A program made the translations under genes and the position numbers. This document shows positions 1-64,000 of a stretch of 64,000 bases of DNA, one piece after another. Each line of letters starts with the position of its first letter. Position 1 is the first letter of the stretch. Where the stretch lies: the IMG/VR virus record IMGVR_UViG_3300037755_000886, positions 19,820 through 83,819 of that record; one strand, written 5' to 3'. The notes beneath the pieces were generated by a model. The model saw only the letters and a list, made by a program, of their open reading frames with translations, was not told where the DNA came from and did not search any database. This stretch comes from a virus (taxonomy: Duplodnaviria > Caudoviricetes).

Positions 1-507
1 GCTGACGACGTGCACGTCGTAGCCGAGGTCGGTCAGGGCTTGCCGCCACGCCGGCCACAGCACCCAGGACACGACGTCGATGACATTCTCGACGATCACC
101 GCCGTGTTGCGGTGGTACTCGACGTGGCGGATGACGTCCCACATCGTCGCCCGGGACCGCTCCGCGCCTGGGTCCGGGCCCTCGAACAGCGATGGGTTCT
201 GCCGCTTCCGCGACACGCCCTTGGCGCCCGAGTGATTGGTGCACTCGGCACCGGACATGAGGATGTCGGTCGTCGGGTAGCGCCGGGGGTCGACCTGGGA
301 GATGTCGGCGCAATCGACCCGGGCGTCCTGGTGGTTGCGGGCGTAGATGTCGCACGCCGACCGCCAATGGTTCGCCGCGGACACGAGCTCGATGCCGTTC
401 TCCTCGGCACCGATCGATGCCCCGCCGGCCCCACAGAACTGGTCGTGCCACGTGAGACCCGTGCGGCTCCGGCAGTACGACGGGAGCACCGAGGTGAGGG
501 CGCTCAC
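1..507 (-). CDS. C5 cytosine DNA methyltransferase, N-terminal part (runs off window edge)
   Basis: Manual translation from GTG 507 (GTGA overlap with upstream stop): motif I HDQFCGAGG, ANHW, DISQVDP, motif IV-like SGAECTNHS, motif VI VIVENV; open to position 1; absent from ORF track. Confidence 0.88.
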   Translation of the reverse strand, partial: MSALTSVLPSYCRSRTGLTWHDQFCGAGGASIGAEENGIELVSAANHWRSACDIYARNHQDARVDCADISQVDPRRYPTTDILMSGAECTNHSGAKGVSRKRQNPSLFEGPDPGAERSRATMWDVIRHVEYHRNTAVIVENVIDVVSWVLWPAWRQALTDLGYDVHVVS

Positions 508-2096
508 GCTGCGCTCCCGTCGACGTCCAGGTCGAACAGGGTGGGCATGGCGACGCGCCGCTCCTCGGCCTGCAGGTACTTGACGGAGTCAGCCCAGTAC
601 CCGGGGTTGAGCTCGACGCCTCTCCCCCGTCGTCCGAGGCGCAGGGCGCGCACGGGCACGGTCCCGAGCCCGGAGAACGGGTCGAAGACGAGCTCGCCGG
701 GGTTGCTGTAGCGCTCGATGAGCCGGTCGACGATGTCGAACTGCAACGGGCAGTTCTTCACCACGCAGCCCTCGGCGGTGTAGCTCTCGTCCTCGGCCAC
801 CCGCAGGTTCCACGTCTCGACCTCGCCGGCGGGCTCGACGCTGCGCACCTTCTTCCAGGCGCCATCGTCGAGGACGAACGGCTTCACCCGCTGGTTGGAT
901 CGGGGCATGTCGAAGCTGAGGATCCACTCCTGCCGGGTGTTGACCGTGCGGCCCTGGATCACGGTGGTGCCCGCCGGCCGGCCCACATGAAGGCTGGCGA
1001 CAGCGCCGTAGACCCGCTGGACGATGACGACCATTCCGAGGAGCAGCTCGCGGGAAACGCTGGTAGCCATCCACCGCATGCGCTCGGGAACGAGATGGCC
1101 GTCGCCGGAGAGGTAGCCGTCGAGCAGCGCCCGGGCCAGATCGGTCGGCAACGTGAAGGCCTCGGGCGGGAGGTGCTTGCCACCGGCGCCGTGGCCGCAA
1201 GCCTTGAACCGCCGGCGCAGCTCGCCGTTGGCGTCGCGCAGCGGCACCTGGTGGGCGGTGCCGGTGTGGCGCGGGTTGCCGGCGTGCTGGCCGAGCCGCT
1301 CCAGCAGGTGCTCGAGCTTGTCGTCCCCGCACGAGATGTGGGCGACGTTGCGCTTGTCGATGTGCCCGTCGGCCAGCCAGCGGCCGACGATCCACCAATA
1401 CGGGGCGTCCCCTTCGGCGTGATCGTCGACGGGTGGGAGCTTGAGGTTGAGGTAGCTGCCGAGGGTGTCCCCGGCCGGCACCCACCCCGGCGTGGCCGCC
1501 CGGGCGTCGCGACGGGCCGTCATGGCCCGGGGAGCCAGGCGAGTCCACAGCTTGTGGTCCGGAGTCAGGGTCAGCCCGGGGACGCCCTGGGCCTTCACCG
1601 TGACCACGGGGCGCACGCCGGTGTTCTGTACGGCGAGCACGGGCCGCCAGCGACCGAGGTGGGTCAGGACGTGCTCGCCGACGGCCACCTCCTGGATCGG
1701 CTTGTAGCCGGCCCGGGTGAGGACCTGGGAGCCGCGTGCGAGGCAGACGTGGGCCTCCAAGCCCCGCTTGGACTGCTCGGCATTCAGGCACGCCATCCGG
1801 TTGATGTCGTGCCAGACGTCGGGGTGCCACGATGCCGGCGCCAGGAGCATGAACGTGGACGGGAGCCGGCCCTTGCCGTCGAGGTTCTCGCCGATGCGGA
1901 CGTGGGCCTCGTAGTCGTAGACCTCGGAGAGGCTGGCGGCCTCGGCGGCCTTGTACAGCTGGCCGGGCGGGAGGGCGGCGAGCTCGTCGGGGGTGAGGTG
2001 CCGGTCGATGCTGGCGGCAGCGCCTTCAGTGCCGAAGATGGCGGAGTCGTCGAGGCCGCGGCCGATGACCTCGCGGGCGGTCGGTCGAGCGCTCAT
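504..2096 (-). CDS. N6/N4-type DNA methyltransferase C-terminal part interrupted by an intein
   Basis: Exteins join as EAHV|CPLQFDIVDRLIERYSNPGELVFDPFSGLGT (SAM-binding motif I); no xPPY-type motif IV in this ORF. Confidence 0.85.
   Translation of the reverse strand: MSARPTAREVIGRGLDDSAIFGTEGAAASIDRHLTPDELAALPPGQLYKAAEAASLSEVYDYEAHVRIGENLDGKGRLPSTFMLLAPASWHPDVWHDINRMACLNAEQSKRGLEAHVCLARGSQVLTRAGYKPIQEVAVGEHVLTHLGRWRPVLAVQNTGVRPVVTVKAQGVPGLTLTPDHKLWTRLAPRAMTARRDARAATPGWVPAGDTLGSYLNLKLPPVDDHAEGDAPYWWIVGRWLADGHIDKRNVAHISCGDDKLEHLLERLGQHAGNPRHTGTAHQVPLRDANGELRRRFKACGHGAGGKHLPPEAFTLPTDLARALLDGYLSGDGHLVPERMRWMATSVSRELLLGMVVIVQRVYGAVASLHVGRPAGTTVIQGRTVNTRQEWILSFDMPRSNQRVKPFVLDDGAWKKVRSVEPAGEVETWNLRVAEDESYTAEGCVVKNCPLQFDIVDRLIERYSNPGELVFDPFSGLGTVPVRALRLGRRGRGVELNPGYWADSVKYLQAEERRVAMPTLFDLDVDGSAA
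753..1745 (-). mobile_element. Intein with LAGLIDADG homing endonuclease (331 aa)
   Basis: Block A CLARGSQV, block B TPDH, LAGLIDADG-like WIVGRWLADGH and ALLDGYLSGDGH, block F WNLRVAEDESY, block G VVKN followed by Cys+1. Confidence 0.92.
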
Positions 2097-2302
2097 GTCC
2101 CCTCGCCTTCGGGCGGGAGCGGTTCGCCCCAGTCGCCGTCACCGGGAGGTTGTGGCGCCCGGCCGGGCCGCGGCGCAGTGGGTTCGTCGGAGACGATCAG
2201 GGCGCAGATGCCCACGAACACCGCCACCGCGGCGCAGATGACGAAGACCACTATGGCGGCCGTGAAGATGATCTCGCTCAGGTCACCGACGAGGAGGCTC
2301 AC
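2093..2302 (-). CDS. Small membrane protein
   Basis: Hydrophobic stretch IIFTAAIVVFVICAAVAVFVGICALIV; 4-nt overlaps with neighbours. Confidence 0.6.
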   Translation of the reverse strand: MSLLVGDLSEIIFTAAIVVFVICAAVAVFVGICALIVSDEPTAPRPGRAPQPPGDGDWGEPLPPEGEGT

Positions 2303-2441
2303 GTCCCCCTCCGCTCGTCGTCGGCCCGGACAATCCCGGGCGTCCAGTCCGAGGCAGGGCCGGGGTAGGCGGCGGGCTGCGGCGTGTTGGCCTGCGGGTG
2401 CCGGCGGGCCTCAGCCAGCTGGCGGCGCACCTCCATGCGGG

Positions 2442-2672
2442 TCATGACGCCTCTCCGTCGAGCGTGGCGGTCAGGTTCTGGAGGTTCTCGAACCGCAGGT
2501 CCTCGCAGACCTTGGTGAGCCGCTCGTGTTCGGCCCTGAGCTGAGCGAGCGATCGGCGGGCGAGGTCGAGGTTGGCCACCAGGTCGAACACCTCCTGCTC
2601 GTAGGCAATGCGGGCGCGGACGCGGGAGGCCAGGTAGTGGGGGAAGGAGGCGAGGCGGCGGAGGGGGTTCAT
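2442..2672 (-). CDS. Hypothetical coiled-coil protein (76 aa)
   Basis: ATG overlaps RuvC stop (ATGA); MNPLRRLASF...DGEAS. Confidence 0.55.
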   Translation of the reverse strand: MNPLRRLASFPHYLASRVRARIAYEQEVFDLVANLDLARRSLAQLRAEHERLTKVCEDLRFENLQNLTATLDGEAS

Positions 2673-3250
2673 GCGGCACCCCGGAGGGCGGGCATGACGA
2701 GCTTGGCGAGCGGCGCCCGGTGCGCGGCCGGCATCTTCACGAGCGGGTGGCCGAGGAGGTCGAGGCCGATGGCGCGCAGCACGAAGGCGTCCGCCTCGTT
2801 GTCGTCCCGGATGTCGACGTCGAACCGCTTGATCAGTTCGTGGCCGATGTCGGTCTTGCTCGCGTTGCCCTTGCCGGCGGCGTAGGACTTGAGGCTGCCG
2901 GGCGGGACGAACAGGGCCGGTGTGCCCCACTCGTAGATGGCGGTGCGCACGACGCCGTGCACCATTCCGAGGTCGACGCCGCCGAACCGAACGTTCTTGG
3001 GGAGGTCCTCGATGACGAGCAGATCGGCACCGCGGAAGGTCTTGATGGTCCGGCGGATGTGGGTGAGGCGCTCGCCGTAGGTCTGGCTGGCCAACGTGGT
3101 GATGCGCGACGTGGTGCCGTCGGGGTGGGCGACGCCCGTCTTCTCCAGCGCCAGGTCGAGGCCGGCGACGACGGGCAGGCGCGTGACGTCCGTGGCCACC
3201 GTGTCCGGCAACTCGGTGACCACGGGCGCGGTCTCGGTGAAGAGGCTCAC
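2669..3250 (-). CDS. RuvC-like Holliday junction resolvase
   Basis: AGLDLALEKTG, VIED, LKSYAAGKGNASK, DDNEADA acidic catalytic motifs. Confidence 0.85.
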   Translation of the reverse strand: MSLFTETAPVVTELPDTVATDVTRLPVVAGLDLALEKTGVAHPDGTTSRITTLASQTYGERLTHIRRTIKTFRGADLLVIEDLPKNVRFGGVDLGMVHGVVRTAIYEWGTPALFVPPGSLKSYAAGKGNASKTDIGHELIKRFDVDIRDDNEADAFVLRAIGLDLLGHPLVKMPAAHRAPLAKLVMPALRGAA

Positions 3251-4101
3251 GGCGCCGTTGGGGCGGGTGCGGGCCCGTGCAGGAAGCGGACAGCCTGCAT
3301 CTCCTTGGCGCCCTTGACCGTCTTGACGATGTCGGCGAAGGCGTCCCGCTCGATGGCCTCGGGCCGGTCGAGGAGGTAGCCGATCTGCAGGTCGCCACCA
3401 CGGGGCGGCTTGAACCGCAGGCGGGCCTTCACCTCGTAGGGCTCGGTGCCAAGGAACGGGGCGACCCCGAGCGTGAACTCGTTGGGGATCGACAGGGCGC
3501 CGGTCTTGCCGGCAGTCGCCTGCACGTCCTCCTCGTAGACGAACTGCGTCTCACCGTTGGCCAGGCGATGCCCGGCCTTACATTTGACGCCGACGTTGAC
3601 CTGCAGGGACTGCGCGATCTCCAACATCTCGGCGCCGGACGGGTCGACGATCTCGCGGAGGCCGTCCTCGATACGTTCGGCGAACCGCTGCTGTGCACCA
3701 AGGCCTTGGCCTTTCACCCAGGCGGTCCACTCTTCGGTGCGGGTGAGCTTGAGGCTGGCCCGGTAGTCACGCCAGCCGGGCTGGTCGGGCTGGTCGTCGT
3801 TGAGGACGGCAACGAGCGCGCAGGTGGAGGCGTCGGCGTAGACGACCACGTCGGCCAGGCTGTTGCTCTCGGCGCTGGCGCGGTGGACGATGGCCTCAAT
3901 GAACGACTCGGCGTCATGCACGTCGACGGTCCCGGCGGACCGGCGGGGGGCGTCGGTCGGGTAGGTGTCGTGCAGCTTCCAGATCTCGCCCTCGCGCTGG
4001 CGGACGAGGATCCGCTTGTTCTCGAGGTCGATGGTGTCGGCGAGGGTGTGCGTCTCGGCGTAGTCGAGCGCGGCGGCGATGTCGGTGGGGTTCTCGGGCA
4101 T
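3247..4101 (-). CDS. DUF2303 (YfdQ-like) phage protein
   Basis: Size and motifs (AVLNDD..PGWRDYRA, QxxFAERIED, F.LGVAPF.G..Y.VKARLR) recalled for DUF2303; paired with small upstream gene. Confidence 0.75.
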   Translation of the reverse strand: MPENPTDIAAALDYAETHTLADTIDLENKRILVRQREGEIWKLHDTYPTDAPRRSAGTVDVHDAESFIEAIVHRASAESNSLADVVVYADASTCALVAVLNDDQPDQPGWRDYRASLKLTRTEEWTAWVKGQGLGAQQRFAERIEDGLREIVDPSGAEMLEIAQSLQVNVGVKCKAGHRLANGETQFVYEEDVQATAGKTGALSIPNEFTLGVAPFLGTEPYEVKARLRFKPPRGGDLQIGYLLDRPEAIERDAFADIVKTVKGAKEMQAVRFLHGPAPAPTAP

Positions 4102-4104
4102 GGG

Positions 4105-4464
4105 TCAGTCCTCGGTGTTGGGGAGGCGGGGTTCGCCGACGCGCTTGAGCGGCAGGCGCTTGTGGTACGGGTCGTCGCGCTCCATCGACCCGCGCTCGCC
4201 GACGAAGAAGATCGACTTCTCGGGGTCGGGCTGTGGGGCCTTGGCCTCGACGAGGCAGGAGGTCTCGACGGTGCGGCCACCGCTGCCGGCGGGCTCCACG
4301 GTGACCTTGAGGGTCACGGTGCCCTTCTTGCCGTGGGCGGCGACGGCCTGCACCAGGTCGGCCAGGGCGAGGGTCATCTCGTCGTCGACGGCACCCTGGG
4401 CGTGATCCGTCACCCACTCCGAGAACGGTCGGAGGGGCTCGGCGATGGGTGAGGTGTCGGTCAT
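4105..4464 (-). CDS. YfdP-like partner of DUF2303 protein
   Basis: L.DLVQAVAAHGKKGTVTLKVTV...SIFFVGERGSMERDDP; conserved position upstream of DUF2303. Confidence 0.65.
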   Translation of the reverse strand: MTDTSPIAEPLRPFSEWVTDHAQGAVDDEMTLALADLVQAVAAHGKKGTVTLKVTVEPAGSGGRTVETSCLVEAKAPQPDPEKSIFFVGERGSMERDDPYHKRLPLKRVGEPRLPNTED

Positions 4465-5024
4465 CAGCCGAGGGCCTTCACGAGTACGGAGCCGAGCTGC
4501 TCCGTGGCCACCACCTGGATCTTGGCCTTGACCGTCTCGCGGGCCTTGGCCATGACGTCGGCCAGGTCACCCTTGACGGCCTTCTCGATCTCTTCCTCCA
4601 GCATCCGCCGGAAGGGCGAGAGCTGGTCGCGGCGGGAACCAGTGGTGGGACGGGCCTCGTTGAGCCAGGCGGCCACGTCCTTGAGGATCACCTCTCGTAG
4701 GGTTGTCGGCTCGCCTCGGGCCTCGCCCCACTGGTTGGTGGGCTGGACGGCGCCGGCCAGGGCCTCAGCCACGAGCTTGTCCAGCTCGCCGCGGATGGAC
4801 GCCTTCATCTCGGCCGTCACCTGGTCGCGCAGGGAGCGGTAGGCGGCCTGGTCAGCCTGCGCCACGAGGAGGTGGGCGGCGCGCTCGACCACAAGGTCGA
4901 CCAGGCGCACGGGCCCGTTGCGGTCGGCACCCACCACGAGCTGGGCCGGGGTCAGAGTGAAGGTGATGCCGTCGGCAGCGACGTCGGGCGGCTCGGGTTC
5001 ATCGGTGGGGTCATAGTCGGTCAT
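4464..5024 (-). CDS. Hypothetical protein
   Basis: Coupled ORF in early operon, high-GC codon pattern. Confidence 0.6.
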   Translation of the reverse strand: MTDYDPTDEPEPPDVAADGITFTLTPAQLVVGADRNGPVRLVDLVVERAAHLLVAQADQAAYRSLRDQVTAEMKASIRGELDKLVAEALAGAVQPTNQWGEARGEPTTLREVILKDVAAWLNEARPTTGSRRDQLSPFRRMLEEEIEKAVKGDLADVMAKARETVKAKIQVVATEQLGSVLVKALG

Positions 5025-5272
5025 GGGGCTGCTTCTCCGAGGCGGTGTGTGTCGATCGGGGCTGTGATGTCGAGGGCGCCCTGCAGGTCTGCGATGACAC
5101 CGAGGACGCCGGCCGGTCCGAGTTCGACGCCAGCGTCGAGGGCGTTGGCGACCAGATGCAGGACCGGGATGGCGTGACGGATGGCGTGGATGAGGGTCTG
5201 GTTGTGGGCCCGGAGGACCTCCACCGACGCTTGGTCGGTGGAGGCATCCGGGGCGGCGATGGCCAGGGACAT
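5021..5272 (-). CDS. Hypothetical protein
   Basis: Coupled ORF (ATGA overlap). Confidence 0.5.
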   Translation of the reverse strand: MSLAIAAPDASTDQASVEVLRAHNQTLIHAIRHAIPVLHLVANALDAGVELGPAGVLGVIADLQGALDITAPIDTHRLGEAAP

Positions 5273-5282
5273 GACTGGCAGG

Positions 5283-5855
5283 TCAGATGTCGTTGGGGTT
5301 GACGGGGGACTGGTAGGTGGCGGCCGGTGCCTGGTAGGCGGGTTGGGCGGGCTGGGCTGCCACCGGCGGCGCCTGCTGGTAGGCGGTAGCCGGGGCTACG
5401 GGAGCGGCAACGGGCGCTGCGACGGGGGGAGGCTGATAGGCGGGAACGGGGGCAGCTGCGGTCGGCTGGTTGAACGTGGGACGGGCCGGATCAAATGTCG
5501 GGTTCTGGGCAAGCCACGCCTGTGCGGTCAGGACCGCGTTCGGGTCCTCCGCACAGTCAGCCAAGACCCATGGCGGGTCCTGGCCGGGCTTGGCCTGACC
5601 CTGGGTCATGGCCGCGAGGACCATCTGGCCGATGCGGGACTGAAGGGCAGAGACGAGGCCTTTCGGGAACCACAGGACGCCCTCGTGGAGCAGGCCGGTG
5701 GTGAGGTCGGCGACATCGCAGCGGATGGCGTCGGACGGCCCGTAGGTGGTGACGATGTCGTGCTCGACGGAGTGGGGCTTGATGATGAGCAGGTGGTTGA
5801 GGACTTCCGCAGCGGGCAGTTGGGCGTTGGAGACGGGACTGGCGAATTGGGACAT
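5283..5855 (-). CDS. Putative phage ssDNA-binding/recombination protein
   Basis: LLIIKP...DAIRCDV...GQMVL...GQAKPGQDPPWVL core plus P/A/Q-rich tail; follows exonuclease. Confidence 0.5.
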   Translation of the reverse strand: MSQFASPVSNAQLPAAEVLNHLLIIKPHSVEHDIVTTYGPSDAIRCDVADLTTGLLHEGVLWFPKGLVSALQSRIGQMVLAAMTQGQAKPGQDPPWVLADCAEDPNAVLTAQAWLAQNPTFDPARPTFNQPTAAAPVPAYQPPPVAAPVAAPVAPATAYQQAPPVAAQPAQPAYQAPAATYQSPVNPNDI

Positions 5856-5863
5856 GACGTTCC

Positions 5864-5897
5864 TTGGTTTGTCTGGTTGGTTTGTCTGGTTGGTTTG
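5864..5897. repeat. 13-bp tandem repeat TTGGTTTGTCTGG x2.6
   Basis: Units at 5864-5876 and 5877-5889, partial 5890-5897. Confidence 0.9.
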
Positions 5898-5903
5898 CTG
5901 ATG

Positions 5904-7874
5904 TCACACCACGGCCAGGGCCGCGGCGAGAAGGGGGTGATTGAGCACGGCGTCCGAGTCCTTCGGTGATTCGATGCCCAGCCGCTTGGCCGCCTCACGG
6001 CCAGCTGCCCAGACCCGCCGGCGGTCATCGCCATAGGCCGCGAGCACGGCTGCTGGCTGGTCAACGACAAGGACGCCGTCACGGTCAACGAGAATCCGAT
6101 CGGGAAGACAGATGGTGTCGGCGACCATGTCCAGTAGACCGAGCAGGTCACCGTGCAGGTTGAGCGGGGAGGGGACGCCGAGCGCCTTGCAGAGGGCCTG
6201 CTCGCTGATGTCGTACGAGGCGGCCAGACCGAACGCGTTGGTGATGCGCTCCTGCCGGGGTGCCCATTCAGCCTCAGCGGCAGAGACCAGGCCCTCAATG
6301 ATCGCGATGTGAGCCTCGGTGATACGCCCGATCGACAGGCGTGGCACCTTCTCGTGGCGGGCGGCGGCGAACACCGACTGCTCAAGATCTGGCGGCAACG
6401 CTCGACCTCGTGCCACGAGAGCTAACACCCGAGGGTCATCGTTAGGTACAACGATGTTCGCGGGGTCAGTCGGATCGTCACGCTCAGGCCAGGGGGCGCG
6501 CACGGCGTTCTCGGCGTCGGTGATGGCCCGCTGGATGAGCTTGAGTTGGGTGAGCGTCTGCTCGGAGGACTGAGTGAACGTGGGCACGGGAGCCCCATCG
6601 ATCACCGGCCAACGGGCCGCTAGCTGATCCCTGCCACCGGCGATGGTGACCAGGGCGTCGCGCCGTTCCACCAACCATGCCCGCTTGGCGGCCCGGTCTG
6701 GTTGCGGCCTGCCGTTAGTGTCCGGGAGGCCTGCGAAGGGGTCTGCTGGTTGTAGGGCTGCGATGACCTTGGCGAGCGGCTGAAAGATGGGTGCGGGGGC
6801 GGTGTTCTCGCCAGCGACCTCGATGCGGGCGTCGTCCGGGTCGAAAGGATGGGGTTCGGTGGGAGGTGAGCCAGGCCCCTTACTGTCCGGTCCGTGGGGT
6901 TGCACCGGTGTATGTGCCGGCACGGCCATGTCCTCCGGGCTGCGCTTGACCGACTCCACGGGGGCCCCTCCCCCATCGCCGGTCAGCGGCACTGGGTCAT
7001 CACCCCCCACCGAGAACTTGCCGAGAGCGGGACGCAACGGCTTGGTGTTGCCATAATGCTTGAGGGTCACAAGCGCAAGGAACGCGTCGGCTGCACCAGT
7101 CAAGTCGACGGGGGTCAATCCCTTGTCCGGGTTGAAGACAAACCCAATGTCGGTGCGCAGATCAGCAGGTAGCGGGGTGTGCGTGTTCGCTTGCGCGTCG
7201 TAGATCGTTTCGGCGATCGTGACCGCGGCAAGTTGCATGGCAACTGTGTTGTGAACGGTGCCGAACTTGTTATCGAAAGCGAAGCAGCCACGCCCCAGGT
7301 CGTACTGGTCGAACGCTGCCCGCCAAGCGTCAAGAGGCTGAAATCGGATGATGCGATCTGACGTGCCCGCAAACCCGTGGGCGAACGAGCAAACAGTGAA
7401 CTCGGAGCGGACGATCGTGACATTGGCCATGCTCACCACATACTTGGTGGCGATGTCCCGCATCGGCTTGGGGAGATCCAGCCCGTTGACTTTCGACACC
7501 TGACCAGCCGGTACAAGCTCGTCGAGGCGTTCCGTGAGCGCGTGATACGCACTCCCCCGGTCGTTGGTCAGGTGTCCCTTCTCGATGATCTGCCCGGCAG
7601 TGGTGGCCAACTCGGCGACCCGGCGCAGCTCACCGTTGCGTGGCGGCCCGGTCGGGAGCAGATTGCCAGCAGCGACCTGCACGGCGATGTCCTCGCGCAA
7701 AGCGGCGCCGAGCATCGCCATCTTGAGCTTCCAGTCACAGATGTGCTTCGGGTCGAGCAACCCGATGATCCCCGTGATGTTCGGCAACTCGATGACCTCG
7801 CCGGTGTCTCGGTGAGGGATCGGGTAAACCCGGGTGCCGTCGGGCCGATCGAGAGCAGCGAAGGGCGTGGTCAT
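5904..7874 (-). CDS. PD-(D/E)xK / Cas4-like exonuclease with long C-terminal extension
   Basis: RSEFTV...GFAGTSDRI...FDNKFG...AMQLAA nuclease signature in N-terminal third. Confidence 0.7.
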   Translation of the reverse strand: MTTPFAALDRPDGTRVYPIPHRDTGEVIELPNITGIIGLLDPKHICDWKLKMAMLGAALREDIAVQVAAGNLLPTGPPRNGELRRVAELATTAGQIIEKGHLTNDRGSAYHALTERLDELVPAGQVSKVNGLDLPKPMRDIATKYVVSMANVTIVRSEFTVCSFAHGFAGTSDRIIRFQPLDAWRAAFDQYDLGRGCFAFDNKFGTVHNTVAMQLAAVTIAETIYDAQANTHTPLPADLRTDIGFVFNPDKGLTPVDLTGAADAFLALVTLKHYGNTKPLRPALGKFSVGGDDPVPLTGDGGGAPVESVKRSPEDMAVPAHTPVQPHGPDSKGPGSPPTEPHPFDPDDARIEVAGENTAPAPIFQPLAKVIAALQPADPFAGLPDTNGRPQPDRAAKRAWLVERRDALVTIAGGRDQLAARWPVIDGAPVPTFTQSSEQTLTQLKLIQRAITDAENAVRAPWPERDDPTDPANIVVPNDDPRVLALVARGRALPPDLEQSVFAAARHEKVPRLSIGRITEAHIAIIEGLVSAAEAEWAPRQERITNAFGLAASYDISEQALCKALGVPSPLNLHGDLLGLLDMVADTICLPDRILVDRDGVLVVDQPAAVLAAYGDDRRRVWAAGREAAKRLGIESPKDSDAVLNHPLLAAALAVV

Positions 7875-8251
7875 GTGACACCACCACCGGCGGGACGTTC
7901 AAGCGCGGCCAGTGCGGCAAGGCGAGCGTCCTCGGCTACCTGACCGGGCCAGTGCCCAGGTGTGACCGGGATGGGCTCTAGCCAGTGGTTGCAGTCGCAG
8001 GCGTTGGGATGCGAGATGTAGTGGCTGCCCGACTCGTACGCTCCACGGCCAGGGCAGTCGGTGGCTGTACGCAGCTTCACGACACCGAGGTCGATGTCGC
8101 CCAGGTGCTCGGCGTCCCACCACTGGCACGAGCCCGTGCAGTTCTCGACGGGAGTTAGTGCGACGGTGCTCTCGAGGATCTCGAATCGCCACGTGTGGTT
8201 GGCGAAACCGACCGGACATTCTTCGATGTCGGCGTCGGGGATGCGGCTCAT
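7871..8251 (-). CDS. Cys-rich hypothetical protein
   Basis: Coupled ORF, several CxxC/CxC pairs. Confidence 0.55.
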   Translation of the reverse strand: MSRIPDADIEECPVGFANHTWRFEILESTVALTPVENCTGSCQWWDAEHLGDIDLGVVKLRTATDCPGRGAYESGSHYISHPNACDCNHWLEPIPVTPGHWPGQVAEDARLAALAALERPAGGGVT

Positions 8252-8393
8252 GCGGCACCGCCAAAGTCGTCGGGGGCATCGTCATGCCAACGGTCGTCGT
8301 CAACCTCGACGGGCTCGTCGTCCCACGGATCGCTGTCGACTGGTGGCGGCAGGACGCGCAGGTGCCGGCGACGGTGGACGAGTGGCGGGGTGC

Positions 8394-8891
8394 TCACGCG
8401 ACTCCCCTCTCGTCAGCGTCGCCGTCGACGAACTCGACGGCGTGCGGGGTCAGCGGCACGAGTGGACTGACCCACGGCCCGACGGCCTCAGCGGGGCGTG
8501 CCCGGTTCCACTCTTCGGCGGCGGACACGGAGTCGGCGACGAGGATGGTGCGGACCTCGTCGAGGTCGAACGGCATGACCAGGTCGCCCTGGCAGAACAG
8601 GTGGAGTCGGCGCCCGGTCTGTTGGGTGGCGTCGACGCGATGAAACCAACGGTCCTCGTCGCTCCACACGAGGTCGCCGTTCTCGATGGCCGTGAGGGCT
8701 TTCTCGTGGCAGAGCGGCCGGTCGGCGCCCGACTCGCGTTCGACGCAGGCGGTCTCGCGCTCGTAGACGTAGGTGTCGGAGGCGTCGAGCACGGCACGCA
8801 CAACCGACAGCAGCAGCGAGGGCTGGACCACGGGGGCCGCCTGGTTCGCGGCGGCGAGGGCGCGGGCGAGACGAATATCGTTGGCCATCAC
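8394..8891 (-). CDS. Hypothetical protein
   Basis: Coupled ORF with 4-nt overlaps. Confidence 0.55.
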   Translation of the reverse strand: MMANDIRLARALAAANQAAPVVQPSLLLSVVRAVLDASDTYVYERETACVERESGADRPLCHEKALTAIENGDLVWSDEDRWFHRVDATQQTGRRLHLFCQGDLVMPFDLDEVRTILVADSVSAAEEWNRARPAEAVGPWVSPLVPLTPHAVEFVDGDADERGVA

Positions 8892-9706
8892 GCGCCGCCC
8901 TCGATCGGGAACCCGCCGCTAACGAGCGCGGCGATCACGACGTCCCGGTTGAGGGGGTCGAGGATGATGGCGAGCGCCACCGACCCGGCGGTGCGGTCGT
9001 CCTGGGCGAGGCAAGAGGCGACGTACTCGCCGTCGATCAGGTCGATGAGGGCCTGGCGGCGTTCGCGGTCCTCGGCCTCGATCTCGTCGAGGGCGCGCAT
9101 GGCGATCTCGCGCATCTCGGGATCAACGGTCGGGGCGAAGGCGCCACACCTGTCCGCCTGGCGCTGCTCTTCTTCGACAGCGGCGAGGAACTCTGTCCGG
9201 TGCTGGTCGGCCTGGTCCTTGCGGCCCTCGGCGAACGCCGCGGTCTGGGCTTTGTCGAGCATCAGGCGGATGGCATCGATCAGGTAGACGCCCCCGGGTA
9301 GCTCACCGAGGCGTTCGGCAAGCAGGGCGTGCAGGTCGAGGTCGAAGGCGCCCCAGTCGGCCAGCGCAGCGTTCGCCTCGGCCAGCTCGTCACTGGCGCA
9401 CGCCCGGCCGGCGAGCGCTCCCTGGGTCAGGTCGAAGAGGACGTCGAGGGCATGCTGCGTTCGGGCATGGCTGGCCCGCTCGCCGTCGAGGTCGGCGGTC
9501 AGTCGGACGAATCGTCGAGCGACTGTCTCGTCGCGTCGGGCGTCGGGGGGATCGATGGGCGTGCTGGCGCCCTGGACGGTGAAGGCCTCGCAGGCGCACT
9601 GGAGGCCCGCTGGGAACCCGACGGCGCCACCGGAGCATCGGCGTCCGTCCGTCGGATGCTCGGCGAGGAGGTGCCCGCAGGTGCAGAGGTCGAGGGGATC
9701 GGTCAC
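8888..9706 (-). CDS. Hypothetical protein with N-terminal CxCxH...C zinc motif
   Basis: CTCGHLLAEH...C...CACEAF then helical region. Confidence 0.6.
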   Translation of the reverse strand: MTDPLDLCTCGHLLAEHPTDGRRCSGGAVGFPAGLQCACEAFTVQGASTPIDPPDARRDETVARRFVRLTADLDGERASHARTQHALDVLFDLTQGALAGRACASDELAEANAALADWGAFDLDLHALLAERLGELPGGVYLIDAIRLMLDKAQTAAFAEGRKDQADQHRTEFLAAVEEEQRQADRCGAFAPTVDPEMREIAMRALDEIEAEDRERRQALIDLIDGEYVASCLAQDDRTAGSVALAIILDPLNRDVVIAALVSGGFPIEGGA

Positions 9707-9969
9707 GTCGTCGCCTCCGCGTCCGGGGCGTCGTCGACATCAGCGACGTACGTGTAGCGGTCGAAGGTGGCGACGCCGTACAGCCGGTAGACCAGTGCGA
9801 CGATGGCGGCGTCGTGCCGTACGCGGGCCTCGTACTCCAGTGACACCCCGCCCATCTCCGGGTTGGTGGCGTCGAGGGCCTCGACGAGTTTCTGCAGGTA
9901 TCCCTGTGCGATCTCGCCGTCGAAGCGCGGCGGGGCGTCCGCGTTGGTGAGCACGTAGTGGCCGCTCAT
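9703..9969 (-). CDS. Hypothetical protein (88 aa)
   Basis: ATG at 9969 overlaps upstream TGA. Confidence 0.5.
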   Translation of the reverse strand: MSGHYVLTNADAPPRFDGEIAQGYLQKLVEALDATNPEMGGVSLEYEARVRHDAAIVALVYRLYGVATFDRYTYVADVDDAPDAEATT

Positions 9970-10313
9970 CAGGCGCCGGCCTTCGGGATGTGCCCGCCGG
10001 AGCGCAGGCGTCGGATGGCCCGGGCCAGGGTGGTGGCGAGGAGCGTGTGGTCGGGGTGGTCGTTGGGGAGGTGGGCGACGACGACGGTCCAGCGGCGGCC
10101 GTCGAGGCGCTCCATGCCGATCCACGAGCCGTCGAGGCGGTAGCCCGCCCCGAAGGGCACGAGGCGCACACCGTCGACCGTGCGGGTCTTGTGGCGCCGC
10201 CCGGTCTTGGGGGCCGGCTCGCGGGGCCCGGCGGGCAGGCGCCGGGGCGGGTAGCCCGGGTCGCTGTAGCCCGGCGTCGGCCTGACGAGCGTGAAGGCGG
10301 TCGGCATCGTCAC
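9969..10313 (-). CDS. Hypothetical protein
   Basis: GTG start overlapping upstream stop. Confidence 0.45.
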   Translation of the reverse strand: MTMPTAFTLVRPTPGYSDPGYPPRRLPAGPREPAPKTGRRHKTRTVDGVRLVPFGAGYRLDGSWIGMERLDGRRWTVVVAHLPNDHPDHTLLATTLARAIRRLRSGGHIPKAGA

Positions 10314-10497
10314 GGCGTCACCGCCCGACGGACAGCGGCCCACACGCGGACAATGACCGGGCGGGCGTCGACGTGCCAGCGCCCGCAGGAGCTGCACAGC
10401 GACCAGTCACACGGGACGGCGCGGGTGCGAGCGTCGGCCGCGGCGTGCAACTGCGTGGCGTACGAGACGCGCCCGGCACAGGCGTGGAGGAGGAGGC

Positions 10498-10731
10498 TCA
10501 TGACGGGCCACCTCGGCGGCGCCTCTGCGCATCGATCTTGCGCGCCGCCTTGATGACGCCGGGCCAGCGGGGGTGGCCGCCGTCGGCCGGTGGGAACTCG
10601 CGCATGTCGAGGGCGAGGGCTTCCAGGAAGCCGGAGAGGCTCACGCCCTCCTCGGCGGACACGTTGTGCCACACCTCGTGCTGGAGGGGCTCCAAGTAGC
10701 AGTGGAGGGCGAGGCGGTTCTTGGCGCCCAT
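10498..10731 (-). CDS. Small hypothetical protein, possibly RHH-like DNA binding
   Basis: LHCYLEPLQHEVW...GVSLSGFLEAL resembles ribbon-helix-helix spacing. Confidence 0.4.
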   Translation of the reverse strand: MGAKNRLALHCYLEPLQHEVWHNVSAEEGVSLSGFLEALALDMREFPPADGGHPRWPGVIKAARKIDAQRRRRGGPS

Positions 10732-10732
10732 G

Positions 10733-11095
10733 TCACGCCACCGCCTTTGCCGCTGCCCGCAGGACGGCCAGCCGGGCGCGCCACTCGGCGTTGAGCAGAT
10801 CGATCTCGGCCTCGTCGCAGGTGTCGAACCCGCGGGCGACGACGCTCCTCGCGTCGAGGTCGAGGGCCGCCATGCCGACGCCGAAGTCGCCGTAGACGTG
10901 GCCGAGGACGCAGTTGTCGGCGCGGCAGATGTCGAGCCGGTCGACGGCAATCCGGTTCAGCCAGTCGGCGGGGGCCTGGCGGCTGTTGAGGAGCGCGATG
11001 CCGGACTCGACGCGCTGGTCGATCGGCGGGAACGTGGGGGTGGGGGACGGGTTTTCGGGCGCGGTTAAGCCGGGCATCATCGGGGGTTGCTCCAA
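10733..11095 (-). CDS. Hypothetical protein
   Basis: Globular-looking ORF in operon. Confidence 0.55.
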   Translation of the reverse strand: MEQPPMMPGLTAPENPSPTPTFPPIDQRVESGIALLNSRQAPADWLNRIAVDRLDICRADNCVLGHVYGDFGVGMAALDLDARSVVARGFDTCDEAEIDLLNAEWRARLAVLRAAAKAVA

Positions 11096-11110
11096 GGAGG
11101 TCGGGGCGGG

Positions 11111-11500
11111 TCAGGTTTTCGGAAGGGCGGAGGCCCGCTCCTGTGCCTGCACCGGCGGATGAAGTGCGGCAGCGAGGAGCGGGCCTCCGGGTGGCGGCCC
11201 GTCGAGGGGGGATGACGGGTCCGCCGCACGTCCGGCGGGAGAATGCCGGGCGGTCGTAGGAGGGTTGGATAGGACGTCGGCGAGGTCGGCGACGTCGAGG
11301 TGTTCGATGTCGACGTTCGCGGACCAGAGTTCGATGAGGTGGCGGCTGTAGCGGCGGCACCGCCCCTGGCCGAATGTCGACTTGTGCTGGATGCACGCGG
11401 GGACGCGGCCCTGGTCGACCATGCGCCGCCATGTCGCGGCCGTGACGCCGATCATGGCGCCGGCCTGTTCGGCGGTCAGCAGCACCGGCCGGACGGTCAT
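11111..11500 (-). CDS. AlpA/MerR-like HTH protein, candidate excisionase
   Basis: LLTAEQAGAMIGVTAATWRRMVDQGRVP; third gene of cro operon. Confidence 0.7.
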   Translation of the reverse strand: MTVRPVLLTAEQAGAMIGVTAATWRRMVDQGRVPACIQHKSTFGQGRCRRYSRHLIELWSANVDIEHLDVADLADVLSNPPTTARHSPAGRAADPSSPLDGPPPGGPLLAAALHPPVQAQERASALPKT

Positions 11501-11642
11501 GAGACGGCCCTTCGTGCGGCTGGCGGGCGCATGATCGTGGCGATGCGCTCGATCGCGGCCGGGTCGGTGACCCTGGCCGTGAGGCCCTGCGCGACCGCGG
11601 ACGCCTCGGCCCACTCGTGGCATGCGACCAGCTGGGCGTCCG

Positions 11643-12023
11643 TCATGACGCGGCCTGCAGAGGCTGGCGGCGGCGGGGCTTGCTCGCGGCGATCAGGGGG
11701 GCGGTGGTCTGCGCCTGACCGATCTCGACCCGGCGACCGGCGGGGCGGGCCGATGCTGGCGACTCGCTGTCGGTCTCGAAGTAGGGCTCGAGGATCGTCG
11801 TCCAGTCGCAGCCGACGATCTCGCAGTAGAGGGCGATCGTGGCGAGCAGGGCCGGGAGGGTTGGGACCTTGCCGAGCTCGAAGCGGGACACCTTGGTCTG
11901 GTCGGCGTTCATGAGCTGCGCCATCTGGACCTGGGTGAGTTCGGCGGCTTCCCTTGCCTCGACCATCCGTCTGCCGCTGGTCTCTTCTGGGCGAGGGGCG
12001 GGGTCGCTGTTCACACCTACCAT
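11643..12023 (-). CDS. XRE-family HTH, Cro-like
   Basis: AREAAELTQVQMAQLMNADQTKVSRFELG; divergent from repressor. Confidence 0.82.
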   Translation of the reverse strand: MVGVNSDPAPRPEETSGRRMVEAREAAELTQVQMAQLMNADQTKVSRFELGKVPTLPALLATIALYCEIVGCDWTTILEPYFETDSESPASARPAGRRVEIGQAQTTAPLIAASKPRRRQPLQAAS

Positions 12024-12069
12024 CTAAGTGTGCCACGCCTAGGTGTGTCAAGCGGAAGTTCTAGGTGTA
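12012..12069. promoter_or_regulatory. cI/cro operator region with leftward TTGACA
   Basis: CTA(A/G)GTGT at 12024, 12039, 12061; inverted copy at 12012; near-palindrome CACGCCTAGGTGTG 12034-12047; TTGACA on minus 12051-12046. Confidence 0.65.
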
Positions 12070-12130
12070 GCCCGAATCCTCAAGCTCCCTTACAATCAGC
12101 CCAGGTACCCCGCTGACGAGTAGGCGCGAT

Positions 12131-12556
12131 ATGCTTAGCCGTGTCCTGGAGCCCGGTCCAACAAGCATGACGGCGAGCGGCGACCCTCTGCCCTCGGCGA
12201 TACGAGAGGCGTACGAGGGGAAGGGGCTCAGTCAGGTTCAGGTCGCCCGACGCATGGGCGTCGACCAGACGCGGATCAGTCGGCTCGCCCTGGGGAAGTG
12301 GAAGCCGGAGAACGGCCCAGACCCGGACGTCCTCGCACGCATCGAGGAGGCCTGCGGGCGGCCACGAGGCTGGATCTTGATCGCGGCCGGCTATGTCGCT
12401 GACGTCGGCGTACTGACGGTCGAGGACGCCATCAATGCCGACCGGGCCCTAACCGAGCCCCTTCGCCAGGCGCTACTTGGCCACTACCGGGGAGCCGTCG
12501 AGAGCCTCAAGCAGAGCCTCGGCACCAGAGGCGAGGCTCGCAACGAAGGCGCGTAG
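12131..12556 (+). CDS. XRE-family immunity repressor (CI-like)
   Basis: IREAYEGKGLSQVQVARRMGVDQTRISRLALG; divergent to cro-like gene; TACAAT at 12091. Confidence 0.8.
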   Translation: MLSRVLEPGPTSMTASGDPLPSAIREAYEGKGLSQVQVARRMGVDQTRISRLALGKWKPENGPDPDVLARIEEACGRPRGWILIAAGYVADVGVLTVEDAINADRALTEPLRQALLGHYRGAVESLKQSLGTRGEARNEGA

Positions 12557-12903
12557 GTCAGAGCCCATCGCGGCTCTTGCCGTGAGATCGGCCCGCTCGC
12601 GCCGTAGGGCGTCAAGCTCCCTGCGAATCGCGTCCCACTCCGCCTGAGTGTGCACCACGTTCGGTCTTTCGGCGTCCCCGCCAGTCGTGTCCGCCACGCT
12701 GCCCGCCTCTCTCAAATCAATGCCTGTGAGGGTACCGTTTCTGACGGTCCCGTGACGCCTAGTGCTAAACGTATGGTCAACCTCGTCCCGCATGGCCGAC
12801 CTCGACGCTATCGGAGTCAACAAGATCCCTGAGGGTATCGTTGACCACTCAAGGGCAGTTGATGCATGCCCCGTGGTGCATGCCTTGGTCACTGCGGGGA
12901 CCC

Positions 12904-13197
12904 TCACAGGCCGTTGCCGATCAGTCCCCGCAGGCCGTTGAGCGCGGCCCCCAACTCGACGAGGCCATCAGCGCACTCGAACCGCGTCAGCGCCTCGTAG
13001 AACTCGCGGTCGTCGGCGGGCAGCGCATCGGCGACCGCCCACGCTTCCCGGTAGACCGCGACCGCCCGGTCGATGGCCGGCGCCAGGGCCGCCACCTCGG
13101 CGGTGGCCTCGGCCAGACGCGAGCGAAGCTCGGGGCTGAGGTCGGGGGGATCCTTCAACAGGGTCATGGCGCGTCTCCTGGCGCTGGGGGGTGCCAC
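12904..13197 (-). CDS. Hypothetical helical protein
   Basis: Divergent from GntR gene; minus-strand TATAAC at 13217-13212. Confidence 0.5.
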   Translation of the reverse strand: MAPPSARRRAMTLLKDPPDLSPELRSRLAEATAEVAALAPAIDRAVAVYREAWAVADALPADDREFYEALTRFECADGLVELGAALNGLRGLIGNGL

Positions 13198-13248
13198 ATT
13201 CCTGGTTCACGGTTATAGCTCCAACCCTGGACGAATGCCAGAGATTCA

Positions 13249-13283
13249 TTGCAATAACTGCTGTTCTGCGTATAGTGATTGCT
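13249..13283 (+). promoter_or_regulatory. Promoter TTGCAA-16-TATAGT, leaderless-type, for GntR operon
   Basis: -10 ends 7 nt before ATG 13284; GCAATAAC / GTGATTGC inverted pair flanks -10. Confidence 0.6.
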
Positions 13284-14102
13284 ATGACTCCAGTCCTCGC
13301 GGAACACCGCCCGAACTCACCGCATCGACGAGGTGCGATCTACCAGCAGATTGCCGATGACCTGCTCGAACGCATCACAGGCGGCGAGTTCCCGCCAGGG
13401 TCCCGCCTGCCAACCGAGCACCAGCTGATGGACCACTACCGGGCGTCGAGTACGACCGTCCGGGGCGCCGTGAAGGCGATCGCCGCTGCGGGAGTCGTCG
13501 AGACCCGCCACGGCGCCGGCAGTTTCGTGGTCGACCGGCTGCTCCTGTCGATCTACGCCACACACACCGAGGACCTCGACCGACGCGAGGGCATCACCGC
13601 ACAGGACTCGTGGTCAACGGACGTACTCGACGCTGGCCGTGCACCACACCAGCGGTTCGAGTGCCTGAACGTCCCGGCCACCGCCAGCGCGGCCGCGGTC
13701 CTCGGCGTCGAGGTCGACGATGCGCTCGTGAAGCGCCGGTGCTGGCGATCGGTCGACGGCGCGCCCGCGTCCATCGAGACCAGCCTGTTCCCCCGGTGGC
13801 TGGTCGAGGCCCTGCCCGAACTCGCCTCCCCCCACGACATCCGCCAGGGCACGACGTCCTACGTGGCCAAGCACGGGCACCCGATGACCCTCCACCAGGA
13901 TCACCTCTCCGCCCGCCCCTTCACCCGGGAGGAAGCCCTGTTCTTCGAGGCGCCGCCGGGCGTTGTCGGTCTCATCCGAGACCGGGTCTCCTTCGATGAG
14001 CCCGGTGGCCGCGTCCTGCGCTACATGGAGACGGTCTACCGATCGGACATGCACGAGGTCGTCTACGACGTGGCCGGCCGAGGGAATCGCCAGCTCCCAT
14101 GA
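13284..14102 (+). CDS. GntR-family regulator with UTRA domain (HutC/KorSA-like)
   Basis: YQQIADDL...GEFPPGSRLPTE..LM..Y..S.TTVRGAV..I...GVVETRHGAGSFV plus C-terminal UTRA. Confidence 0.92.
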   Translation: MTPVLAEHRPNSPHRRGAIYQQIADDLLERITGGEFPPGSRLPTEHQLMDHYRASSTTVRGAVKAIAAAGVVETRHGAGSFVVDRLLLSIYATHTEDLDRREGITAQDSWSTDVLDAGRAPHQRFECLNVPATASAAAVLGVEVDDALVKRRCWRSVDGAPASIETSLFPRWLVEALPELASPHDIRQGTTSYVAKHGHPMTLHQDHLSARPFTREEALFFEAPPGVVGLIRDRVSFDEPGGRVLRYMETVYRSDMHEVVYDVAGRGNRQLP

Positions 14103-14650
14103 CGGCGCCCACGCTGTATCTCCGGCGGGCCGTGTGCAGCGACATTGACACGATCTACGAGTGGCGCCACGAAACGTCCGCCTGGTTGGCCCGCACCCAC
14201 GACACCGACCAGTGGTCGACGCCGTACCCGCGGGCCAACCTGGAGCGCTGGGTCGATCGAGGCGAGACCTTCATGGCCGCTCTCGAATCGGCCGGCCGGC
14301 CGATCGCCACCATCACGTCGTCGTCGGAGGGGGACCCAGATCTGTGGACGCCCGGCGAGTTGGCCACGCCGGCGCGCTACGTCTCGAAGGCGAACGTCGT
14401 GCGCCAGCAGGCAGGCCGGGGCATCGGCACCACGCTCATCGCGTGGACACGCAGCAAGGCCGCGGAGGCCGGCGCCGAGCACGTGCGCATCGACGTGTGG
14501 TCGACGAACGAGAAGCTCCACGACTTCTACCGCCGACTCGGGTTCCGGCACCTGCGGACCGTCCCCGGCACGAACTCGGGCGCCTTGTTCGAGGCTCCGG
14601 CGGCCAGGGTTCCGGGGCTGCCGATCGTCGAGCGGACTGGCGGCCGATGA
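14099..14650 (+). CDS. GNAT acetyltransferase
   Basis: V.RQQAGRGIG (motif A), IDVWSTNEKLHDFYRRLGF (motif B). Confidence 0.9.
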   Translation: MTAPTLYLRRAVCSDIDTIYEWRHETSAWLARTHDTDQWSTPYPRANLERWVDRGETFMAALESAGRPIATITSSSEGDPDLWTPGELATPARYVSKANVVRQQAGRGIGTTLIAWTRSKAAEAGAEHVRIDVWSTNEKLHDFYRRLGFRHLRTVPGTNSGALFEAPAARVPGLPIVERTGGR

Positions 14651-14883
14651 GGTTCGTCGCGACGACCGTTGTCCGAACGCTGATCGTCGTAGCCACCCTC
14701 GGGCTGCTGTTCGCCGGCTACCTCGTCCTCTATCGCCTTCCCCGCGAACGCGCCGCCGACGAGTGGACCCGCTGCGCGAAACCGCACATCGTCGCCGCCG
14801 AGCGCGCCCAGCGGAACTACGACTTTCATGCCACCGAGGCGGCACTGAAGGCGGCCCAAGCTTGCGGACCACCGCCGTCGTGA
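14647..14883 (+). CDS. Small membrane protein
   Basis: N-terminal TM TLIVVATLGLLFAGYLVLY; ATGA overlap. Confidence 0.6.
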   Translation: MRFVATTVVRTLIVVATLGLLFAGYLVLYRLPRERAADEWTRCAKPHIVAAERAQRNYDFHATEAALKAAQACGPPPS

Positions 14884-15311
14884 CCCCCTGGCACCGCGGC
14901 AACGCCGAGGCGGACGCGCACGAAAACCGGTCGTGGCTCGTCGGCCATTTCAAAGCCAGCGACGACATCCGCTACGACGAGGACGTCGAGGTGAAGGTCA
15001 GCTCGCACCCCGCGGGGGACGAGCGGGCCGAGTGGTCGACCGGCGAGTGGAGGCGCACGTTCTTCATGGTGATGACCGGCAAGTGGCGCCTCGACCTCAA
15101 GCTCGAGGACGGCGACAACACCGAGACGGTCATCGCCGGGCCCGGGGACTACGTCGTCTGGGGGCCGGGCGTCGCGCACACCTACCGGGCTGAGGCGGAC
15201 TCGACGGTGATCACCGTGCGGTGGCCGTCGGTGCGGCCGACGCCGCGGCGGCCACCCTCGCGCGCAAATCTCCGGTCCAGCGGGTCCCTTCTGCCGCCTG
15301 ACCTGCGGTGA
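14880..15311 (+). CDS. Cupin-fold protein
   Basis: WLVGHF...HPAGDERAEW...GDYVVWGPGVAHTYRAEADSTVITVRWP. Confidence 0.8.
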   Translation: MTPWHRGNAEADAHENRSWLVGHFKASDDIRYDEDVEVKVSSHPAGDERAEWSTGEWRRTFFMVMTGKWRLDLKLEDGDNTETVIAGPGDYVVWGPGVAHTYRAEADSTVITVRWPSVRPTPRRPPSRANLRSSGSLLPPDLR

Positions 15312-15340
15312 CTGTCCCGCGCTGCGATGGCTGCTGCCGG

Positions 15341-15817
15341 TTAGGTGATGGTCGGGTCGTACCCGAGCGTCAGGTAGTAGCGGACCATCCCGCCGATCGG
15401 AGGGTCAGGTTCGGCGTTGAGCGCCCGGCTGACCGAGTGCGCCCGGGCGTTCTTCACGCCGCACATCCAGTACGCGTAGCCACCCGGCGACCGGGAGGCC
15501 AGTTCGTTGAGAACAGCGTCGAGTAGATCGCGGCCGAGGTGACCGCCTTGGCGATCGACGCGGACGCCGAGCACGATCACGTACCAGACCTCGCAGTTGA
15601 GGTCCTCGTCGTCGTCGTCCTGCTCGAAGGCGCAGGCGGCTACAATCTCGCCGTCATCGTCGACGACCCATGCGTCAGCGCCGGCATCACGAGCCCGAAG
15701 GAACAGCTCCGTCCGGATGAAGCGCTCGGCTTCGTGCGCGTAGGAGCCTGTCGTGGTGGCGCACTTGAACGCTCCGAGGGCTGGTAGGTCGGCTCCTTCG
15801 AGGGGCCGGATCTTCAC
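15341..15817 (-). CDS. GNAT-fold acetyltransferase (possible toxin)
   Basis: IRPL..ADL; LGVRVDRQGGHLGRDLLD motif A; N..A. Confidence 0.75.
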   Translation of the reverse strand: MKIRPLEGADLPALGAFKCATTTGSYAHEAERFIRTELFLRARDAGADAWVVDDDGEIVAACAFEQDDDDEDLNCEVWYVIVLGVRVDRQGGHLGRDLLDAVLNELASRSPGGYAYWMCGVKNARAHSVSRALNAEPDPPIGGMVRYYLTLGYDPTIT

Positions 15818-16053
15818 CGGGCGGTGATCGTCTTGTCCCTCTGGTGTCGTTCGGTGGGTGCCTGAGTGAACCGGCCGGTGCCAGGCGTGTACTTCGGCGC
15901 GGTGCCTGCCCGGATCCTGGCCTTGGCGTGGTCGGAGAGACCGTGGCGCGCCAGCATGATGTCGGGCCGCCCGGTCATGCGTCGGACCCTATGGCGAAGT
16001 CGCGCCCGTGCGCGGGCGAGGTGCATCGCCACCGCGTGCTGTTTCGTCCTCAT
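15814..16053 (-). CDS. Small basic hypothetical protein coupled to GNAT
   Basis: 4-nt overlap with GNAT start. Confidence 0.4.
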   Translation of the reverse strand: MRTKQHAVAMHLARARARLRHRVRRMTGRPDIMLARHGLSDHAKARIRAGTAPKYTPGTGRFTQAPTERHQRDKTITAR

Positions 16054-16273
16054 GGTCTCCGCCCTTCCCTCTTGCGTCCGACGTTACCGCCCAGCGCAAG
16101 CCTTGTCCTGCAACAAGCGTGCGTTACTATGGTAACGGTCGCCTGAGCGGCGTGTCCCTACCCCGTGCGCCATCCCCGGCCAGACCATGTGACATTCGGC
16201 TCATGAGCCGCCGACACGGAGGCGTGCCGCACGTCCCATGGACCGATACCCCTCCCCGGGTTACCGTCGAACC

Positions 16274-16549
16274 ATGGCGTGGGGGCAACAACGAACTTTC
16301 ATTCATGAGCTGCTTGTGACGGTGGGGGCCGCGACGGGCCTGCTCGTGATCGGCATCGCGGCGCTGTGGACCACCTTCCAGATCCGGCCGCCGTGGCCCG
16401 ACCCGGCATCGGCCCGCGGGACCGTCCCGGCCGGCACCAGGCCACCGGCGGCGCTAAGCGCCCGCCCCGCGCCCGGCACCCTCCCGCCGGGGAGCTGGCG
16501 CCCGGACCCGCGATCGGCGGACAGCGGGGGGACGCGCCCCGAGAGGTGA
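16274..16549 (+). CDS. Small membrane protein
   Basis: TM LLVTVGAATGLLVIGIAALW. Confidence 0.45.
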   Translation: MAWGQQRTFIHELLVTVGAATGLLVIGIAALWTTFQIRPPWPDPASARGTVPAGTRPPAALSARPAPGTLPPGSWRPDPRSADSGGTRPER

Positions 16550-16614
16550 ACGCTCCCCGGTGCGCTCGCCATCCTGGCCCGGGGGCCACCGCGACCGGGC
16601 CCGGGGGTCGACGG

Positions 16615-17235
16615 CTACTTCGGGAGCGTGGCGACGACGTCCTCGATCTTCTTGGCGTTGGCCGGCGTGACCTTGCCCGTGACCCGGACCAGCACCGGCC
16701 CGGCGAGATAGTCGTACTCGGTGCCGAGGATCGGCGAAGACGCCCGCATCGACGTCAGGTACTCGGAGCGCGTCTTGGCCAGTGCGGCGGTTGGGTGGAT
16801 CTCGACCGACCCGCCGCGCTCGACGGATCCCGCCGGGGCGCCCGTGTTACCGCCCGGTAGGTCGAAGGCAGCCCGGGCCTTGTACCCACCGGGCCGCCCG
16901 AGGAGTTCGTTCGGGTCGTCCTCCGGGGTGTTGATGACGACGTTGGTGGCGCCGGCCCCGGCGACCTTCGCGAGCACGGCATCGAGGCTCGGGGCGGGCA
17001 CCGTGGGGAGTGTGGTCGGCTTGGGCGGGTTGGCGATGTCGGCCTCGATGCTGGCGATGGTCTTGTCGGCGGTCTTCCTGCCTTCTTCGCCTGCGGTCGC
17101 GAAGCCGTAGATGATCCAGCCGATGGCACCGATGGCCACGGCGAGGACCGCCACGCGGACCCTGCTGACGGGCTTCTTCGGCGGAGGCTCGGACGGGTGT
17201 AGCGGAGGGTCTTCTGGGGGTGGAGGGTTCGTCAC
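16615..17235 (-). CDS. Membrane-anchored exported protein
   Basis: Pro-rich N-terminus, TM VAVLAVAIGAIGWIIYGF, extracytoplasmic domain DDPNELLGRPG. Confidence 0.75.
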   Translation of the reverse strand: MTNPPPPEDPPLHPSEPPPKKPVSRVRVAVLAVAIGAIGWIIYGFATAGEEGRKTADKTIASIEADIANPPKPTTLPTVPAPSLDAVLAKVAGAGATNVVINTPEDDPNELLGRPGGYKARAAFDLPGGNTGAPAGSVERGGSVEIHPTAALAKTRSEYLTSMRASSPILGTEYDYLAGPVLVRVTGKVTPANAKKIEDVVATLPK

Positions 17236-17285
17236 ACCGCTGACCGTACGCCCGCATGTCGCTGCGTGCGTCGGGGCCGTGCCGG

Positions 17286-18030
17286 TCAGATGAGCCCCAT
17301 CTCCTTCAGCACGTCCATGGCGGCCTCCGGGTCACGGCGGACGGCGGCCTTGAGCTGCAGCTGATACCACCGCTCCCGTGACGCGTTGAGCGGCACCTGC
17401 CAGCCTGATCGGTGCTCAACCAAGCGCTCGACGATGAGCATCTCGATCAGGTCCTCCAGGCAGGGGCGGTACCGACGCCCTCCGACGGGCAGATGCAGCT
17501 TGAAGAACTCGGCATTCGACGGCCGACGCCCGGCCATCCACCCGTGCAGAGCGTGGTTGCTGCCGTATGCGTGGAGGTGGGCCGGCGGGTAGCGGTAGTC
17601 ATCGCTGGGGGTGCGGTCGTAGTCATAGCGCAGGACCTGCTGGCTGCGATCGGAGGCGAGGTGCAGCCCGACCTCGGACGTTGCAACGGTGAGGTAGTGG
17701 CCTTCGGGGTCCATCTGGAGTCGGACGGACAGACTCAGCCAACAGCTAGGCGTGCCGCCGAGCGTGACCGGGATGAGCGACGGGATGACGCCGCTGCTGC
17801 GACTGACGCCGTAGCCGACGTACGCGGCCAGTTCTTCGGGGCGCAGGATGGCGCCGACCCGAAGGCCGGTGGTGATGGTGCCGTTGAGGAGATCGGCCAG
17901 CTCACCGGCGAAGCGGCGGGCCTCAACATCCAGGCGGTCGTTTGCCTGCGAGGGGCTTGAGGGCGAACCAGACGAGCCGCGCTTGTTCCGACTGGAACGC
18001 CTCTTCTCTCGCTTGTGCTTCGAGTTCCCC
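17286..18030 (-). CDS. Hypothetical protein, putative toxin/defence effector
   Basis: RYDYDR...YPPAHLH...LHLPVGGRRYRPCLEDLIE; start uncertain. Confidence 0.6.
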
Positions 18031-18132
18031 ATAGGTGAGGCCGATCTCGTCGAGCATCCGCTGGGCCACCTGGGCCATGTCGGCGTCGGTGACGACCTCG
18101 ACGGGCACCTGGGCAAGCTCCGTTCGAGTCAT
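17923..18132 (-). CDS. Small acidic partner protein (antitoxin-like)
   Basis: SD GGGAGAG; LTYGELEAQAREEAFQSEQARLVWF; overlaps downstream gene. Confidence 0.6.
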   Translation of the reverse strand: MTRTELAQVPVEVVTDADMAQVAQRMLDEIGLTYGELEAQAREEAFQSEQARLVWFALKPLAGKRPPGC

Positions 18133-18363
18133 GGTTCGCTCTCCCTTGGATGTCCGGGCACATGCAAAGTTGTCCACAGCACTAACAACCATCTTCGCGT
18201 AGATGATGCCGCGCTGCCATGCACAACGCGCGGTTGTAACAATGCTGATCGTCGGCTGAGACCGTCGGGACCTGAGGCTTTCCGCCATACGTGCAGTATG
18301 CGCGGGGGGTGCGACATCCCGGACGGCGAGCCCCGAAGCAACCCCGGGCCCAGGGTCGGCGGG

Positions 18364-18963
18364 CTACTGGATGGCCAGGAAGCGCTGGTCCTCGGTCTTG
18401 TCGAGCGTGAAGAACGGCTCGACCAGCATCACGAGCTGCGGGACGTCCGCCGGCGGCGCCTCGTAGATGAGCTGGCCGGTCAGGGTCCCGCCGGGCTGCA
18501 GCTGGGCCGTGATGTCGAACATCGTCGGCGTCGAGGCGAACGTCTGGGTGAGCTTGACGCCGGCGGGTGAGAGCAGCCCGACGTTGATGTTCGTCATCGC
18601 CGCGCCGGGCTTCGTGTCGCCGTTGTGGACCGTGATGGTCACGGCGACGAACTGGTTGCCGGGCGTCTGCGGCTTATTGAACTGGTTGGCCTTCGCCAGC
18701 GCGGCGTTGGCGTTCAGGTCGGCGGACACGACCTTGATCATCCAGCCCTGCGCCGCGGCGACCTCGGTGCCGATCGGCGCCGGGTTGTCCTTCGTGGAGC
18801 CGGGCTCGAGCGGGGCCTCGGTGGTCGGCGCTGCTGCAGCAGCGCCGTCGGTTGAAGCCGTGGTCTCGGTCGCCGGCGTCGTCCCGCAGGACGAGAGGGC
18901 GACCAGGGCCACGACGGCAAGAAGGCCGCCGAGAAAGCGGTTGGGGTGGGGAGGGTTCGTCAC
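18364..18963 (-). CDS. Lipoprotein, DUF4352-like
   Basis: Lipobox LSSC after hydrophobic signal; beta-rich domain FVAVTITVHNG...LQPGGTLTGQLIYEAP. Confidence 0.8.
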   Translation of the reverse strand: MTNPPHPNRFLGGLLAVVALVALSSCGTTPATETTASTDGAAAAAPTTEAPLEPGSTKDNPAPIGTEVAAAQGWMIKVVSADLNANAALAKANQFNKPQTPGNQFVAVTITVHNGDTKPGAAMTNINVGLLSPAGVKLTQTFASTPTMFDITAQLQPGGTLTGQLIYEAPPADVPQLVMLVEPFFTLDKTEDQRFLAIQ

Positions 18964-19047
18964 ACCGCCGACGGTAGACCGTCCGTGCCCATGCGTGCTG
19001 GTGCCGCTACAGGCCTGACATGTACAGCGCTGCCCGAACGGGCCGGG

Positions 19048-19071
19048 CATCCCACGTTCCATCCCACGTTC
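19048..19071. repeat. Integrase arm-type sites, left (CATCCCACGTTC x2)
   Basis: Perfect tandem 12-mers at 19048-19059 and 19060-19071. Confidence 0.8.
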
Positions 19072-19160
19072 TCCGCGCGGAGGCGCGCGAACACGCGCGT
19101 TGCGCCTCGCCCTCGCGCGCTACCGTCTGCGTACGCGCGCTGGTGCGCGGTTGTGCTCTT

Positions 19161-19207
19161 GACTCTTAATCCGCAGGTTCTGGGTTCGAATCCCAGGGGG
19201 CGTACCA
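19161..19207 (+). other. attP core = 3' half of tRNA-Lys(CTT)
   Basis: CTCTTAA anticodon loop, CTGGG-TTCGAAT-CCCAG T-arm, GGGGCGT-A-CCA end; 5' half does not pair properly. Confidence 0.85.
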
Positions 19208-19266
19208 CCAGAAAGCGCAGGTCAAGGGCACTTTCTGAAGGTGGGAACGAACGAGGGACTAGGATC

Positions 19267-19288
19267 CATCCCACGTTCATCCCACATC
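19267..19288. repeat. Integrase arm-type sites, right
   Basis: CATCCCACGTTC at 19267-19278 followed by CATCCCACATC. Confidence 0.8.
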
Positions 19289-19303
19289 GGAAGGCGGGGC
19301 GCC

Positions 19304-20575
19304 ATGGCGGCGAGCAAGAAGAAGGGCCCGCGCGAGAAGGGCTCTGGCTCGAAACGCGAGACACGCAAGAACGTCTGGGAGCTGCGGGTCAACCTGGCGC
19401 CCGACCCCGTTACCGGCAAACGACGCCAGCTCTCCGACACGTTCCGGGGCGGCGAGAAGGCCGCCAACGTCGCCCTGGCCACGCTCATCTCCAAGACCCA
19501 GGCCGACCGGGCGCCGGCCACCGAGGCCACGTTCGGCTACCTGCTCACGACGTGGCTCGAGCGCTGCGAACGGAACCTCGCGGAGTCCACGGTCGTCGGA
19601 TACCGGCGCATCGTCGATGACCTGTGGATGCCGAAGCTCGGCCACGTCCCCCTCGCCAGGCTCGAGTCCCGCCACCTGCAGGCCGTCCTCGACTGGGACC
19701 ACCAGCGCAAGGTCACCCGCGGCAAGAAGGTCACGCCGATCAAGGCCGACACCGTGCTGCGCCACTGGGCCGCCGCCCGCAAGGCGTTGAACGACGCCGT
19801 GCAGATGGGGTGGATCCCGAGCTCGCCCGGCGACCGGGTGCTGCTGCCGTCGAAACGCAAGGGCCGCGACCGGGACCTGTCCAAGGACGAGCTCCTCAAG
19901 ATCCTGCTGTGCGCCGACGAGATGGACCCCGCGCTCGGGCTGATCCTGCGCGCCGCGAGCCTGTCGGGCGCCCGCCGCTCGGAGATGGCCGGCCTGCGCT
20001 GGCCCGACGTCGACTGGGAACGCAACCGGCTGAGCTTCGAGCAGGGCGTGGTCGTGCTGGCCAACCCGAAACGCAAGCCGGGCGACCCGAAGCGGCGGCC
20101 CCGCAAAGTGGTCATCAGCGACACGAAATCCCACCAGTCGCGCCCGGTCACGCTCGACCCCGACTCGATGGAACTGCTGCGTCTCCTGCGCCTGTACGTC
20201 GAGGCCGTCGCCGAGCAGGTCGGCACGGAGCTCCTCCGCGATGCGTTCGTGTTCTCCCGCGAGCCTGACGGCTCCAAGCCGCTGCGTCCCGACTGGCTGT
20301 CGACGGCGTTCAAGAAGGCGGCGAAGAAGGCGGGGTTCCCCGAGGCGCACCTGCATCAGCTGCGACACCTGTCGGCGTCGGTGATGCTGTCGCACGGGAT
20401 CCCGACGGCGGTCGCCTCGAAGCGGCTCGGTCACGCCGAGGAGACGACGACCATCCAGTTCTACTCCCGGGCGATCCAGTCGGACGAGGCCGCCGCCGAG
20501 GTGTTGGCCTCGGTGCTGTTCCCGCCGGCGAAGGCGCCGACCGTGCTCGAGGTGCCGGAAGCCGAAGCCAGCTGA
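19304..20575 (+). CDS. int: Tyrosine integrase
   Basis: Arm-binding N-terminus; catalytic SGARRSE (R), K, HQLRH, LGH, FY. Confidence 0.96.
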   Translation: MAASKKKGPREKGSGSKRETRKNVWELRVNLAPDPVTGKRRQLSDTFRGGEKAANVALATLISKTQADRAPATEATFGYLLTTWLERCERNLAESTVVGYRRIVDDLWMPKLGHVPLARLESRHLQAVLDWDHQRKVTRGKKVTPIKADTVLRHWAAARKALNDAVQMGWIPSSPGDRVLLPSKRKGRDRDLSKDELLKILLCADEMDPALGLILRAASLSGARRSEMAGLRWPDVDWERNRLSFEQGVVVLANPKRKPGDPKRRPRKVVISDTKSHQSRPVTLDPDSMELLRLLRLYVEAVAEQVGTELLRDAFVFSREPDGSKPLRPDWLSTAFKKAAKKAGFPEAHLHQLRHLSASVMLSHGIPTAVASKRLGHAEETTTIQFYSRAIQSDEAAAEVLASVLFPPAKAPTVLEVPEAEAS

Positions 20576-20655
20576 CCACCCCCCGGGTTAGCCTGTTCTC
20601 ACCACCTGCCCGGTCCGCCGCCGGGCCCGGCCTCACCAGCCGGACCACACGTGTG

Positions 20656-20680
20656 CCGCCCCGCCTGTCGCGCGGGGCGG
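20656..20680. terminator. GC-rich hairpin between convergent genes
   Basis: CCGCCCCGC-7-GCGGGGCGG. Confidence 0.5.
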
Positions 20681-20688
20681 TGCCGCGC

Positions 20689-21024
20689 TCAGGGGTCGGG
20701 CGGGTAGTGGTCGAGGTCGAAGCACGAGACGGCTACGGCTCGCTCGGCGGGCGTCATCGGCCGCAGCATGGCCAAGATCTCGGCTGAGACCCGGCGCACG
20801 GTCGACGAGTAGTCCTCGTCGGTCGATTTGGCCAGCCAGTCGGCGCAGAAGTCGAGGTGGGTGTCCTCGACGTTGTAGTCGTCGGTCACGATATGGAGCG
20901 GGCCGCCGACGGCATGGTGCTCGTAAAGCTCGGCGACCAGGGTGCCGGCGGCCCGGATCTGGTCCGTGATGGGCGGCCAGCCACCTGCGGCTTCGACCTC
21001 CCGCCGGACGCAGTTGTCGCACAT
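20689..21024 (-). CDS. Hypothetical protein
   Basis: MCDNC; GGPLHIVTDDYNVED motif. Confidence 0.6.
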   Translation of the reverse strand: MCDNCVRREVEAAGGWPPITDQIRAAGTLVAELYEHHAVGGPLHIVTDDYNVEDTHLDFCADWLAKSTDEDYSSTVRRVSAEILAMLRPMTPAERAVAVSCFDLDHYPPDP

Positions 21025-21164
21025 CGACCCAGCCTCTCACGCCATGCCCGGTGACGAATGTCATTGAGGGAGTGCGCGACGAACGCGGCCTACGACTCCA
21101 TAGGAGGCGTCGCCGGGTACAGCCGGCCCGCGCCCGTTCTGATGTCGACGGGCGCCGGCGGGAT

Positions 21165-21596
21165 TCAACCCCCGCGGCTGCAGGTCCTGCAGAACCCGCC
21201 CGGCTGGCCACCGTGGCGTGGACAGGTGAACGGCCGATGCTTCCGGGCGAGCGCCCGGGCCATTGGGTCCGGCTCAGCCTTACCCGGGGCGCCTTCTATG
21301 GCGGCGAGCGTCTCGGCGAGGTGCGGTCCGATGGCACGCAGCGCAGCGGCCAGCGCAGCGGCCAGCGCCTCGAAGGCGTGCGCGAGCGCTGGCATGGCCG
21401 CGGCGGCCGCCTGAATCTGTTCGGGCGTCGGCGGGCCGGGCCGGCACCGGTCGCACCAGGCCGACCCCTCGGCCGGCGCTCGCATGCCGCAGCGCAGGCA
21501 GGCGCCGGTGTCCCAGTCGTAGGCCACATCGCCAGCGTGCTGGGGACCGACGTCGATCACCTCGAGGATCCTGTCGACGCCGCTCGCTCGGGTCAT
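21165..21596 (-). CDS. Zn-finger-like hypothetical protein
   Basis: CLRC..WCDRC and CPRHG..CRTC. Confidence 0.55.
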   Translation of the reverse strand: MTRASGVDRILEVIDVGPQHAGDVAYDWDTGACLRCGMRAPAEGSAWCDRCRPGPPTPEQIQAAAAAMPALAHAFEALAAALAAALRAIGPHLAETLAAIEGAPGKAEPDPMARALARKHRPFTCPRHGGQPGGFCRTCSRGG

Positions 21597-21907
21597 GACG
21601 GTGAGCCTTCCACGTCGTGTTCGATCACGAGCCACCGGTCGTGGCTGGTCTCACGGGTGTGCGCGCCAGCCCAGCGGCCGCGGTCGGCGGCCGACAGGAA
21701 CGGCATCGGCGTCTCGAGGTCCGGGTCGCACCGGCGACAGAACAGCACGAACCAGCGGACACCCGGGTCGGAGCCGCTCACGGCCTCGACGACACGTCGG
21801 CGGATCTGCTCGGCCTGTCTCTTCCGGCGGTCCTCGGCGACCTTCGACTCGAAGGCCAGCCGTGCGAGCTCGACCATCAGATCCTCGGTGGTGTCGTCGC
21901 CGGTCAC
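21593..21907 (-). CDS. Hypothetical protein
   Basis: Coupled ORF; FCRRCD...MPF. Confidence 0.55.
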   Translation of the reverse strand: MTGDDTTEDLMVELARLAFESKVAEDRRKRQAEQIRRRVVEAVSGSDPGVRWFVLFCRRCDPDLETPMPFLSAADRGRWAGAHTRETSHDRWLVIEHDVEGSPS

Positions 21908-21919
21908 CGCTCCCCCACG

Positions 21920-22162
21920 TCACCGAGGATGGCCCGCAGCCGGAGGATCTCGTCCCGCCGGGGCCGCATGCTCGGCCTCGAACTGGTCGAGGCGGGCGAG
22001 CACGTGGGTGGCACCGAGCGCGGTGGCCCGGGCCCGCAGGCATCGGGTGGCGGCGCCCAGTGTCCCTGGTCCGTGGCCGTCGTGGCCGGTGCCGCAGTCG
22101 TCGCAGGTGCCGGTCCACTGGCCGTGCCCGTTGAAGTCGGACAGGCGGGGTGGGTCCGTCAC
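21920..22162 (-). CDS. Hypothetical protein
   Basis: Coupled ORF. Confidence 0.45.
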   Translation of the reverse strand: MTDPPRLSDFNGHGQWTGTCDDCGTGHDGHGPGTLGAATRCLRARATALGATHVLARLDQFEAEHAAPAGRDPPAAGHPR

Positions 22163-22863
22163 CAGCCGACCCCGAAACCGATGACGTGCCGAGTGGCCCG
22201 CTCCTCGTCCCAGCCTTCCGACACGAGCCGGCGGACCTCGGCCAGGCCTGCGTCGTCGAGGGCGTCAGCACCCCCACCCGTCTCGTCGTCGACCAGGCGC
22301 ACGGCGTCGGTCGGCAATGCCGCAAGCATGATCTCGTTCGCGTCCGCCCACACCCGTGCCCGCCGGCGTATCTCCCGAAGGTGAACCACGCCGTCGGCCG
22401 AGACGAGGTCGCGCACGATCACCGCGGCCTCCCGGTCGGGGCGCGGTGACTGGTAGGACGCGCAGATCGGGCAGCCGGCCTGGTCGAATGGCCAGTCCGG
22501 ATCCCGGTCGGGAGCCTCCCAATCGCCGCCGAAGACGACGCAGGTGACACCACGGGGCCGGCCGCAGCCGGCGCAGTGCACCATGGTGCCGATCAGCACC
22601 CCGTCGCCGACCAACGGCCAACCGTGCAGCCAGGGGCGGTCGGTCATGTGTCCTTCTTCTCTCGGCTCTCGACCCGGACCAGGGCCTCGGTCCGGGAAGG
22701 CGTCGAGGATGAGCGCACGGTACGGGCCGTCCCCGCCCCACCTGCGGTCGAGATCGAACGACAGCGCGGACAGGCCGAGCCGGCAGCCGGCGCCACCGAC
22801 CCTGTCCAGCACCGCGCACGTGCGCTCCAAGACGACGACGATCACCGTCTGCCACCAGGTCAC
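22159..22863 (-). CDS. Hypothetical protein (alternative start at 22647)
   Basis: GTGA overlap at 22863; internal RBS+ATG at 22647; CAGC/CPIC pairs. Confidence 0.45.
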   Translation of the reverse strand: MTWWQTVIVVVLERTCAVLDRVGGAGCRLGLSALSFDLDRRWGGDGPYRALILDAFPDRGPGPGREPREEGHMTDRPWLHGWPLVGDGVLIGTMVHCAGCGRPRGVTCVVFGGDWEAPDRDPDWPFDQAGCPICASYQSPRPDREAAVIVRDLVSADGVVHLREIRRRARVWADANEIMLAALPTDAVRLVDDETGGGADALDDAGLAEVRRLVSEGWDEERATRHVIGFGVGW

Positions 22864-23090
22864 CGGCTCCCCTTCCGCTCGGCCTCGATCGCGGCGACTT
22901 GGGCGTGGACGGGTCGCCAGGGGCTGTAGGTGACGGTCCGGGTGACCCAGCGCATCGGATGGCCGCTGCATGGCGGCGGCGGCTTCGACAGGGTCGGCAG
23001 GCCACGGGTCTCGGTGTCCCACGGGATGACCTCGTCGGGCCACTTCGGGGCGAGGAACTCGCGGGCGAACTCCTGGCGTTCGGTCGTCAT
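22860..23090 (-). CDS. Hypothetical protein
   Basis: Coupled ORF. Confidence 0.45.
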   Translation of the reverse strand: MTTERQEFAREFLAPKWPDEVIPWDTETRGLPTLSKPPPPCSGHPMRWVTRTVTYSPWRPVHAQVAAIEAERKGSR

Positions 23091-23476
23091 CGGTCGCTCC
23101 CAGGGCCAAGGGCCAGCAGCGGCGCCACCTGGCCGGTCTCGTAGGCTGCGGCGATCGCCGGGCGGACGCTCTCCCCCACCGTCAAGCCGTCAGGCAGGGC
23201 CGTCCACGCGAGGAACACGTCCTCGAAGGCCATGATCGCCACGCCAGCGTCCGGCCGCGCCTTGCCGGTCGGCGTGCGCGTGAACCGGCGCTCCGAACGC
23301 GCCGGCAGCGGCAGCTCGAAGCGGACCTGACGGTCCTGGGCCGTGAACTGGATCACCGCGCGGTCGCCCTGCCAGCCATAAGCGAACGACGTCGCGCCCC
23401 ACCGGGACAGGATGCGCTCGATCTCAACCTTCGAGCGCTCGACGCTCACGTTCGTGTCAGCGGCGTACCGGGCCAT
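23087..23476 (-). CDS. Conserved phage hypothetical protein
   Basis: MARYAADTNVSVERSKVEIERILSRWGA...FLAW..LPDG.TVG. Confidence 0.65.
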   Translation of the reverse strand: MARYAADTNVSVERSKVEIERILSRWGATSFAYGWQGDRAVIQFTAQDRQVRFELPLPARSERRFTRTPTGKARPDAGVAIMAFEDVFLAWTALPDGLTVGESVRPAIAAAYETGQVAPLLALGPGSDR

Positions 23477-23694
23477 CAGGCACCGTCCCGGATCTGGCGA
23501 AGCAGAGCGGCCTCGTCGGCGGTCAGCTCGAACTGCACTCCCTCGCCGTACTCCTGCTCGTCGAGGGACAGGGTGTCGGGGCTGACCTCGGCCCACGGGC
23601 GCCCGGCCCGGCCGGTCTCGAACATCTTGGCGAAGATGGCCCGCAGCAACGCGTTCTCGCGTTCCACGTCGGCGGTGTGCTGGTCGTAGGCCAT
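23476..23694 (-). CDS. Hypothetical protein
   Basis: TGATG overlaps on both sides. Confidence 0.5.
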   Translation of the reverse strand: MAYDQHTADVERENALLRAIFAKMFETGRAGRPWAEVSPDTLSLDEQEYGEGVQFELTADEAALLRQIRDGA

Positions 23695-24185
23695 CAGGAC
23701 TCCTCTCGACCCGGCTGCGGGTGCTTCGGTGGCGGGACTCCCCCACCCTTCGGCGGTGTCGGCCGGCGCGGCGGGGCTGCCTGGCCCTTGCCCGGCTGCG
23801 GGTGCCGGCCCCGGGCCTCCTTCGCCGCGGCCACCGACCGTTCCAGCTCGGCCATCAGGTCGACGACCTTGTCTCTGGGCGCGGGCCCGGGCTCGGGCCC
23901 GGGCACGACTGCCGGCCGGCGGAGGTGTTCCTGCGCAGTGTGCATCTTGTCCCACACCCGGAACAGGTGGTCGGCGTTGACTACGAGGGCGCCGTGAACG
24001 CGGGCCACCTCCCGGTTCGGGCCGTCCCACGCCGGTTCGTGGCCGTCGAGCTCGACCCGGATGTACTCGGCGAGTGGCCCGCCGATGAAGGTGGCCAGCC
24101 GGGACAGCACCTCGCGCACGGGCACCTCGTCGCCCGGGCCGCAGTCGAGGACGTTGCGCGGATTGGGCATCGTCGGTTCGGTCAT
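23694..24185 (-). CDS. Hypothetical protein
   Basis: Coupled ORF. Confidence 0.5.
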   Translation of the reverse strand: MTEPTMPNPRNVLDCGPGDEVPVREVLSRLATFIGGPLAEYIRVELDGHEPAWDGPNREVARVHGALVVNADHLFRVWDKMHTAQEHLRRPAVVPGPEPGPAPRDKVVDLMAELERSVAAAKEARGRHPQPGKGQAAPPRRPTPPKGGGVPPPKHPQPGREES

Positions 24186-24496
24186 CGGTCGGTCTCCCGG
24201 TTCGCGAGGGCTTCGGCCACACGCTGCCCGTCGCCGGTGATCACGAACTGTGCGGCTCCCCGCGGGCCGGACCCGGCGGCCGTGACGTACCGCCGGTTGG
24301 TGAGGCTGAGGACGAGTTCGGCGATGAGGATCCGCGCCGGCGCGCTCCCATAGAACGCGCCCAGCTTCTCCCGCAGTCCCCGGTAGGTCAGCGGCCCATC
24401 GACGGCGGCGAGCACCCGCAGGATGTCGACCTCGAGAGCCTCAGCGGCGACGATCGCGTGAGCGATGTTGTTTCGGCGCGTGCGTTGGTCAGCCAT
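24182..24496 (-). CDS. Winged-helix-like hypothetical protein
   Basis: ILRVL...GPLTYRGLREKL...YV...FVITGDG. Confidence 0.5.
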   Translation of the reverse strand: MADQRTRRNNIAHAIVAAEALEVDILRVLAAVDGPLTYRGLREKLGAFYGSAPARILIAELVLSLTNRRYVTAAGSGPRGAAQFVITGDGQRVAEALANRETDR

Positions 24497-24532
24497 CGGT
24501 CTCCTTCGGGTCAGCCATCGGTCTCCTTCGGG
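24489..24532. repeat. 22-bp perfect tandem duplication of RBS/start region
   Basis: TCAGCCATCGGTCTCCTTCGGG at 24489-24510 and 24511-24532. Confidence 0.9.
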
Positions 24533-25032
24533 TCGGGCTTCGGTTCGGGCGCGACGTGCTGCGGCACCGCCGCGACGAGGAAGTGCTGAACCCGGCGCAG
24601 TTCCTGGCCCATGTGATCGATGGCGTCATCCCATCCGGCGAGTTGTTCGGGGTCACCCTCGGCGAGGCAGCCGGCGAACGCCTGGCGGCGCACCTCCAGC
24701 GGGTAGAGCGACTTGGCCGCGTCCGTGATCGTCGCCCGCAGCCGGGTGATCTCATCGAGGAGCCCGACCACGACGTCGGGGCTGACCGCGGCGACGTAGC
24801 GGACGTCGGAGTACCGCCACGCCCGGCTGTCGGCGGCCGTCACCAGCTGCATGGCGTGGCAGTTGTCGGGCTGTCCCCAGTCGGCCTCGTCGATCAGGAT
24901 CTCTCCGGCTGTCGTGATGAACCGGGGAAAGGGTTCGTTGCAGGTCCACGGGCCCGTCGTGGCCGCTTCGGCGAGGACGCGCAGGTCGGTCAGGGTCTGT
25001 CGCTGGTCGTCAGCCACGGTTGCCTCCAGCAC
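24511..25032 (-). CDS. Ead/Ea22-like protein
   Basis: LRVLAEAATTGPW...YVAAVSPDVVVGLLDEI. Confidence 0.65.
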   Translation of the reverse strand: MLEATVADDQRQTLTDLRVLAEAATTGPWTCNEPFPRFITTAGEILIDEADWGQPDNCHAMQLVTAADSRAWRYSDVRYVAAVSPDVVVGLLDEITRLRATITDAAKSLYPLEVRRQAFAGCLAEGDPEQLAGWDDAIDHMGQELRRVQHFLVAAVPQHVAPEPKPDPKETDG

Positions 25033-25086
25033 GGTAGAGCGGCTCGTACATTTCGGCCTGCTCGGGCGTCAGCTCCTCGGCGCCGC

Positions 25087-25353
25087 TCACGTCGGGTCTC
25101 CCCTGCCGGTACGCCACTCCTCGACGTCGGCCATGAGCGCCTGCCAGCCCTCAGCCGCGGGGGCACCGATCGAGTCCGCCCAACGGCAGTGGACGTGCGC
25201 GGTCAGGTCGGCGAGCACCAGGGCCAGCACGAGCGGGTCGGCGTAGCCCTCGGCGATCTCGGCGGCGAGCGCCCGATCCTTGTGGAGCAACGCGGTCACG
25301 ACCTGCTGGGCGGTGTCACGTGCCCCGTCGATGGCCTGGTCGACGTGGCTCAC
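25087..25353 (-). CDS. Hypothetical protein
   Basis: GTGA overlap. Confidence 0.45.
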   Translation of the reverse strand: MSHVDQAIDGARDTAQQVVTALLHKDRALAAEIAEGYADPLVLALVLADLTAHVHCRWADSIGAPAAEGWQALMADVEEWRTGRGDPT

Positions 25354-25739
25354 CACGTCACCTCGTCCCACAGCTCGCTAGCACGGTGGTCCCCGACGTG
25401 GTCCGGGTGCAGGACGCACGGCGGCTGGCCAGTGGCGGGCCCGTACTCCGTCTCGATCGTGATCGTCGGGCTGAGGTCGCCGCACGTCGGCAAGTCCTCG
25501 TCGTCGTTGGGCTCGATCTCACCCCACTCCGATGCGACGAAGCCTCGCAGGCCGTTGTCGTCGCAGTGCGCCGCGAGCATGACGGCGAGGTCGGCGCAGT
25601 CCCGGCCCGGGTTGATGCGGACCATGCCCTCGGGACTGGTCACGCAGATCTTGCCGGTATCGTTCTCGATGAAGATGGCGAAAGCCAGGCCGTGCTCGGT
25701 CAGGCGGTCGCAGACGGCGGGCAGCTCGACGGTGGTCAT
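25350..25739 (-). CDS. Hypothetical protein
   Basis: Coupled ORF. Confidence 0.5.
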   Translation of the reverse strand: MTTVELPAVCDRLTEHGLAFAIFIENDTGKICVTSPEGMVRINPGRDCADLAVMLAAHCDDNGLRGFVASEWGEIEPNDDEDLPTCGDLSPTITIETEYGPATGQPPCVLHPDHVGDHRASELWDEVTW

Positions 25740-25742
25740 GGG

Positions 25743-25961
25743 TCAGACCTCTACCGGCTCGGCGCCGTCGAGGTACTCGTCGAGGCAACGCTGGCACTCG
25801 GGCGGATTGTCGACGGGCTCCATGGCCAGGATCTCGGCGGTCTCGGCCGGCTGCAGGGCGTCGCAGTGGTCCTCGCACAGTGGCCGCGAGATGGCGTAGG
25901 CGCCGGAGCGGAGGGCGTAGACGTACTGGTGGGTCGCGGGGAAGGTGTCGTCATCGGGCAC
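25743..25961 (-). CDS. Small Cys-containing hypothetical protein
   Basis: RBS GACAGGAG upstream; CEDHC, CQRC. Confidence 0.45.
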   Translation of the reverse strand: MPDDDTFPATHQYVYALRSGAYAISRPLCEDHCDALQPAETAEILAMEPVDNPPECQRCLDEYLDGAEPVEV

Positions 25962-26131
25962 GGTCAGTTCTCCTGTCGGGTTCGGGTGGCGGCGACCAGG
26001 CGGTCGCGGTCAAGCAGATAGCGGGGCCCGGGCGTGCGGGTTGTCCATCGCCTCGGGCGGGCCGAGGGCGGCGCGCATCGTGTCGAGCACCCCGACCAGC
26101 TCGGGCGCGGTGGTGGGTTCGGTGGGGCGGG

Positions 26132-26593
26132 TCACCGCTCTGGCTCCCGCACGCGGCCGAAGAACGTCATCGGCGCATCACCGACGATTGCACCGAGCGA
26201 GTCGACGTCGAGGGTGCCGCCCGTGATCATCTGGTACCACTCGGCGTACGTCGCCTTCATGCTGGCGAACACGGTGGCGTTGTCCGTCGCCCAGCGGGCC
26301 AGCGCTTCTGGCGTCTCGAACACGGGCGATGTCGGCGAGCCCTCGGACGTGGTCTCCCACAGCTGCCAGCCGGGGCCCTCGGGCGGCCCTACGTACCGGT
26401 CCTGCCGCCCGGACCCGTCGCACCACCAACAGACCCCGTCCTCGGTCTGCAGCTTCACCGGATGCTCCTTGCGGCCGGTGCCGTCGCAGTTCTCGCACGG
26501 CTTGGTACCGGACGGGACGAGGTACCCGTCCCAGACCTTGTTGAGCGGCCAGTCGAAGTCGAGCGACACACGCTTGATGTCGCGGTGTCCCAT
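26132..26593 (-). CDS. Conserved phage protein with DnaJ-type CxxCxGxG zinc finger
   Basis: CENCDGTG, CWWCDGSG; WQLWETTSEGSP.SPVF. Confidence 0.65.
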   Translation of the reverse strand: MGHRDIKRVSLDFDWPLNKVWDGYLVPSGTKPCENCDGTGRKEHPVKLQTEDGVCWWCDGSGRQDRYVGPPEGPGWQLWETTSEGSPTSPVFETPEALARWATDNATVFASMKATYAEWYQMITGGTLDVDSLGAIVGDAPMTFFGRVREPER

Positions 26594-26762
26594 GGTCAGT
26601 TCTCCTCGGTCTTGCGGGTGATCACGTAGCCGGCGACGTCGAGGACCCTCAGTGCCACGTCGGCGAGGTCGTCGCCTTCGAAGTCGGCGTACTCGTCCGG
26701 GTCCCACGCGCAGAACCCGCGGGCGATGACGCCGTGCGCGGTCTGGTCGGAGTGCTTGTGCG

Positions 26763-26972
26763 TCATGGGGTCAACCTTCGGATCGTGTCGGCGCGCCGGG
26801 CGATGGCCGCGCCGCAGTCCCGGGCGACGCCGATCAGGAGCCGGCGGTCGGCGGGATCGAACCCGTTGGCCGGGTCGTTCGCCAACAGCCAGTACTCGGC
26901 GATCGCGTCGTGGCCCTGGGCGTCGGCGCGGTCCTGCTCTTCCAGGAACGTGAGGTTGCGGGCGGCCGTCAC
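26763..26972 (-). CDS. Hypothetical protein
   Basis: Coupled ORF. Confidence 0.45.
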   Translation of the reverse strand: MTAARNLTFLEEQDRADAQGHDAIAEYWLLANDPANGFDPADRRLLIGVARDCGAAIARRADTIRRLTP

Positions 26973-27388
26973 TGGTGGGACCCGCCTTCGGCGAGAAGAT
27001 GGTCCCGCAGCGCCCGCAGGGTCACGCCAGCGCGGTGCCCGTTGCGGTACGCCGAGCGGCCGGTCAGCTCTCCGGGTTCCCCGACAAGCCCGGCGATCAG
27101 GGCTGCACCGAAGTCGGCGCGCTCCTCCACCGCGACCGAGATCTGCGAGCCGTCGGCGCTCTTCGGTCGCCCGCGCTCAAGGAAGTCGACGAGCTCGTCG
27201 AGCCGCTGACTGACGATGTCGCTGATGCGGTGCAGGGAGATCTGGCGGGCGAGGTCGTCGCGGGTGACGACCGTGGGCCCGTCGCCCCCGAACCGGGCGA
27301 TGGTGACCTCGGCGACCAGGACGTCGTTGACGAACACCTGCCCGTTGGGGCACACCTCCACACGGATGGCGTGTCGGGGGGTGGTCAC
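26969..27388 (-). CDS. Hypothetical protein
   Basis: GTGA overlap. Confidence 0.45.
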   Translation of the reverse strand: MTTPRHAIRVEVCPNGQVFVNDVLVAEVTIARFGGDGPTVVTRDDLARQISLHRISDIVSQRLDELVDFLERGRPKSADGSQISVAVEERADFGAALIAGLVGEPGELTGRSAYRNGHRAGVTLRALRDHLLAEGGSHQ

Positions 27389-27720
27389 CGCCCCCGCCCG
27401 CCCTGGTCGAGCGCGGCGAGCACGGTCGCCACGTCGCACGGCCACTCGTGCCGGCAGCCGGTGCAGATCGGGCGGCGGTTCCATGCCTCGTCGCTGGTCG
27501 ACCGGTAGCCCTTGACGTGGGACTCCCGGACGGACGCGAGACCGTCGGCCGCCGGGGCCAGGTAGTCGGGGCGCCGCTGCCACACGATCTCGTGGCCGCA
27601 GTCGGGCAGCGGGCACGAGTCCATCCACTCGTCGGGCAGCTCGGGTCCGAACACCTCGCCCTTGACCACGTGGCCCTTCTCGCACTGGCCACGGATCTCG
27701 GTGCGCGTGACGTCGCTCAT
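27385..27720 (-). CDS. Hypothetical protein with CxxC..WPC motif
   Basis: ICTGCRHEWPCD. Confidence 0.55.
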   Translation of the reverse strand: MSDVTRTEIRGQCEKGHVVKGEVFGPELPDEWMDSCPLPDCGHEIVWQRRPDYLAPAADGLASVRESHVKGYRSTSDEAWNRRPICTGCRHEWPCDVATVLAALDQGGRGR

Positions 27721-27723
27721 GGG

Positions 27724-28449
27724 TCAGCCCTCCTCGGGGTCGGTGTGCTCGGCGCAGGCCAGCTCGGCGACGATGCGCTTGGCCGCGGCCTCGGTCAGGT
27801 AGGTGGCCCGGATGATCTTGACGGCGTCGTAGCGGAGCCAGTCGTTGGCCGGGTCGGCCAGTGCGGCGAGGTCGATGCCCTCGGCCGGGAGCTGCCGACG
27901 CCAGTACTCGACCTCGCCGCGCCGGTGCGCCTTGAGCCTGTCGCGCTCGGGCCCGTCGGTGCGGACGTGCCCGTAGGGGATGTGGTGCCAGAAGTCGTCG
28001 CCGTGCTCGACGTGCGCGGCGACGTCGTCCTTGCACTCCCGCATGGTGTCGGCGTGGCGGACGATGATCCGGCCGAACCCGGCCTGCTTCCCGTTCGGGT
28101 CACAGCGGACGATCCACGGGCCGCACTCGCAGCCCACGAACCGCTCGATGAAGTAGCGCCCGCAGTCCGAGAAGTAGCCGCCCGCGTGCTCGCGGATCCA
28201 GCGCGTGGGAGCCGGCGCCGGTTCCGACTGCGGCTGACGGGCGCGGAGCAGTTCGACAGGAGCGGCGCAGGTGGCCAGGGACGGTGTCCGCCGCTCCCCC
28301 GCCAGATCGGCGATGCGCTTCCAGTCGATCGCATCCAGCTCGGCGACGACATCCGGGTTCGGCGTGACGTTCTCGCTGAGGAACCGGGCGAGCCGGATCG
28401 CCTTCGCCGTCATGTTCGCGGCGTGGGACGGGTGGATGGTCGTGGTCAT
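27724..28449 (-). CDS. Hypothetical protein
   Basis: Long ORF with high-GC coding pattern. Confidence 0.6.
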   Translation of the reverse strand: MTTTIHPSHAANMTAKAIRLARFLSENVTPNPDVVAELDAIDWKRIADLAGERRTPSLATCAAPVELLRARQPQSEPAPAPTRWIREHAGGYFSDCGRYFIERFVGCECGPWIVRCDPNGKQAGFGRIIVRHADTMRECKDDVAAHVEHGDDFWHHIPYGHVRTDGPERDRLKAHRRGEVEYWRRQLPAEGIDLAALADPANDWLRYDAVKIIRATYLTEAAAKRIVAELACAEHTDPEEG

Positions 28450-28676
28450 CGGGCTGCGACCTCCAGGGTGAAGTTGGCGGCGAGCGCTCGCCGCGTCAGG
28501 CAGCGGCTCCAGCCGTAGCGGTCGAACCCGCCGAGATGGTCAACCACCACGCCGCACTCGCGGCTGAGACCGTCGTGGACCTCGGCGACCTCCACCTGGT
28601 GGGTGGCATCCCAGATGCTCGTCCAGATCTGGCCGACGGAAGCGGAGACCGTGGCGGCGGGGGAGGTTGCTGGCAT
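28446..28676 (-). CDS. First gene of leftward small-gene operon (leaderless)
   Basis: ATG 6 nt downstream of -10 GACAAT. Confidence 0.55.
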   Translation of the reverse strand: MPATSPAATVSASVGQIWTSIWDATHQVEVAEVHDGLSRECGVVVDHLGGFDRYGWSRCLTRRALAANFTLEVAAR

Positions 28677-28682
28677 GCCTCC

Positions 28683-28723
28683 ATTGTCCGCCCATACCAC
28701 TGGGGTGTCAAGTAGATCTGGGG
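28683..28723 (-). promoter_or_regulatory. Leftward promoter TTGACA-17-GACAAT with CCCCAG direct repeats
   Basis: TTGACA 28711-28706, GACAAT 28688-28683; CCCCAG copies 18 bp apart. Confidence 0.8.
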
Positions 28724-28733
28724 ACCAATCAAT

Positions 28734-28747
28734 CCTTGTGCACAAGG
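28734..28747. promoter_or_regulatory. Perfect 14-bp palindrome CCTTGTGCACAAGG (operator candidate)
   Basis: Directly upstream of HTH gene. Confidence 0.55.
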
Positions 28748-28771
28748 TCATCCTGTGAGATGATCGATGGC

Positions 28772-29119
28772 ATGGAGTCTTCACTCACAGCGGCAGGGTT
28801 GGCGCCGCCGACCACTAACCTCCCGGCCATGACCCCCAAGATCTATGAGGGCCCCAGCGCCTATGGACCGTCCAACGACAGCGCCCGCTCCGAGGCCGCT
28901 GAACGCGGCCTGACCCCGATCGGTGTCAACGGCATCGCCGCCTGGTTCGGCGTGGAACCCAACACCGTGAGCCGGTCATGGATCGCCGAGCGCGACGCCA
29001 AGAAGGATCCGGCGAAGAAGTTCCCGGAGCCGACGTGGCCCGAGCTCAACCTCTACGCCACCCGCGTCATCGAGGAGTGGGGCATCGCCACGGGTCGCCT
29101 GGCGGAAGGTGGGCGATGA
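28772..29119 (+). CDS. HTH DNA-binding protein (AlpA-like repressor candidate)
   Basis: IGVNGIAAWFGVEPNTVSRSW...FPEP...LY...IEEW. Confidence 0.7.
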   Translation: MESSLTAAGLAPPTTNLPAMTPKIYEGPSAYGPSNDSARSEAAERGLTPIGVNGIAAWFGVEPNTVSRSWIAERDAKKDPAKKFPEPTWPELNLYATRVIEEWGIATGRLAEGGR

Positions 29120-29640
29120 GTGCGGCCACGGACGCGGATGACTACACGGCCGTGTACCGCTGTTTCGACCGCGATGGACGTCTGGTTTACGTCGGCGCCT
29201 CATGTCTCGGCCTCGTCCGCTTCCACCAGCACCAGGCCGAGAAGGGATGGTGGCCCTGCGTCGCCCGGGTCGAGGTCGAGCACTACGCCAACCGTGCCGA
29301 GGCGCTGGCTGCGGAGCGGGCCGCCATCGAGGCCGAGGCTCCGCGCTTCAACATCCACCACGGCCTCAGGCGGAGCGTGACGGTACGTCGGCGGCAGGAA
29401 TGGGCTTCCGATCAGCGGGTCGGAATCCCGGACAGCATCGCCAAGGGACTGCATCTCCTTCGGCGTCGTCAGCACGCGATCGCCAGGGCCAGACGGGACA
29501 TCGTGCTCGCCGCCTGGAGCGAGGGCGTGTCGATCGAACGGATCGCCGATCTGGCCGGCCTGCACCGTGTCGACGTCGAGCGAGTGATCTGGTTCGCCAG
29601 GCACAGCAAGGACGGGATGGCCGCACTGCCCTACAGGTAA
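29116..29640 (+). CDS. GIY-YIG nuclease-like protein with C-terminal HTH
   Basis: AVYRCFD..GRLVYVGAS...RF.QH...AERAAI...P.FN; GVSIERIADLAGLHRVDVER. Confidence 0.8.
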   Translation: MSAATDADDYTAVYRCFDRDGRLVYVGASCLGLVRFHQHQAEKGWWPCVARVEVEHYANRAEALAAERAAIEAEAPRFNIHHGLRRSVTVRRRQEWASDQRVGIPDSIAKGLHLLRRRQHAIARARRDIVLAAWSEGVSIERIADLAGLHRVDVERVIWFARHSKDGMAALPYR

Positions 29641-29647
29641 GATTGCT

Positions 29648-29694
29648 CCCCAGGGTCTCTTGACACCCCAGACCATCTGGGGTACATTAGGTAC
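29648..29694 (+). promoter_or_regulatory. Rightward promoter TTGACA-17-TACATT with CCCCAG repeats; leaderless
   Basis: TTGACA 29660-65; spacer is palindrome CCCCAGA-N3-TCTGGGG; TACATT 29683-88; ATG 29695. Confidence 0.85.
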
Positions 29695-29949
29695 ATGAAG
29701 GAAACCACCACCGCCCCCCTCCCCGCCAGCCTCACCAACCAGCTCGAAGAGGACGAGATCACCCTCGCCGAGTGGGAAGCGATGACCGACGAGGAGCGCC
29801 AGTACCGGGGCCTCACGGTCGAGGAGCACGAGGACGTCTACGCCGACTACAGCGCTGAGGAAATGGCGGCCGTGGAGGCATGGCTCCTGGACCCCGGGCC
29901 CCGCTACCACGCGGCCGTCGCCCGGATCCGGGCCCACCCAGGCTGGTGA
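29695..29949 (+). CDS. Acidic hypothetical protein
   Basis: Leaderless start after consensus promoter. Confidence 0.65.
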   Translation: MKETTTAPLPASLTNQLEEDEITLAEWEAMTDEERQYRGLTVEEHEDVYADYSAEEMAAVEAWLLDPGPRYHAAVARIRAHPGW

Positions 29950-30121
29950 CCCCGGCGGGGCCCCGGCCCCGCCCACCCCCGGCGTGGGGTGTGTCCGGTT
30001 CGTCGGCGAGGCAAACCCCCAGCGCACACGCCTCGTGCGCAGGACAAGGGTGCCGGCGAGTCGGACAGACCCCATGACCGCTAGTTCACATGATCACAAG
30101 CTGACCGCTGGAGACCCCACC

Positions 30122-30406
30122 ATGAGCACCGAGACCATCGCCCCCGAGACGCTCACCCCTCGCCTGACCATCGTCCCCCCTGCCGCCGGACCCGCCTCGG
30201 TGCGCATCATCCCCGCCGAGGATGCCATCTGGTGGACGTCCGCTGACGGCATCCGGTGGGATGCGTACAGCGAGGACGGGGGCGCTACCTACGTGGTCTA
30301 CGCCCCCAACGGCGAGCACGGCTCCGAGGAGGAGGACTACGCCCTCGTGCCGGCGGCGGACCTGCTCGACGTCATCGCCCACGGCCTCGGCGACGCCCGC
30401 CGGTAG
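30122..30406 (+). CDS. Hypothetical protein
   Basis: GGAG RBS before ATG 30122. Confidence 0.55.
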   Translation: MSTETIAPETLTPRLTIVPPAAGPASVRIIPAEDAIWWTSADGIRWDAYSEDGGATYVVYAPNGEHGSEEEDYALVPAADLLDVIAHGLGDARR

Positions 30407-30755
30407 CCCCCGTTCGCCCGAAACCCCCGCCCGCCCGTGCGCAGGGGTTGAGGACAGCCCGGCCCCCGGCGTCAGCTGCGGGCCGGGCAACGACCGCCGA
30501 CAGGAGACCACCGTGCCCGAGATCACCGACCTCATTGCCCAGGCCATCAACCAGCGCGTCACCCGCGAGCATCTGCAGGATTGCCCCGCCGGCGAGCTCG
30601 ACATCGCGGCCCTGGCCGACGAGATCGAGTCCGCAATCAGCGACCGGATCGCCGACGACCCCAACGACTACCGGTACTTCCAGCCATGACCCAGCCGACA
30701 CCGTGGCGGTCAACCCACGGCAGCGGGCGCCCAGCGCACCGATCGGAGACCACCG

Positions 30756-31015
30756 TGAACCCCTTCGCCCACGAGATCGGCATCGGCCAGTACATCACCG
30801 TCGACGGCGTCGGGCCCGCGCTGGTCACCCGCAAGACGGTGTACGCCACCGCTGCCGTCGTCGACCTGTACGTCGCTGTCAGCGCGACCGGCGAGATCCC
30901 GGCGGGCATCGCCCTCGGTGAGCACCTCGCCGTCGCCATCGACGTCACCGGCGCCACAGTCGAACCCACGGCCTTCCCCGGCTGGGGGCCCGGCTGGCGC
31001 ATCACCACCCTGTAG
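30756..31015 (+). CDS. Hypothetical protein
   Basis: GGAG RBS + GTG (VNPFAHEIG...); start approximate. Confidence 0.45.
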
Positions 31016-31033
31016 CGGCCGCCGCCGGAGCGA

Positions 31034-31174
31034 GGTCGGTCAGATGGCGGCACCAGGACGAGCCTGGCCGCGTGGTGGCACGGAGCACACCGTCCCGGAC
31101 AGCCGGGCGGAGGTACCGGGTTCGAGTCCCGGTCCGGTCGCAAGGGCCGCTCTGGTGCCGCCATCTGACCGACC
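31034..31174. repeat. Perfect 23-bp inverted repeat enclosing a tRNA-like fold
   Basis: GGTCGGTCAGATGGCGGCACCAG (31034-31056) / CTGGTGCCGCCATCTGACCGACC (31152-31174). Confidence 0.92.
31066..31140 (+). ncRNA. tRNA-like element (degenerate)
   Basis: 75 nt; perfect T-arm CCGGG-TTCGAGT-CCCGG, U8, D-arm GTG..GG..CAC, acceptor 6/7 pairs; non-canonical anticodon loop, ends GCAA not CCA. Confidence 0.5.
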
Positions 31175-31188
31175 AGAGGAGACCCGCC

Positions 31189-31446
31189 ATGACCGTCGAG
31201 AACCTTCACCTTCGCCTCGCAGGCGCCGACAACCCCGAAGAGCTGGTCGAGGGCGTGCGCGACGCCATGCGTCGGGGCTACACCGACGACGAGATCGCCT
31301 CCATCGTCGGACCCGAGATGCTGGCCGTCGTCAAGGGCTTGATCGTCGAGGGTGGCTGCAACGGCCTGTGCCTGACCGGCTCCGACGTGGGAGTGCCGTC
31401 TGCCTGCATCGCCTACGCCCATCCCTCCTGCCCCGAGCACGGCTGA
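31189..31446 (+). CDS. Hypothetical protein
   Basis: GAGGAG RBS; C-terminal CNGLC...C..H..CPEHG. Confidence 0.6.
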   Translation: MTVENLHLRLAGADNPEELVEGVRDAMRRGYTDDEIASIVGPEMLAVVKGLIVEGGCNGLCLTGSDVGVPSACIAYAHPSCPEHG

Positions 31447-31456
31447 GGACTGACCG

Positions 31457-31720
31457 ATGCGAGAGATGATCGTCCGAGCCAACGGCGACAAGCCGTGGCG
31501 CTGCCCGGCCTGCCACCAGATCCCCGATGACGCCCGGGTGTGGCCGTCCACCCGCATCACCCGGCTCTACCGGTGCCCCGACTGCCGGGTCGTCTGGTGG
31601 GTGGGCTGGTCAGACTGGCCGCTGCGCCAGCGCCTCCCGACCCTCGCCCGCCGGCGTGCTGTCTGGCTCGCCCACACCGTTGCCCGGAGACTGCCGACCA
31701 GCTGGAGGACTTACCGATGA
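31457..31720 (+). CDS. Zn-ribbon hypothetical protein
   Basis: CPACH, CPDC. Confidence 0.5.
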   Translation: MREMIVRANGDKPWRCPACHQIPDDARVWPSTRITRLYRCPDCRVVWWVGWSDWPLRQRLPTLARRRAVWLAHTVARRLPTSWRTYR

Positions 31721-32004
31721 TCGAGCCCACCGACACCTCAACCTCGCCCCTCGTCACCGCGGCGCTCGCGGTGGGCCTCGCCGCCTACGTCGTTGCTGTG
31801 GTCTGGCTGCTCGCCGTCCTCATCCCGGCCATCCTCGTCCTCGTCGACGCCCATCTCCTCCCGGCCATCGTCGACGTCGCCGAGCAGCTCCCCGGCCAGC
31901 TGGCCGCGGCGCCGGTCTGGGTGCAACTCCTCGTCGGCGTGGTCGCCGTGACGGGCCTCGGCGCGCTCGTCTGGGGCGGCCGGGCGAGCGCACCCGTCGA
32001 CTGA
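31717..32004 (+). CDS. Membrane protein
   Basis: Two to three hydrophobic helices; ATGA overlap. Confidence 0.6.
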   Translation: MIEPTDTSTSPLVTAALAVGLAAYVVAVVWLLAVLIPAILVLVDAHLLPAIVDVAEQLPGQLAAAPVWVQLLVGVVAVTGLGALVWGGRASAPVD

Positions 32005-32013
32005 CCGCCGGGA

Positions 32014-32073
32014 GCGGGCCGCATCCCCATGCGACCCGCCCCCTCGACCCTCTAGCCCCCCGGCTGAGGGTCG
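32014..32073. terminator. Two hairpins at convergent transcription boundary
   Basis: GCGGGCCGCAT-CCCC-ATGCGACCCGC and CGACCCTC(T)AGCC-CCCC-GGCTGAGGGTCG. Confidence 0.6.
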
Positions 32074-32083
32074 GATCTTGCCG

Positions 32084-32455
32084 TCAGGCGGTCAGGCGTG
32101 ACCGCATCGGCTCGACGCTCAGCCCCTTGTGGGGCGTGTGCCGGTCGGGGCTGCAGGCAGCGAACGGGCCGAAGGTCGACTGCATGGCGGCAAGGTGCCG
32201 GTCGAGGTGGTCGAGCATCCAGGACGAGTAGGCGAGCGCGTCGCCGTGGGTCGTGACCTGCAGCCACGAGGCGTACAGGACCCGCATCCGGGTGACGACC
32301 TCGGGGTGGCGGTCCCACTGCTGGCACCACCGGAGCGTGTTGCTGGCCCGGCGCTCGAGCACGTCGACGAACCAGAGCTGCACCCAGGCGGCCAGCTCGT
32401 CCATGGTCGGCTCGGCGGTAGCGGGCGCGGATGGGTGGAGGTTGGTGACGGTCAC
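32084..32455 (-). CDS. DUF4913-like protein
   Basis: WV..WF..V.ER...WCQQWDRHPEVV.RM..LY.SW...W..DHLD.HL...GPFAAC...H. Confidence 0.75.
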   Translation of the reverse strand: MTVTNLHPSAPATAEPTMDELAAWVQLWFVDVLERRASNTLRWCQQWDRHPEVVTRMRVLYASWLQVTTHGDALAYSSWMLDHLDRHLAAMQSTFGPFAACSPDRHTPHKGLSVEPMRSRLTA

Positions 32456-33867
32456 GGCTTCCTCCTGAGCGTCTTGCCGACCACCTGGGCCGGAGCGGGC
32501 GCAGGCTTCGACGTCCGGGGCTGCGGGGCCTGGTTGGCGGCGGCGGCCAGGCCGGGCGTGGCCGCGATCGCGGCCTGCATCGCTCCCCGGTGGGGCTGAT
32601 GTGCGTACGACAGGCACGTGACCAACAGATTCGTGGTGCCCCGCGGTGCGCCGGTGGTGGAGTGGAGCGCAGCGGACGCGCTGGTCCGGGCATCGATGCC
32701 CCAACCGTCGGCGATCGCCTTCATCGAGTGGCCCTGCGAGACCAGCAAGGCCTGCGCCTTGGCCAGCGACTCGCCGGTGACACCCGCCGCCGCCAGACGC
32801 TCGGGCGACGCGACACCCTCACCCAACCTGGTCATCAGTTCCGCCTCGGCAGCCCCACCGAGCGGCTCGGGATCGGGGACCGCCTGGGGCTCATCGAAGA
32901 CCGGCGCGGCCGCCATCATGGCGTCCGTCGGGGCGGCGCCGGCCGCCCGATGGCTGTCGTAGTGGGCCATTGCCGCCGGGTGCGTCGCCCGCAGGTTTTC
33001 CTCGGTGCGCGCCATCGCCTCGGCCGCGTACGCATCGGTTTCAGTGTGCGGCAGCGCGGACGCCCACACCCGCACGTTCGCTACCGGGTCCGATTGGCCC
33101 AGAGGATCCGTGGTCGACTGCGAGGACGCCGGGCGGCCCGCGGCCGCGCCCAAACCCGGCACGGCCCGACCGGCGGTGGCCTGCGGCTCGGGCGTCGACG
33201 GGGCCAACGTGACGTCCAACTCGGCGGCACAGGACGGCGTCGACGTCGCGGTCAGCTCCGGGTCCCGGCCGAGGATCGCCGTCAACTCCCCGACCGTGAT
33301 CACGTCGGCGTCCTTGATGGCCATGTGGGTCCCGTAGTCGAGGACCCCGCACGCCTCGACGACGGAGACCCGGTAGATCTCCCAGTCGCCGGGCTCGGTG
33401 CCCTTGACGTACCCGGCCTCGCCGGGGAGGGGCAGGCGCTCGGCGACGAACGAGTGGCCCCGAGCGTTGCGCCAGGTGGCGGAGGTCTCGGTGAGGCTGA
33501 GGCTGTCGGGGGCGGGGCGGAGGTGGCTCGGTGCCGCCGTGTTGGTGTCAGTCCGCGTGCGCGGTGTCGTGGCATCGGGCGCAAGCTCGACCGCGGACGG
33601 CATGGCTGCCGCAGCCTCGACGATCCCGTCCCGCCACCTGCCCATCGCCTCAAAGTCCAGGCGGTCACCCACCCTGACATCGACGATCCGCCGCTGGAGC
33701 TTCGCGATCGTGTTCTGCCGGTAGTCGGTGGACACGTCGATCTGACTGGCGAGCTGACCGAGCTCGGCCTTGCGGAGCCCCAACCCGGCCACGTACGCAG
33801 CGGCCTCCTCGCGGGACTGCATCGCGTCGAGACGCCCACGCACCTCGACCGGATCGAAAGCGCTCAC
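32452..33867 (-). CDS. Multidomain hypothetical protein, plasmid/ICE-like
   Basis: Coupled to DUF4913; segment LRATHP.AMAHYD..R..G..P.DAM..AAP.F resembles actinobacterial plasmid proteins (recall only). Confidence 0.55.
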   Translation of the reverse strand: MSAFDPVEVRGRLDAMQSREEAAAYVAGLGLRKAELGQLASQIDVSTDYRQNTIAKLQRRIVDVRVGDRLDFEAMGRWRDGIVEAAAAMPSAVELAPDATTPRTRTDTNTAAPSHLRPAPDSLSLTETSATWRNARGHSFVAERLPLPGEAGYVKGTEPGDWEIYRVSVVEACGVLDYGTHMAIKDADVITVGELTAILGRDPELTATSTPSCAAELDVTLAPSTPEPQATAGRAVPGLGAAAGRPASSQSTTDPLGQSDPVANVRVWASALPHTETDAYAAEAMARTEENLRATHPAAMAHYDSHRAAGAAPTDAMMAAAPVFDEPQAVPDPEPLGGAAEAELMTRLGEGVASPERLAAAGVTGESLAKAQALLVSQGHSMKAIADGWGIDARTSASAALHSTTGAPRGTTNLLVTCLSYAHQPHRGAMQAAIAATPGLAAAANQAPQPRTSKPAPAPAQVVGKTLRRKP

Positions 33868-34172
33868 GACGAACCGCCGATCCCGACGTCGGCCAACCAG
33901 GCCAACACCATCGGGCGAATCGCCGGGTCGGCGAGCGTGTCACGCACCACGCGGCCCTCACAGCGCGGGTCCGCCGAGGACTGCCACTCGTCGAGCGCCT
34001 CCTCGATGAGCACGTCGAGCGGGTGCGGGGCCGGCAGCTCCGGCTTGGCGTCGACCACCACGACGTCGACGTCACCGGCGGCGATCGCGTCGACGACATC
34101 GGGGGGCAGACGACGGTAGGCCTTGCTAGAGCGGGGGTGGGAGTGGGTGAGTGGGGCGTTGATGTCGATCAT
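33864..34172 (-). CDS. Hypothetical protein
   Basis: GGAGG-like RBS, GTGA overlap with next gene. Confidence 0.55.
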   Translation of the reverse strand: MIDINAPLTHSHPRSSKAYRRLPPDVVDAIAAGDVDVVVVDAKPELPAPHPLDVLIEEALDEWQSSADPRCEGRVVRDTLADPAIRPMVLAWLADVGIGGSS

Positions 34173-34284
34173 GGGGGCCTCCGGGGGCGGTGACGGGGAG
34201 TGACGGTCAGGTCGGTGGGCGGGGGAAACGGTGGATGGTTGGGATCGGGGGGTTTCGGGGGATCGGGGGGTGGGGGTCCCATCC

Positions 34285-34403
34285 GATGTGAACTATGTGA
34301 AATGTGCAGGTCAGGGCTGGTTTCTGCGATGTGAAGTGGCATGTGAGGCGCGGTGTGAACTCACATCACCTCACAGCGCGACTTCACATCGCCGGTTCAC
34401 GTC
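34285..34403. repeat. Array of ~10 (G/T/C)ATGTGA(A/G)-like 8-mers, direct then inverted (clt-like)
   Basis: Direct copies at 34285, 34294, 34301, 34328, 34340, 34352; inverted at 34360, 34370, 34383, 34396; 12-bp perfect IR 34326-37/34381-92. Confidence 0.85.
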
Positions 34404-36469
34404 CGGTCGACGACGTCACGGCGACGCACCGCGCGACGGTTGCCGTGCTGACGGGACGGCTCGATCGGGACCTTGGCGTCCCGGAGCTGCTCAACGAGCG
34501 CCTCAACGTCGACACCGAGGCGGACCGTGAGGTCATCGACCGGGACCACGTTCTCGTCGCCCATCGCATCGAGCACCCGGGCCAGCAGGTCGCCGGTCTC
34601 CTTGGCCAGCTGCACCTTCGGTGGTGCCGGCGCCCGTCGGACCAGATCGACGCCGAGGGCCCCGATGCGCTCGTGGTCCTGCTGGCTGAACAGGTAGGTC
34701 TTGACCTGCTGGATGCCCTTGTGTGCCTGGAAGCCCGACGGGTTGACGAGGCAAACGCCCTGGTAGTCGTCGGGCCAGCGGCTCGTGTCGTAGCCGTCAC
34801 CCACCCGGCCGGTGCCGAGGACCAGGTTCGAGTCGGCGGCGTTCATCGTGCGGAACGCCACCCGGATCCCGAGCGATGCCTGTGCGCCACCGAGGGTGTC
34901 GGAGTCGAAGCGCTGGCCGGCGATGATCGGGACGATGCCGCCGGAACGCACCATCTGTGACAGGCCCATGACCCGCTCCTGGATCAGGGACCCGTGCTTG
35001 CGGTGGGCGACCAGGAAGTTGAGCTCGTCGATGATGACCGGAACCAGGGGCAGCCCGAACTCGGGGTTGCCGGTCACGGCCGGGGTGATCTGGCCGTGCG
35101 GCATGAGTCTGGGGTCTTCGCGGCGCAGGCTCGAGATCAGCTTGGCCCGGTCCTCGCGCATCCCGTAGACGACGTCCAGCATCTCCAGGCACCGCTTGGC
35201 GCCGTCGTCACCGCACCCCTCGCCGGACCACAGGACCGCTTTCTCGTACATCGAGAACCCGCCCTCGCCCTTGCCGTCGTGGTACAGCGGCGTGGCCCGC
35301 GGGTCCAGGACCCCGGCGGCGAGAAGAGCCAGGACCAGCGTGGACTTCCCGTAGCCGGGAGCCGAGCAGATCCATGCACCGGAGGTCCCCGGGAGGACCA
35401 GGCCGTAGAGGTCCCCGAGGACCGTGGTCCCGACCGGGACCGGGTCCCACATGCTGAAGGTCCCGAGGTCCGCGAGTGGGGACCGCACGGGGTCCGCGGT
35501 CATGGGGTCCTCGTTGAAGATCGTGAGGAGGACCTGCCCGGCGTGTCCGGCCCTGGACAGGAGAAGGCGCTGCTCAGCGACCCGAAACGCCGAGGCCAAC
35601 TCCTCCCGCTTGGCGAGGACCTTGGAGGCCGTGGTCCCCTCGGGGAGGTCGATGAGGCCCTCCCAGCCCTCGGGTCCCCGGTCCCGGAGATACATGCCGC
35701 CAACGGTCATGGTGCCGGGGAAACTGGCGGCCGTGAAGCTGGCGACGACGCGGTCCGAGCGGACCAGGGTGCGGGCCGGGTCCTCCGATCCTGCGGTCCT
35801 CACGGGACCCGCGTCCGGGTCCGGGTCCCCGTTGGGCCGGCCGTTGTGGATGAGGACCGCGAGGACCCCGGCGGCGAGGACCGCACGGAGGACCGGGGAG
35901 ACCTCGGGGGACACGATCAGGAGGACCGCGGCGAGGACCGCGGCGAGGACCGCGCAGGTCTTCCACGTTCGCTCGTTGCGGGTCCGGTGGCGCTCCTTGC
36001 GCTCGTACTGCCGGGCCCGCCCGTTCTTGTTCTCGGCGGCGTGGCGCTCCATCGCCAGGGTCTCGGCGTCGATCGCGTAGCGGACCAGGTGAAGGGAGAG
36101 CCGCCACCCGCCCCGAACCGCCCACCCGACTGGGCGGACCGCGTACCCGCGCTTGATCCCGTGGTAGGCGGCCTGGTTGACCCCGTACCGCCCGGCGTGC
36201 GTCACGTTGCGCCGGACCCCGCTCGCGGTCTTCGCCCACGGCGGCAGGATGGGGAGCATCGCCGGGGCGACCCGGCCCGAGTCCTCGGCGTTGACATCCG
36301 GCTCGGCGACCACCGACACAGGCGGAGGGGGCAGGGTGTCGAGCTCGACCGTGTCCTCCGGATACGGGTCCCGCGGGTACGCCTGCCCCAGATAGATCTC
36401 CTGGTCGTCACCGCGTTTGAGGAGGTTCAGGGCGCGGCGGCCGTTCTGGTGGTCCGTGGTCGCGGTCAC
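34397..36469 (-). CDS. traB: FtsK/SpoIIIE-family conjugative DNA translocase (TraB/TraSA-like), 690 aa
   Basis: N-terminal TM pair; Walker A SAPGYGKST; Walker B VIIDELNFL; RSGGIVPIIAGQR; RVAFRTMNAADSNLVLG; short C-terminal wHTH-like domain; GTGA-coupled start at 36469. Confidence 0.88.
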   Translation of the reverse strand: MTATTDHQNGRRALNLLKRGDDQEIYLGQAYPRDPYPEDTVELDTLPPPPVSVVAEPDVNAEDSGRVAPAMLPILPPWAKTASGVRRNVTHAGRYGVNQAAYHGIKRGYAVRPVGWAVRGGWRLSLHLVRYAIDAETLAMERHAAENKNGRARQYERKERHRTRNERTWKTCAVLAAVLAAVLLIVSPEVSPVLRAVLAAGVLAVLIHNGRPNGDPDPDAGPVRTAGSEDPARTLVRSDRVVASFTAASFPGTMTVGGMYLRDRGPEGWEGLIDLPEGTTASKVLAKREELASAFRVAEQRLLLSRAGHAGQVLLTIFNEDPMTADPVRSPLADLGTFSMWDPVPVGTTVLGDLYGLVLPGTSGAWICSAPGYGKSTLVLALLAAGVLDPRATPLYHDGKGEGGFSMYEKAVLWSGEGCGDDGAKRCLEMLDVVYGMREDRAKLISSLRREDPRLMPHGQITPAVTGNPEFGLPLVPVIIDELNFLVAHRKHGSLIQERVMGLSQMVRSGGIVPIIAGQRFDSDTLGGAQASLGIRVAFRTMNAADSNLVLGTGRVGDGYDTSRWPDDYQGVCLVNPSGFQAHKGIQQVKTYLFSQQDHERIGALGVDLVRRAPAPPKVQLAKETGDLLARVLDAMGDENVVPVDDLTVRLGVDVEALVEQLRDAKVPIEPSRQHGNRRAVRRRDVVDRT

Positions 36470-36612
36470 GGCGCGCTCACCGCGGTGATGCAGCAGCTGG
36501 CGCCGGGCCGGACGATCGGCGCCGGCGGGTTGGTGATCAGCAACACGAGGCCGATGGCCCACGTGATCAGCCACACGGTGGCCAGCAGGAGCGGGGGCGG
36601 ACGGTTACGCAT
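36466..36612 (-). CDS. Small membrane protein (48 aa)
   Basis: TM LLLATVWLITWAIGLVLLI; overlaps both neighbours. Confidence 0.55.
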   Translation of the reverse strand: MRNRPPPLLLATVWLITWAIGLVLLITNPPAPIVRPGASCCITAVSAP

Positions 36613-37558
36613 CGGGGGTCTCCTCCATGCGGGCACGGGCGAGGGGCAGGATCTGGAGGCGGACCCGGTCGTTGTTGACCCGGTGCCCCTTCTTGCGCAG
36701 GGCCTCGGCCAAGGGCTTCCAGCTGGACAGCACGCCTGGATCGGCGGCGGCCAGTCGGCAGGCGACTGCGGCAAGCTCGTCGTCGGTCAGCGCCGCCTTG
36801 GTGGCCGGCCGGCGCGCCGGGGGCCGTTTGGCCGGGGCCGGCCGGGTGACCCGCGGGCGTTCAGGAGCCTCCGTCACCTCGACCGGTGCCGGGCCGGTGG
36901 GCTCCTCCTCCTGCTCGTCGACGTCGATCCCGGCGGCCGCGGCGATGATCCGGTACAGCTCCCGCTTGCGCGCCGGCGCGGCAGCGAGCGATCCGTGCCG
37001 GTCGGTCAACCGGGCCAGGAACCGGCGGCGCTCCAAGTCGAGGGCCTCGGCGTACGAGGTGATGCCCCACACCCGCATGCGGCGCCACAGGCGGAGCGTC
37101 GGCCACGGCGCGCACACCCAGCGGGCCAGCGGGATCCGGTCGGCGACCTCAACGAGGCGGGCCGTCATCGTGGCCTTGGCGGCCTCAACAGCGGCGGCGA
37201 ACAGGGCGGGCAGGGCGGCGTGGCCGAGGATCCCGAACAGCCCGGTCTTGCCGGCGACGTTCAACGCGATCGTGACGCCGATGAGCGCCCACGCGAACCA
37301 GCGGAGCCAGGCGACCTTGCGCTCCCCGCGGGTGAGAGCGAAGTCGAGGCCGGTGAAGAAGGCGATGGCGCCGTCAACGCTCGCGGGCAGCAGCCACGGC
37401 CGGTCCCATCCGTCGGCCGCGGCGACGGCGGCGACGTTCGTGAACGAGCCGATGGCGCCGAACGCTCCGAGGGCGGCGACACCCGTCAGCATGACGGGGA
37501 GCAGCAGGTCCCGGGAGACGCCCGAGGGGCGGACGCGGTCGAGAAGCGCGGCGGTCAT
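36605..37558 (-). CDS. DUF2637 / Spd-like membrane protein of actinomycete conjugative elements
   Basis: Four TMs, WLLPASVDG, then DRIPLARW..APWPT.RLWRRMR.W.ITSY. Confidence 0.8.
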   Translation of the reverse strand: MTAALLDRVRPSGVSRDLLLPVMLTGVAALGAFGAIGSFTNVAAVAAADGWDRPWLLPASVDGAIAFFTGLDFALTRGERKVAWLRWFAWALIGVTIALNVAGKTGLFGILGHAALPALFAAAVEAAKATMTARLVEVADRIPLARWVCAPWPTLRLWRRMRVWGITSYAEALDLERRRFLARLTDRHGSLAAAPARKRELYRIIAAAAGIDVDEQEEEPTGPAPVEVTEAPERPRVTRPAPAKRPPARRPATKAALTDDELAAVACRLAAADPGVLSSWKPLAEALRKKGHRVNNDRVRLQILPLARARMEETPDA

Positions 37559-38142
37559 CGGAACACCCCGGCGCGTCGCTGCCCGTTGGTGCGCTGCTGA
37601 TGGCACGACCGACCGCCACCCCCGCAGAGGGTGCGCAGGTTGGCGAGGTGATGGATGCAACCCGGCTCCCGATGGCGGCCGAGTGCAGCGTCGATGTGGT
37701 CGACCTCGAGATGCTCGGCGCTCCCGCACTGGGTGCACCGGTAGCCGTCCATGCGGCGACGGGCTGAGCGGGCCCGGTCGAACACATGGTTCTCGTTGGC
37801 CTCGTCAGCGCACCGTGGGCCGCAGAAGTTGTAGCGGTTCCGGGGGATCAGCCCGTTGCACCACCGGCACGCCCACGGCCCACCCTGCCAAGCGGACAGG
37901 ACGCACGCCCGGTAGATGTCGTCGCCCTGGAGCACCGGCGGACGGGGACGGGACTGCTCCCGGTGCAACCACTTCCCGAGCACGACGTAGGCCAGCCCGG
38001 CAAGGGCCGCGTCGATGGCGCGCCGCTCGATGTGGTGCGCCCACCGGTGCATGGCCCGGCGCAGGGATCGGCCGGCGACCCGCAGGACGAGGAACCCGAG
38101 CGCGACGAACACGACGAAGAGGAGGGTGAGGTCGGCGGTCAC
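37555..38142 (-). CDS. Membrane-anchored HNH endonuclease
   Basis: Two N-terminal TMs; CRWC..FCGPRC; CTQCG..LEVDHI...NLRTLC..CH. Confidence 0.8.
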   Translation of the reverse strand: MTADLTLLFVVFVALGFLVLRVAGRSLRRAMHRWAHHIERRAIDAALAGLAYVVLGKWLHREQSRPRPPVLQGDDIYRACVLSAWQGGPWACRWCNGLIPRNRYNFCGPRCADEANENHVFDRARSARRRMDGYRCTQCGSAEHLEVDHIDAALGRHREPGCIHHLANLRTLCGGGGRSCHQQRTNGQRRAGVFR

Positions 38143-39218
38143 GGCCGGTCCCCGTTGCCGTTGCTGCCGTTGCCCGCGTGGGCGGGCGCCGGGGGTGGCA
38201 CGTAGCCGGCCCAGTCGTTGCGGGCGTGCTGGTCGAGGGCGAGTCCGGCCAGGAACTCGCGGGTGTCCGCATGGACCTCACCGGCTCGGGTGCGCCACGC
38301 CTCGGCTTCCGGGCTCGGGCTAGCGTTCGGCGCGGGCGGGCCCGGCTCGGCGAACGGACGCGGCACGTACCCGGCGGGGACCAGTGGCTCGGCGAGTTCG
38401 TCGTGCGGGTAGTCGGCGGGACCCGCTTTGCGCTCGGCCCGCTTCGCCTTCCGGTCGGCCTTGCGCTGCGCCCGGGTCTTCTTCGGCGGCCGGGTCTGGC
38501 GCATCAACCACCGGTCGATGCGGCCGGGGCTCGACAGCTCCTCGTCGGGCACGCCGGCCTCGCGCTCGGCAGCCCACTGCCGCCCCCACGCGTCGCGGCG
38601 CCACATGCCGAAGCGCCGTACCTGGCGGGCGTCGCGGTGCCCTGCCCGCCAGTCGGATGCGACCCCGCGTGCCGCGCCCCGGATGCCCCGGCGCTTCACA
38701 CGGCGGACCGTGAGGCGGCACAGGCTCATCACGGCCAGGAACATGCAGCCGATCGACGAGACGATGGCGCCGATGTGGAAGCCGTCGGCGAGCAGCCCCG
38801 CGGTGCGGGCCGGCCGGCCGGTAGGCGTCAACGTGAGCAGCGGCTGCGGCCCGTCCTTCGACGGGATGAACCCGCCGCTGCCGTCGGATGTCGGCATGCA
38901 CTTGGGCGGCCAGTCCTCACATCGAATGCCCATTGACCGCTCAACCTGCGGTGTGACCGCGATCGTGTCGGCCACCGTCGCCATGGCGGCGTACAGCGGC
39001 CAGCAGATCAGTGCCGTGAGGACCGGCGAGAAGACCAGGAACCGGAGTCCCCACCGGACACCCCGGGTCGCGACCCGCGCGCCGACGAGCGCGTGGCTGA
39101 GGTCGAGGTGCAGGGGTGCGCCCTGCACTACCGCGTGTGCCGCGCTCGCACCATTTGCGGCGGCCTGGCTGGCGGTCTGGCGCAGCACCGTCCCAGTCGA
39201 CTGAGGCGACAGGCCCAT
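38139..39218 (-). CDS. Membrane protein in transfer operon
   Basis: Two TM regions plus basic and Pro-rich tail; coupled. Confidence 0.65.
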   Translation of the reverse strand: MGLSPQSTGTVLRQTASQAAANGASAAHAVVQGAPLHLDLSHALVGARVATRGVRWGLRFLVFSPVLTALICWPLYAAMATVADTIAVTPQVERSMGIRCEDWPPKCMPTSDGSGGFIPSKDGPQPLLTLTPTGRPARTAGLLADGFHIGAIVSSIGCMFLAVMSLCRLTVRRVKRRGIRGAARGVASDWRAGHRDARQVRRFGMWRRDAWGRQWAAEREAGVPDEELSSPGRIDRWLMRQTRPPKKTRAQRKADRKAKRAERKAGPADYPHDELAEPLVPAGYVPRPFAEPGPPAPNASPSPEAEAWRTRAGEVHADTREFLAGLALDQHARNDWAGYVPPPAPAHAGNGSNGNGDRP

Positions 39219-39221
39219 CGG

Positions 39222-39527
39222 TCAGGCCCCGATCCCGAGGAGCCCGAGGTGGTAGCGGAGGATCACGCCGGCGGGCACGGACGTGACCGACGGTCCGTCG
39301 ACTCCGCCGCCCTTGGCGCCACCGATCTTCTGGGCGATGGTCGTCAGAATGTCGATGCCGAGGGCGAACGCCGCGTCGTTTACCTGGGCCAGGACGTTGT
39401 GGATCATCCCAACCCCGCCCAGCGACACCCCGAACATGGCGCCCAAGAGCATGCCGTCCCACTGGGCGCCCCGGCGCGCCTTGGCGTAGACGAGCAGGAC
39501 CAAGAAGAACAGCGGTGGGGTGAGCAC
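39222..39527 (-). CDS. Small multi-TM protein, first gene of transfer operon
   Basis: Hydrophobic helices; GGAGG upstream. Confidence 0.65.
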   Translation of the reverse strand: MLTPPLFFLVLLVYAKARRGAQWDGMLLGAMFGVSLGGVGMIHNVLAQVNDAAFALGIDILTTIAQKIGGAKGGGVDGPSVTSVPAGVILRYHLGLLGIGA

Positions 39528-39572
39528 GGGGCCTCCGGGAGCGAGGGGGGTGCGGCATCAGACGTGGCCATA

Positions 39573-39629
39573 CATGCAGTGTCAACACTACATAGCTGCT
39601 ACCGTACCATGCAGTGGACTCACTACATA
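39573..39629. promoter_or_regulatory. Twin operators CATGCAGTG-N4-CACTACATA overlapping divergent promoters
   Basis: Copies at 39573-39594 and 39608-39629, each a near palindrome; TTGACA on minus 39585-39580; TACCAT on plus 39605. Confidence 0.8.
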
Positions 39630-39681
39630 CGGGCCCACGAGATCCGTTAGCGGGTGACTACCGTCAGGAGGTCAGCGGGCC

Positions 39682-39996
39682 GTGACAGCGAGGGGCCGGA
39701 TACGGTCCTGTGCCGTGGCCCCCACGCGACCGCTCCTCAGTGACCTGATCAGTGCGCGGGAAGTGGCCCAACTACTTGGACTCTCGGGACCAACGACGGT
39801 CAGCGTTTACCGGACCGCCAGGCGACCCGACGGCACGCTCCGCTACCCCGACTTCCCCCCTCCCGTGCTCCCCCGCCACGACGACCCGACGAGCGGTCAG
39901 TACTGGTGGCGGCCAGACATCCTGAAATGGCGCGCCAAGCACCCAGCGATCGGGCGCCACCGATCCGACGGCGACGATGTCACACCCCCCTCGTAG
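39682..39996 (+). CDS. AlpA-like HTH regulator divergent from transfer operon (Kor-like)
   Basis: LISAREVAQLLGLSGPTTVSVY...DFPPP...W.RPDILKW. Confidence 0.75.
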   Translation: MTARGRIRSCAVAPTRPLLSDLISAREVAQLLGLSGPTTVSVYRTARRPDGTLRYPDFPPPVLPRHDDPTSGQYWWRPDILKWRAKHPAIGRHRSDGDDVTPPS

Positions 39997-40062
39997 TCTG
40001 AGGCCAGGCGCGCCACCGCCCGTCCCGTCCCGCCGCGAGGCCAGGGCGGAACGCGACAAAGT

Positions 40063-40100
40063 CCGCCGGCCGTGACCCCCGTGAGGGTCGCGGCCGGCGG
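40063..40100 (-). terminator. Intrinsic terminator of late/lysis transcript
   Basis: 16-bp stem CCGCCGGCCGTGACCC / GGGTCGCGGCCGGCGG followed by ACTTT on minus strand. Confidence 0.65.
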
Positions 40101-40128
40101 CAGCAAAGGTAGCGATCAGGGGTCGGGG

Positions 40129-40335
40129 TCAGGTCGTGTAGGTCACCCAGAAGTGCCAGGCCAACCACACGATGAACGCCGCGGTGATGGCGGCGGGGAT
40201 GAACCGGTGGACGGTCTGGGTCAACGTGGGGTAGCGGTCGTGGCGGCGGCGCAGGGCCACGGCCTCGAGGGCGAGGAACGCCAGGAACCAGGCGGGCCAC
40301 GCCAAGGTGAACAGGACAGACCAGGTGTCGTTCAC
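40129..40335 (-). CDS. Small membrane protein (lysis cassette)
   Basis: Two TMs. Confidence 0.65.
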   Translation of the reverse strand: MNDTWSVLFTLAWPAWFLAFLALEAVALRRRHDRYPTLTQTVHRFIPAAITAAFIVWLAWHFWVTYTT

Positions 40336-40342
40336 GGCCGGG

Positions 40343-40627
40343 TCAGGGCCGCCCGTTGGGCCGTTCGGGTACGGCGACGTCGACCCGATTGGCGAGGTCG
40401 TTCACGGCGCCAGCAGCCGAGCGCGACTCGGTGATGGCGTCCCGGACGGTCGCAGTCGGGATCACGTTGTAGCGGGTGAGGATCCCGGCGAGCAGCGGCA
40501 GGCCGACCAGGATCGCGGACCAGGCGTTGAAGCCTCCGCCGGCGTCCTGTCCGGCGCGGATGATCTCGGTGACTGCGGCGAGCACAGCAGCGGCGAGCGC
40601 GGCGATCACTGCGGGTTCCTTCTTCAT
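40343..40627 (-). CDS. Holin
   Basis: KKEPAVIAALAAAVL; two TMs; downstream of endolysin. Confidence 0.7.
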   Translation of the reverse strand: MKKEPAVIAALAAAVLAAVTEIIRAGQDAGGGFNAWSAILVGLPLLAGILTRYNVIPTATVRDAITESRSAAGAVNDLANRVDVAVPERPNGRP

Positions 40628-40671
40628 GGGGTGTGTCCTCCTCGGACGGTTTGGTCGGTGGGAGAACGGGG

Positions 40672-41295
40672 TCAGCGGGCGAGCGCGAACGTGGCGACCG
40701 CGACGAGGACACCGACCATGACAACGGCGAGGCCCATCACGGCGAGCATGTTGGCGTTCGACGCCGACTTTCCCGCGTGCGCGCCGCCGGCCGTGTCGAT
40801 GCGATGCCGGACGTCGGCCAGCTGGGATTGCAGGTCGGCGATCTGGTTGACGAGACCGGCGATGAGCGCGGACACTTCGCCCTTCAACGCGAACGTGGCC
40901 TGCTGGTCGGTCAGGGTCTGGCGGAACTCGTTGACCGCGGCCAAGCGCTCGGTCAGGGCCTTCTCGGCCTTCAGCGTCGCTTCCTTGGCCGCGGCGAAAG
41001 CGGCGTCCGTAGCGGTCTGGGCGGCCGCCAACGCCTTCTCCCTGGCCTGCTCCTCGCCCTCGAAGCGCTGCTGGTAGCGCTGGTCCTTCTCGGTCGCGAG
41101 GTCACGTTGACGGGCGTCGTCCGCGGCCCGCAACGCGAGGTGGCGTTGGTCGAGGGCTTCGATGGCCGTGTTGATCGCGGCGAGAGCGACCAGTTCAGTT
41201 TGGGCCTGGGCGGCCATCTGGAGCGTGAAATGCTCGAAGACGGTCCCCAACGTCCACTCGCCGGATATGGCTGGCATCGGGGCAACCGCCGTCAC
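40672..41295 (-). CDS. Coiled-coil protein with C-terminal TM (lysis-associated)
   Basis: Helical repeats; C-terminal MLAVMGLAVVMVGVLVAVATF. Confidence 0.65.
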   Translation of the reverse strand: MTAVAPMPAISGEWTLGTVFEHFTLQMAAQAQTELVALAAINTAIEALDQRHLALRAADDARQRDLATEKDQRYQQRFEGEEQAREKALAAAQTATDAAFAAAKEATLKAEKALTERLAAVNEFRQTLTDQQATFALKGEVSALIAGLVNQIADLQSQLADVRHRIDTAGGAHAGKSASNANMLAVMGLAVVMVGVLVAVATFALAR

Positions 41296-42326
41296 GCCTC
41301 AAGCCGGCGGCGCAGCTCCTCGGCGACCGCCCACCCGGCCATCTCGGCGAGCTCGGCGAGCTGTTCGGGGGTGAGGGCCACGGTTGCCTCAACGACGGTC
41401 GTGTCACCCGCGGGCCACGCACGGGGCAGCAAGGTCCTGTCGTAGAACATCCAGTCGGGCACCTCACCGGGCTCACGGAGTCCCGACTTGGCGCCGGTGG
41501 CCACGATCCAGTCGCGGATGCCCTGGTGGCCGGCGACCTCCTCGGGGGTCATGGGCCGCACGAACTGGTCGGACGACAGCGCCTTGTACACGCCCTGGTG
41601 GCCGGGCGGTCCGCCGACCTCGACGAACCACTTCGAGCCGGGCTCGGTGATCAGCAGGTACGTCTCGATCATGTCGTCGTCCTCCTCGGGTTCGGGGGTC
41701 GTGGTCTCGGTCATGCGTGCCCAGAAGGCGTCGGTGACGACGTTCTGGTCGACGGTGTTCCCGGGGATCCCGGGGACGCGGGTGACGGAGTTGTATTGCC
41801 AGGCGTCCCAGTCGGACCACGCCGGCGGGAGCGCGGGCCGGAAGTTGGGGGGCACCGTGCCGGGCCGGTTGGTTCCGTAGTTGGCGATCCACAGCGCGCA
41901 ATGCGACGGGGCGTGCCGGGAGAATCCGACGGTGGCCATCCCGCAGTAGATGGTCGACTCGCGGCCGACCTGGCGGGCGACCTCATCGCAGAACGCCCCG
42001 GCCCACAGGTCGATCTCGTCACGGCCGAGGCCGTGCGGGTTGACCTCGATGTCCGCGGCGGGGAGCATCCGGCCGCGTCCGTGCCCGCAGATGACGGCGT
42101 GCTGCGCCTGGCGGCGAGGGTCGGCGTCCGGGACGCAGAAGTAGTAGGTGCCGTGCGGGAGGCCGACCGCTTCGGCTCCGGCGAGGTTCTCGTTCGCCCG
42201 CGAGTCCCGGTAGAGGCCGCCGTCGGCGCCACCGACCTTGATCCACGCGCCTTGCACCCCGGAGTCCTTGACGGCCTGCCAGTCGATGCGGCCCTGGTGG
42301 ACGGAGACGTCGATCACTCGGACCAT
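41292..42326 (-). CDS. Endolysin, GH25 muramidase
   Basis: IDVSVHQGRIDW, GTYYF, AADIE, WIANY, WQY, VDQN. Confidence 0.92.
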   Translation of the reverse strand: MVRVIDVSVHQGRIDWQAVKDSGVQGAWIKVGGADGGLYRDSRANENLAGAEAVGLPHGTYYFCVPDADPRRQAQHAVICGHGRGRMLPAADIEVNPHGLGRDEIDLWAGAFCDEVARQVGRESTIYCGMATVGFSRHAPSHCALWIANYGTNRPGTVPPNFRPALPPAWSDWDAWQYNSVTRVPGIPGNTVDQNVVTDAFWARMTETTTPEPEEDDDMIETYLLITEPGSKWFVEVGGPPGHQGVYKALSSDQFVRPMTPEEVAGHQGIRDWIVATGAKSGLREPGEVPDWMFYDRTLLPRAWPAGDTTVVEATVALTPEQLAELAEMAGWAVAEELRRRLEA

Positions 42327-42335
42327 GGCGGCCTC

Positions 42336-43997
42336 CTACGGTGAGATCACTTCGAGCGCTGCGATTTCGATGGCCTGCCATGCGACGCCGACGCTGCGAT
42401 CGACGTCGGCGACCGTGACCGCCGGCGCGCCCGAGGGGATGTCTCCGCCGAGGACCGGCGCCCAGCTGGCGACTTCGATCTCGCGGTCGATGACATCGAC
42501 GGTGAGTCCGTCGTCGGTGATCGTGACGTTCACGGCCTCGTTCACGGCCTCGGAGAGGCTGGTGGTGGCGGCGGCCACGGTGACCGGCACAGGCCCGGGT
42601 GCCGCAGCGGTGACAGCCACGGTGCCAGGCACAGCGAGCTCGACCGTGGCGGCGGTGATGGCGAGGGTGACGTGGGTGCCGGCCGGCCCGACGACGTCGG
42701 CGGTCCCGGCCAGGGTGGCTGTGACGGAGAGGGTCCCGCTGGCGGCCGTCGTCGTCTGCGCGGTCCCGGTCAGGGTGACCGTCGCGTCAAGCGTGCCGGC
42801 GGCCGGTCGGGTGACCGTCGCCGTCCCGGTGAGGTTGGCAGCGAGGGCCAGGGTGCCGTCAGCGCCAATCGCGGCGGGGATGACCGCCGCCGTGGCGACC
42901 AGGCCAGCGGTGACAGCAAGTGAACCGGTAGCAGGCCGGTCGACAGCCGCGGTCCCGGCCAGGCTGGCGGTCACGGGGAGCGTGCCAGCAGCGGCCCGGT
43001 CCACCGTGGCGGTCCCGGCCGTGACCGCGGTGACCGTCTGCGTGCCGGTGACCGGTCTCTCGACGGTGTCCGTGCCGGTCAAGGTGGCGGTGACGGCAAG
43101 GCTGCCGTCACCGGGACGGTCGACGGCAGCTGTGGCAGCCAGCGCGGCGACGGCGGTGAGAAGTCCGTCGACGGGGTGAACGGTGAGCCCGGTCCCGGTG
43201 GCCGTGGCCGCAACGGCCAGCGTCCCGTCGGCCGGCCGGACGGCTGTTGCTGTGCCGGTCGTGGCCGCGGTGACTGCGAGAGTGCCGTCGACGTTGACGA
43301 CGCCGGCGGTGACCACCGTCGCGTCACCCGTGAGCGCCGCCGTGACAGCGAGAGCCCCGTCAACGGGTCGGGCCACAGCCGCCGTGCCGGCCAGTGCCGC
43401 GGTGACGGCGAGCGTTCCGCTGGTTGAGCGGTCCACCGCGGCGGCACCGGCCAGGTCGACGATCGCCGCGAGCGTTCCGGCGGCCGGGCGGGTGACGAGC
43501 CCGGTTCCGGTGGGCGTAGCGGTGACCGCGAGGGAGCCCGAGGCCGGCTTGTCCGCGGTAGCGATGCCGGTCGCGGTGGCCGTCGAGGTGAGCGCGCCAG
43601 CGGCCGGGATCGTCGAGGCCGCCGCGCCCGTCGCTGTCGCTGTGATTGCGAGCGAACCCGACGTGGGCCGGGTGACGGTGGCTGTCCCGGTGAGGGTCGC
43701 TGTGACCGCCAAGGTCCCGGCGCCGGGCACATCCCGGGTGGTCGTCGCGGTCAGCGTTGCGGTGGCAGTCAGGGTGCCCGCTGTGGGCACATCCCTGGTA
43801 GCCGTGGCAGTCAGCGTGGCGGCAGTGGTCAGGGTCCCGGTGGCCGGGCGGGTGACGGTGGCCGCGGCGGTCAACGCCGCCGTGACCGGGAGGGTGCCGT
43901 CGGCGGACTGCTCAACGCCAGCGACCGCGGCGGGGATGATCCGGGAACGGGGCGTGACCGGGGTCGGCCGCCGCTCGACGGGCAGACGGGGGCTCAC
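42336..43997 (-). CDS. Repeat-rich virion/tail fibre-associated protein (20 x ~20-aa repeats)
   Basis: Consensus GTLAVTATLTGTATVTRPAx. Confidence 0.75.
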   Translation of the reverse strand: MSPRLPVERRPTPVTPRSRIIPAAVAGVEQSADGTLPVTAALTAAATVTRPATGTLTTAATLTATATRDVPTAGTLTATATLTATTTRDVPGAGTLAVTATLTGTATVTRPTSGSLAITATATGAAASTIPAAGALTSTATATGIATADKPASGSLAVTATPTGTGLVTRPAAGTLAAIVDLAGAAAVDRSTSGTLAVTAALAGTAAVARPVDGALAVTAALTGDATVVTAGVVNVDGTLAVTAATTGTATAVRPADGTLAVAATATGTGLTVHPVDGLLTAVAALAATAAVDRPGDGSLAVTATLTGTDTVERPVTGTQTVTAVTAGTATVDRAAAGTLPVTASLAGTAAVDRPATGSLAVTAGLVATAAVIPAAIGADGTLALAANLTGTATVTRPAAGTLDATVTLTGTAQTTTAASGTLSVTATLAGTADVVGPAGTHVTLAITAATVELAVPGTVAVTAAAPGPVPVTVAAATTSLSEAVNEAVNVTITDDGLTVDVIDREIEVASWAPVLGGDIPSGAPAVTVADVDRSVGVAWQAIEIAALEVISP

Positions 43998-44686
43998 CCG
44001 ACGTACCGGGCGACCGTCACGTCAGGTGGAGCGGCCGGGGGTGTGGTGCCAAGGACCTCGACGGCCACAAGGGCGTAGTCCTGTCCGGCGGGTGCGCCCA
44101 TCCCGAACGTCTTCGACCCGGCGGCACCAGTGTCCGCATACTCGTTGGCGTAGAACACGTAGACGACACCGGCGTCGCGCTGGTAGAGCCGTTCGCTGCC
44201 CGTGGACCCGTTGATGGAGGTCCACGTGCGCGACGCCCCGTCGTTGGATTCGAAGTCGCCGTTGGCTACCAGCAGCGCCGAGTTGGCCCCGGTCGTGGTC
44301 ACCGTGTGCGACGGCAGGGTGTCCGCCTGGTTGCGGGAGGCGTCCGCTCCGATGCCACCGTGGTCGCGGAGCACCCACACGAACATGCCCCAATTCGAGG
44401 CCGTGTTGACGTTCGATGTGATCGTCACGGACCCGGTCGAGCCCGCCTCCGTCCAGGCGTAGCCGTTCGCTGTGCGGTTCGCTACGACGACATACGAGAC
44501 GCCGTTCGTGTACGAGTTGCTCTGGGTGTCACTGGTGCCGGTCCCGTACGACATGTAGTTCTTGGCGAGCTCCCACACGACGATCAGATCGCCGACCTGC
44601 ACGGACACCGTGGTCTGTTTGGAGGTCGTGGACGTGAAGTTGGTCGCTGATTGGGTGAACGACACGATCGTCGGCGGTGTAGCCAT
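43994..44686 (-). CDS. Minor tail / fibre-associated beta-rich protein
   Basis: VSVQVGDLIVV; S/T/G/N-rich. Confidence 0.6.
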   Translation of the reverse strand: MATPPTIVSFTQSATNFTSTTSKQTTVSVQVGDLIVVWELAKNYMSYGTGTSDTQSNSYTNGVSYVVVANRTANGYAWTEAGSTGSVTITSNVNTASNWGMFVWVLRDHGGIGADASRNQADTLPSHTVTTTGANSALLVANGDFESNDGASRTWTSINGSTGSERLYQRDAGVVYVFYANEYADTGAAGSKTFGMGAPAGQDYALVAVEVLGTTPPAAPPDVTVARYVG

Positions 44687-44707
44687 CGGTCACCTCCACG
44701 ATCGGGC

Positions 44708-45493
44708 TCACTCCCAGAGATGCGCCCACGAGCGACGATGCCGGATGCTGCTGATCTGGGTCTGCGCGACTCCGTACTGCTGAGCGATATCGGCCTGCGT
44801 GCGACGGGGCACCCGCTGCAGCTCCACGACGATCTGACGGACATCGTCCTCGGTGAGCTTCGCCCGGCCGTTTCGTGATCCGGCCCGGCCCTTGCCCTTG
44901 ACGGTCGTCGCGGGTGCCAGATCGATGGAGCGACCAACCGACTCCTTGAACGAGAACCGCTCCGGCAGCTCCTCCCCAACCCGGCCAGGAAGGTTGAGAT
45001 GGGAGAACTCGCCGTACTCGGCACGGGCCGCCGCGTCGTAGACGCGGGCGGCATCCTCCTCCGACTCGTAGTACCCCAGGAACCGACTCGCCCCGTCTTC
45101 GCGAATGTGCGCCTGCCACAGCCCGGTCTTGGCATCCAGTGACACGCCCTTAAACGATGACGTGCCACCGAGTCCCGGCTTGTTGGCGATGTTCTGAACC
45201 CGCCGGGCGAGACGCAAATTGCCGCGCCGGCAGTCGAGCTTGTTCTGATTGTGATGGTCGACCTCGGCGCCCTTCGGGGTCTCTTCGGTCAGGAGCCCCA
45301 TGCGTTGGGCTACCCAGCGGTGCAGGTAGCCGCGCTTCGGATTACCGGCGTACTGCCCGACTCGCCCCTTACCGCCGCGCATGCACCATGAGATGTGCCG
45401 TGCGTCCTCATAGTCCTCGGGATCAAGGAGGATCGTCACGACGGTTCCATTGCGTTTATGGATTGTCAGGGTAGGTGTGGTCTCAAGGAGCAT
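44708..45493 (-). CDS. HNH homing endonuclease with AP2 and C-terminal HTH domains
   Basis: EVDHHNQNKLDCRRGNLR; SSFKGVS...WQAHI...LGYY..EEDAARVYD.AA; GSRNGRAKLTEDDVRQI; visibly lower GC. Confidence 0.9.
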   Translation of the reverse strand: MLLETTPTLTIHKRNGTVVTILLDPEDYEDARHISWCMRGGKGRVGQYAGNPKRGYLHRWVAQRMGLLTEETPKGAEVDHHNQNKLDCRRGNLRLARRVQNIANKPGLGGTSSFKGVSLDAKTGLWQAHIREDGASRFLGYYESEEDAARVYDAAARAEYGEFSHLNLPGRVGEELPERFSFKESVGRSIDLAPATTVKGKGRAGSRNGRAKLTEDDVRQIVVELQRVPRRTQADIAQQYGVAQTQISSIRHRRSWAHLWE

Positions 45494-45533
45494 CTACCCA
45501 GCATAGGCAGCCGCACCCATCACTATCACCGCC

Positions 45534-45971
45534 TTATTCGCGCCACGAGAAGTGCACATCCAATATCTGGCCGGCGCCGACCCACGGCACGATCCCGATG
45601 CCGTTCGCGGTCCCGGCGGGAATCACCGCGCCCTCACCCGAGAACGTCCAGATGACCCCCGACCCGATCGCCGCGCCCAACGTCGCTATGCGCAACGCCC
45701 CGGCGACAAACGTCGGGCCACCCGTGTCGGTATCGGACACGGTCGCTACCGGCGTCTGGACGTTGTCGGTCTCATACACCTCGGACATGCCCGCGCCGCC
45801 CGTGCCCGCCACCGTGAACCGGCGCAACGCGATGCACACCGCCGTCGCTGTCGTGTTGAACACCCCGACCTCAAGAAGTCGGGGCTGCACGGCCGCGGTG
45901 GCGCGCATCGACGCGGCGCACAGGGTCGTACTCCCGGCGCCTGTCGTTCGGAACGCACACGACGCGATCAC
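45534..45971 (-). CDS. Minor tail-associated protein
   Basis: GTGA-coupled start; beta-rich. Confidence 0.55.
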   Translation of the reverse strand: MIASCAFRTTGAGSTTLCAASMRATAAVQPRLLEVGVFNTTATAVCIALRRFTVAGTGGAGMSEVYETDNVQTPVATVSDTDTGGPTFVAGALRIATLGAAIGSGVIWTFSGEGAVIPAGTANGIGIVPWVGAGQILDVHFSWRE

Positions 45972-46231
45972 TTGGCGACCCCGACCGCCAGCAGCCAGAG
46001 GCCGTCGGCTGCGGGACCCGCAGGGATCGTGACGACCGTGCCCCCGATGGTGCACGCCAGGATGTGGGTGCCGGTGGTGCTGACGAGCCCGGCCCGTTTG
46101 ACGATCGTGAACTCGTTCTGCAGCTCGGCGGTGTCGCCGGCGTTCACGTTCTTGAGGCTGTAGAGAGCGGTGCGGAAGGACTGCCCGTCGGAGTAGACGA
46201 GCGTGACACGGTCGAAGTCGATGAGGGCCAT
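45968..46231 (-). CDS. Small virion-associated protein
   Basis: MALIDFDRVTLVYSDG... Confidence 0.5.
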   Translation of the reverse strand: MALIDFDRVTLVYSDGQSFRTALYSLKNVNAGDTAELQNEFTIVKRAGLVSTTGTHILACTIGGTVVTIPAGPAADGLWLLAVGVAK

Positions 46232-46233
46232 GG

Positions 46234-46629
46234 TCAGGCCGCCAGCGGTGCGAGCGAAACGGTGATGGTGACGTTGACGGTGTCGCCGGTGTTGACCGTC
46301 TTCGGAAGCGTCAGCTGTATCGACAGCAGGAAGGTGCCGGCGGTCGTCGAGTCCCACAGTGAGACGTAGCCGATGATCTCGCCGTTCGTTCCCGCCCAGT
46401 TCGTCCATGACGACGGGGCGGACACAGTCTTCGAACCGGAGGCGGCAGCGGACCACGACACCGTTGGGCGGGTCGTGACGCTCGACGGGTTGCCCGTGCC
46501 GGCCGCGCCCGGGTCGCCGGTGTTCGTGTGCAGCTTGAGGGCGGACACGGCGCCAGCGGCGAACGATGTGTTGCTGAGCGTGTCGAGCAGCTTGTTCGCC
46601 GTGGCGACGGTCGCGAGTCCAACGGCCAT
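46234..46629 (-). CDS. Phage tail fibre-associated protein
   Basis: LKLHT..GDPG.AGT.N...WSAAASGS...V.LWD..TAGTFL...KTVNTGD. Confidence 0.7.
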   Translation of the reverse strand: MAVGLATVATANKLLDTLSNTSFAAGAVSALKLHTNTGDPGAAGTGNPSSVTTRPTVSWSAAASGSKTVSAPSSWTNWAGTNGEIIGYVSLWDSTTAGTFLLSIQLTLPKTVNTGDTVNVTITVSLAPLAA

Positions 46630-46638
46630 GGCCGCTCC

Positions 46639-46833
46639 TTAGGGTTGTGCGAGGTCTTGGAGGACCGCGGCGATCTCGGGTGGCACGTCGAGGCCTTCGC
46701 TGCGGATCTGTTCGGCGAGGTCGATGAACCGGCCGAGCGGGCCGCGCACGACCTCGGCCTCGGCGGTGAAGACCAACTCGAAGCGGACACCGTCCGAGCC
46801 GGTGAGGACCGTGTCGGAGATCTGTTCGCTCAT
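46639..46833 (-). CDS. Small hypothetical protein
   Basis: MSEQISDTVL..., ATGA overlap. Confidence 0.45.
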   Translation of the reverse strand: MSEQISDTVLTGSDGVRFELVFTAEAEVVRGPLGRFIDLAEQIRSEGLDVPPEIAAVLQDLAQP

Positions 46834-47186
46834 CTCGCTGCTCCTTTGCCGGCGGCGACCACGAAGTCGCCTTTGAGCCACGTGCGCGGGACGCTGGCCT
46901 CTGTGCGGGTCAGGTCCCAGTGGCCAACGAACCGGGACATGCCCGCGGTGACCAGCCCGGCCGCTACGAGCGGCGTCATCGTCAGGCCCAGCACCTGGCC
47001 GGCCGGGGTCACCGTGATCACGGCCAGCACGGTCAGGCGGCGCTCGTCCGCGTAGACGGACGCCGTCCACGTCCCGGTCTCGAGCCCGGCGGGGACGGTC
47101 ACGGTCAACGCGCCGGCGGCTATGCCGTTGCCGGGCTCGACGAAGATCGACAGCCACCGCGCGGTGAGGTCAACGGTCGACATCAC
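46830..47186 (-). CDS. BppU-like/minor tail protein
   Basis: Beta-sandwich pattern; WDL..TE...RTWLKG.FVV. Confidence 0.55.
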   Translation of the reverse strand: MMSTVDLTARWLSIFVEPGNGIAAGALTVTVPAGLETGTWTASVYADERRLTVLAVITVTPAGQVLGLTMTPLVAAGLVTAGMSRFVGHWDLTRTEASVPRTWLKGDFVVAAGKGAAR

Positions 47187-47201
47187 ACCCCCGGGGCTCG
47201 G

Positions 47202-47681
47202 TCATGGCGGCGGTGCCAGCGGCACCTTGGGACGGCCCACCTGGCCCGGCAGGGTGGCTGCCGGGTCGCGGATCCGTGGGGCCTCGATCACGGCGTTGGG
47301 CCCGGCCGGCGCTGCCGCCTCTGGTGTCCGGATCGGCACGGCCGGTTCGGGTGCGCCCACCTCGGCGAGGAGGGCCACGAGCCCGGCGACCGCGACCGCT
47401 TGGGCGTCGGCGTCACCCGCCAGTTTCAGGTGGGGCGCGGCCAGGCTGCGTTGCACGCCAGCGACCTTGCGCCGGTCGGCTTCGGCGGCGGCCAGCATGT
47501 CGGCGGGGATGTCCGCGGTCAGGTCGAGGAGCGGCAGGTAGTAGACGCCCTCGGTGTCCTCGGCGGGCTGGTAGGCCTCGATGCGCCATGTGTCGTCGTG
47601 GCCGAGCCGCCGCCAATACGAGGCGACCACATGCAGGTCCTCGACGTCGAACGAGTGGACAGCCAACGGGACGTCAGCCAT
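47202..47681 (-). CDS. Hypothetical protein in tail module
   Basis: Position and coding pattern. Confidence 0.55.
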   Translation of the reverse strand: MADVPLAVHSFDVEDLHVVASYWRRLGHDDTWRIEAYQPAEDTEGVYYLPLLDLTADIPADMLAAAEADRRKVAGVQRSLAAPHLKLAGDADAQAVAVAGLVALLAEVGAPEPAVPIRTPEAAAPAGPNAVIEAPRIRDPAATLPGQVGRPKVPLAPPP

Positions 47682-47694
47682 GTGACCATCCTCC

Positions 47695-48231
47695 TTAGAG
47701 CGCGGCGATCCAAGCGAAGTACGCCCACGAACCAGCCCTGATGTTGAGGATCCCGCCGGACGTTTGGAAACCGGCGACCTCTATGTACTGGCCCGCCGTG
47801 AACGCGGCGACCGATTCGACGAGCTGGCCGCATTGGAAGAGCGAGAACACCTCGGCATCGGTCCCTACATCACAGTGCGGTGTGCCGGTGGCGCTCGGGT
47901 AGGTCTGGATTATGCGGATCCCTGTTGCCTGTGGATCCCACCAGATGTTCGACAGAAACCGGTACCAGCCGGCTACGGGTGCCGTGAACCGGGAGTTGTT
48001 GACGGTCAGGGAATGGCTGCCCGCGTTGTCCAAGTACTGGGCGTTGAACCCGATCGGCGTGACCGTCGTGTTCGCGGTGGAGAACGCCGTGTTTCGGTAC
48101 GCCCAGCAGGCGGGGTAGCCGGATGCGCTCGCCCCCCCACCGAACCACACATCATTGGTGGCCAGACGGTTCCAGGCGGTGACCCCGATTATGTCCCCGG
48201 CGCTCTGCGTTGGTGGCGCTGAGTACGGCAT
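47695..48231 (-). CDS. Minor tail protein with C1q-like domain
   Basis: IGFNAQYLDN...FTAPVAGWYRF...GQYIEVAGFQ. Confidence 0.65.
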   Translation of the reverse strand: MPYSAPPTQSAGDIIGVTAWNRLATNDVWFGGGASASGYPACWAYRNTAFSTANTTVTPIGFNAQYLDNAGSHSLTVNNSRFTAPVAGWYRFLSNIWWDPQATGIRIIQTYPSATGTPHCDVGTDAEVFSLFQCGQLVESVAAFTAGQYIEVAGFQTSGGILNIRAGSWAYFAWIAAL

Positions 48232-48246
48232 CGGCTGCTCCCCCTG

Positions 48247-50874
48247 CTAATACGAGAGGCGGGTGTTGGTGCCCAACGCCGAGGTCGCCAAAATCCAATA
48301 GGTGGTCGTGGACGCCGGCGCCAGATGAAACGTGGTCGACCAGTCCTCGACACCGCTCGACGCGTGATGCTCGATCCCGATGATGAACAACTGCTGGTCG
48401 ATCACCGCGCCCGTCGACGCCGGCTGATGGATGACCCGCACCCGGTCGCCTTCGGAGCGGGACAGGCACGCCTGCCACGCCCTCGTCGCCGCCGAACCGG
48501 ACAGCCCGGTCGGGCGGACCGTCACCGACCGGATCCGGGTGAACCGGGCCGACTGCTCAATGAGCAGCCATTGGGCGAGGTTCTTGGCTTCCTCATGCGA
48601 TTCCAGCAGGGTGGAGATCGAGGCGGGGATATCGCCGTAGGCGTCGATGCTGGCCTGGTCGCGGACGACGGTGTCACCGCCTCGCCACCTGACCGTCACC
48701 ACGTTCGCGGCGGGCCGGTCGTCGGACGCCAACCCGATGTCGTCGTAAACGACGCCCAACCCGAAGAACAGGGCCGCGACGTCGTCAGTGAACAGCGTCT
48801 GGGCGACCGTTGACCGGGCGTCGATCTGGCGGGCGGACCGGTCTTGGAACCCGACCTTGCCGGAGTCGTGGTGGTGCTCGAACAGCCAGCCCTGCTCCGA
48901 GTTGGCGACCAGGTCCAGGTAGTCGAGGGCCTTCCGGCCGCCCGTGTCAGCGATACCGAGGATGGTCTGGCCGACGTCGAGGTCACGGAGTGCGGCGGGC
49001 CAGCCGATCAAGTCGAGGACCCGGCCGACCCTCGCCCCCGTGTAGTCACCGTTCCCCGGCGCGGCCCCTGCCGTGTAGTGGGCGTTGACGGTGGCCTCGT
49101 CCATCTCGTAGTCGTAGAAGGCGAGTTCGTCCAAGATGGCCGGTCCGTCCCACCCGTTCGACCCGTTGATATCGATCTCGCTGAACGCTGGGATCGCGTT
49201 GATGGTCGACCCGACGAACGAGTTGAAATACGCCCGGTCAACGCCATCGATCCAGATGGCCAGGTAGTCGCCAGCAGCGTTGATCGTGCACACCACATGG
49301 TGCCGGCGACCGTCAGAGATCGTGTACCACCAAAAGGTTCCCGGTGTACCGATCGGCGCATACCACGCTCCGAGCGCCTCGGCCACGTTCGCGATCGTGA
49401 TGAACGGCGAGTCGGCGACAAGGAACTCGACAGCCCCAGGGAAGTCGCCAGTTGTGGCGAACACCCGGATGTTCAAGCCGCCGCGGGACACGATCTCCGA
49501 CCAGTCCTGCGCCGACAGGTCCAACTGGTCCACGAGCGGTTTGGGGAACTTGTCGATCTTGACCCAGAACTCGACACTCAACGGACGCAGGTGCGGCACC
49601 ACGGTCGGCGGCACCTTGCCCGCCGCGACCACCGGGCCGCCCGGCAACGACACGGCACCGTCGTCCGATTCGATCAACCCGTCGGTGGCCTTCACCTCGG
49701 AAAGCTGCGGCTGCCAGTGCCCGTGCAGGCCGTTGCCTGAGCTGTCCGTGATGACCTGCCCGATGCCGTCACCCAGCCGGTACCACGCGGTCGGTGTGTC
49801 AGCGAGGATTACGGCCCCGTAGGAGTCGGGCATCGTGGTCTTCTCCAAGAACCCGAACGGCCCGCTGGCCTTCATCGTGGTCGTGCCGGTGCGGGCCCGA
49901 TACTTGGGCGGGAACCCCGTCGTCCACCCGTTGAACAGCTCGTACCTGCGGCCCCGGTAGGGGCGGAACGCGATGACGATCGCCCTCGAGATCGCGGAGA
50001 CGCCGCCGGTCACGGTGAGGCTGGTGGCGCTGACGTTGAGGGCGCCGGTCTGAGTGCGGTAGTCGAGGACGTGACCGGCGTCGGAGCCCGTCGTCGAGAA
50101 CGTATCGAACGCCTCGCTGAAGAACTGCCCGGAGAGAGGCGCGACGCCCGTCCAGTCGTCCTGCTTCCACCCGCACACGAGGACAACACCGCCCTCGCTG
50201 ACCGTGAGAGCCGGCACGGCGATGCTCTGAGCGGACCCGTTCAACTGGGTCGCCAAGGCGGACACGAGCAGCGCCGGGTCAGCCTCGCAGTCCCGCAGCG
50301 CGATGACCTGCGCGAGGGTCGTCGCCCCGGCGACGCCACCGGTGAACGTGACCGTCGGGGCAACGGTGCTCGCCGTGGCGTAGCAGCCAAACAGGGCCAC
50401 GTTCCCGAACGCCAGGATCGTGAACCAGCCGGCGGGCTCGTCGACCGTGCCCGTGCCCGAGTTGCGGATGCTGGCGAAGCACACGAACAGGTCCCGGTCA
50501 ACCAGCGTGCCCGCGGGCAGCGCCGGAGCCAGCGAGGCGTTGTCCCCGGAGGCGAGCGCGCCCGCACCGACATAGGTGACCGCCGCCGCGCCGTCGAACT
50601 CGTCGTACTCGACGACGAGCTGTGCCTTCTTGCCGGGCGTCAGATTCGGGTAGTAGGAGCCGCTGGCGTTGTTCGGGTCGTACAGGCGCGGCTCGGCTTT
50701 CGGGGCCTGCAGTACGGCGGTCAGCGTCCCCGGTGACACCCCGTCCAGTTCGGACTGGCGGCCCGTCACGACGTCGAGCTCGGCGAGGTCAGCCTTCGGG
50801 ATCGTCGAGTAGCTCGGTGTCGCGAACCGGGACGTGCCCGGCGAGAACTTGAGGCTGACCGTCGGGTAGGCCAT
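48247..50874 (-). CDS. Minor tail (hub/fibre) protein with LamG-like domain
   Basis: TAWYRLGD..G..I.DSSGNG.HG, SVEFWVK, HHVV, LDELAFY; follows tape measure. Confidence 0.8.
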   Translation of the reverse strand: MAYPTVSLKFSPGTSRFATPSYSTIPKADLAELDVVTGRQSELDGVSPGTLTAVLQAPKAEPRLYDPNNASGSYYPNLTPGKKAQLVVEYDEFDGAAAVTYVGAGALASGDNASLAPALPAGTLVDRDLFVCFASIRNSGTGTVDEPAGWFTILAFGNVALFGCYATASTVAPTVTFTGGVAGATTLAQVIALRDCEADPALLVSALATQLNGSAQSIAVPALTVSEGGVVLVCGWKQDDWTGVAPLSGQFFSEAFDTFSTTGSDAGHVLDYRTQTGALNVSATSLTVTGGVSAISRAIVIAFRPYRGRRYELFNGWTTGFPPKYRARTGTTTMKASGPFGFLEKTTMPDSYGAVILADTPTAWYRLGDGIGQVITDSSGNGLHGHWQPQLSEVKATDGLIESDDGAVSLPGGPVVAAGKVPPTVVPHLRPLSVEFWVKIDKFPKPLVDQLDLSAQDWSEIVSRGGLNIRVFATTGDFPGAVEFLVADSPFITIANVAEALGAWYAPIGTPGTFWWYTISDGRRHHVVCTINAAGDYLAIWIDGVDRAYFNSFVGSTINAIPAFSEIDINGSNGWDGPAILDELAFYDYEMDEATVNAHYTAGAAPGNGDYTGARVGRVLDLIGWPAALRDLDVGQTILGIADTGGRKALDYLDLVANSEQGWLFEHHHDSGKVGFQDRSARQIDARSTVAQTLFTDDVAALFFGLGVVYDDIGLASDDRPAANVVTVRWRGGDTVVRDQASIDAYGDIPASISTLLESHEEAKNLAQWLLIEQSARFTRIRSVTVRPTGLSGSAATRAWQACLSRSEGDRVRVIHQPASTGAVIDQQLFIIGIEHHASSGVEDWSTTFHLAPASTTTYWILATSALGTNTRLSY

Positions 50875-50875
50875 C

Positions 50876-53620
50876 TCAGGACGCCCAGGGCATCGACTGG
50901 CCTTGCCGCTCAGCGGCCACCAGCTGCCGGACGATCACCCGGCCCAACTCCTCCTGCTGGCCCACGTAGCCGTTGACGACCACCTGGACCGTCGGGGCTG
51001 CCGGCGCCGACCTGCCGCGGGCTATGTCGGCGAGGTGTCCGCCCAGCGCCGCCTGATCCCACCGGCCATGCCCGGCATAGAACTCGACGCCCGGCGTGCC
51101 GAACGACGACACCAACTGGCGACGATTCTCCATTCCCGAACCGACCGACAGCCACTTCGTATAGTCGTCGCTCATCCCCGCAAATGACAGATCCTCATAC
51201 ACCTGACCACCGGCCTGGATAGTGCGGAGCAGCTCGGCTGACGCGTCCGCGACCCCGTACGTCTTCGCCGTGACCTGCTTCATCATCGAGTCGATCGCCC
51301 GCTGCAACACAGGGGCTCGCCGGGTCAACCCGAGCTCGATGCCTTGTACTACCGAATCACCAATGGGCACCATGACCATGGCCGGCGAACCACCCTTGAT
51401 CGCCGACAGGAACCCACTGACGAGCCCCCCGGCGAACTCTTTGATCTTGCCCCACAGCCAACCGGCCGCCCCCGAGATGCCGGCCCAGATGCCCTCCATG
51501 ATGGACTGCCCGATCGACAGCAGTCCCCCGAGCGCACCCGAGATGCGGCCGGGGATCGACGCGATGAAGTCGTACAGGACCGACGCCACCCGACCCAACC
51601 AGCCGGGCATCTGTCCCGCGAGGTTGGCCACCCAGCCCGAGAACGCGGTCAGCCAGCTCCACAGCTGACCCGGCAGTGCCGCGGCTGTACTCGACACCCA
51701 TCCCCAGATGCTCGACGCCACACTGACCAGCCAGCCGCCGATATTCGACGCGACAGACACCACCCAGTTGGCGAACTGCATATACCACGCGAACAACTGG
51801 CCCGGCAGAGTCGTGGCCACGTTGAATAACCAGTTCCACAAGCCCACAGCGATACTGGCCAGCCAACCCGGGAAGGCGACTATGAGGCCCGCCGCCCAAT
51901 TGGAGAACGCCAGACCCCACCCGGCGAGAGCGACAACCAGATTGACGACCTGACCGGCGATCCATCCGATGATGAACCCGGCCAGGAAAGCGAGCTGACC
52001 GGGCAGGTTGATGATCGCGTCGGTCACCCATGACATGAACGCCGTGTACCAGCCAGCAATCAGACCCGGGAGCGCCACCGCGGTCGACACCACCCACGTC
52101 GAAATCGTCGTCCACAGGTTCGACAGGAACCCGATGACGATACCGGGGAGCGACTCGAACCATTCGACGACCGCTCCCAGTGCCTCGGGGATGTTGCCGA
52201 ACCAGCCCCCCAGATTCGACGCGAACTCGGCGACCTTGCCCGCCAGGTTCACGATGGTCGGCACCAGCGTCCCGGAGATCCACGCCCCGGCCGGGACCAA
52301 CACCGTGTTCCACACCCACAGCAGCGCCTGGCCGACCGCGTCCACCGCGGTGCGGAAGAACCCCCAGTGGTTGTACGCCCAGATCACGCCGGCGATCAGC
52401 CCGGTGATCGCGGCGCCGACCAGCAGCAGCGGCCACGTCGCGGCGATCATTGCGGCGGCGAACGCGTACGCCTCGATGACGAGCGGGATCATTGCCGCAG
52501 TCAGCGCGTAGACGGCATACACCATGCCGACAGCGATCTCGACCTTCAGCGCCGACAGGATCTCCTGGTGGGAGTCGAGCCAGCCGAGGGTGGCCTGCAC
52601 CGCCCCAAACGCGTCATCCCACGCCGTGCGCAACCCCGACAATGCCGGGCCCGCCACGAACGCGACGATCGAATCGAAAATGGGACGCAGCACGATGGCG
52701 GCCCGCTCCATGAACCCGGCGAACCCGGATGACGTAAGCCCGTTGCTGGCGTCCATCCACGTCGCGGCGAAGGCCTGCACGCCGCCGACGACCTCAGCGA
52801 ACATCGGCGTGAGCGCATCGAGTACCGGCGGCAGCTTCTCGCCCAGCCAGGTCGTCACCTGCTCCACAATCGGGATGAGCATGGTCCCGATCGCTTCCTG
52901 GAAGTTGCCGATCTTGACCTTGAGCTTGTCGAGCGGGGTGCCCGCGGCCTCGGCCGCACCACCGAACTCTTTGGCCAGTTCAGCGAGGATGATCTTCTGG
53001 GCGCCGAGCGTGTCGCCCGCCTCGACCATCGCCTTGATCTGTTCTTTTTGCTGCTCAGTGAACGACACACCCGACTTCGACAAGGCCGTAATGCCCTTGA
53101 TCGGATCATTGAGTGCCTTGCCAAGCTGGATAGACGCACCGGCGGCATCCGTGCCCAACGCAGTCGCCATGTCCAATGCAAGGCCGATAGATTGATTGAA
53201 CACATCATTGCCTTCACCGGCCACGTTCTTAACCGAAGTGAACGTCAACATGAGGTTCGCTGAGCTTTGGATTAGCTCATCATCGGCACCCGTCAGGTCC
53301 GATATGGTCCCCGCTAACTCGCCAACCTGGTCCGCGGTAATGTTCGCGGCGCCGCCCGTAGTCTTGATCACCCGCTCGGTTTCACGGGCAATCTTCGCGG
53401 ACTCTTCAGCGGCCTGCCACGCTCCTGTCAACGCGACACCGATGCCGACGACACCGGCCGTGGCCGCGGCACCGATCGCCAGCGCGCCCTTCCCGAGCGC
53501 GCCCGTCATGCGGTCAGCGAGACTCTCCGCTCCCTCCTCGGTATCGGACATGGCGTCCTTGGCGCCCTTGTTCTCACCGCCGATGACCACCTTGAGGACA
53601 CGCTCGATACCCACGAGCAC
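50876..53620 (-). CDS. Tape measure protein
   Basis: 914 aa A/G-rich helical; QLGKALNDP.KG..AL; W/F periodic repeats; position after TAC. Confidence 0.92.
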   Translation of the reverse strand: MLVGIERVLKVVIGGENKGAKDAMSDTEEGAESLADRMTGALGKGALAIGAAATAGVVGIGVALTGAWQAAEESAKIARETERVIKTTGGAANITADQVGELAGTISDLTGADDELIQSSANLMLTFTSVKNVAGEGNDVFNQSIGLALDMATALGTDAAGASIQLGKALNDPIKGITALSKSGVSFTEQQKEQIKAMVEAGDTLGAQKIILAELAKEFGGAAEAAGTPLDKLKVKIGNFQEAIGTMLIPIVEQVTTWLGEKLPPVLDALTPMFAEVVGGVQAFAATWMDASNGLTSSGFAGFMERAAIVLRPIFDSIVAFVAGPALSGLRTAWDDAFGAVQATLGWLDSHQEILSALKVEIAVGMVYAVYALTAAMIPLVIEAYAFAAAMIAATWPLLLVGAAITGLIAGVIWAYNHWGFFRTAVDAVGQALLWVWNTVLVPAGAWISGTLVPTIVNLAGKVAEFASNLGGWFGNIPEALGAVVEWFESLPGIVIGFLSNLWTTISTWVVSTAVALPGLIAGWYTAFMSWVTDAIINLPGQLAFLAGFIIGWIAGQVVNLVVALAGWGLAFSNWAAGLIVAFPGWLASIAVGLWNWLFNVATTLPGQLFAWYMQFANWVVSVASNIGGWLVSVASSIWGWVSSTAAALPGQLWSWLTAFSGWVANLAGQMPGWLGRVASVLYDFIASIPGRISGALGGLLSIGQSIMEGIWAGISGAAGWLWGKIKEFAGGLVSGFLSAIKGGSPAMVMVPIGDSVVQGIELGLTRRAPVLQRAIDSMMKQVTAKTYGVADASAELLRTIQAGGQVYEDLSFAGMSDDYTKWLSVGSGMENRRQLVSSFGTPGVEFYAGHGRWDQAALGGHLADIARGRSAPAAPTVQVVVNGYVGQQEELGRVIVRQLVAAERQGQSMPWAS

Positions 53621-53634
53621 CTCCCATCAGCGGT

Positions 53635-53795
53635 TCACCGTGACCGGCTCGACTCGCGGTCGATCTCGCGGGCCGCCTCGACATAGCGGTCCAGCTCGGC
53701 GACCGACAGGCGGTCGACGTCCCACGGGTGCAACCCGAAGTGGTAGGAGAGGGCCGGCCAGCTCTCGTGCAGAGCGGCCCTCAGGATTGGGGGTC
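53635..53795 (-). CDS. Tail assembly chaperone frameshift extension (gpGT-like)
   Basis: -1 frame relative to TAC at CCCCC run 53793-53789; ends LSYHFGLHPWDVDRLSVAELDRY. Confidence 0.65.
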
Positions 53796-54244
53796 GTTGA
53801 CCTCGGCCGGCTCGACAGGATCGACCGGCGCGCCCCACCCGTCCACGGCCACGTCCACGGCGGTGTCTTCGTCGACGATGACCTCGCCGTCGTCGCCGAG
53901 TTTGCGGCCCTGGAGGTCCTCGGCCCACAACTCGATGTCGCCCTCCTCCAGGTCCTCGGGCCACGACCGTTGGAACTGCGCCCACGAGAGCGACCGCTCA
54001 CCGTTCAAACGGCGGGACAGCCACACGAACACCGCGGTGGACAGCATCCCGTCCTCGCTCCGCAGGATCGTGTCGTAGGACACGCCCACCTGTTTCAGCA
54101 CGACGGGGCGCTGCTCGAGCGGCAGGTTGGCGGCGGCGATCCGGTAGGTGTCGTCGGTGCGCACCATGCGCACCACCACGATCCGTTTCGCCGAGGTCGC
54201 CGCGTCATTGCGGGCGGACACGCCGGGCGTGGGTGCGTGAGCCA
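53781..54244 (-). CDS. Tail assembly chaperone (gpG-like)
   Basis: Position before TMP; GAGAAGGAG RBS. Confidence 0.7.
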
Positions 54245-54256
54245 TAGCCCTCCTTC

Positions 54257-54730
54257 TCAGTCGGGGAACGCGGCGGCGGTCAGGTCGGTGACCATGTCGA
54301 GGTACCACTCGTCGATCTCGGAGAGCATGTCGGCGATGGTGTCATTGATGGCGTACGGGCCCTGACCGCTGACACCCGGCTCCCAGCTGTTGCCGACCCA
54401 CACGGGATGCTGCCGCGGCGAGGCGGAGTAGCGGGCCGCGGCGTACCAGCCGGTGTGGCGCAGGGTGCCCCAGAACGCGGCGCCGGCAATCCCGCCGGAC
54501 GGGGCACCGACCGACGTTGAGGTGGCCGTCGCGTAGCCCTTGATGGAGCCGGCCGCCTTCGCCTGCACGCCACCCATCCCGGAGGCGACACCCCGGGCCC
54601 GGTCGGCGACATCGGAGGCCAGTTGCTTCTGGAGCTTCTGCATGACCTTCGGCCACCCGGCGTCGACCGCCTTCAGCTCCTTGCGGAACTCCTTGAGTCC
54701 CTGAACGTCGACTGCCGCCTTGCCGGCCAT
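54257..54730 (-). CDS. HK97 gp10-like neck/tail protein
   Basis: VDVQGLKEFRKELK. Confidence 0.65.
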   Translation of the reverse strand: MAGKAAVDVQGLKEFRKELKAVDAGWPKVMQKLQKQLASDVADRARGVASGMGGVQAKAAGSIKGYATATSTSVGAPSGGIAGAAFWGTLRHTGWYAAARYSASPRQHPVWVGNSWEPGVSGQGPYAINDTIADMLSEIDEWYLDMVTDLTAAAFPD

Positions 54731-55917
54731 TACGGCGTGACATCCGCCGACACGACCACCACCGAGAAGGCTGCGGCGTCGGTGGCTCCCGTGCACTTCA
54801 CCGGCACCGACTGCGGGACGATCCCCCGCCCCGCCAACCGGGGGGAGTCACCGTCGACCCTGACCGTCTGGGTGAACGTCACCGACTCGGTGGCCGCGTT
54901 CTGGAATCGGGTCACCAGCGAGTAGGTGCCCTCCGAGATGAACCGGTTGTACATCGCCCTGTCGGTGAACTCGATCTCCAACTGGCCCGTCAGCTCATGC
55001 AGGTCCGCTTCGAGCGGCTGGCTGCGGGTGCGCGACCCGATGAAGAACCGGTCCATGTCCAGACCGTTCTTCCCGGCGAGCTTCAACTCCTTCACCGGCA
55101 ACAGTGAGCCGCCGAACGTGATGCTGCCGTGGGTGTACTTGAACGGCGACAGCGACGGCGTCGACGGGAACGACGCTGCCGCCAGCGGGATCCCGATCGT
55201 GAACACGATCGACGCTCCGGTAGCTGACGCGTTCACCGGGGTGTTCACCGTGTTCGAGCTCGACAACCCGACCGACGTCGCCGAGTTCACGACACCCACA
55301 TAGGTCAGCGCCGGGATCCCGGTGCCGGAGATCGGCTTGAACAGGTCGTCCGGGCCGAACGCCGCAGTGGCACTGGTAACCGTCGGCGAACCCGAAGTCG
55401 TCACCCCATCCGAGACCGTCCGATGCCCGGTCTCGGTCATCCCCGCGAACGTGACGCCGAGCGTGACGATCTCGCCGGCCTTGCACGCGATCTCCCACTC
55501 CTCGACCATCATCCCCGCGTAGGTCATCGGGTGCACGACCCCGGCGACGCCCGGGACGCCCTTCTGCACGGTTAGCGGTCGCGGCTCACCGACCGCCGAC
55601 CACGTGTGGGTGTAGAGCAGCGACACCGGGCCCGTGGTGCTGGTGACCGTCCCGAACATGCCGGTGAACAACTTGCCGAGCCCGCGGTTGTACAGCTCGT
55701 GGCCGACGTCGCCGCCGACCTCGACGTTCCCGCCGTTCCACATCGAAGCGTCGAGGACACGCCGCCCGGCGATGATCCCCTCCGACTCGACCCGCCCCCG
55801 CTTCTGTTCGAGCTTCTCGTTGACGAGCGGCACGAACTGGGTGGGCGTCACCGCCAGCCCGGCCGTCACCTCAAGGGCGTAGCCGATTTGACCGGCAATG
55901 CCAGATCCGATGGGCAT
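54730..55917 (-). CDS. Major tail protein
   Basis: GSGIAGQIGYALE...LEADLHELTGQLEIEF; internal beta insert. Confidence 0.8.
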   Translation of the reverse strand: MPIGSGIAGQIGYALEVTAGLAVTPTQFVPLVNEKLEQKRGRVESEGIIAGRRVLDASMWNGGNVEVGGDVGHELYNRGLGKLFTGMFGTVTSTTGPVSLLYTHTWSAVGEPRPLTVQKGVPGVAGVVHPMTYAGMMVEEWEIACKAGEIVTLGVTFAGMTETGHRTVSDGVTTSGSPTVTSATAAFGPDDLFKPISGTGIPALTYVGVVNSATSVGLSSSNTVNTPVNASATGASIVFTIGIPLAAASFPSTPSLSPFKYTHGSITFGGSLLPVKELKLAGKNGLDMDRFFIGSRTRSQPLEADLHELTGQLEIEFTDRAMYNRFISEGTYSLVTRFQNAATESVTFTQTVRVDGDSPRLAGRGIVPQSVPVKCTGATDAAAFSVVVVSADVTP

Positions 55918-56008
55918 GGGGCCCTCCTCAAGGCGAACGCGAAGAGACCCCTGGCCAGGCGGCGGAGGGTCTCTGATCTTTCGATGGGTGGCCCGGGCGG
56001 GCCGCGGT

Positions 56009-56209
56009 CTACTTGCCGGTGCCGGCCTTCGCCGGCGCGGCCTTCTTCGGCGTCTCCCAGCCCTGCGCCCGCAGCGACACCGCGGTCGCCGGGTCCACGT
56101 CGACGACGTCACCGGCCTTCACGCGGTCGCTGATGGCCACGACGTACAGGTCGGCGGGAGCGATCACCTGCTCAAGCTCAGGCGCCTCGGCAGTCGTCTC
56201 ATCGGCCAT
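56009..56209 (-). CDS. Small head-tail protein
   Basis: KAGDVVDVD...A.SL.AQGW, basic tail. Confidence 0.55.
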   Translation of the reverse strand: MADETTAEAPELEQVIAPADLYVVAISDRVKAGDVVDVDPATAVSLRAQGWETPKKAAPAKAGTGK

Positions 56210-56219
56210 GGGTGACTCC

Positions 56220-56690
56220 TCAGTCATAGCGGGCGTGCACCGGAAACTCGATCTGGATCAGCTGGAAGAAGAACCCGGTCTGCGGCTGCCACGCCGGCTG
56301 CGTCGTCCGTGTCGCCGTCCGGGTCTCGGTGCCGCCGAACGAGATGATGCCGGCCATGTCGTCCAGGTCCGGGTTCGTCGCCGGGATCTCCTCGACACCC
56401 CACGCCAGGGCGTCGGCCCGGTCCTCGACGTCGTCCAGGTCGGTGTCGAACACCTCGACCCACACCCGGACCGTGAACTCCTCGTCACGCCACACCCTGC
56501 CCGCGACGCTGCCGATGAACTTCGCGGCTGCCGACGCCGGCGACTGGCCGGGCAGGACCGTCAGACGCTGCCCCTCCGGTGGATCTGACAGCAGCGACCG
56601 GACGACGGTCGTGTCGGGGAACGTCGCCTGCAAGATGTCGGCGAGAGCCCGGCGGACGGCCGTCTCGATGTTCTGCGGGGCGAGCGACAC
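56220..56690 (-). CDS. Tail terminator-like protein
   Basis: Position; RDEEFTVRVWVEV...D. Confidence 0.65.
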   Translation of the reverse strand: MSLAPQNIETAVRRALADILQATFPDTTVVRSLLSDPPEGQRLTVLPGQSPASAAAKFIGSVAGRVWRDEEFTVRVWVEVFDTDLDDVEDRADALAWGVEEIPATNPDLDDMAGIISFGGTETRTATRTTQPAWQPQTGFFFQLIQIEFPVHARYD

Positions 56691-56692
56691 GG

Positions 56693-57316
56693 CTACGCAA
56701 ACGTCGGCATCGCGTAGTTGGGCAGCTGGTTGAGCAGCCGGTCGATCTCCAGGTAGCCGGTCGGGCGGCCCTGGTCCTTGTTCGGTGTGCTGTACCGGCT
56801 GGTCATCCCGTCCGCTGAACTGGCGATGATCTCGCGCGGCACCGACGACCGGTCAGCGATAGCGCAGATGCGCACGTACTCGCGGCACGCCCGCAGCAAC
56901 GGCGCACCAGGCGAACCCGGTGGTCCGGTCGACGTGGGCACGTCGTAGCCGTGCGAGTAGGTCGTCACGGCCTGGGCTGTCGGGTAGGCGCCGCCGGTGA
57001 TGAACCCGGTCGTCGACTCGATCCACCCGGCCTCGGTCACCCGGTACGTCGTCGACGAGATCGTGACCCCGTCGACGACGAGCGACGCCACCGACCGCAC
57101 CCTCGGATAGTTGAGGACGATCGCGGTGGCTCCCGGGTAGATCGTCTGGGTCTCGACCTCCGTCCTCGGCGTGAACGCGACCCCGCGGTAGTCCTCGGCG
57201 AGCCACTCGAACTCGGCGACCAGATCAGCGAGCGTCTGATCGGGGTACTTGGATGGGTCCGCGAGAGCAGGGACCGCGGCCCGGATCGTCGCCGGCGCGA
57301 GGTACGGGGTTGCCAT
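56693..57316 (-). CDS. Head-to-tail adaptor
   Basis: YRGVAF..R...L.YP.V.SVASL...VTYSHGY. Confidence 0.75.
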   Translation of the reverse strand: MATPYLAPATIRAAVPALADPSKYPDQTLADLVAEFEWLAEDYRGVAFTPRTEVETQTIYPGATAIVLNYPRVRSVASLVVDGVTISSTTYRVTEAGWIESTTGFITGGAYPTAQAVTTYSHGYDVPTSTGPPGSPGAPLLRACREYVRICAIADRSSVPREIIASSADGMTSRYSTPNKDQGRPTGYLEIDRLLNQLPNYAMPTFA

Positions 57317-57368
57317 GGGACTCCCCTCTCACGTGCCGACGGGGCGCGGACACCCGGGACTCAGCCGG

Positions 57369-57686
57369 TCAGCGGACCGAGGCGCGCTTGCGTGCCGTGG
57401 CCGCCGTCTCCTTGGTCGTCGGGGCCGTGGCGGTCTCGCGTGCAGTTGACGCCGTGGCCTGCTCGGCGTCGTCGGGATCGACCGTCGCGGTCTCGCCGCC
57501 CTCGTCGACCGTACGCTCCTCTGGTGCGGGCGCTACCACAGGCGCCGGGAGGGTGCGCATGAGCGCCTGCACCCGGGGCGTGATCAGGCCGCCCTTGGCG
57601 ACGATCAGGCGTCCCTCCACCGGTTCGGACTCCACGAGCCGGCCCGCGGAATCGACCCACAGGCCCGTCTTGCTGACGTCTGCCAT
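57369..57686 (-). CDS. Virion-associated hypothetical protein
   Basis: Position after capsid; RLIVAKGG. Confidence 0.6.
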   Translation of the reverse strand: MADVSKTGLWVDSAGRLVESEPVEGRLIVAKGGLITPRVQALMRTLPAPVVAPAPEERTVDEGGETATVDPDDAEQATASTARETATAPTTKETAATARKRASVR

Positions 57687-57699
57687 GGTGACCTCCCGG

Positions 57700-58263
57700 T
57701 CAGGTGAGGATCACGAGTGGCTCGGTGGCCACCGTGGTCGGGCTGGCGATCGTCGCCGGGGCCGTGGTCGTGAGCGCCGAACCCGAGGTTTGCACGAGCA
57801 CCTTCGAGGAGAGGATCGCCGCGGCGGCGCCGGCGATGCCGACCGACTTGCCGACCAGCGTCGGTGGAGTCGTCGCCGTGACCATGAGGCCGACGTAATA
57901 GACGCCGGCGACCGTGATCAGCTGGGGCGTCGCCAGAGCGAGCGTCTTCACCGTGTTCGCGGCCCACGCCGCCGTCGCCTGGTCGGCTGACTGGGCGAGC
58001 AGCGCCGGCGTGGCCGCGGCCGAGTACAGGGCGAACCAGTACGCCGTGGGCGTGCCGGCGGCCGTGGCGCCGCTCTTGACGGTGATGTTCGTGACGAGAT
58101 CACCGACCTGGAGGGGCATCGCGACAGAAGTCATGACGCCTGTGGCGAGCGCGGTCAGGTCGGCTCCGCAGTCGAGCTGGCGGATGTTCTGGGTGCGGAA
58201 CCCTACGGGCGAACCTTCGAGGAGCCACTCGGGGTCGGATACGGGCGGGTAGCGGGTGGCCAT
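57700..58263 (-). CDS. Capsid decoration-like protein
   Basis: Position after MCP; beta-rich. Confidence 0.55.
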   Translation of the reverse strand: MATRYPPVSDPEWLLEGSPVGFRTQNIRQLDCGADLTALATGVMTSVAMPLQVGDLVTNITVKSGATAAGTPTAYWFALYSAAATPALLAQSADQATAAWAANTVKTLALATPQLITVAGVYYVGLMVTATTPPTLVGKSVGIAGAAAAILSSKVLVQTSGSALTTTAPATIASPTTVATEPLVILT

Positions 58264-58364
58264 GAATCTGGTCCTTTGCGGGTTGCGAGATGGCGGGCGC
58301 CGACGTGCCGGATGTCGTGGTGACCGCTTCGTCACCACGATCTGGATAGTGGTTGTCGCAGGAC

Positions 58365-59654
58365 CTAGGCGGACCCGTTAAACGTAAGGCGGCAGACTCC
58401 CGCCGGATCGAAAAGTCCGAGGCCGAGACGCACCTGGAGCATCAGCGTCAGGATCGACACCGTGAAGTTGCCGCCGTGGCTGTCGGTCATGTAGGCCATC
58501 GGCTGCTGGCGGTCGAACAGCGCCGCGTGCATCGGGTCGACCAGCATGGCGGTGCCCGCCGTGATCGCCGTCGACCGCACCTGCGTGAGTCCCCACGCCG
58601 AGCGCGGCCCGCGATTGACCATGCCGCCGTCGGCGTCCATCGCGTGCAGGCCAGCGGTCGCCTCGTTCGACAGGTCGAACAGCTCTGCGTCGGCCGGGTT
58701 CAACACGATCATCTCGTAGATCGCCTCGGCGTCCTCACCCAGCCGGATCGCATGGCGGATCGACTTGTAGCGGGCCTCGGCACTGCCGGGCGCGTAGGTC
58801 ACGATCCCGGAGCGGTTGATCAGCCCGAGGAGGTTCTCGCCGATACCGTCGCCGGAGATGGCCTGAGCATCCGACACCCGGTGCAACCCGTACCGCATCC
58901 GGCCGTCGAGATAGCCCTGGACCTGGGGCACGTCCGCGGCCGCCTGGCGGGTGATCTGGGCGAACACGGGGATCGTGGCCGTCGGCTCCTGGATGATCTG
59001 GAACGTCACGCCCCCCTGCGGGGCCGTGCCACCCTCGCTTGTTGGGGTCGGCCGGTTCGCCATGTCAGCCAGCGGCGACGTGTCCTGGACGTACTCGATG
59101 GTCCCGTTCGTCACCGGGATCGACGGCAGCATGTCGAGGAAGAACACGCGCCGGTCGAGGAAGTCCTGGCCGACACGGTCGAGGCGCTGCGGCCGCGTCA
59201 GCGCACCACCCGACGTTGGTCCGGTAGTGGTATCGGTGACGGCGCGGTATTCGAGGCCGGCCAGGTCGACGGTGTGCTGGCCGTGCCCGCCACGCTGGAT
59301 CCATGAGCGGTACTCGTCGTTGTCCGCGAACCGCTGACCAATCGATCGGGTGTCGGGCCCGACGACCTCGCCGGTGCGCCGGTCGAGTAGCGAACCGAGC
59401 ATCGACTCGACACCGGAGGTGATCTGCTGCTCGCGCACCTCCAGCTCGAGCTGGGCGACGATGCGATCGTCGACCGTCTGCAGCTCAGTGCGGAGCTCGC
59501 CGATCTTGGCCTCTTCGGCCTCGGTGTAGGCGCGCAGCTCGTTGGTGTCAGCGTTGGTGACGGTGGCCTCGTCGATCTGACGGAGCTCGCCCTGGATGTC
59601 GCGGCGGCGGGAGAAGTTGGCCTTGACGATGTCGAGCATCGAAGTGGCGGGCAT
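58365..59654 (-). CDS. Major capsid protein (HK97 fold with N-terminal delta domain)
   Basis: Coiled-coil N-terminus; EGGTAPQ; ITRQAAAD; GDGIGENLLG; LNPAD. Confidence 0.92.
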   Translation of the reverse strand: MPATSMLDIVKANFSRRRDIQGELRQIDEATVTNADTNELRAYTEAEEAKIGELRTELQTVDDRIVAQLELEVREQQITSGVESMLGSLLDRRTGEVVGPDTRSIGQRFADNDEYRSWIQRGGHGQHTVDLAGLEYRAVTDTTTGPTSGGALTRPQRLDRVGQDFLDRRVFFLDMLPSIPVTNGTIEYVQDTSPLADMANRPTPTSEGGTAPQGGVTFQIIQEPTATIPVFAQITRQAAADVPQVQGYLDGRMRYGLHRVSDAQAISGDGIGENLLGLINRSGIVTYAPGSAEARYKSIRHAIRLGEDAEAIYEMIVLNPADAELFDLSNEATAGLHAMDADGGMVNRGPRSAWGLTQVRSTAITAGTAMLVDPMHAALFDRQQPMAYMTDSHGGNFTVSILTLMLQVRLGLGLFDPAGVCRLTFNGSA

Positions 59655-59738
59655 GGATGCCTCCAGAAACAGGGGCGCGCTACAGCACGCCCGTGACGGG
59701 TGAACGTCGGAGAGCTCCTGCGCCCGGCGAGTGGCCGG

Positions 59739-60536
59739 TCAGGCGTACAGGTAGGCGTGCCGGTGCCGTGTCACAGCGACGGGGTCGCTGGTGGCCGGGG
59801 CGTCTGCCTGCTCGTCCCGTTGTTCGGGATCGGTTGGTGCCGGCGGGTCGGCCGGCAGATCATGTGTCGGGTCGGCTGGCGTCTCGGGAGCCGGCGCCGG
59901 GGGCGTGATGGGACGCCCGAACGAACGGGTCTCGACCGCTTCGCGCACGTCACCGACGTCGCAGCCGATAGCCGCGGCGAGGGAACGTAGCTGGGCGTCA
60001 GTGTCGGGGTAGGCGGGGAACGTCACCGGGCTGACGTCGATCAACGCCACTTCGAGCAGGGTGCGGGTGATGTTGCCGTCGGCGTCCTCGTGCCACTCCT
60101 GTTCGACCGCTCGGAACCCGAAGCTCGAGCCGGACACGATCCCGAGGCGCACCCACTCGGCGACGCTCCGGCTGACCGGGGTGTTGTTGCCGTCGATCTC
60201 GTAGGCGAGGCCACGGCCGTCGATCGTGAGGCGCAGGGTGCCGCTCTTGATGGAGCCGAGCGGCTCGTAGTCGCTGTGGTTCCACAGCGCCCGGACGTCG
60301 GCCTCGCGGACGGTGCGGTCGAAGGCGTGCGGGTCGATGACCTCGATGATCGTGTAGTCGCACCACGACGGCGCCAGGTTCACCGACGACCGGCCGAACA
60401 CCGCGGCGTAGCCGGCGATCACCGGGAACGACTCGTCGGTCGCGGCCGCCCGGAACTCCATGCGGGACTCGTTGTCCCAGGAGAGCGGCGAACGGCGGCC
60501 CGCCCAGCGGCGCTCCAACAAGTGGCAGGTCGTCAT
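59739..60536 (-). CDS. HK97-type prohead protease
   Basis: GYAAVF, LWNH, SSFGF, LIDVSPVTFPAYPDT. Confidence 0.92.
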   Translation of the reverse strand: MTTCHLLERRWAGRRSPLSWDNESRMEFRAAATDESFPVIAGYAAVFGRSSVNLAPSWCDYTIIEVIDPHAFDRTVREADVRALWNHSDYEPLGSIKSGTLRLTIDGRGLAYEIDGNNTPVSRSVAEWVRLGIVSGSSFGFRAVEQEWHEDADGNITRTLLEVALIDVSPVTFPAYPDTDAQLRSLAAAIGCDVGDVREAVETRSFGRPITPPAPAPETPADPTHDLPADPPAPTDPEQRDEQADAPATSDPVAVTRHRHAYLYA

Positions 60537-62044
60537 GGCGTTCCCTCCGGGGCCGGGCCCGTGAGACCGGCGCCTTCACGGTTCAAGATCTCGCGGGCTT
60601 CGTCGGCGGTGAGCACCTTGCCGACGCCGAGGTAGATCTTCTGGACGAGCTCAGCGAGACCGCTCGCAGGTCCCGGCCCGGCCAGGTCTGCACCGTCACG
60701 GTTCAAGATCTCGCGGGCCTCTTCGAGCGTGATGACCGAGCCCACGCCCAGATAGAGCTTCTGGATGGTCTCGGCGAGCGACCGGACATCCATCTGCCCG
60801 TCGCCCCCGGCCGACGTGGCACCGAGGAACTGGAAGTCGTCGCCCCACGGGACCGGCGGCTGGTCCTCGAGCGCACGGGCCTCGTTGATCGTCATCGACC
60901 GGTTGGCGATCCGGATGGCAAACGTCTCCGCCCGTTCCTTCGGCGCGCTGCGCAGCTTGGCGTCGAGGTTGAGTTTCCAGAACACCTGCGGGAGACCGTG
61001 GGTGGTGAGGAGCCGGTTGTGGCCCTCCTCGATCCGCTCGACGGTCGGCTGCAACGTGAAGCTGCCGAACGTCTGGTTCTGCTCAGCGAGCCCGCTGCCC
61101 CAGCTCGTCGAGTTCGACGCGTCGGCGATCAGGTGCGGCGGGACGCCGTAGAACCGGGCGATCTCCGTCGTCGAGAACTGCCGGGATTCGATCCACTGCG
61201 AATCCTTCTGGCTGATGGCGATCGTCTTCAGTTCGGCGCCACCGATCAGCACCCCGACCCGGCCGGCGTTCGACCCGCCGTGGGTCTCCTGCCAGAGCTG
61301 CCCGACCTTCTTCGCCTTCTCCCGCTCGACCTTCGGGTCGCCGCCTGAGCCCGGCACCTGGATCACCGCCGGCGGGACCGCCGCGTTCCCGAGGAACGAC
61401 GCCCCGTACTGCTGGGCCTTCAACGCCCCGTCGATGACCTCGCGGGCCGCCTGGATCGGTGACATGCCCCGCAGCGCGCCGGGCATGAGCATCCCGGGGA
61501 TGTGCATGATGTCGAGCGCGCCGTAGGTCTCACCGAGCGCCTCGTAGGAGATCACGCCCTTCTTGCGGACCACGTCGATCAGCGTCGGATCCAACGGGAT
61601 CAGATCGACCGGCACCCCGAGCTCGTCCCGTGGGGTGGCCACGAAGGCGTTGCCGTCGGACAGCAACGACAGTTCGACCTGGCAGAGGTACGGGATCTTG
61701 CCGCCCTGCGGCGGCTGGAAATCGAGGTAGCCGGGCCGGGGCCGGTAAGGCCGCCGGAACCCGCGGTCACGGACGAACGTGTCGGCCGGCAGCGACGCGA
61801 TCGCATCCGACAGGAGCCGCCAACACCCGAACACCGCCGACAGGCGCGACGCCTGCTCAGTCGTGACCGGCCCCGACGTTGCGGTCGACGCGTGCCAGAC
61901 CATGCCCGGCGCCCAGCCGCCATAGCCCGACTGGCCGTACCCGTCCGGTGGCTCCGGGACCCGGCGGCCCGTGCCCGGCAGGATCGTCACGCCCGTCGCC
62001 CGCTCCTCGTGGGCGATGCCGAGCGCCCGGCGCAGGATGCTCAC
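60533..62044 (-). CDS. Portal protein (HK97 family)
   Basis: AVFGC.RLLSDAIASLP, GNAF, IARFYGVPPHL, TINEARA.E..PP. Confidence 0.94.
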   Translation of the reverse strand: MSILRRALGIAHEERATGVTILPGTGRRVPEPPDGYGQSGYGGWAPGMVWHASTATSGPVTTEQASRLSAVFGCWRLLSDAIASLPADTFVRDRGFRRPYRPRPGYLDFQPPQGGKIPYLCQVELSLLSDGNAFVATPRDELGVPVDLIPLDPTLIDVVRKKGVISYEALGETYGALDIMHIPGMLMPGALRGMSPIQAAREVIDGALKAQQYGASFLGNAAVPPAVIQVPGSGGDPKVEREKAKKVGQLWQETHGGSNAGRVGVLIGGAELKTIAISQKDSQWIESRQFSTTEIARFYGVPPHLIADASNSTSWGSGLAEQNQTFGSFTLQPTVERIEEGHNRLLTTHGLPQVFWKLNLDAKLRSAPKERAETFAIRIANRSMTINEARALEDQPPVPWGDDFQFLGATSAGGDGQMDVRSLAETIQKLYLGVGSVITLEEAREILNRDGADLAGPGPASGLAELVQKIYLGVGKVLTADEAREILNREGAGLTGPAPEGTP

Positions 62045-62271
62045 GAGACGTCACCGACGGCCCGCAGCTGGCCGCCCGCACCCGCCTCCTTCACTCGGTC
62101 GGGCAGCACATCCCGGGTGGCATCGATCCCGAACCACAAGGCCAACACGCCGGCCACGCCCATGCCCGCGGCCAGCCCGAACGCCGGCCCGAGAGCGGCC
62201 CCGCAAGCGAGCCCGGCGGCGACCGACACGAGGAGGGCACCGGCGATGATCAGCACAGCAGCCATCGCCAC
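62041..62271 (-). CDS. Small membrane protein
   Basis: Two TMs between terminase and portal. Confidence 0.6.
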   Translation of the reverse strand: MAMAAVLIIAGALLVSVAAGLACGAALGPAFGLAAGMGVAGVLALWFGIDATRDVLPDRVKEAGAGGQLRAVGDVS

Positions 62272-62280
62272 CTCCCTCCG

Positions 62281-63717
62281 TCAACCGACCACCAGCACGT
62301 CCCACTCCGGCTCCGGCAGACCGTGATGGCCGGCGGCAAGCGTCACGACGACCAGCGGGGTGATGTCGACGCTCGAGCGGCGCCGGGACCATTTCCACGC
62401 GTCGCCGACTGGTTGTTTCGCCGCGCCCCGCACCGCCACGTCGAGCACGGGCTGGCCACGGTGATGGATCCGATCGTCGACAACCGCGTCGAACAGCTGG
62501 CCGCACGCCCTCGTCTGATCCTCACCCGACACCTCATCGACCGGCACCCCGGCGGCCTCCAGGTCCGGGACCAGCGACGCCGCCGGCGAACCCTTCGCCA
62601 CCGACAGCTCGCCGCCCCAGCGCGCCAGCAGCGCCTGCGCCCGGGCCACGACCCACGCGGTGCCCGGCCGTGAGTCCACAACCTCGACCGCGACCCGATC
62701 CGCGTCCAACGTCGAGCGGCCGGCAGCGCCGAACGCCGCCCACGCTCGATCCTCCGACACGTCCAGAGCGAACGACGGCGCGCCCTCGATGCCAACGTCC
62801 GGGGCCAGACACTCCGCCCACGCCTCCGGAAAGACCTGGGCGGCCTTCTCGTCCTCTTCGTCGTCGAACATCCCGAGGCGCTCCCGCTCAAAGCCCCCAT
62901 CGGCGTCCAGTTCCTCGCGCTCCTTCTCGATGTACTCGATCGAGATCCGGTGCGGACATCCCGGGTTCGCCCGGCGCCACACCTCGTGGTCAGTGGCATC
63001 CTCACCCACGTCAGCGCAGAACTCGGTGTACGCGAGCGACAGCGCTTGGCCCTCCCGGGCCTGCGCCCGGCCCCGCTTGACCAGCCGGCGCAGCACCCCC
63101 GACTCTTCCTTGTCGAGAGGCGCCGACGACGTGTACCAGAGCTGCGGATTCGGACGGGCCGCCATTGTCGGCAGCAACGCCGACATTCCCGTCGACGACA
63201 GGTTGTACGCCTCGTCAAGGATCACGCAGTCCCCGGTGAAACCCCGGCCGCTGCCCGTCGAGCGAGCCACGAACCGCAGGCGCTGCCCCGTCCGCAGCTC
63301 GATGCCCTCTTCGCCGTGCGACGTCCTGACCCGCATCACGAGGCGGTCCAGGTCCGGGGTCGACTGGATCAGGAACAGGATCCGCCGGAAGGCCTCTGCC
63401 GCGGTCTTGAACTCGTGGGCCGAGTGGAGAATCAGCTGCTCATCGAACAGGAACAGGCCCGCCAGTTCCCGGGCCTCGAGCACCGAGCCCTTGCCGTTCT
63501 GGCGGGGCACGATCAGCGCCGACGAGAACGCCGCCCACTGCCCGGTCTCCGTCTCCCCGAGCGCGTCGTCGAGAAACAGTTCCTGCCACGGGTCAAGGAT
63601 CAGGCCCGCGCTGGCCGCTAACTCGATCGCTTCCTGCCCGGCCGACGACGCCCTCGCCGGTCGGACCCGGTACCTGGGCAGCTGAGCGTCGAGCAGTCCG
63701 CCGGCGGGCGAGGTCAT
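62281..63717 (-). CDS. terL: Terminase large subunit
   Basis: LDPWQ, Walker A VPRQNGKG, Walker B VILDEA, YTSSA, WRRANP, nuclease DITP. Confidence 0.95.
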   Translation of the reverse strand: MTSPAGGLLDAQLPRYRVRPARASSAGQEAIELAASAGLILDPWQELFLDDALGETETGQWAAFSSALIVPRQNGKGSVLEARELAGLFLFDEQLILHSAHEFKTAAEAFRRILFLIQSTPDLDRLVMRVRTSHGEEGIELRTGQRLRFVARSTGSGRGFTGDCVILDEAYNLSSTGMSALLPTMAARPNPQLWYTSSAPLDKEESGVLRRLVKRGRAQAREGQALSLAYTEFCADVGEDATDHEVWRRANPGCPHRISIEYIEKEREELDADGGFERERLGMFDDEEDEKAAQVFPEAWAECLAPDVGIEGAPSFALDVSEDRAWAAFGAAGRSTLDADRVAVEVVDSRPGTAWVVARAQALLARWGGELSVAKGSPAASLVPDLEAAGVPVDEVSGEDQTRACGQLFDAVVDDRIHHRGQPVLDVAVRGAAKQPVGDAWKWSRRRSSVDITPLVVVTLAAGHHGLPEPEWDVLVVG

Positions 63718-63925
63718 CACGGGCCGACACCTCCGGCTCCTTGATCGCATCCAGCTGCGCCAGCACGTCCGTCAACTGCTTCGCCAACGGCGCGACGTGG
63801 AACCCCTCGGTCTCCTCAATGCTCGCCACCAAGCGGTCCCGCAGTGCCACAAGCGCCCGGCGGCGATCCCCGGAGGCGACCTCGGTAGCGAACTTCGTCC
63901 GGGACGCCCGTTTCGCAGGACACAC
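63593..63925 (-). CDS. Terminase small subunit (putative)
   Basis: GDRRRALVALRDRLV...LAKQL..VL..LDA...DDLARRR; directly upstream of terL. Confidence 0.65.
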   Translation of the reverse strand: MCPAKRASRTKFATEVASGDRRRALVALRDRLVASIEETEGFHVAPLAKQLTDVLAQLDAIKEPEVSARDDLARRRTARRSAAQVPGPTGEGVVGRAGSDRVSGQRGPDP

Positions 63926-64000
63926 GCGCCACCTCTGAACTGAGGGAACAAACCACCAGGAGTGGGGAGAAACGAAACCCGTGGGCAGAGAAGGGGTGAC

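Follow-up and report, generated by a model that had tools for sequence, protein, structure and literature searches.

A candidate tRNA-derived RNA processing module enclosed in a perfect inverted repeat between two genes of an actinobacterial phage

Non-decoding tRNA look-alikes such as t-elements, mascRNA and Y RNAs recruit the tRNA-processing machinery for other purposes, and mascRNA is a tRNA-like RNA that is itself produced by RNase P and RNase Z processing. RNase III helices, among them the leader-trailer stems of rRNA and the intercistronic sites of phage T7 early mRNA, are cut to release parts of a transcript. To our knowledge, there is no described case of an RNase III helix that encloses an anticodon-less tRNA look-alike.

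The t-elements of plant mitochondria are non-canonical tRNA-like structures in the leaders and trailers of mRNAs and carry the T-arm motif GGTTCRANYCC (PMC1920247). They direct cleavage by RNase P and RNase Z, which makes the mRNA ends, and non-encoded C or A is added (PMC1920247). YrlA of M. smegmatis contains a tRNA-like module with a 7-bp acceptor; RNase P cleaves this module, and CCA is then added to it (PMC4201824). RNAs of the YrlA type have a permuted tRNA-like domain with a long helix at the position of the anticodon stem; they also have a GNCGAA-type motif and a Ro60 gene within 4 kb, and Y RNAs occur in mycobacteriophages as well (PMC4201824). The tRNA region of phage T4 encodes two small stable RNAs, RNA C and RNA D, with no known role (PMC3014915).

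Here we describe a 141-nt element in the last 64 kb (hereafter, the window) of an 83.8-kb IMG/VR virus record that is estimated to be 90% complete. The window has a G+C content of 69.6%, and its source is a temperate, high-GC actinobacterial phage. A comparison of the tRNA-Lys attP core with 401 Actinomycetes genomes gave a best match of 96% over 45 nt and no exact host among them; the genomes compared included five unpublished ones, on which none of our claims depends. Small genes on the + strand run from about 28800 to 32004, where they converge on a leftward DUF4913 gene (Table 1). The element sits in the gap between two of these genes, in the same orientation as both, and the gap (31016-31188, a 174-nt gap) is without coding bias in codon-position GC profiles. 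The start of the downstream gene at 31189 is confirmed by its relatives, and the ribosome-binding site that the preliminary description placed next to the clamp is present, with GAGGAG followed by the ATG at that position. The interval 29500-32300 has a single promoter-like site on the + strand (Table 1) and no terminator-like site that scored. An intrinsic terminator of the usual type at the element was considered and rejected, as no T-run follows the helix and AGAGGAG stands there instead.

Table 1. Coordinates of the element, its parts and the surrounding features (positions in the window)
Feature	Position	Strand	Remarks
Left arm of the 23-bp inverted repeat	31034..31056	+	5' strand of the clamp helix
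Leader spacer	31057..31065	+	9 nt, from clamp to tRNA-like body; U precedes position 1
tRNA-derived body	31066..31140	+	Evidence: graft test, tRNA alignment, Rfam mascRNA-like match
Acceptor stem	31066-31072 / 31133-31139	+	6/7 pairs, two of them G-U
U8	31073	+	
D-arm	31075-31088	+	3-bp stem, GG in the loop
Closed hairpin replacing the anticodon arm	31090..31110	+	8 bp, one bulged U, ACAG tetraloop
Variable loop	31111-31115	+	
T-arm	31116..31132	+	Perfect; 5-bp stem and 7-nt T-loop; pair probabilities 0.95
Discriminator G	31140	+	Followed by CAA (not CCA)
Trailer spacer	31141..31151	+	11 nt, from discriminator to right arm; begins CAA
Right arm of the inverted repeat	31152..31174	+	3' strand of the clamp helix
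Promoter-like site	29660..29688	+	TTGACA-17-TACATT; presumed source of the element-carrying transcript
Upstream gene	30755..31015	+	86 aa, ORFan; always accompanies the element
Shine-Dalgarno sequence of the downstream gene	31176..31181	+	GAGGAG, 2 nt past the clamp
Downstream gene	31189..31446	+	85 aa, Cys-rich C-terminus, start MTVENL
DUF4913 gene	32084-32704		Leftward
Tyrosine integrase	19241-20575		
Large terminase	62281-63750		

The flawless inverted repeat reported in the preliminary description holds up: the two arms are complementary at 23 of 23 positions, and pairing reaches 35 nt inward in imperfect form (86%). It is the longest inverted repeat in the 64-kb window and the sole perfect one of at least 20 bp there. 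No further copy of an arm occurs in the window at up to 3 mismatches, where shuffles also expect 0. Folded as RNA, the 141 nt have a folding energy of -98.7 kcal/mol (z = -7.3 compared to shuffles). The tRNA-like features claimed for the interior are likewise all there, namely the acceptor, U8, the D-arm with GG and a flawless T-arm, and the 3' end is GCAA as described. The T-loop agrees exactly with the tRNA consensus, an exact match to GGTTCGAGTCC occurs once in the window, and the GGTTCRANYCC T-arm motif lies at 31119-31129. The element was found again in two independent JGI contigs, and it is not an assembly artefact. We conclude that a tRNA-derived, anticodon-less body within a perfect clamp is real and goes beyond chance.

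At one point our reading departs from the preliminary description, which had assigned a non-canonical 7-nt anticodon loop to the middle arm. Instead, this arm is a closed stem of 8 bp with one bulged U and an ACAG tetraloop, and its pair probabilities are 0.91-0.97 over the 21 nt. The only alternative fold of this stretch is a 5-bp stem with an 11-nt loop; a canonical 5-bp anticodon stem with a 7-nt loop, U33 and an anticodon at positions 34-36 is absent. The other hallmarks of a canonical tRNA, that is, the acceptor (6/7), a D-arm with G18 and G19 (on a D-stem of 3 bp) and the T-loop consensus, are present.

Standard tRNA detection fails on the element because the anticodon arm has been replaced by this closed hairpin. 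ARAGORN, which had been proposed as a check, made no call under default settings and called a mismatch-ridden 86-nt 'tRNA-Val' with lowered thresholds. The Rfam tRNA model RF00005 (gathering score 29 bits) had no match at E<=10, whether searched against 171 nt, 1.2 kb or the entire record. This score is at background, an outcome that the preliminary description had named beforehand as counting against its reading. No Rfam family reached its gathering score anywhere in the window. The best match was the mascRNA-menRNA family, RF01684, which aligned to 31066-31139 at 25.1 bits (E 0.0026 in a search of the element alone), below its gathering score of 42.5. A genuine tRNA gene was not found anywhere in the record. 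Given the missing ARAGORN default and RF00005 calls and the closed middle arm, we ruled out a functional, canonical tRNA gene.

In the graft test, solely the 31090-31110 hairpin was swapped in silico for the anticodon arm of a canonical tRNA-Asp. With this change, ARAGORN under default settings called a 72-nt class I tRNA that uses the exact acceptor, D-arm and T-arm of the element. When random window contexts served as controls, 2/3000 were called, both as aberrant tRNAs of ~100 nt. We also aligned the body to 72 distinct actinobacterial tRNAs (a complete set from Streptomyces and a small number from other sources). A Pseudonocardia tRNA-Asp(GTC) ranked first, identical at 55/74 positions, with a score of 70 compared to a mean of 48.5 (sd 6.7). 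It agrees with the element at the 5' start and at the 3' end with its discriminator G, and also in the G2-U71 wobble, the variable loop and the T-arm. When the 3' part of the element was compared with phages by BLAST, matches fell on tRNA-Asp and tRNA-Glu genes. Together, the call on the grafted element, the alignment to tRNA-Asp and the BLAST matches lead us to conclude that the element is tRNA-derived with its decoding end closed off, and that its body is most like tRNA-Asp.

A nested arrangement, in which a replacement tRNA sits inside a broken one, was also tried and rejected: when the flanks were joined, ARAGORN gave no tRNA in either default or -ps mode. What flanks the clamp is the end of the upstream gene and the ribosome-binding site of the downstream gene, and the T-loop motif does not occur in these flanks on the + strand.

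We note that the cloverleaf is not the thermodynamically favoured fold. The clamp together with the full cloverleaf has a predicted energy of -79.2 kcal/mol compared to -98.7 kcal/mol for the minimum free energy structure, and the pair probability of the acceptor is only ~0.19. The first pairs of the acceptor also face competition from the imperfect inner portion of the 35-nt repeat.

The element occurs once in the record. It is present in two JGI contigs with ~98% identity to the window, which show no differences over the 44 and 119 nt covered, an identity of 100% that is only weakly unexpected given the ~98% background. Both contigs end within the element. In one, 45 additional nt directly adjoin the left arm at its outer edge; in the other, 29981-30926 is replaced by different sequence. 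In a Logan contig, the genes stand in the same order and a gap of 173 nt occupies the corresponding position. The element goes with the ORFan upstream gene, or with its 3' end, and never with relatives of the downstream gene. For the upstream protein, no homologue outside its own lineage was found among 5.8 billion clustered proteins or among 1.84 billion representatives, and IMG/VR contains no relative of a 471-aa protein encoded nearby. The element is absent from all the relatives of the downstream protein that we retrieved, three at 85%, 68% and 62% identity and two that are partial; in the first three, the preceding gene abuts or overlaps the downstream gene. DNA homology with the closest of them starts at 31177, 3 nt beyond the right arm.

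Searches at greater distance were done by similarity, by exact match, by pattern and by covariance model. Neither megablast nor blastn matched the region in 50,697 phage records. Against plasmids, blastn of the element gave one match of 49 nt, a GC-rich chance match in a Streptomyces plasmid that has no T-arm there; a T-arm match in a Streptomyces chromosome was set aside as coding sequence. A 28-mer (T-arm plus acceptor) and a 17-mer of the arm were scanned exactly in IMG/VR only, and a 21-mer of the arm was scanned exactly in JGI metagenomes only. A D-to-T pattern was scanned in IMG/VR, in 185,579 species genomes (one each) and in JGI metagenomes. These pattern scans, which bear on diverged copies only, gave no related copy and none with a flanking inverted repeat of at least 11 bp; what they matched was coding sequence, real tRNAs, single arms by chance and a family of tRNA-derived repeats unrelated to the element. 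We also built a covariance model from the clamp and the cloverleaf and applied it to 30 phage records with a related terminase (terminase identity of at most 57%); it found no counterpart, its sole hit being a genuine tRNA-Glu. The preliminary description had named a lack of structural conservation in related phages as evidence against its reading, and we found none in the 30 terminase-related records or in the relatives of the downstream gene. No diverged homologue that would allow an analysis of covariation was found.

We hypothesize that the element is a 't-element'-like, tRNA-derived intercistronic processing module, held in a leader-trailer helix and cut from the operon RNA. We put this forward tentatively, at somewhat less than an even chance. 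Because the element lies in sense orientation in the operon and has no promoter or terminator of its own, it should belong to the operon RNA, which would be a polycistronic mRNA of early type. The uninterrupted duplex would be cut by host RNase III, the ends of the tRNA-like body would be processed by RNase P and RNase Z (or by 3' trimming with CCA addition), or both would occur. These cuts would separate the upstream message (30755-31015) from the downstream message (31189 onward) and would also free a compact, stable, tRNA-shaped RNA of ~75 nt. We infer the transcription of the element, its cleavage and any effect on expression.

Release by RNase III at the 23-bp duplex is chemically plausible. 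A duplex of 23 bp is within the length range that bacterial RNase III accepts, and the 23 uninterrupted pairs provide the ~20 bp or more of duplex RNA expected of an RNase III substrate. The body in turn has handles for RNase P, RNase Z and the CCA-adding enzyme: a 7-bp acceptor on a T-arm stack, U at -1 and the discriminator G, the latter two as in tRNA-Asp. As in t-elements, a GGTTCRANYCC T-arm is found in a non-canonical cloverleaf inside a predicted mRNA. We favour the processing module on the basis of these RNase III and RNase P/Z handles and of the analogies with t-elements, mascRNA and YrlA. Against it stand the absence of the element from relatives of the downstream gene, where the upstream gene abuts directly, and from the 30 terminase-related records, the lack of a diverged homologue, the thermodynamically unfavoured cloverleaf, the decay-like defects of the body described below and the nearly unchanged predicted accessibility of the ribosome-binding site. 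Since the element is confined to one narrow phage lineage, a signal for RNA cutting is its most probable rather than its proven role. The preliminary description also suggested a regulatory leader for the gene at 31189; masking of the ribosome-binding site by such a leader is not apparent, with the Shine-Dalgarno sequence outside the helix and little change in its accessibility predicted by folding with and without the element.

The body could also be a decaying relic, in which a phage tRNA-Asp gene and its flanking helix lost the anticodon loop and all function and persist only owing to the youth of the lineage. We consider this unlikely, if still worth serious thought. The confinement of the element to genomes that are ~98% identical and its absence from relatives are both consistent with a relic, as are the lack of a genuine tRNA gene in the record and the background score of the Rfam tRNA model. 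The body also has defects that resemble decay: a C-C mismatch in the acceptor, a D-stem of 3 bp, no encoded CCA and a 15-48 tertiary pair that is doubtful because position 48 is A. However, neither the T-arm nor the 23-bp helix has a flaw, and the clean 8-bp stem of the replacement hairpin is unlike random damage. Further, a tRNA gene with a 23-bp leader-trailer duplex would be unexpected unless the duplex has a use.

The junctions of the element raise a different explanation, that of a small DNA cassette, either mobile or delivered by recombination, with the inverted repeat as its boundaries and the tRNA-like core as its payload. Such a cassette could resemble a MITE or have arrived as cargo during homing, and we judge it distinctly unlikely. 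The preliminary description had suggested a mobile unit bounded by the repeat, and the ends are consistent with this: both coincide with mosaic junctions, on the right where homology to the closest downstream-gene relative begins (31177) and on the left where the near-identical contig has its 45 extra nt. A weak GIY-YIG-like gene (29116-29640, 17.5 bits, under the Pfam cut-off) lies 1.4 kb upstream. Terminal inverted repeats are present as in a MITE, but the record holds a single copy rather than several, and neither a target-site duplication nor any direct repeat of at least 3 bp flanks it. No other arm copy was found in IMG/VR or JGI metagenomes, no copy of the core pattern in these or in the 185,579 species genomes, and no copy by similarity in phage and plasmid records. 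There is also no adjacent transposase, and the flanks are not halves of an outer interrupted tRNA. A cassette origin would, we note, be compatible with a processing role today.

An ordinary intercistronic hairpin would fit the high stability of the fold, and extensive GC-rich hairpins between cistrons are well known to protect upstream mRNA. Here the element would be a 3' stabiliser, or a terminator without a U-tract, for the ORFan at 30755-31015, the two forming a 'moron' unit, and the tRNA-like interior would reflect incidental ancestry. The constant association with the ORFan or its 3' end, and never with relatives of the downstream gene, fits such a unit. Against it, the helix has neither a T-run nor a scored terminator-like site, and the next three genes are also on the + strand and lack a promoter-like site. 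The 95-nt structured interior would be superfluous for a stabiliser or terminator, and we regard this explanation as improbable.

Whether the RNA might act in trans can be asked at two levels. It is quite improbable, in our estimate, that the element is a dedicated phage non-decoding tRNA mimic, excised from the early operon transcript through its own helix and host tRNA-end enzymes and acting in trans. Such an RNA could be a sponge for factors that read the acceptor and T-arm, such as 3'-end-modifying toxins, or a Y-RNA analogue that is independent of Ro60 or binds host Rsr. We find it very improbable that the element is a trans-acting tRNA mimic in the sense of a Y-RNA-like partner of Ro60/Rsr, or of a decoy or titrator for acceptor/T-arm-reading factors (for example tRNA 3'-end-modifying toxins, the CCA-adding enzyme or RNase P). 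The combination, in 141 nt, of a tRNA-like module with a terminal helix in which the 5' and 3' ends pair does recall bacterial Y RNAs, and the acceptor/T-arm half is the best preserved. However, PF05731 (Ro60/TROVE) has no match in the 83.8-kb record, a regular expression for the Ro-binding motif GNCGAA(N)G finds none in 31016-31189, and the modules stand in normal tRNA order, not in the permuted V-T-AS-D order of YrlA. Rfam gave no YrlA match, and a Deinococcus_Y_RNA match of 12.4 bits (gathering score 80) was not reproducible, vanishing with a shifted search window. No defence or counter-defence context was identified. On the grounds of the missing Ro60 gene and motif, the unpermuted order and the lack of a reproducible model match, a bacterial Y RNA of the YrlA type was rejected. 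The decoy for anticodon nucleases proposed in the preliminary description is unsupported because the element has no anticodon loop to cut, its middle arm being a closed tetraloop hairpin.

Finally, we find it hardly credible that the element serves at the DNA level, as a pair of operators for a DNA-binding protein or as a single-strand origin or hairpin that folds for replication or transfer of a neighbouring conjugation-like module. Two identical 23-bp sites ~118 bp apart and a TraB/DUF4913-type module starting 900 bp downstream would speak for such a site, but there is no third copy or half-site elsewhere, the arm is itself non-palindromic, and the clear tRNA ancestry of the interior in operon sense orientation would be left unexplained.

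The element is best described as a well-defined candidate from a single sequence in one narrow lineage, not yet a discovery. If the processing module is real, tRNA-look-alike mRNA punctuation, here stacked on an RNase III-type helix, would extend to actinobacterial phages, and nature would have supplied a compact cassette for processing. A released RNA that acts in trans would instead be relevant to phage defence and counter-defence centred on tRNAs, and a trans-acting mimic would be an undescribed class of phage small RNA.

Among the known systems, t-elements share with the element a degenerate cloverleaf, a perfect T-arm that fits GGTTCRANYCC and an embedding in coding transcripts beside gene ends; the mode of action that we propose, cleavage by RNase P/Z with addition of C/A, would be shared too. 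They differ in being organellar, in having no enclosing long duplex and in having ends mapped by experiment. mascRNA and MEN-beta (RF01684) resemble it in the acceptor stem, the short D-like hairpin, the shortened, non-decoding middle arm and the T-arm, and mascRNA likewise lies inside a longer transcript. The 10-nt sequence of the short D-like hairpin is the same in the element and in the mascRNA family consensus. The middle arm of mascRNA has 15 nt compared to 34 nt in the element, and mascRNA has no clamp helix. Common descent is implausible because mascRNA is a vertebrate nuclear family.

YrlA is similarly modular, at ~140-150 nt, with a helix of its 5' and 3' ends and a tRNA-like domain with T- and D-arms. 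In the element, however, the order is acceptor, D, hairpin, V, T and acceptor, and not V, T, acceptor-like hairpin and D. T4 RNA C and RNA D, which we liken to the element by description only, are also phage-encoded, non-decoding small RNAs associated with tRNA genes; they lie in a tRNA cluster, whereas the element stands alone in an operon of protein genes. With RNase III helices the element has in common a long duplex formed by sequences that flank a structured RNA or lie between cistrons. Each T7 site, however, is one hairpin of ~50-60 nt that has an internal loop, and the rRNA stems enclose rRNA. The element matches no described RNA family and belongs to the non-decoding tRNA-derived structures embedded in transcripts, to which it makes an unusual addition, the perfect leader-trailer helix.

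Two JGI contigs about 98% identical to the window carry the tRNA-like element enclosed in its 23-bp inverted repeat, and both end inside it. One of them, Ga0395784_0410634, comes from a phage that is otherwise 97.75% identical and holds a 45-nt, AT-richer stretch (contig positions 1111-1155) exactly between the point where the upstream-gene trailer ends and the left repeat arm (window 31034-31056). No promoter-like site was found in these 45 nt. As the contig ends only 44 nt beyond the stretch, it may represent a mis-join.

In the second contig (L015), 121 nt (positions 1149-1269) stand in place of about 946 nt of the window (29981-30926), a span that takes in the 5′ portion of the ORFan gene upstream of the element together with two to three small genes. 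The element is retained despite this replacement, which shows that mosaicism in the operon of small genes around it is lively. The 86-aa ORFan product (30755-31015) has no homologues outside its own lineage among 1.84 billion protein representatives.

Features in the neighborhood of the element and at the integrase locus
Feature	Window position	Strand	Remark
Partial tRNA-Lys(CTT)	19133-19207		Sole ARAGORN tRNA call
Tyrosine integrase	19241-20575		Directly after the partial tRNA-Lys
GIY-YIG-like gene	29116-29640	+	174 aa; frame judged by third-position GC
Gene 3′ of the element	31189-31446	+	Small Cys-rich product
Gene 3′ of the element	31457-31720		Small Cys-rich product

The GIY-YIG-like gene lies 1.4 kb upstream of the element. 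Its product matches GIY-YIG weakly (17.5 bits, cut-off 22.6) and is possibly a free-standing nuclease. An overlapping ORF at 29202-29663 was rejected on third-position GC as being in the wrong frame.

The ARAGORN call comprises the 3′ half of a tRNA-Lys only, and therefore the record contains no genuine tRNA gene. The Rfam tRNA model scores 14.5 bits over 19153-19204, below the cut-off; 118 of the 401 Actinomycetes genomes compared show similarity, which begins at about 19161, and the 5′ part of the call is without tRNA likeness. Its position directly before the tyrosine integrase makes the attP core the most likely identity of this partial tRNA.

A 15-bp inverted repeat at 11128-11189, perfectly paired and with its arms 32 nt apart, makes the second cleanest hairpin of the window. 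Scanning with a D-arm-to-T-arm pattern from the element's core matched JGI metagenome contigs (L027-L105, e.g., Ga0049105, Ga0066190 and Ga0209255). Dozens of these contain a diverged tRNA-shaped repeat, 59 nt within the pattern, and in every case about 20 nt of conserved sequence come after it. The repeat is unrelated to the element and appears to be a dispersed, tRNA-derived family belonging to some organism.

Both Cys-rich products encoded 3′ of the element resemble zinc ribbons. The first has a C-terminal Cys motif that also occurs in a distant phage protein (L004) and in PHROG 37860, a family of unknown function. In a distant phage sharing this motif (L254; IMGVR_UViG_3300044728_000147, 15499-18587), a tmRNA gene is accompanied by nine tRNA genes within 3 kb.

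Follow-up and report, generated by a model that had tools for sequence, protein, structure and literature searches.

Related conjugative elements and plasmid-phages

The Streptomyces plasmids pSVH1 and pSG5 (compare also TraA/clt of pWTY27) carry transfer regions in which a divergent regulator with repeated operators accompanies a translationally coupled operon of small and polytopic membrane proteins ending in a TM-anchored FtsK-like TraB of ~700 aa, and an array of short repeats starts immediately past the tra stop codon (PMC4447253, PMC3583192); the phage locus described here shares each of these features. The Spd genes located upstream of traB in pSVH1 function in intramycelial spreading, plasmid TraB also performs primary transfer between cells, and a part in spreading phage DNA has been proposed for the SpdB2-like proteins of phages phiC31 and VWB (PMC4447253). 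AICEs such as pSAM2, SLP1, and pMEA300 likewise resemble the locus in having a tyrosine integrase at a tRNA 3' end and a single Tra/TraB (PMC2440964, PMC3218068); however, they are elements of 9-24 kb that encode RepSA, RepAM, or Prim-Pol and no virion genes, whereas the integrase and attP described below belong to a complete phage.

Plasmid-phages combining tra and virion genes are already known from published descriptions of the Streptomyces element pZL12/phiZL12 (Zhong et al. 2010) and its relative pSLE1 (PMC3583192, PMC4487206, PMC5431353). The tra locus of pZL12 is described as functional, with a need for the main tra gene plus two genes next to it (PMC3583192). Compared by description only, pZL12 is similar in that a single element unites virion genes with a tra locus, but it is maintained in plasmid form with ParAB (PMC4487206), in contrast to the integrase and tRNA attP of the phage examined here. 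In addition, pPaSha2 of Pseudonocardia alni (CP052773.1), a circular record of 41.9 kb deposited as a plasmid, encodes terminase, portal, protease, capsid, holin, and integrase, and has DUF2637 and FtsK/TraB genes side by side in the interval from holin to integrase (this TraB shares 30% identity with the one described below), although it is smaller, comes from the class Actinomycetes, and has a three-gene module convergent with the lysis genes. Both pPaSha2 and L059 are phage genomes in which TraB genes of more distant lineages lie between the integrase and lysis genes. In Gilgamesh, by comparison, an FtsK-like gene and a DUF2637 relative are widely separated, at positions near 8 kb and 76 kb of the record.

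Carrier phage and probable host

The window (the whole stretch of 64,000 nt that was analyzed) comes from an 83.8-kb virus record that carries virion and lysis genes as well as an attP and a tyrosine integrase. Genes for terminase, portal, capsid, tape measure, and endolysin were all identified; the carrier is a complete integrating temperate tailed phage (siphovirus), in contrast to a 12-kb plasmid in the pSVH1/pSG5 type of system. The helicase-primase of the phage itself is located left of the window. The integrase is 75% identical to its counterpart in L002, one of five related contigs, and 46-48% identical to those of L008 and L009. The attP is present in free form in the record, its layout of core and arm repeats is repeated in L002, and no second copy of the 47-nt tRNA core occurs in the 83.8-kb record. 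The preliminary description had placed a transfer module on an integrase/attP phage with no visible rep or second integrase; the virion genes, integrase, and tRNA attP are indeed present, a single integrase was detected, the scanned ORFs yielded no plasmid-type rep, and neither ParA nor ParB was found among ~60 ORFs scanned, with the integrase and attP there instead.

Matches to the 47-nt tRNA-Lys(CTT) stretch are confined to Acidimicrobiia-type genomes, with Microthrixaceae as one of the families represented, and the phage host is probably an uncultured member of the Acidimicrobiia. Microthrixaceae include filamentous bacteria; to our knowledge, a Streptomyces-like mycelium has not been described in the Acidimicrobiia. 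Because the host is probably not Streptomyces-like and mycelial, the hyphal model of transfer may not carry over directly. AICEs are reported to be absent from the Acidimicrobiia (PMC3218068), and 10 Acidimicrobiia genomes with a matching tRNA contain chromosomal FtsK and an EccC-like gene only, with no TraB relative; both observations count against a role in transfer.

Organization and conservation of the module

GC3-based gene calling over 32084-39996 gave the leftward genes and the divergent + strand gene listed in Table 1, and all genes that had been read from this region earlier are present, with the same starts. At most junctions, adjacent genes overlap by 4 or 8 nt (38139-38142, 37555-37558, 36605-36612, 36466-36469, 33864-33867, and 32452-32455).

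Table 1. Positions of the module, its flanking features, and the integration functions of the phage in the window.
Feature	Position	Strand	Basis or property
attP core, last 47 nt of tRNA-Lys(CTT)	19161..19207	+	flanked by arm-type repeats
Arm-type repeats flanking attP core	19050-19075, 19264-19290		
Tyrosine integrase of phage	19241..20575	+	PF00589 1e-18; SAM-like N domain
DUF4913 protein, ~123 aa from GTG at 32455	32084..32455	-	Pfam 1e-21
471-aa Ala/Pro-rich protein	32452..33867	-	no TM helix, no P-loop; no family match
102-aa acidic protein	33864..34172	-	no family match
clt-like array, ~9 copies of (C/T)TCACA(T/C)	34284..34393		starts a few bases past traB stop
TraB-family dsDNA translocase, 690 aa	34397..36469	-	pSVH1 TraB similarity, PHROG, Foldseek, tree
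GGWCC pentamer cluster in traB coding sequence	35220..36220		40 sites
48-aa single-TM protein	36466..36612	-	TM residues 8-26; overlaps both neighbors
DUF2637 polytopic membrane protein, 317 aa	36605..37558	-	Pfam 4e-17; PHROG 29003 1e-24
195-aa protein, N-terminal TM and Cys-rich HNH-like domain	37555..38142	-	TM residues 5-23
359-aa membrane protein	38139..39218	-	TM-like segments near residues 54-88, 142-167
101-aa hydrophobic protein, first module gene	39222..39527	-	GC3 0.92
Twin operator-like 22-nt repeats	39573-39594, 39608-39629		35 bp apart; internal dyad each
Divergent small DNA-binding protein, 104 aa, candidate module repressor	39682..39996	+	synteny, model
16-bp GC-rich inverted repeat	40063..40100		94% complementary; 6-nt loop

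The module was compared with five independent metagenome contigs from JGI, ENA, and Logan assemblies (L002, L003, L007, L008, and L009). All five have the same order of tail, endolysin, holins, regulator, membrane genes, DUF2637, small gene, TraB, array, and integrase; the integrase type differs among them (tyrosine or serine), as do the endolysins. Both junctions of the core module are common to the window and the five assemblies, and an assembly chimera at the module borders, against which the preliminary description had cautioned, is therefore unlikely. The GC content is even over the borders, no direct repeats bounding the module were found, and the integrase, which lies 14 kb from the module, serves the phage with its virion genes. 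The scan of ORFs and direct repeats likewise yielded no separate AICE integrase, rep, or bounding att repeats, and identity as an AICE was rejected given the lack of bounding repeats, the single-copy tRNA core, and the lack of an AICE-type rep among the ORFs scanned. No gene for a relaxase, VirB4, or a coupling protein (type IV secretion of ssDNA) was found among the module ORFs. The locus is best explained as a DNA-transfer module that is built into a temperate siphovirus and conserved within its lineage, and not as a separate element; for this reading as a whole, transfer included, we consider the chances about even.

A search for the same synteny had been suggested; it recurs in the five metagenome contigs, and no combination of TraB, clt, and membrane-protein operon was found in 50,697 phage records; neither tblastn with TraB nor blastn with the whole module gave a match in that collection, from which the record of the window was possibly left out. 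No relatives were found in IMG/VR and GTDB genomes when sought with the single protein and with an alignment.

The earlier view of the module as self-contained goes too far in its extent: conservation in the relatives is limited to the stretch from regulator to array (34284-39996), and the 102-aa, 471-aa, and DUF4913 genes are genome-specific, with no counterpart in the five related contigs. The 471-aa protein has no match in Pfam, NCBIfam, or Atlas. DUF4913 is present on 344 actinobacterial plasmids, directly after a type IV coupling protein gene; in contrast, the 471-aa protein encoded before it here has no P-loop. As DUF4913 and its two neighbors are genome-specific and plasmid-associated, some plasmid-derived DNA has been added at the left edge.

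The TraB-family translocase and its repeat array

The ATPase is assigned to the TraB family of plasmid transfer proteins, with an N-terminal region, two TM helices, an FtsK-type motor, and a C-terminal winged helix. Its ORF is open back to 36574, and the start is taken at 36469 because database relatives and the 4-nt overlap support that position. The protein shares 28% identity with pSVH1 TraB across 444 aa (E 1e-25), its plasmid matches include the TraB proteins of pSVH1 and pSG5, it matches the FtsK/SpoIIIE-like PHROG at 6e-17, and its model aligns with the FtsK motor bound to dsDNA over ~420 columns (Foldseek E 1e-12). In a quick tree of small sampling and with some long branches, which included four Acidimicrobiia FtsK proteins and one EccC domain, the phage proteins group with plasmid Tra (SH-aLRT 100), apart from FtsK and EccC, as the original TraB assignment implied. 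The Walker A and B motifs on which that assignment had drawn are borne out by K375 (Walker A) and D481 and E482 (Walker B), all invariant among 12 homologs. The P-loop, likewise invariant in this set, is SAPGYGKS, with Ser instead of Gly or Ala in the first position. Of the Pfam families named at the outset, DUF2637 and DUF4913 were recovered, whereas TraB itself did not reach the threshold of FtsK_SpoIIIE (PF01580); this missed threshold and the P-loop Ser count against the transfer reading. The two hydrophobic TM helices (residues 172-210) are modeled as helical with a pLDDT of ~80, and residues 624-689 as helix-strand-helix-helix-strand-strand with a pLDDT of 86-92; the match of the latter to DprA_WH (E 6e-4) is below the cut-off.

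A repeat array had been reported directly after traB, and this placement was confirmed, with the pSVH1 octamer at the equivalent relative place: as a control, the five GACCCGGA copies immediately past the pSVH1 traB stop correspond to the known TRS octamer. In the phage, 7 of the 12 YTCACAY sites of the window fall within the 104 bp past the traB stop (34286-34389), and the array copies occur in both orientations, a feature that differs from the pSVH1 and pSG5 regions. The place and layout of the array are common to six genomes (the window and the five relatives), among which four different motifs occur, and the TraB C-terminal winged helix covaries with the motif. Since motif and TraB C-terminus change together, a cognate clt-like site is supported, and the array may act as clt for its cognate TraB. 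The six genomes, with four pairings of motif and winged helix, constitute a natural specificity series for site reading by TraB.

Within the traB coding sequence itself, GGWCC sites are concentrated in the 1 kb given in Table 1, compared with no more than 8 in any other 1-kb bin. This cluster is kept in all six clade members, where it exceeds synonymous-codon shuffles, and is absent from the TraB genes of L059, pSVH1, and pPaSha2.

Membrane proteins and regulator

The 101-aa hydrophobic protein and the 359-aa membrane protein have no family match; the latter has a charged, Pro-rich C-terminal half, and counterparts at the same place in all five relatives (29-46% identical). The 195-aa protein is conserved in the five relatives as well (37-53% identity). 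It had been read as a TM-HNH protein, of which the TM segment and a readable Cys/His motif stand, while the match to PF01844 covers the full profile but is below the cut-off (E 0.018). A gene of 50-56 aa occupies the place of the 48-aa gene in L002, L003, L007, and L008.

The DUF2637 protein is 36-63% identical in the relatives, and has further relatives in the Streptomyces phages VWB and Gilgamesh. It holds the position of SpdB2 in pSVH1, but homology to pSVH1 SpdB2 was rejected (BLASTP E 0.15), neither the pSVH1 nor the pSG5 SpdB2 matches DUF2637, and the two proteins have in common only their place upstream of traB and a polytopic topology. The phage membrane proteins are unrelated in sequence to SpdB3, Spd79, and SpdB2 of the plasmid, and this non-homology to the tested Spd proteins weighs against the transfer reading.

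Both the divergent regulator gene and the twin operators that the preliminary description had noted upstream are present. The regulator gene is divergent and conserved in all five related contigs (33-53% identity); its product has no Pfam match, and its AF2 model (pLDDT 71) has no significant PDB match, the best Foldseek rows being RacA, RdfS, TraN, and BldC (E of at least 0.3), which are MerR/excisionase-type winged helices. A small winged-helix protein in this position differs from the GntR type of Streptomyces plasmids, which also weighs against the transfer reading. The twin 22-nt repeats lie in the intergenic stretch flanked by the regulator gene and the first module gene; the pair was found in none of 100 shuffles, and in the related contigs this place is taken by other repeat or dyad pairs of their own. 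The 16-bp inverted repeat separates the end of the lysis operon from the regulator gene and may function as a terminator or insulator.

Proposed function of the module and alternatives

We propose that the winged-helix protein binds the twin operators and would thereby keep the leftward operon off. Upon derepression, five translationally coupled membrane proteins, including the TM-HNH and DUF2637 proteins, would be made together with TraB, which would be anchored by its two TM helices and presumably form FtsK-like hexamers. The C-terminal winged helix of TraB is predicted to recognize the TCACAT-type repeats just past its own gene; once loaded on the array, the motor would pump the circular ds phage genome through the membrane or septum into a neighboring cell. 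In the recipient, the phage integrase would insert the genome at tRNA-Lys(CTT), such that the phage could be disseminated in virions as well as through cell contact. Judged from sequence, virion-independent transfer by the TraB module is a roughly balanced proposition. The broader reading, that this temperate-phage lineage of the Acidimicrobiia, a class reported to lack TraB-type conjugation, is a true dual-mode element that spreads as virions and as naked dsDNA by contact, with the GGWCC cluster as a second cis element, is possible but doubtful.

The same pump might act within the clone only, moving excised or replicating phage DNA through the septa or cross-walls of sister cells in FtsK/SpoIIIE-like segregation or "spreading" alone; the phage would then reach all compartments of a filament, and unrelated recipients would not be reached. 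We regard this as unlikely, although TraB, a relative of FtsK, has a C-terminal domain that is sequence-specific, Microthrixaceae, with their filamentous members, are among the tRNA matches, and both the intramycelial role of the pSVH1 Spd genes and the spreading proposed for phage SpdB2-like proteins would accord with it (PMC4447253). Plasmid TraB, however, also carries out primary cell-to-cell transfer (PMC4447253), and the sequence gives nothing that tells the two uses apart. The position of the module beside the lysis cassette would also fit an envelope or exclusion role. As a lysogenic-conversion or exclusion device, a membrane complex of the pump and an HNH nuclease would act on phage or plasmid DNA as it enters, by blocking, expelling, or cutting it, or would otherwise alter the envelope, and the DNA of the phage itself would not be exported. 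PHROGs class phage FtsK/SpoIIIE-like proteins as morons, the module contains a TM-anchored HNH-like protein, and it has its own putative repressor-controlled promoter beside the lysis genes; nevertheless, such a device is quite improbable, given that the nearest characterized TraB relatives are transfer proteins and that a clt-placed array, covarying with the DNA-binding domain of the pump, lies in cis on the phage, which indicates the phage genome as substrate.

The genome-specific, plasmid-associated DUF4913 gene and its two neighbors could point to a fragment of a separate AICE or plasmid inserted in the phage, or to an assembly chimera. For the core this explanation is largely refuted, and we consider it very improbable overall: five independent assemblies have both core junctions, the GC content stays level through the borders, and there are no bounding direct repeats and, among the scanned ORFs, no second integrase or AICE-type rep.

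If the transfer module works as proposed, actinobacterial temperate phages would gain a route of spread without receptor or lysis, and estimates of host range, immunity, and gene flow for such phages would change. The route would also extend past Streptomyces-like hyphae to the Acidimicrobiia, a common group in soil, water, and activated sludge. Records filed as plasmids, such as pPaSha2, can be complete phages with a TraB module. Separately, a match on a Nonomuraea chromosome has a GntR-DUF2637-TraB arrangement.

TraB translocase and associated module genes

The module genes named in the preliminary description are all present with the same starts, and their coupling is borne out, most junctions overlapping by 4 or 8 nt. 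Pfam likewise recovered DUF2637 and DUF4913 (4e-17 and 1e-21, respectively), while for the predicted TM-HNH protein the N-terminal transmembrane helix stands (one seen) and the HNH match is full-length but sub-threshold.

The 690-aa ATPase lies below the Pfam FtsK_SpoIIIE threshold. Its plasmid matches include the TraB proteins of the Streptomyces plasmids pSVH1 and pSG5, with 28% identity to pSVH1 TraB across 444 residues (E 1e-25), and its AlphaFold model (pLDDT 70.5) matches the dsDNA-bound FtsK motor (E 1e-12). Across 12 homologues, neither the Walker A lysine nor the Walker B Asp-Glu varies; the protein also has two transmembrane helices and a C-terminal winged-helix-like domain, modelled with confidence. 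A quick maximum-likelihood tree built from motor domains, with small sampling and some long branches, groups the phage proteins with six plasmid Tra proteins (SH-aLRT 100) and leaves four FtsK domains of Acidimicrobiia and one EccC domain outside this group; the phylogeny thus places the ATPase with TraB-type proteins and not with chromosomal FtsK or EccC, as had been proposed. The identity and architecture of the module as a TraB-type system are well supported.

Features of the phage genome and of related elements (window phage unless another genome is named)
Feature	Position	Strand	Remarks
DNA methylase (N6_N4_Mtase)	504-2096	-	Intein-like Hint + LAGLIDADG insert splits the gene
GntR/UTRA gene	13191-14102	+	~20 kb from module
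attP region	19050-19290		47-nt core with CATCCCACGTTC-type arm repeats on both sides
Tyrosine integrase	19241-20575		Adjoins tRNA-Lys(CTT) call of ARAGORN
GIY-YIG-like endonuclease gene	28978-29640	+	In + strand block left of module
GAAA(A/C)...TGACCTGC element	34300-34325		Inside array
traB	34397-36469	-	
Spacer, first module gene to divergent 104-aa gene	155 bp		Two 22-nt repeats, 35 bp apart, each with internal dyad
Small membrane protein genes	40129-41295		After virion/endolysin genes
Large terminase, portal, major capsid protein, tape measure, endolysin	41292-63750	-	
Free-standing HNH endonuclease gene	44708-45493	-	Amid tail/lysis genes
att site of L002 (related contig)	18617-18850		Same layout as in window
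GntR, DUF2637, TraB trio of L006 (Nonomuraea gerenzanensis chromosome)	16567-21473		AICE or plasmid type

The module as part of a phage genome

The window spans positions 19820-83819 of a single 83,819-bp contig typed as a virus record; GC is ~70% and even throughout the region, and the gene map drawn from third-position GC gave a clean result. In addition to the virion and endolysin genes (see table), the left part of the record encodes a DUF3987 helicase-primase, an exonuclease, a RuvC-like resolvase, DUF2303, and an intein-containing methylase. The record is a complete tailed-phage genome.

Twelve relatives of the window TraB (41-61% identity) were identified in a large protein collection, and five of these were looked up in assemblies from JGI, ENA, and Logan. 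The gene order is the same in all five contigs: tail protein, endolysin, holin-like genes, divergent small genes, and two to three small genes; then a membrane protein of 300-350 aa, a TM-HNH protein of ~200 aa, DUF2637, a ~50-aa gene, and TraB; and finally the array, small genes, and an integrase. Three of the contigs have a tyrosine integrase and two a serine integrase, and their endolysins also belong to different families; the module is thus retained while its neighbors are swapped. No direct repeats bounding the module were found, and the ORFs scanned included neither another integrase nor a rep of plasmid type, in agreement with the preliminary description. Insertion of an AICE carrying its own integrase, rep, and att repeats, or an assembly chimera, both raised in that description, is therefore rejected for the core module, which comes out as part of the phage on the basis of synteny in five contigs and the absence of these features. 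The 102-aa, 471-aa, and DUF4913 genes 3' of the array are without counterpart in the relatives, and this left edge is an addition specific to this genome; DUF4913 is common on actinobacterial plasmids, where it directly follows a type IV coupling protein gene.

The array downstream of traB

Within the window, 7 of 12 YTCACAY sites fall in 104 bp that start a few bases past the traB stop; in pSVH1, used as a control, five of seven GACCCGGA octamers lie within 100 bp past its traB stop. The clt loci (cis sites bound by TraB) of pWTY27, pJV1, and pIJ101 are short direct and inverted repeats adjoining tra (PMC3583192). An array of identical place and layout is present in all five related contigs: a repeat block, a block in opposite orientation, a spacer in which TGACCTGC is conserved, and finally one or two further repeats. 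The repeat unit is TCACAT in the window phage and contigs L003 and L009, TCACCTC in L002, CCTTCACC in L008, and GTACAGGGCAAC in L007, and the C-terminus of TraB is nearly the same within the TCACAT group, altered in L008, and unrelated in L007. Because repeat unit and TraB C-terminus covary, which is the best evidence here, the array is a candidate for the pump's own recognition site. The GAAA(A/C)...TGACCTGC element is found inside every array (the window phage, L002, L003, L007, L008, and L009), and its conservation extends to genomes that differ in repeat unit and TraB C-terminus.

A second pattern lies within traB itself, where GGWCC is enriched about tenfold: it occurs 40 times at 35220-36220 versus at most eight times in any other kb of the window. 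All six clade members (the window phage and the five contigs) have 26-37 GGWCC sites at nt 300-1200 of traB; synonymous-codon shuffles yielded 11-15 sites, with all 1000 falling short of the observed count. The enrichment is absent from the TraB genes of pSVH1, pPaSha2, and L059, a phage genome with a more distant TraB. Density is kept across the clade genomes and site positions mostly differ; density maintained without fixed positions, and beyond that of codon shuffles, points to selection acting on the DNA itself.

Regulation

The relatives carry their own repeat pairs in the spacer upstream of the first module gene, and the divergent 104-aa protein, the model of which weakly resembles MerR/excisionase-type winged helices, is conserved in them. 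A GC-rich hairpin lies between the module and the lysis operon. The spacer repeats, the conserved small protein, and the hairpin together indicate that the module has a separate control region, one that is not GntR-based, unlike that of the plasmids. The distant GntR/UTRA gene product is 33% identical to pSVH1 TraR (E 7e-25) and 29% identical to the GntR protein beside DUF2637-TraB in Nonomuraea; the Nonomuraea genes may belong to PhiNon1, an element described in PMC5431353.

Integration site and host

Compared with real tRNA genes, the tRNA-Lys(CTT) call is tRNA-derived only over its last 47 nt, which run from the anticodon loop through the CCA end, and the 5' half is unrelated. This core has no second copy within 83.8 kb, is flanked on both sides by arm repeats, and has the same layout in L002, the integrase of which is 75% identical; a prophage junction is therefore rejected, and the site is a free attP. 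Two other sequences, L017 and L020, appear to be related integration junctions. With a 32-nt segment of the core, matches were obtained in 17 species-representative genomes, of which 15 bear the names of Acidimicrobiia lineages (Iamiaceae, Microthrixaceae, Acidimicrobiales, Poriferisodalaceae, and Rhabdothermincola) and two bear generic actinobacterial names only. From the att site alone, we infer that the phage host belongs to the Acidimicrobiia.

Proposed transfer and alternative functions

The TraB of pSVH1, a clt-binding pump for unprocessed dsDNA, is in complex with membrane proteins encoded upstream of it (PMC4447253). By analogy, the phage TraB would load on the array of the circular phage genome and export the genome into an adjacent cell, where the integrase would establish it. 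We give such virion-free transfer about an even chance. Against it, AICEs are reported to be absent from Acidimicrobiia (PMC3218068), a TraB relative is absent from ten Acidimicrobiia genomes, and the membrane proteins of the module are not homologous to the tested Spd proteins. Ranked by weight, the foremost alternative is that the pump is used solely between sister cells of a filament, which we regard as possible but distinctly less probable than virion-free transfer; that the module serves an exclusion or envelope function is unlikely, and an inserted element or chimera, against which the shared gene order argues, is highly improbable.

Comparison with known systems

The combination of phage and tra on one element is already known from the plasmid-phage pZL12, a published precedent whose tra locus was tested (PMC3583192), as are SpdB2-like phage genes, those of phiC31 and VWB having been proposed to spread phage DNA (PMC4447253). 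The present phage is a variant, set apart by its integrating lifestyle, its probable host among the Acidimicrobiia, its control without a GntR regulator, and its distinct set of membrane partners. The search for the same synteny suggested in the preliminary description found no such operon among 50,697 deposited phage records, where FtsK-like or DUF2637 genes occurred only sporadically. In a profile search, the wider TraB family comprised 372 clusters (E below 1e-30), with a large gap right after the phage clade; the next nearest member past this gap, P0015, is located between an integrase and tail/endolysin genes. In addition, pPaSha2 (CP052773.1), entered in the database as a plasmid of Pseudonocardia alni, is the complete genome of a phage and encodes terminase, portal, protease, capsid, holin, integrase, and Bet, with DUF2637 and TraB-like genes between holin and integrase. 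Thus, with the window clade, P0015, and pPaSha2, there are at least three phage-borne TraB lineages.

Follow-up and report, generated by a model that had tools for sequence, protein, structure and literature searches.

An array of repeated octamers that begins inside the stop codon of a phage-borne traB gene is, by analogy with plasmid transfer loci, probably the cis-acting loading site (clt) of the TraB protein which that gene encodes. On balance we favour treating it as a further case, using a new word, of a site type already known; its phage carrier is unusual yet not unprecedented, pZL12 being a published precedent. The array lies in a window of 64,000 nucleotides, the whole stretch of DNA analysed here and the one to which positions refer unless stated otherwise. 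The window was taken from an IMG/VR virus record of 83.8 kb (the contig), which is 90% complete according to CheckV, and the contigs of this locus come from sediment metagenomes.

The minus strand carries, from 63.8 to 41.3 kb, genes for the large terminase, portal, major head protein, minor tail protein, tape measure and endolysin, and a module that encodes TraB and a DUF2637 membrane protein and includes the array continues in that direction, from 39.5 to 32 kb. At 19.2-20.6 kb, a gene for a tyrosine integrase adjoins a tRNA-Lys-like fragment. Since structural genes and the integrase with its tRNA fragment are present, and no repeats mark a nested element, we conclude that the carrier is a temperate tailed actinomycete phage and not a plasmid. 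We also considered whether the module is a nested AICE bounded by att repeats of its own, and rejected this, as flanking direct repeats were not found there. ARAGORN called the fragment as tRNA-Lys(CTT) at 19133-19207, beside the integrase gene, with a canonical 3' half and an irregular 5' half; the window holds no second copy, and the fragment is likely to be an attP core copy of the end of a host tRNA.

Pairing of a DUF2637 gene with traB recurs on actinomycete plasmids. The DUF2637 protein of the phage was also considered as a candidate SpdB2 and set aside, having no BLASTP similarity to SpdB2 of pSVH1. SpdB2 homologues on actinophages have been remarked upon (PMC4447253), and FtsK-like genes have been recorded for Streptomyces phages (PMC13587820). 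Where the leftward module faces away from a rightward 104-aa gene (39682-39996), the spacer holds two copies of ATGCAGTG ... CACTACAT at 39565-39630, which look like an operator for the module's regulator and use a word unlike that of the array.

The traB open reading frame is intact, and in its longest form it reaches 36574 and encodes 725 aa. Searches of the protein against Pfam and NCBIfam gave weak matches only, to a DprA winged helix at the C-terminus and to an EccC fragment; PF01580 fell below threshold on this TraB and is present in four homologues. The protein matches phrog_1358, an FtsK/SpoIIIE-like family of PHROGs, at 7e-17. By tblastn it is 28% identical to the traB products of pSVH1 and pSG5 (E 3e-17 and 3e-19, respectively), and a pairwise alignment with pSVH1 TraB (28% over 444 aa, E 1e-25) starts in the linker, spans the motor and extends into the C-terminal domain. 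Among twelve TraB homologues with 41-61% identity, the Walker A (G-x-GK) and Walker B (DE) motifs are invariant in 12/12. An AlphaFold model has a RecA-type motor, a C-terminal domain and, at residues 150-210 counted on the 690-aa form, two long hydrophobic helices. The best solved-structure match found by Foldseek was the FtsK motor on double-stranded DNA (E 1e-12, prob 1.00), followed by the conjugative coupling protein TcpA. Sequence matches and the predicted model together indicate that the gene product is an intact, probably membrane-anchored FtsK-type motor of the TraB/Tra family. GGACC-rich words cluster at 35300-35960, in the part of traB coding for the membrane segment (GGAGGACC, eight copies; CGGGGACC, nine copies), and a 39-nt repeat family lies within the gene at 35307, 35862 and 35919; the GGACC-rich clusters may reflect repeated Ala, Val and Leu codons.

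TraB proteins bind the 8-bp repeats of clt through helix α3 of a winged helix-turn-helix domain (PMC4170104; PMC3583192; PMC5133688). Folded alone with AF2, the last 72 residues of the phage TraB gave a pLDDT of 88.9. The structural matches of this domain were mostly winged-helix proteins, chiefly DNA-binding regulators (MarR, IclR, ArsR; Z 6-7), and a DprA_WH match, below the curated cut-off, was obtained in 7/11 TraB homologues. FtsK gamma was absent among the listed fold matches of the C-terminal domain, which were generic winged helices. VEALVEQLRD, the helix that occupies the recognition position, has an acidic and hydrophobic character, and the basic wing SRQHGNRRAVRRR is conserved. Among the homologues, P0003-P0008 have the wing SR(Q/G)HGN(R/Q)RAV and the helix DVExLVxxLR in common, and P0009-P0013 end in different tails. 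Because the predicted recognition helix has this character, reading of DNA would rest largely on the basic wing, a point that we counted against the clt reading; if the modelled winged helix reads DNA at all, a large share of that task probably falls to the wing.

About ten octamers, six direct and then four inverted, had been described at this locus in the initial annotation, with the last overlapping the traB stop codon. Ten positions are indeed present between 34285 and 34403 (Table 1); six start on the plus strand and four on the minus strand, and the last (34396-403) covers the tca at 34397-99. The count of ten stood only in part, however, because the third copy (34301-08), the weakest, with two mismatches, overlaps a conserved 9-mer at 34306-14 (the box, described below) and is better read as part of it. 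That leaves nine octamers and one box, and the final layout over 119 bp, read from the traB stop codon, is four octamers in traB sense followed by five inverted ones. The perfect 12-bp inverted repeat that had been reported (GCGATGTGAAGT, 34326-37; ACTTCACATCGC, 34381-92) was found and extends to 15 nt at 93%. The array is also AT-richer than its surroundings, as had been noted, with a GC content of 54.6% at 34285-34403 versus 69.8% in the whole contig.

Table 1. Coordinates of the traB locus, its octamer array and neighbouring features (window positions).
Feature	Position	Strand	Remarks
Downstream 102-aa gene	33864..34172	-	ATG after GGAGG; no family match
Repeat pair GGGATCGGGGGGT	34241..34271	.	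two exact copies 18 bp apart; G-rich tract between array and 102-aa gene
Octamer GATGTGAA	start 34285	+	exact copy
Octamer TATGTGAA	start 34294	+
Octamer AATGTGCA	34301-08	+	weakest, two mismatches; overlaps GCAGGTCAG at 34306-14
Octamer GATGTGAA	start 34328	+
Octamer CATGTGAG	start 34340	+
Octamer GGTGTGAA	start 34352	+
Octamer GATGTGAG	34360-67	-	traB sense
Octamer GCTGTGAG	34370-77	-	traB sense
Octamer GATGTGAA	34383-90	-	traB sense
Octamer GACGTGAA	34396-403	-	traB sense; over traB stop codon
Inverted arm, part B	34285..34301	+	tandem pair GATGTGAA, TATGTGAA beyond box
Box CTGACCTGC in traB sense (= GCAGGTCAG on + strand)	34306..34314	-	+83 from traB stop
Inverted arm, part A	34328..34359	+	GATGTGAA, CATGTGAG, GGTGTGAA; orientation opposite to proximal arm
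Long imperfect palindrome from both arms, 67 nt	34326..34392	.	includes perfect 12-bp inverted repeat
Proximal arm	34360..34403	-	GACGTGAA, GATGTGAA, GCTGTGAG, GATGTGAG in traB sense
traB, FtsK/SpoIIIE-type dsDNA translocase	34397..36469	-	recorded form 690 aa; predicted membrane helices, motor, C-terminal winged helix
Winged helix-turn-helix, last 72 residues of TraB	34400..34615	-	α1-β1-α2-α3-β2-wing-β3; very basic wing SRQHGNRRAVRRR
DUF2637 membrane protein gene, directly upstream of traB	36605..37558	-	PF10935, 4e-17

Exact copies of GATGTGAA occur three times in the 83.8-kb contig, all of them inside the array. With one mismatch or fewer there are 7 copies in the 119 bp and 23 in the other 83.7 kb, counting both strands, an enrichment that is far above expectation (lambda 0.033; Poisson P = 7.7e-15 for 7 copies). 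A composition-aware scan of all 150-bp windows placed the array as the second strongest octamer cluster of the contig. When the octamer was counted across the whole analysed stretch, the total was 24 against 24 expected from shuffles. Thus, the array is a point site and not a genome-wide signal.

Sites of the clt kind consist of a 7-9-bp word, in direct and inverted copies, within ~100-200 bp of non-coding DNA that lies beside, 3' of or overlapping the gene of a translocase with a C-terminal winged helix. At the phage locus nine copies fall within 119 bp, the first octamer sits on the stop codon (34397-99), and the translocase ends in a winged helix in the predicted model. The array begins inside the traB stop codon and is held by a 224-bp intergenic region between traB and the 102-aa gene; its DNA is non-coding, with no start codon upstream of 34172 in that gene's frame. 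By analogy with DC2 of pWTY27, the GGGATCGGGGGGT pair may represent a second class of repeat at this locus, or it may belong to the leader of the 102-aa gene. CRP-type sites (TGTGA-N6-TCACA) were sought in the array and rejected, since no pair has the N6 spacing.

We ran one cluster-finding routine on 12 plasmid traB loci from Streptomyces, Kitasatospora, Amycolatopsis and Pseudonocardia. As a positive control, the routine ranked the GACCCGGA cluster of pSVH1 first, the copies of which are experimentally defined TraB recognition sequences (PMC4170104; PMC5133688). An octamer cluster was present near the traB stop codon in all 12 plasmid loci; homologous traB loci without arrays, which the initial annotation had named as grounds for abandoning the clt reading, were therefore not encountered among the plasmid homologues. 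The cluster started at -8 to +36 bp of the stop codon in 10/12 loci and was top-ranked in six of those, and in pSG5 and pPaSha2 the best nearby cluster lay ~230-250 bp downstream of it. Each group of plasmids had its own word: GACCCGGA, CCCCCTAC, ACCTGGAC, CCCATACA/CCCAGAC, GACGGTTYG or GCTATCGATAGC. These word classes track the classes of TraB C-terminus across the 12 loci, a correspondence that is confounded by relatedness; pSVH1, pSG5 and L128 share both word and tail, as do L124-126.

The closest likeness can be drawn in detail with pSVH1, in which the GACCCGGA copies begin directly after the traB stop codon, first in gene sense and then inverted. Both loci have 8-10 copies of an 8-bp word, sense then inverted, over ~120-200 bp from the traB stop codon, both have a CTGACCTGC box embedded among the inverted copies, and the two TraB proteins have the same domain order at 28% identity. 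The words differ, however (GACCCGGA in pSVH1, GATGTGAA, with 37% GC, in the phage), the box is at +146 in pSVH1 and at +83 here, and the TraB winged helix of pSVH1 is unrelated in sequence to that of the phage. The carriers also differ, one being a 12.6-kb rolling-circle plasmid and the other an integrating tailed phage.

Of the pWTY27 clt, 16 bp lie within the tra gene and a further 159 bp follow it; the translocase TraA binds this site in vitro, and deleting the site lowers transfer ~1000-fold (PMC3583192). Compared by its published description, that site likewise enters the 3' end of the translocase gene (by 16 bp there, by one octamer over the stop codon here) and combines two repeat classes with inverted repeats, as the phage locus may do, whereas its words are of 7 bp, TGACACC and CCCGCCC.

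The KOPS of bacterial chromosomes is an 8-bp oriented word that is read by the C-terminal winged helix (gamma) of chromosomal FtsK, and it is spread across the whole chromosome with a strand bias. An oriented 8-bp word and an FtsK-type motor with a C-terminal winged helix are common to that system and the phage locus; unlike the chromosome-wide KOPS, the GATGTGAA word is confined to one 119-bp site. As far as it is described in PMC4487206 and PMC3583192, pZL12/phiZL12 (Zhong et al. 2010) is a tailed-phage genome with a tra locus used for conjugal transfer. According to those accounts it resembles our phage in being a tailed-phage genome that carries a tra locus, and differs in being maintained as a plasmid with ParAB, whereas our phage encodes a tyrosine integrase next to a tRNA-Lys fragment that resembles an attP.

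The box provides a further connection with plasmids. It emerged from alignment-free comparison: 8/12 plasmid loci have an exact CTGACCTGC at +74 to +155 from the stop codon, oriented like traB, and two more have it with one mismatch. The exact-box loci (L001, ~4595; L002, ~3095; L003, ~3585; L124-L128) include pSVH1, pSG5 and six others, on plasmids of Streptomyces and Kitasatospora; an Amycolatopsis plasmid has the box with one mismatch. The background is low, with four other occurrences in 76 kb of pooled plasmid loci on both strands and, in the contig, three occurrences per 168 kb of strands, two of them besides that of the array; the chance of an exact, correctly oriented box in the 224-bp spacer is ~0.004. 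Among six unrelated lineages the box is the most widely shared 9-mer of the spacer, level with the codons of Walker B, which served as a coding control. It is flanked by inverted copies of the local word in every locus, and it stays constant while recognition words and TraB tails differ between carriers. At the level of sequence, the box links the phage spacer to plasmid clt regions through shared organisation, beyond analogy alone. No description of the box was found in the literature searched, and a string search gave unrelated primer matches only.

One plasmid in the comparison, Pseudonocardia alni pPaSha2 (locus L004; CP052773; 42 kb), has a DUF2637-FtsK pair and, ~1.1 kb downstream, an annotated holin, and it may be a phage-plasmid. 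Its layout after traB has the next gene 25 bp after the stop codon and the box at +288 in the opposite orientation.

The clt reading is supported because an intact translocase, a word array at its stop codon, and a layout and box that match plasmid traB loci, including pSVH1, are found together. The earlier proposal of a cis transfer locus thus gains support of two kinds, from architecture and from homology of organisation. Counting against it is the carrier, a tailed phage, which may have no need of clt-type transfer. If the clt reading is correct, the winged helices of a TraB hexamer would read the GATGTGAA words and the TraB ring would assemble on double-stranded phage DNA at the array. ATP hydrolysis could then pump the circular, excised or replicating phage genome through a membrane or a septal cross-wall, so that it reaches an adjacent hyphal compartment or mycelium. 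With the octamer arms opposed, loading would be possible in either direction, and the palindrome that they form may additionally end the traB transcript.

We considered whether the array is instead read by another protein of the module, which might be the DUF2637 tail, a product of the downstream genes, or a repressor for which it would be the operator of the downstream operon. The array does lie upstream of the next gene (ATG at 34172), and the C-terminal tail of the DUF2637 protein is helical and basic. However, scans detected an HTH or other DNA-binding family neither in this tail, nor in the 102-aa protein, nor in the other neighbours covered, and the operator-like repeats at 39565-39630 use a different word. 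The array starts in the traB stop codon, a placement like that in pSVH1 and pWTY27, whose sites are proven to be bound by the translocase, and pSVH1 and pSG5 have such arrays without a DUF2637 gene annotated beside traB. A reader other than TraB is unlikely on this evidence.

Alternatively, the region could act at the RNA level only, as a hairpin that terminates or stabilises the traB transcript, with the octamers a by-product of the palindrome. The 151-nt stretch around the 67-nt palindrome has a strong predicted fold (dG -59.4 kcal/mol, z -3.5) and sits exactly between two genes. Nevertheless, an intrinsic terminator scan revealed neither a U-tract nor a terminator-like site, the main stem leaves out the stop-codon copy and the tandem pair at 34285-34301, and a hairpin needs no word repeated nine times. 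Rfam gave sub-threshold matches to miRNA precursors only, which fits a plain hairpin, and the plasmid loci repeat the word pattern using unrelated words. A purely RNA-level function is accordingly improbable, and a terminator role may coexist with a clt role. A sigma-70 promoter scan found none.

Iterons and ParR/omega-type centromeres are likewise built of short direct and inverted words in an AT-richer spacer. The array matches that description, but a replication-origin or partition site of the phage is very improbable here, given that scans of adjacent genes turned up no rep or par family, the phage replication genes are >30 kb away, and in place of plasmid maintenance genes the element carries an integrase together with an attP-like tRNA fragment.

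Returning to the clt reading, we looked for relatives of the locus. This TraB clade is rare and divergent, with 12 clusters among 5.8 billion proteins. Related loci were not found in genome, viral or metagenome contigs with the TraB protein, a TraB alignment or a winged-helix alignment as queries, pattern-based scans found no clade member in 185,579 species-representative genomes or IMG/VR, and tblastn of TraB against 50,697 phage records gave no match. A scan of IMG/VR for three ATGTGAA copies returned >118 matches, nearly all of low GC and none beside a TraB homologue, and these were dismissed as chance. The locus itself was recovered from two other sediment metagenomes. A contig from the second metagenome is identical over 34327-34503, which covers seven octamers, and one from the third, over 34179-34787, has ten differences, their positions mostly unlisted; both variants diverge by 2-7% elsewhere in traB. 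The identical contig does not single out the array, because the adjacent 3' end of traB is identical too. These variants show persistence of the locus and no special constraint on the array. The suggestion that the module is maintained and not decayed is supported by the intact reading frame, the Walker motifs kept in the twelve homologues, and the presence of the locus in these metagenomes.

For this rare and divergent clade, GATGTGAA is a concrete, testable candidate for the TraB recognition word. An integrating tailed phage joins the elements in which TraB and clt look like a complete pair, and this is relevant to the question of whether actinomycete phages can travel through mycelium as naked DNA. 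The box may matter more than the array, as its 9 bp are conserved where clt words and TraB tails have diverged completely, and it offers a handle on how the TraB ring engages a closed circular duplex. A possible, if doubtful, extension is that the box is a common clt core, read by a shared host factor or by a conserved part of TraB, and marks where double-stranded DNA is engaged or processed. Were that true, the phage would use TraB and clt to shift its genome between hyphal compartments without virions.

Further strong local octamer clusters were recorded elsewhere in the contig. Ten copies of GCGCGCAA lie at contig position 15151, 4.7 kb before the window; within the window there are five copies of ACAAACCA at 5857 and six copies of CGCGCGTA at 19057, the latter adjoining the attP-like site.
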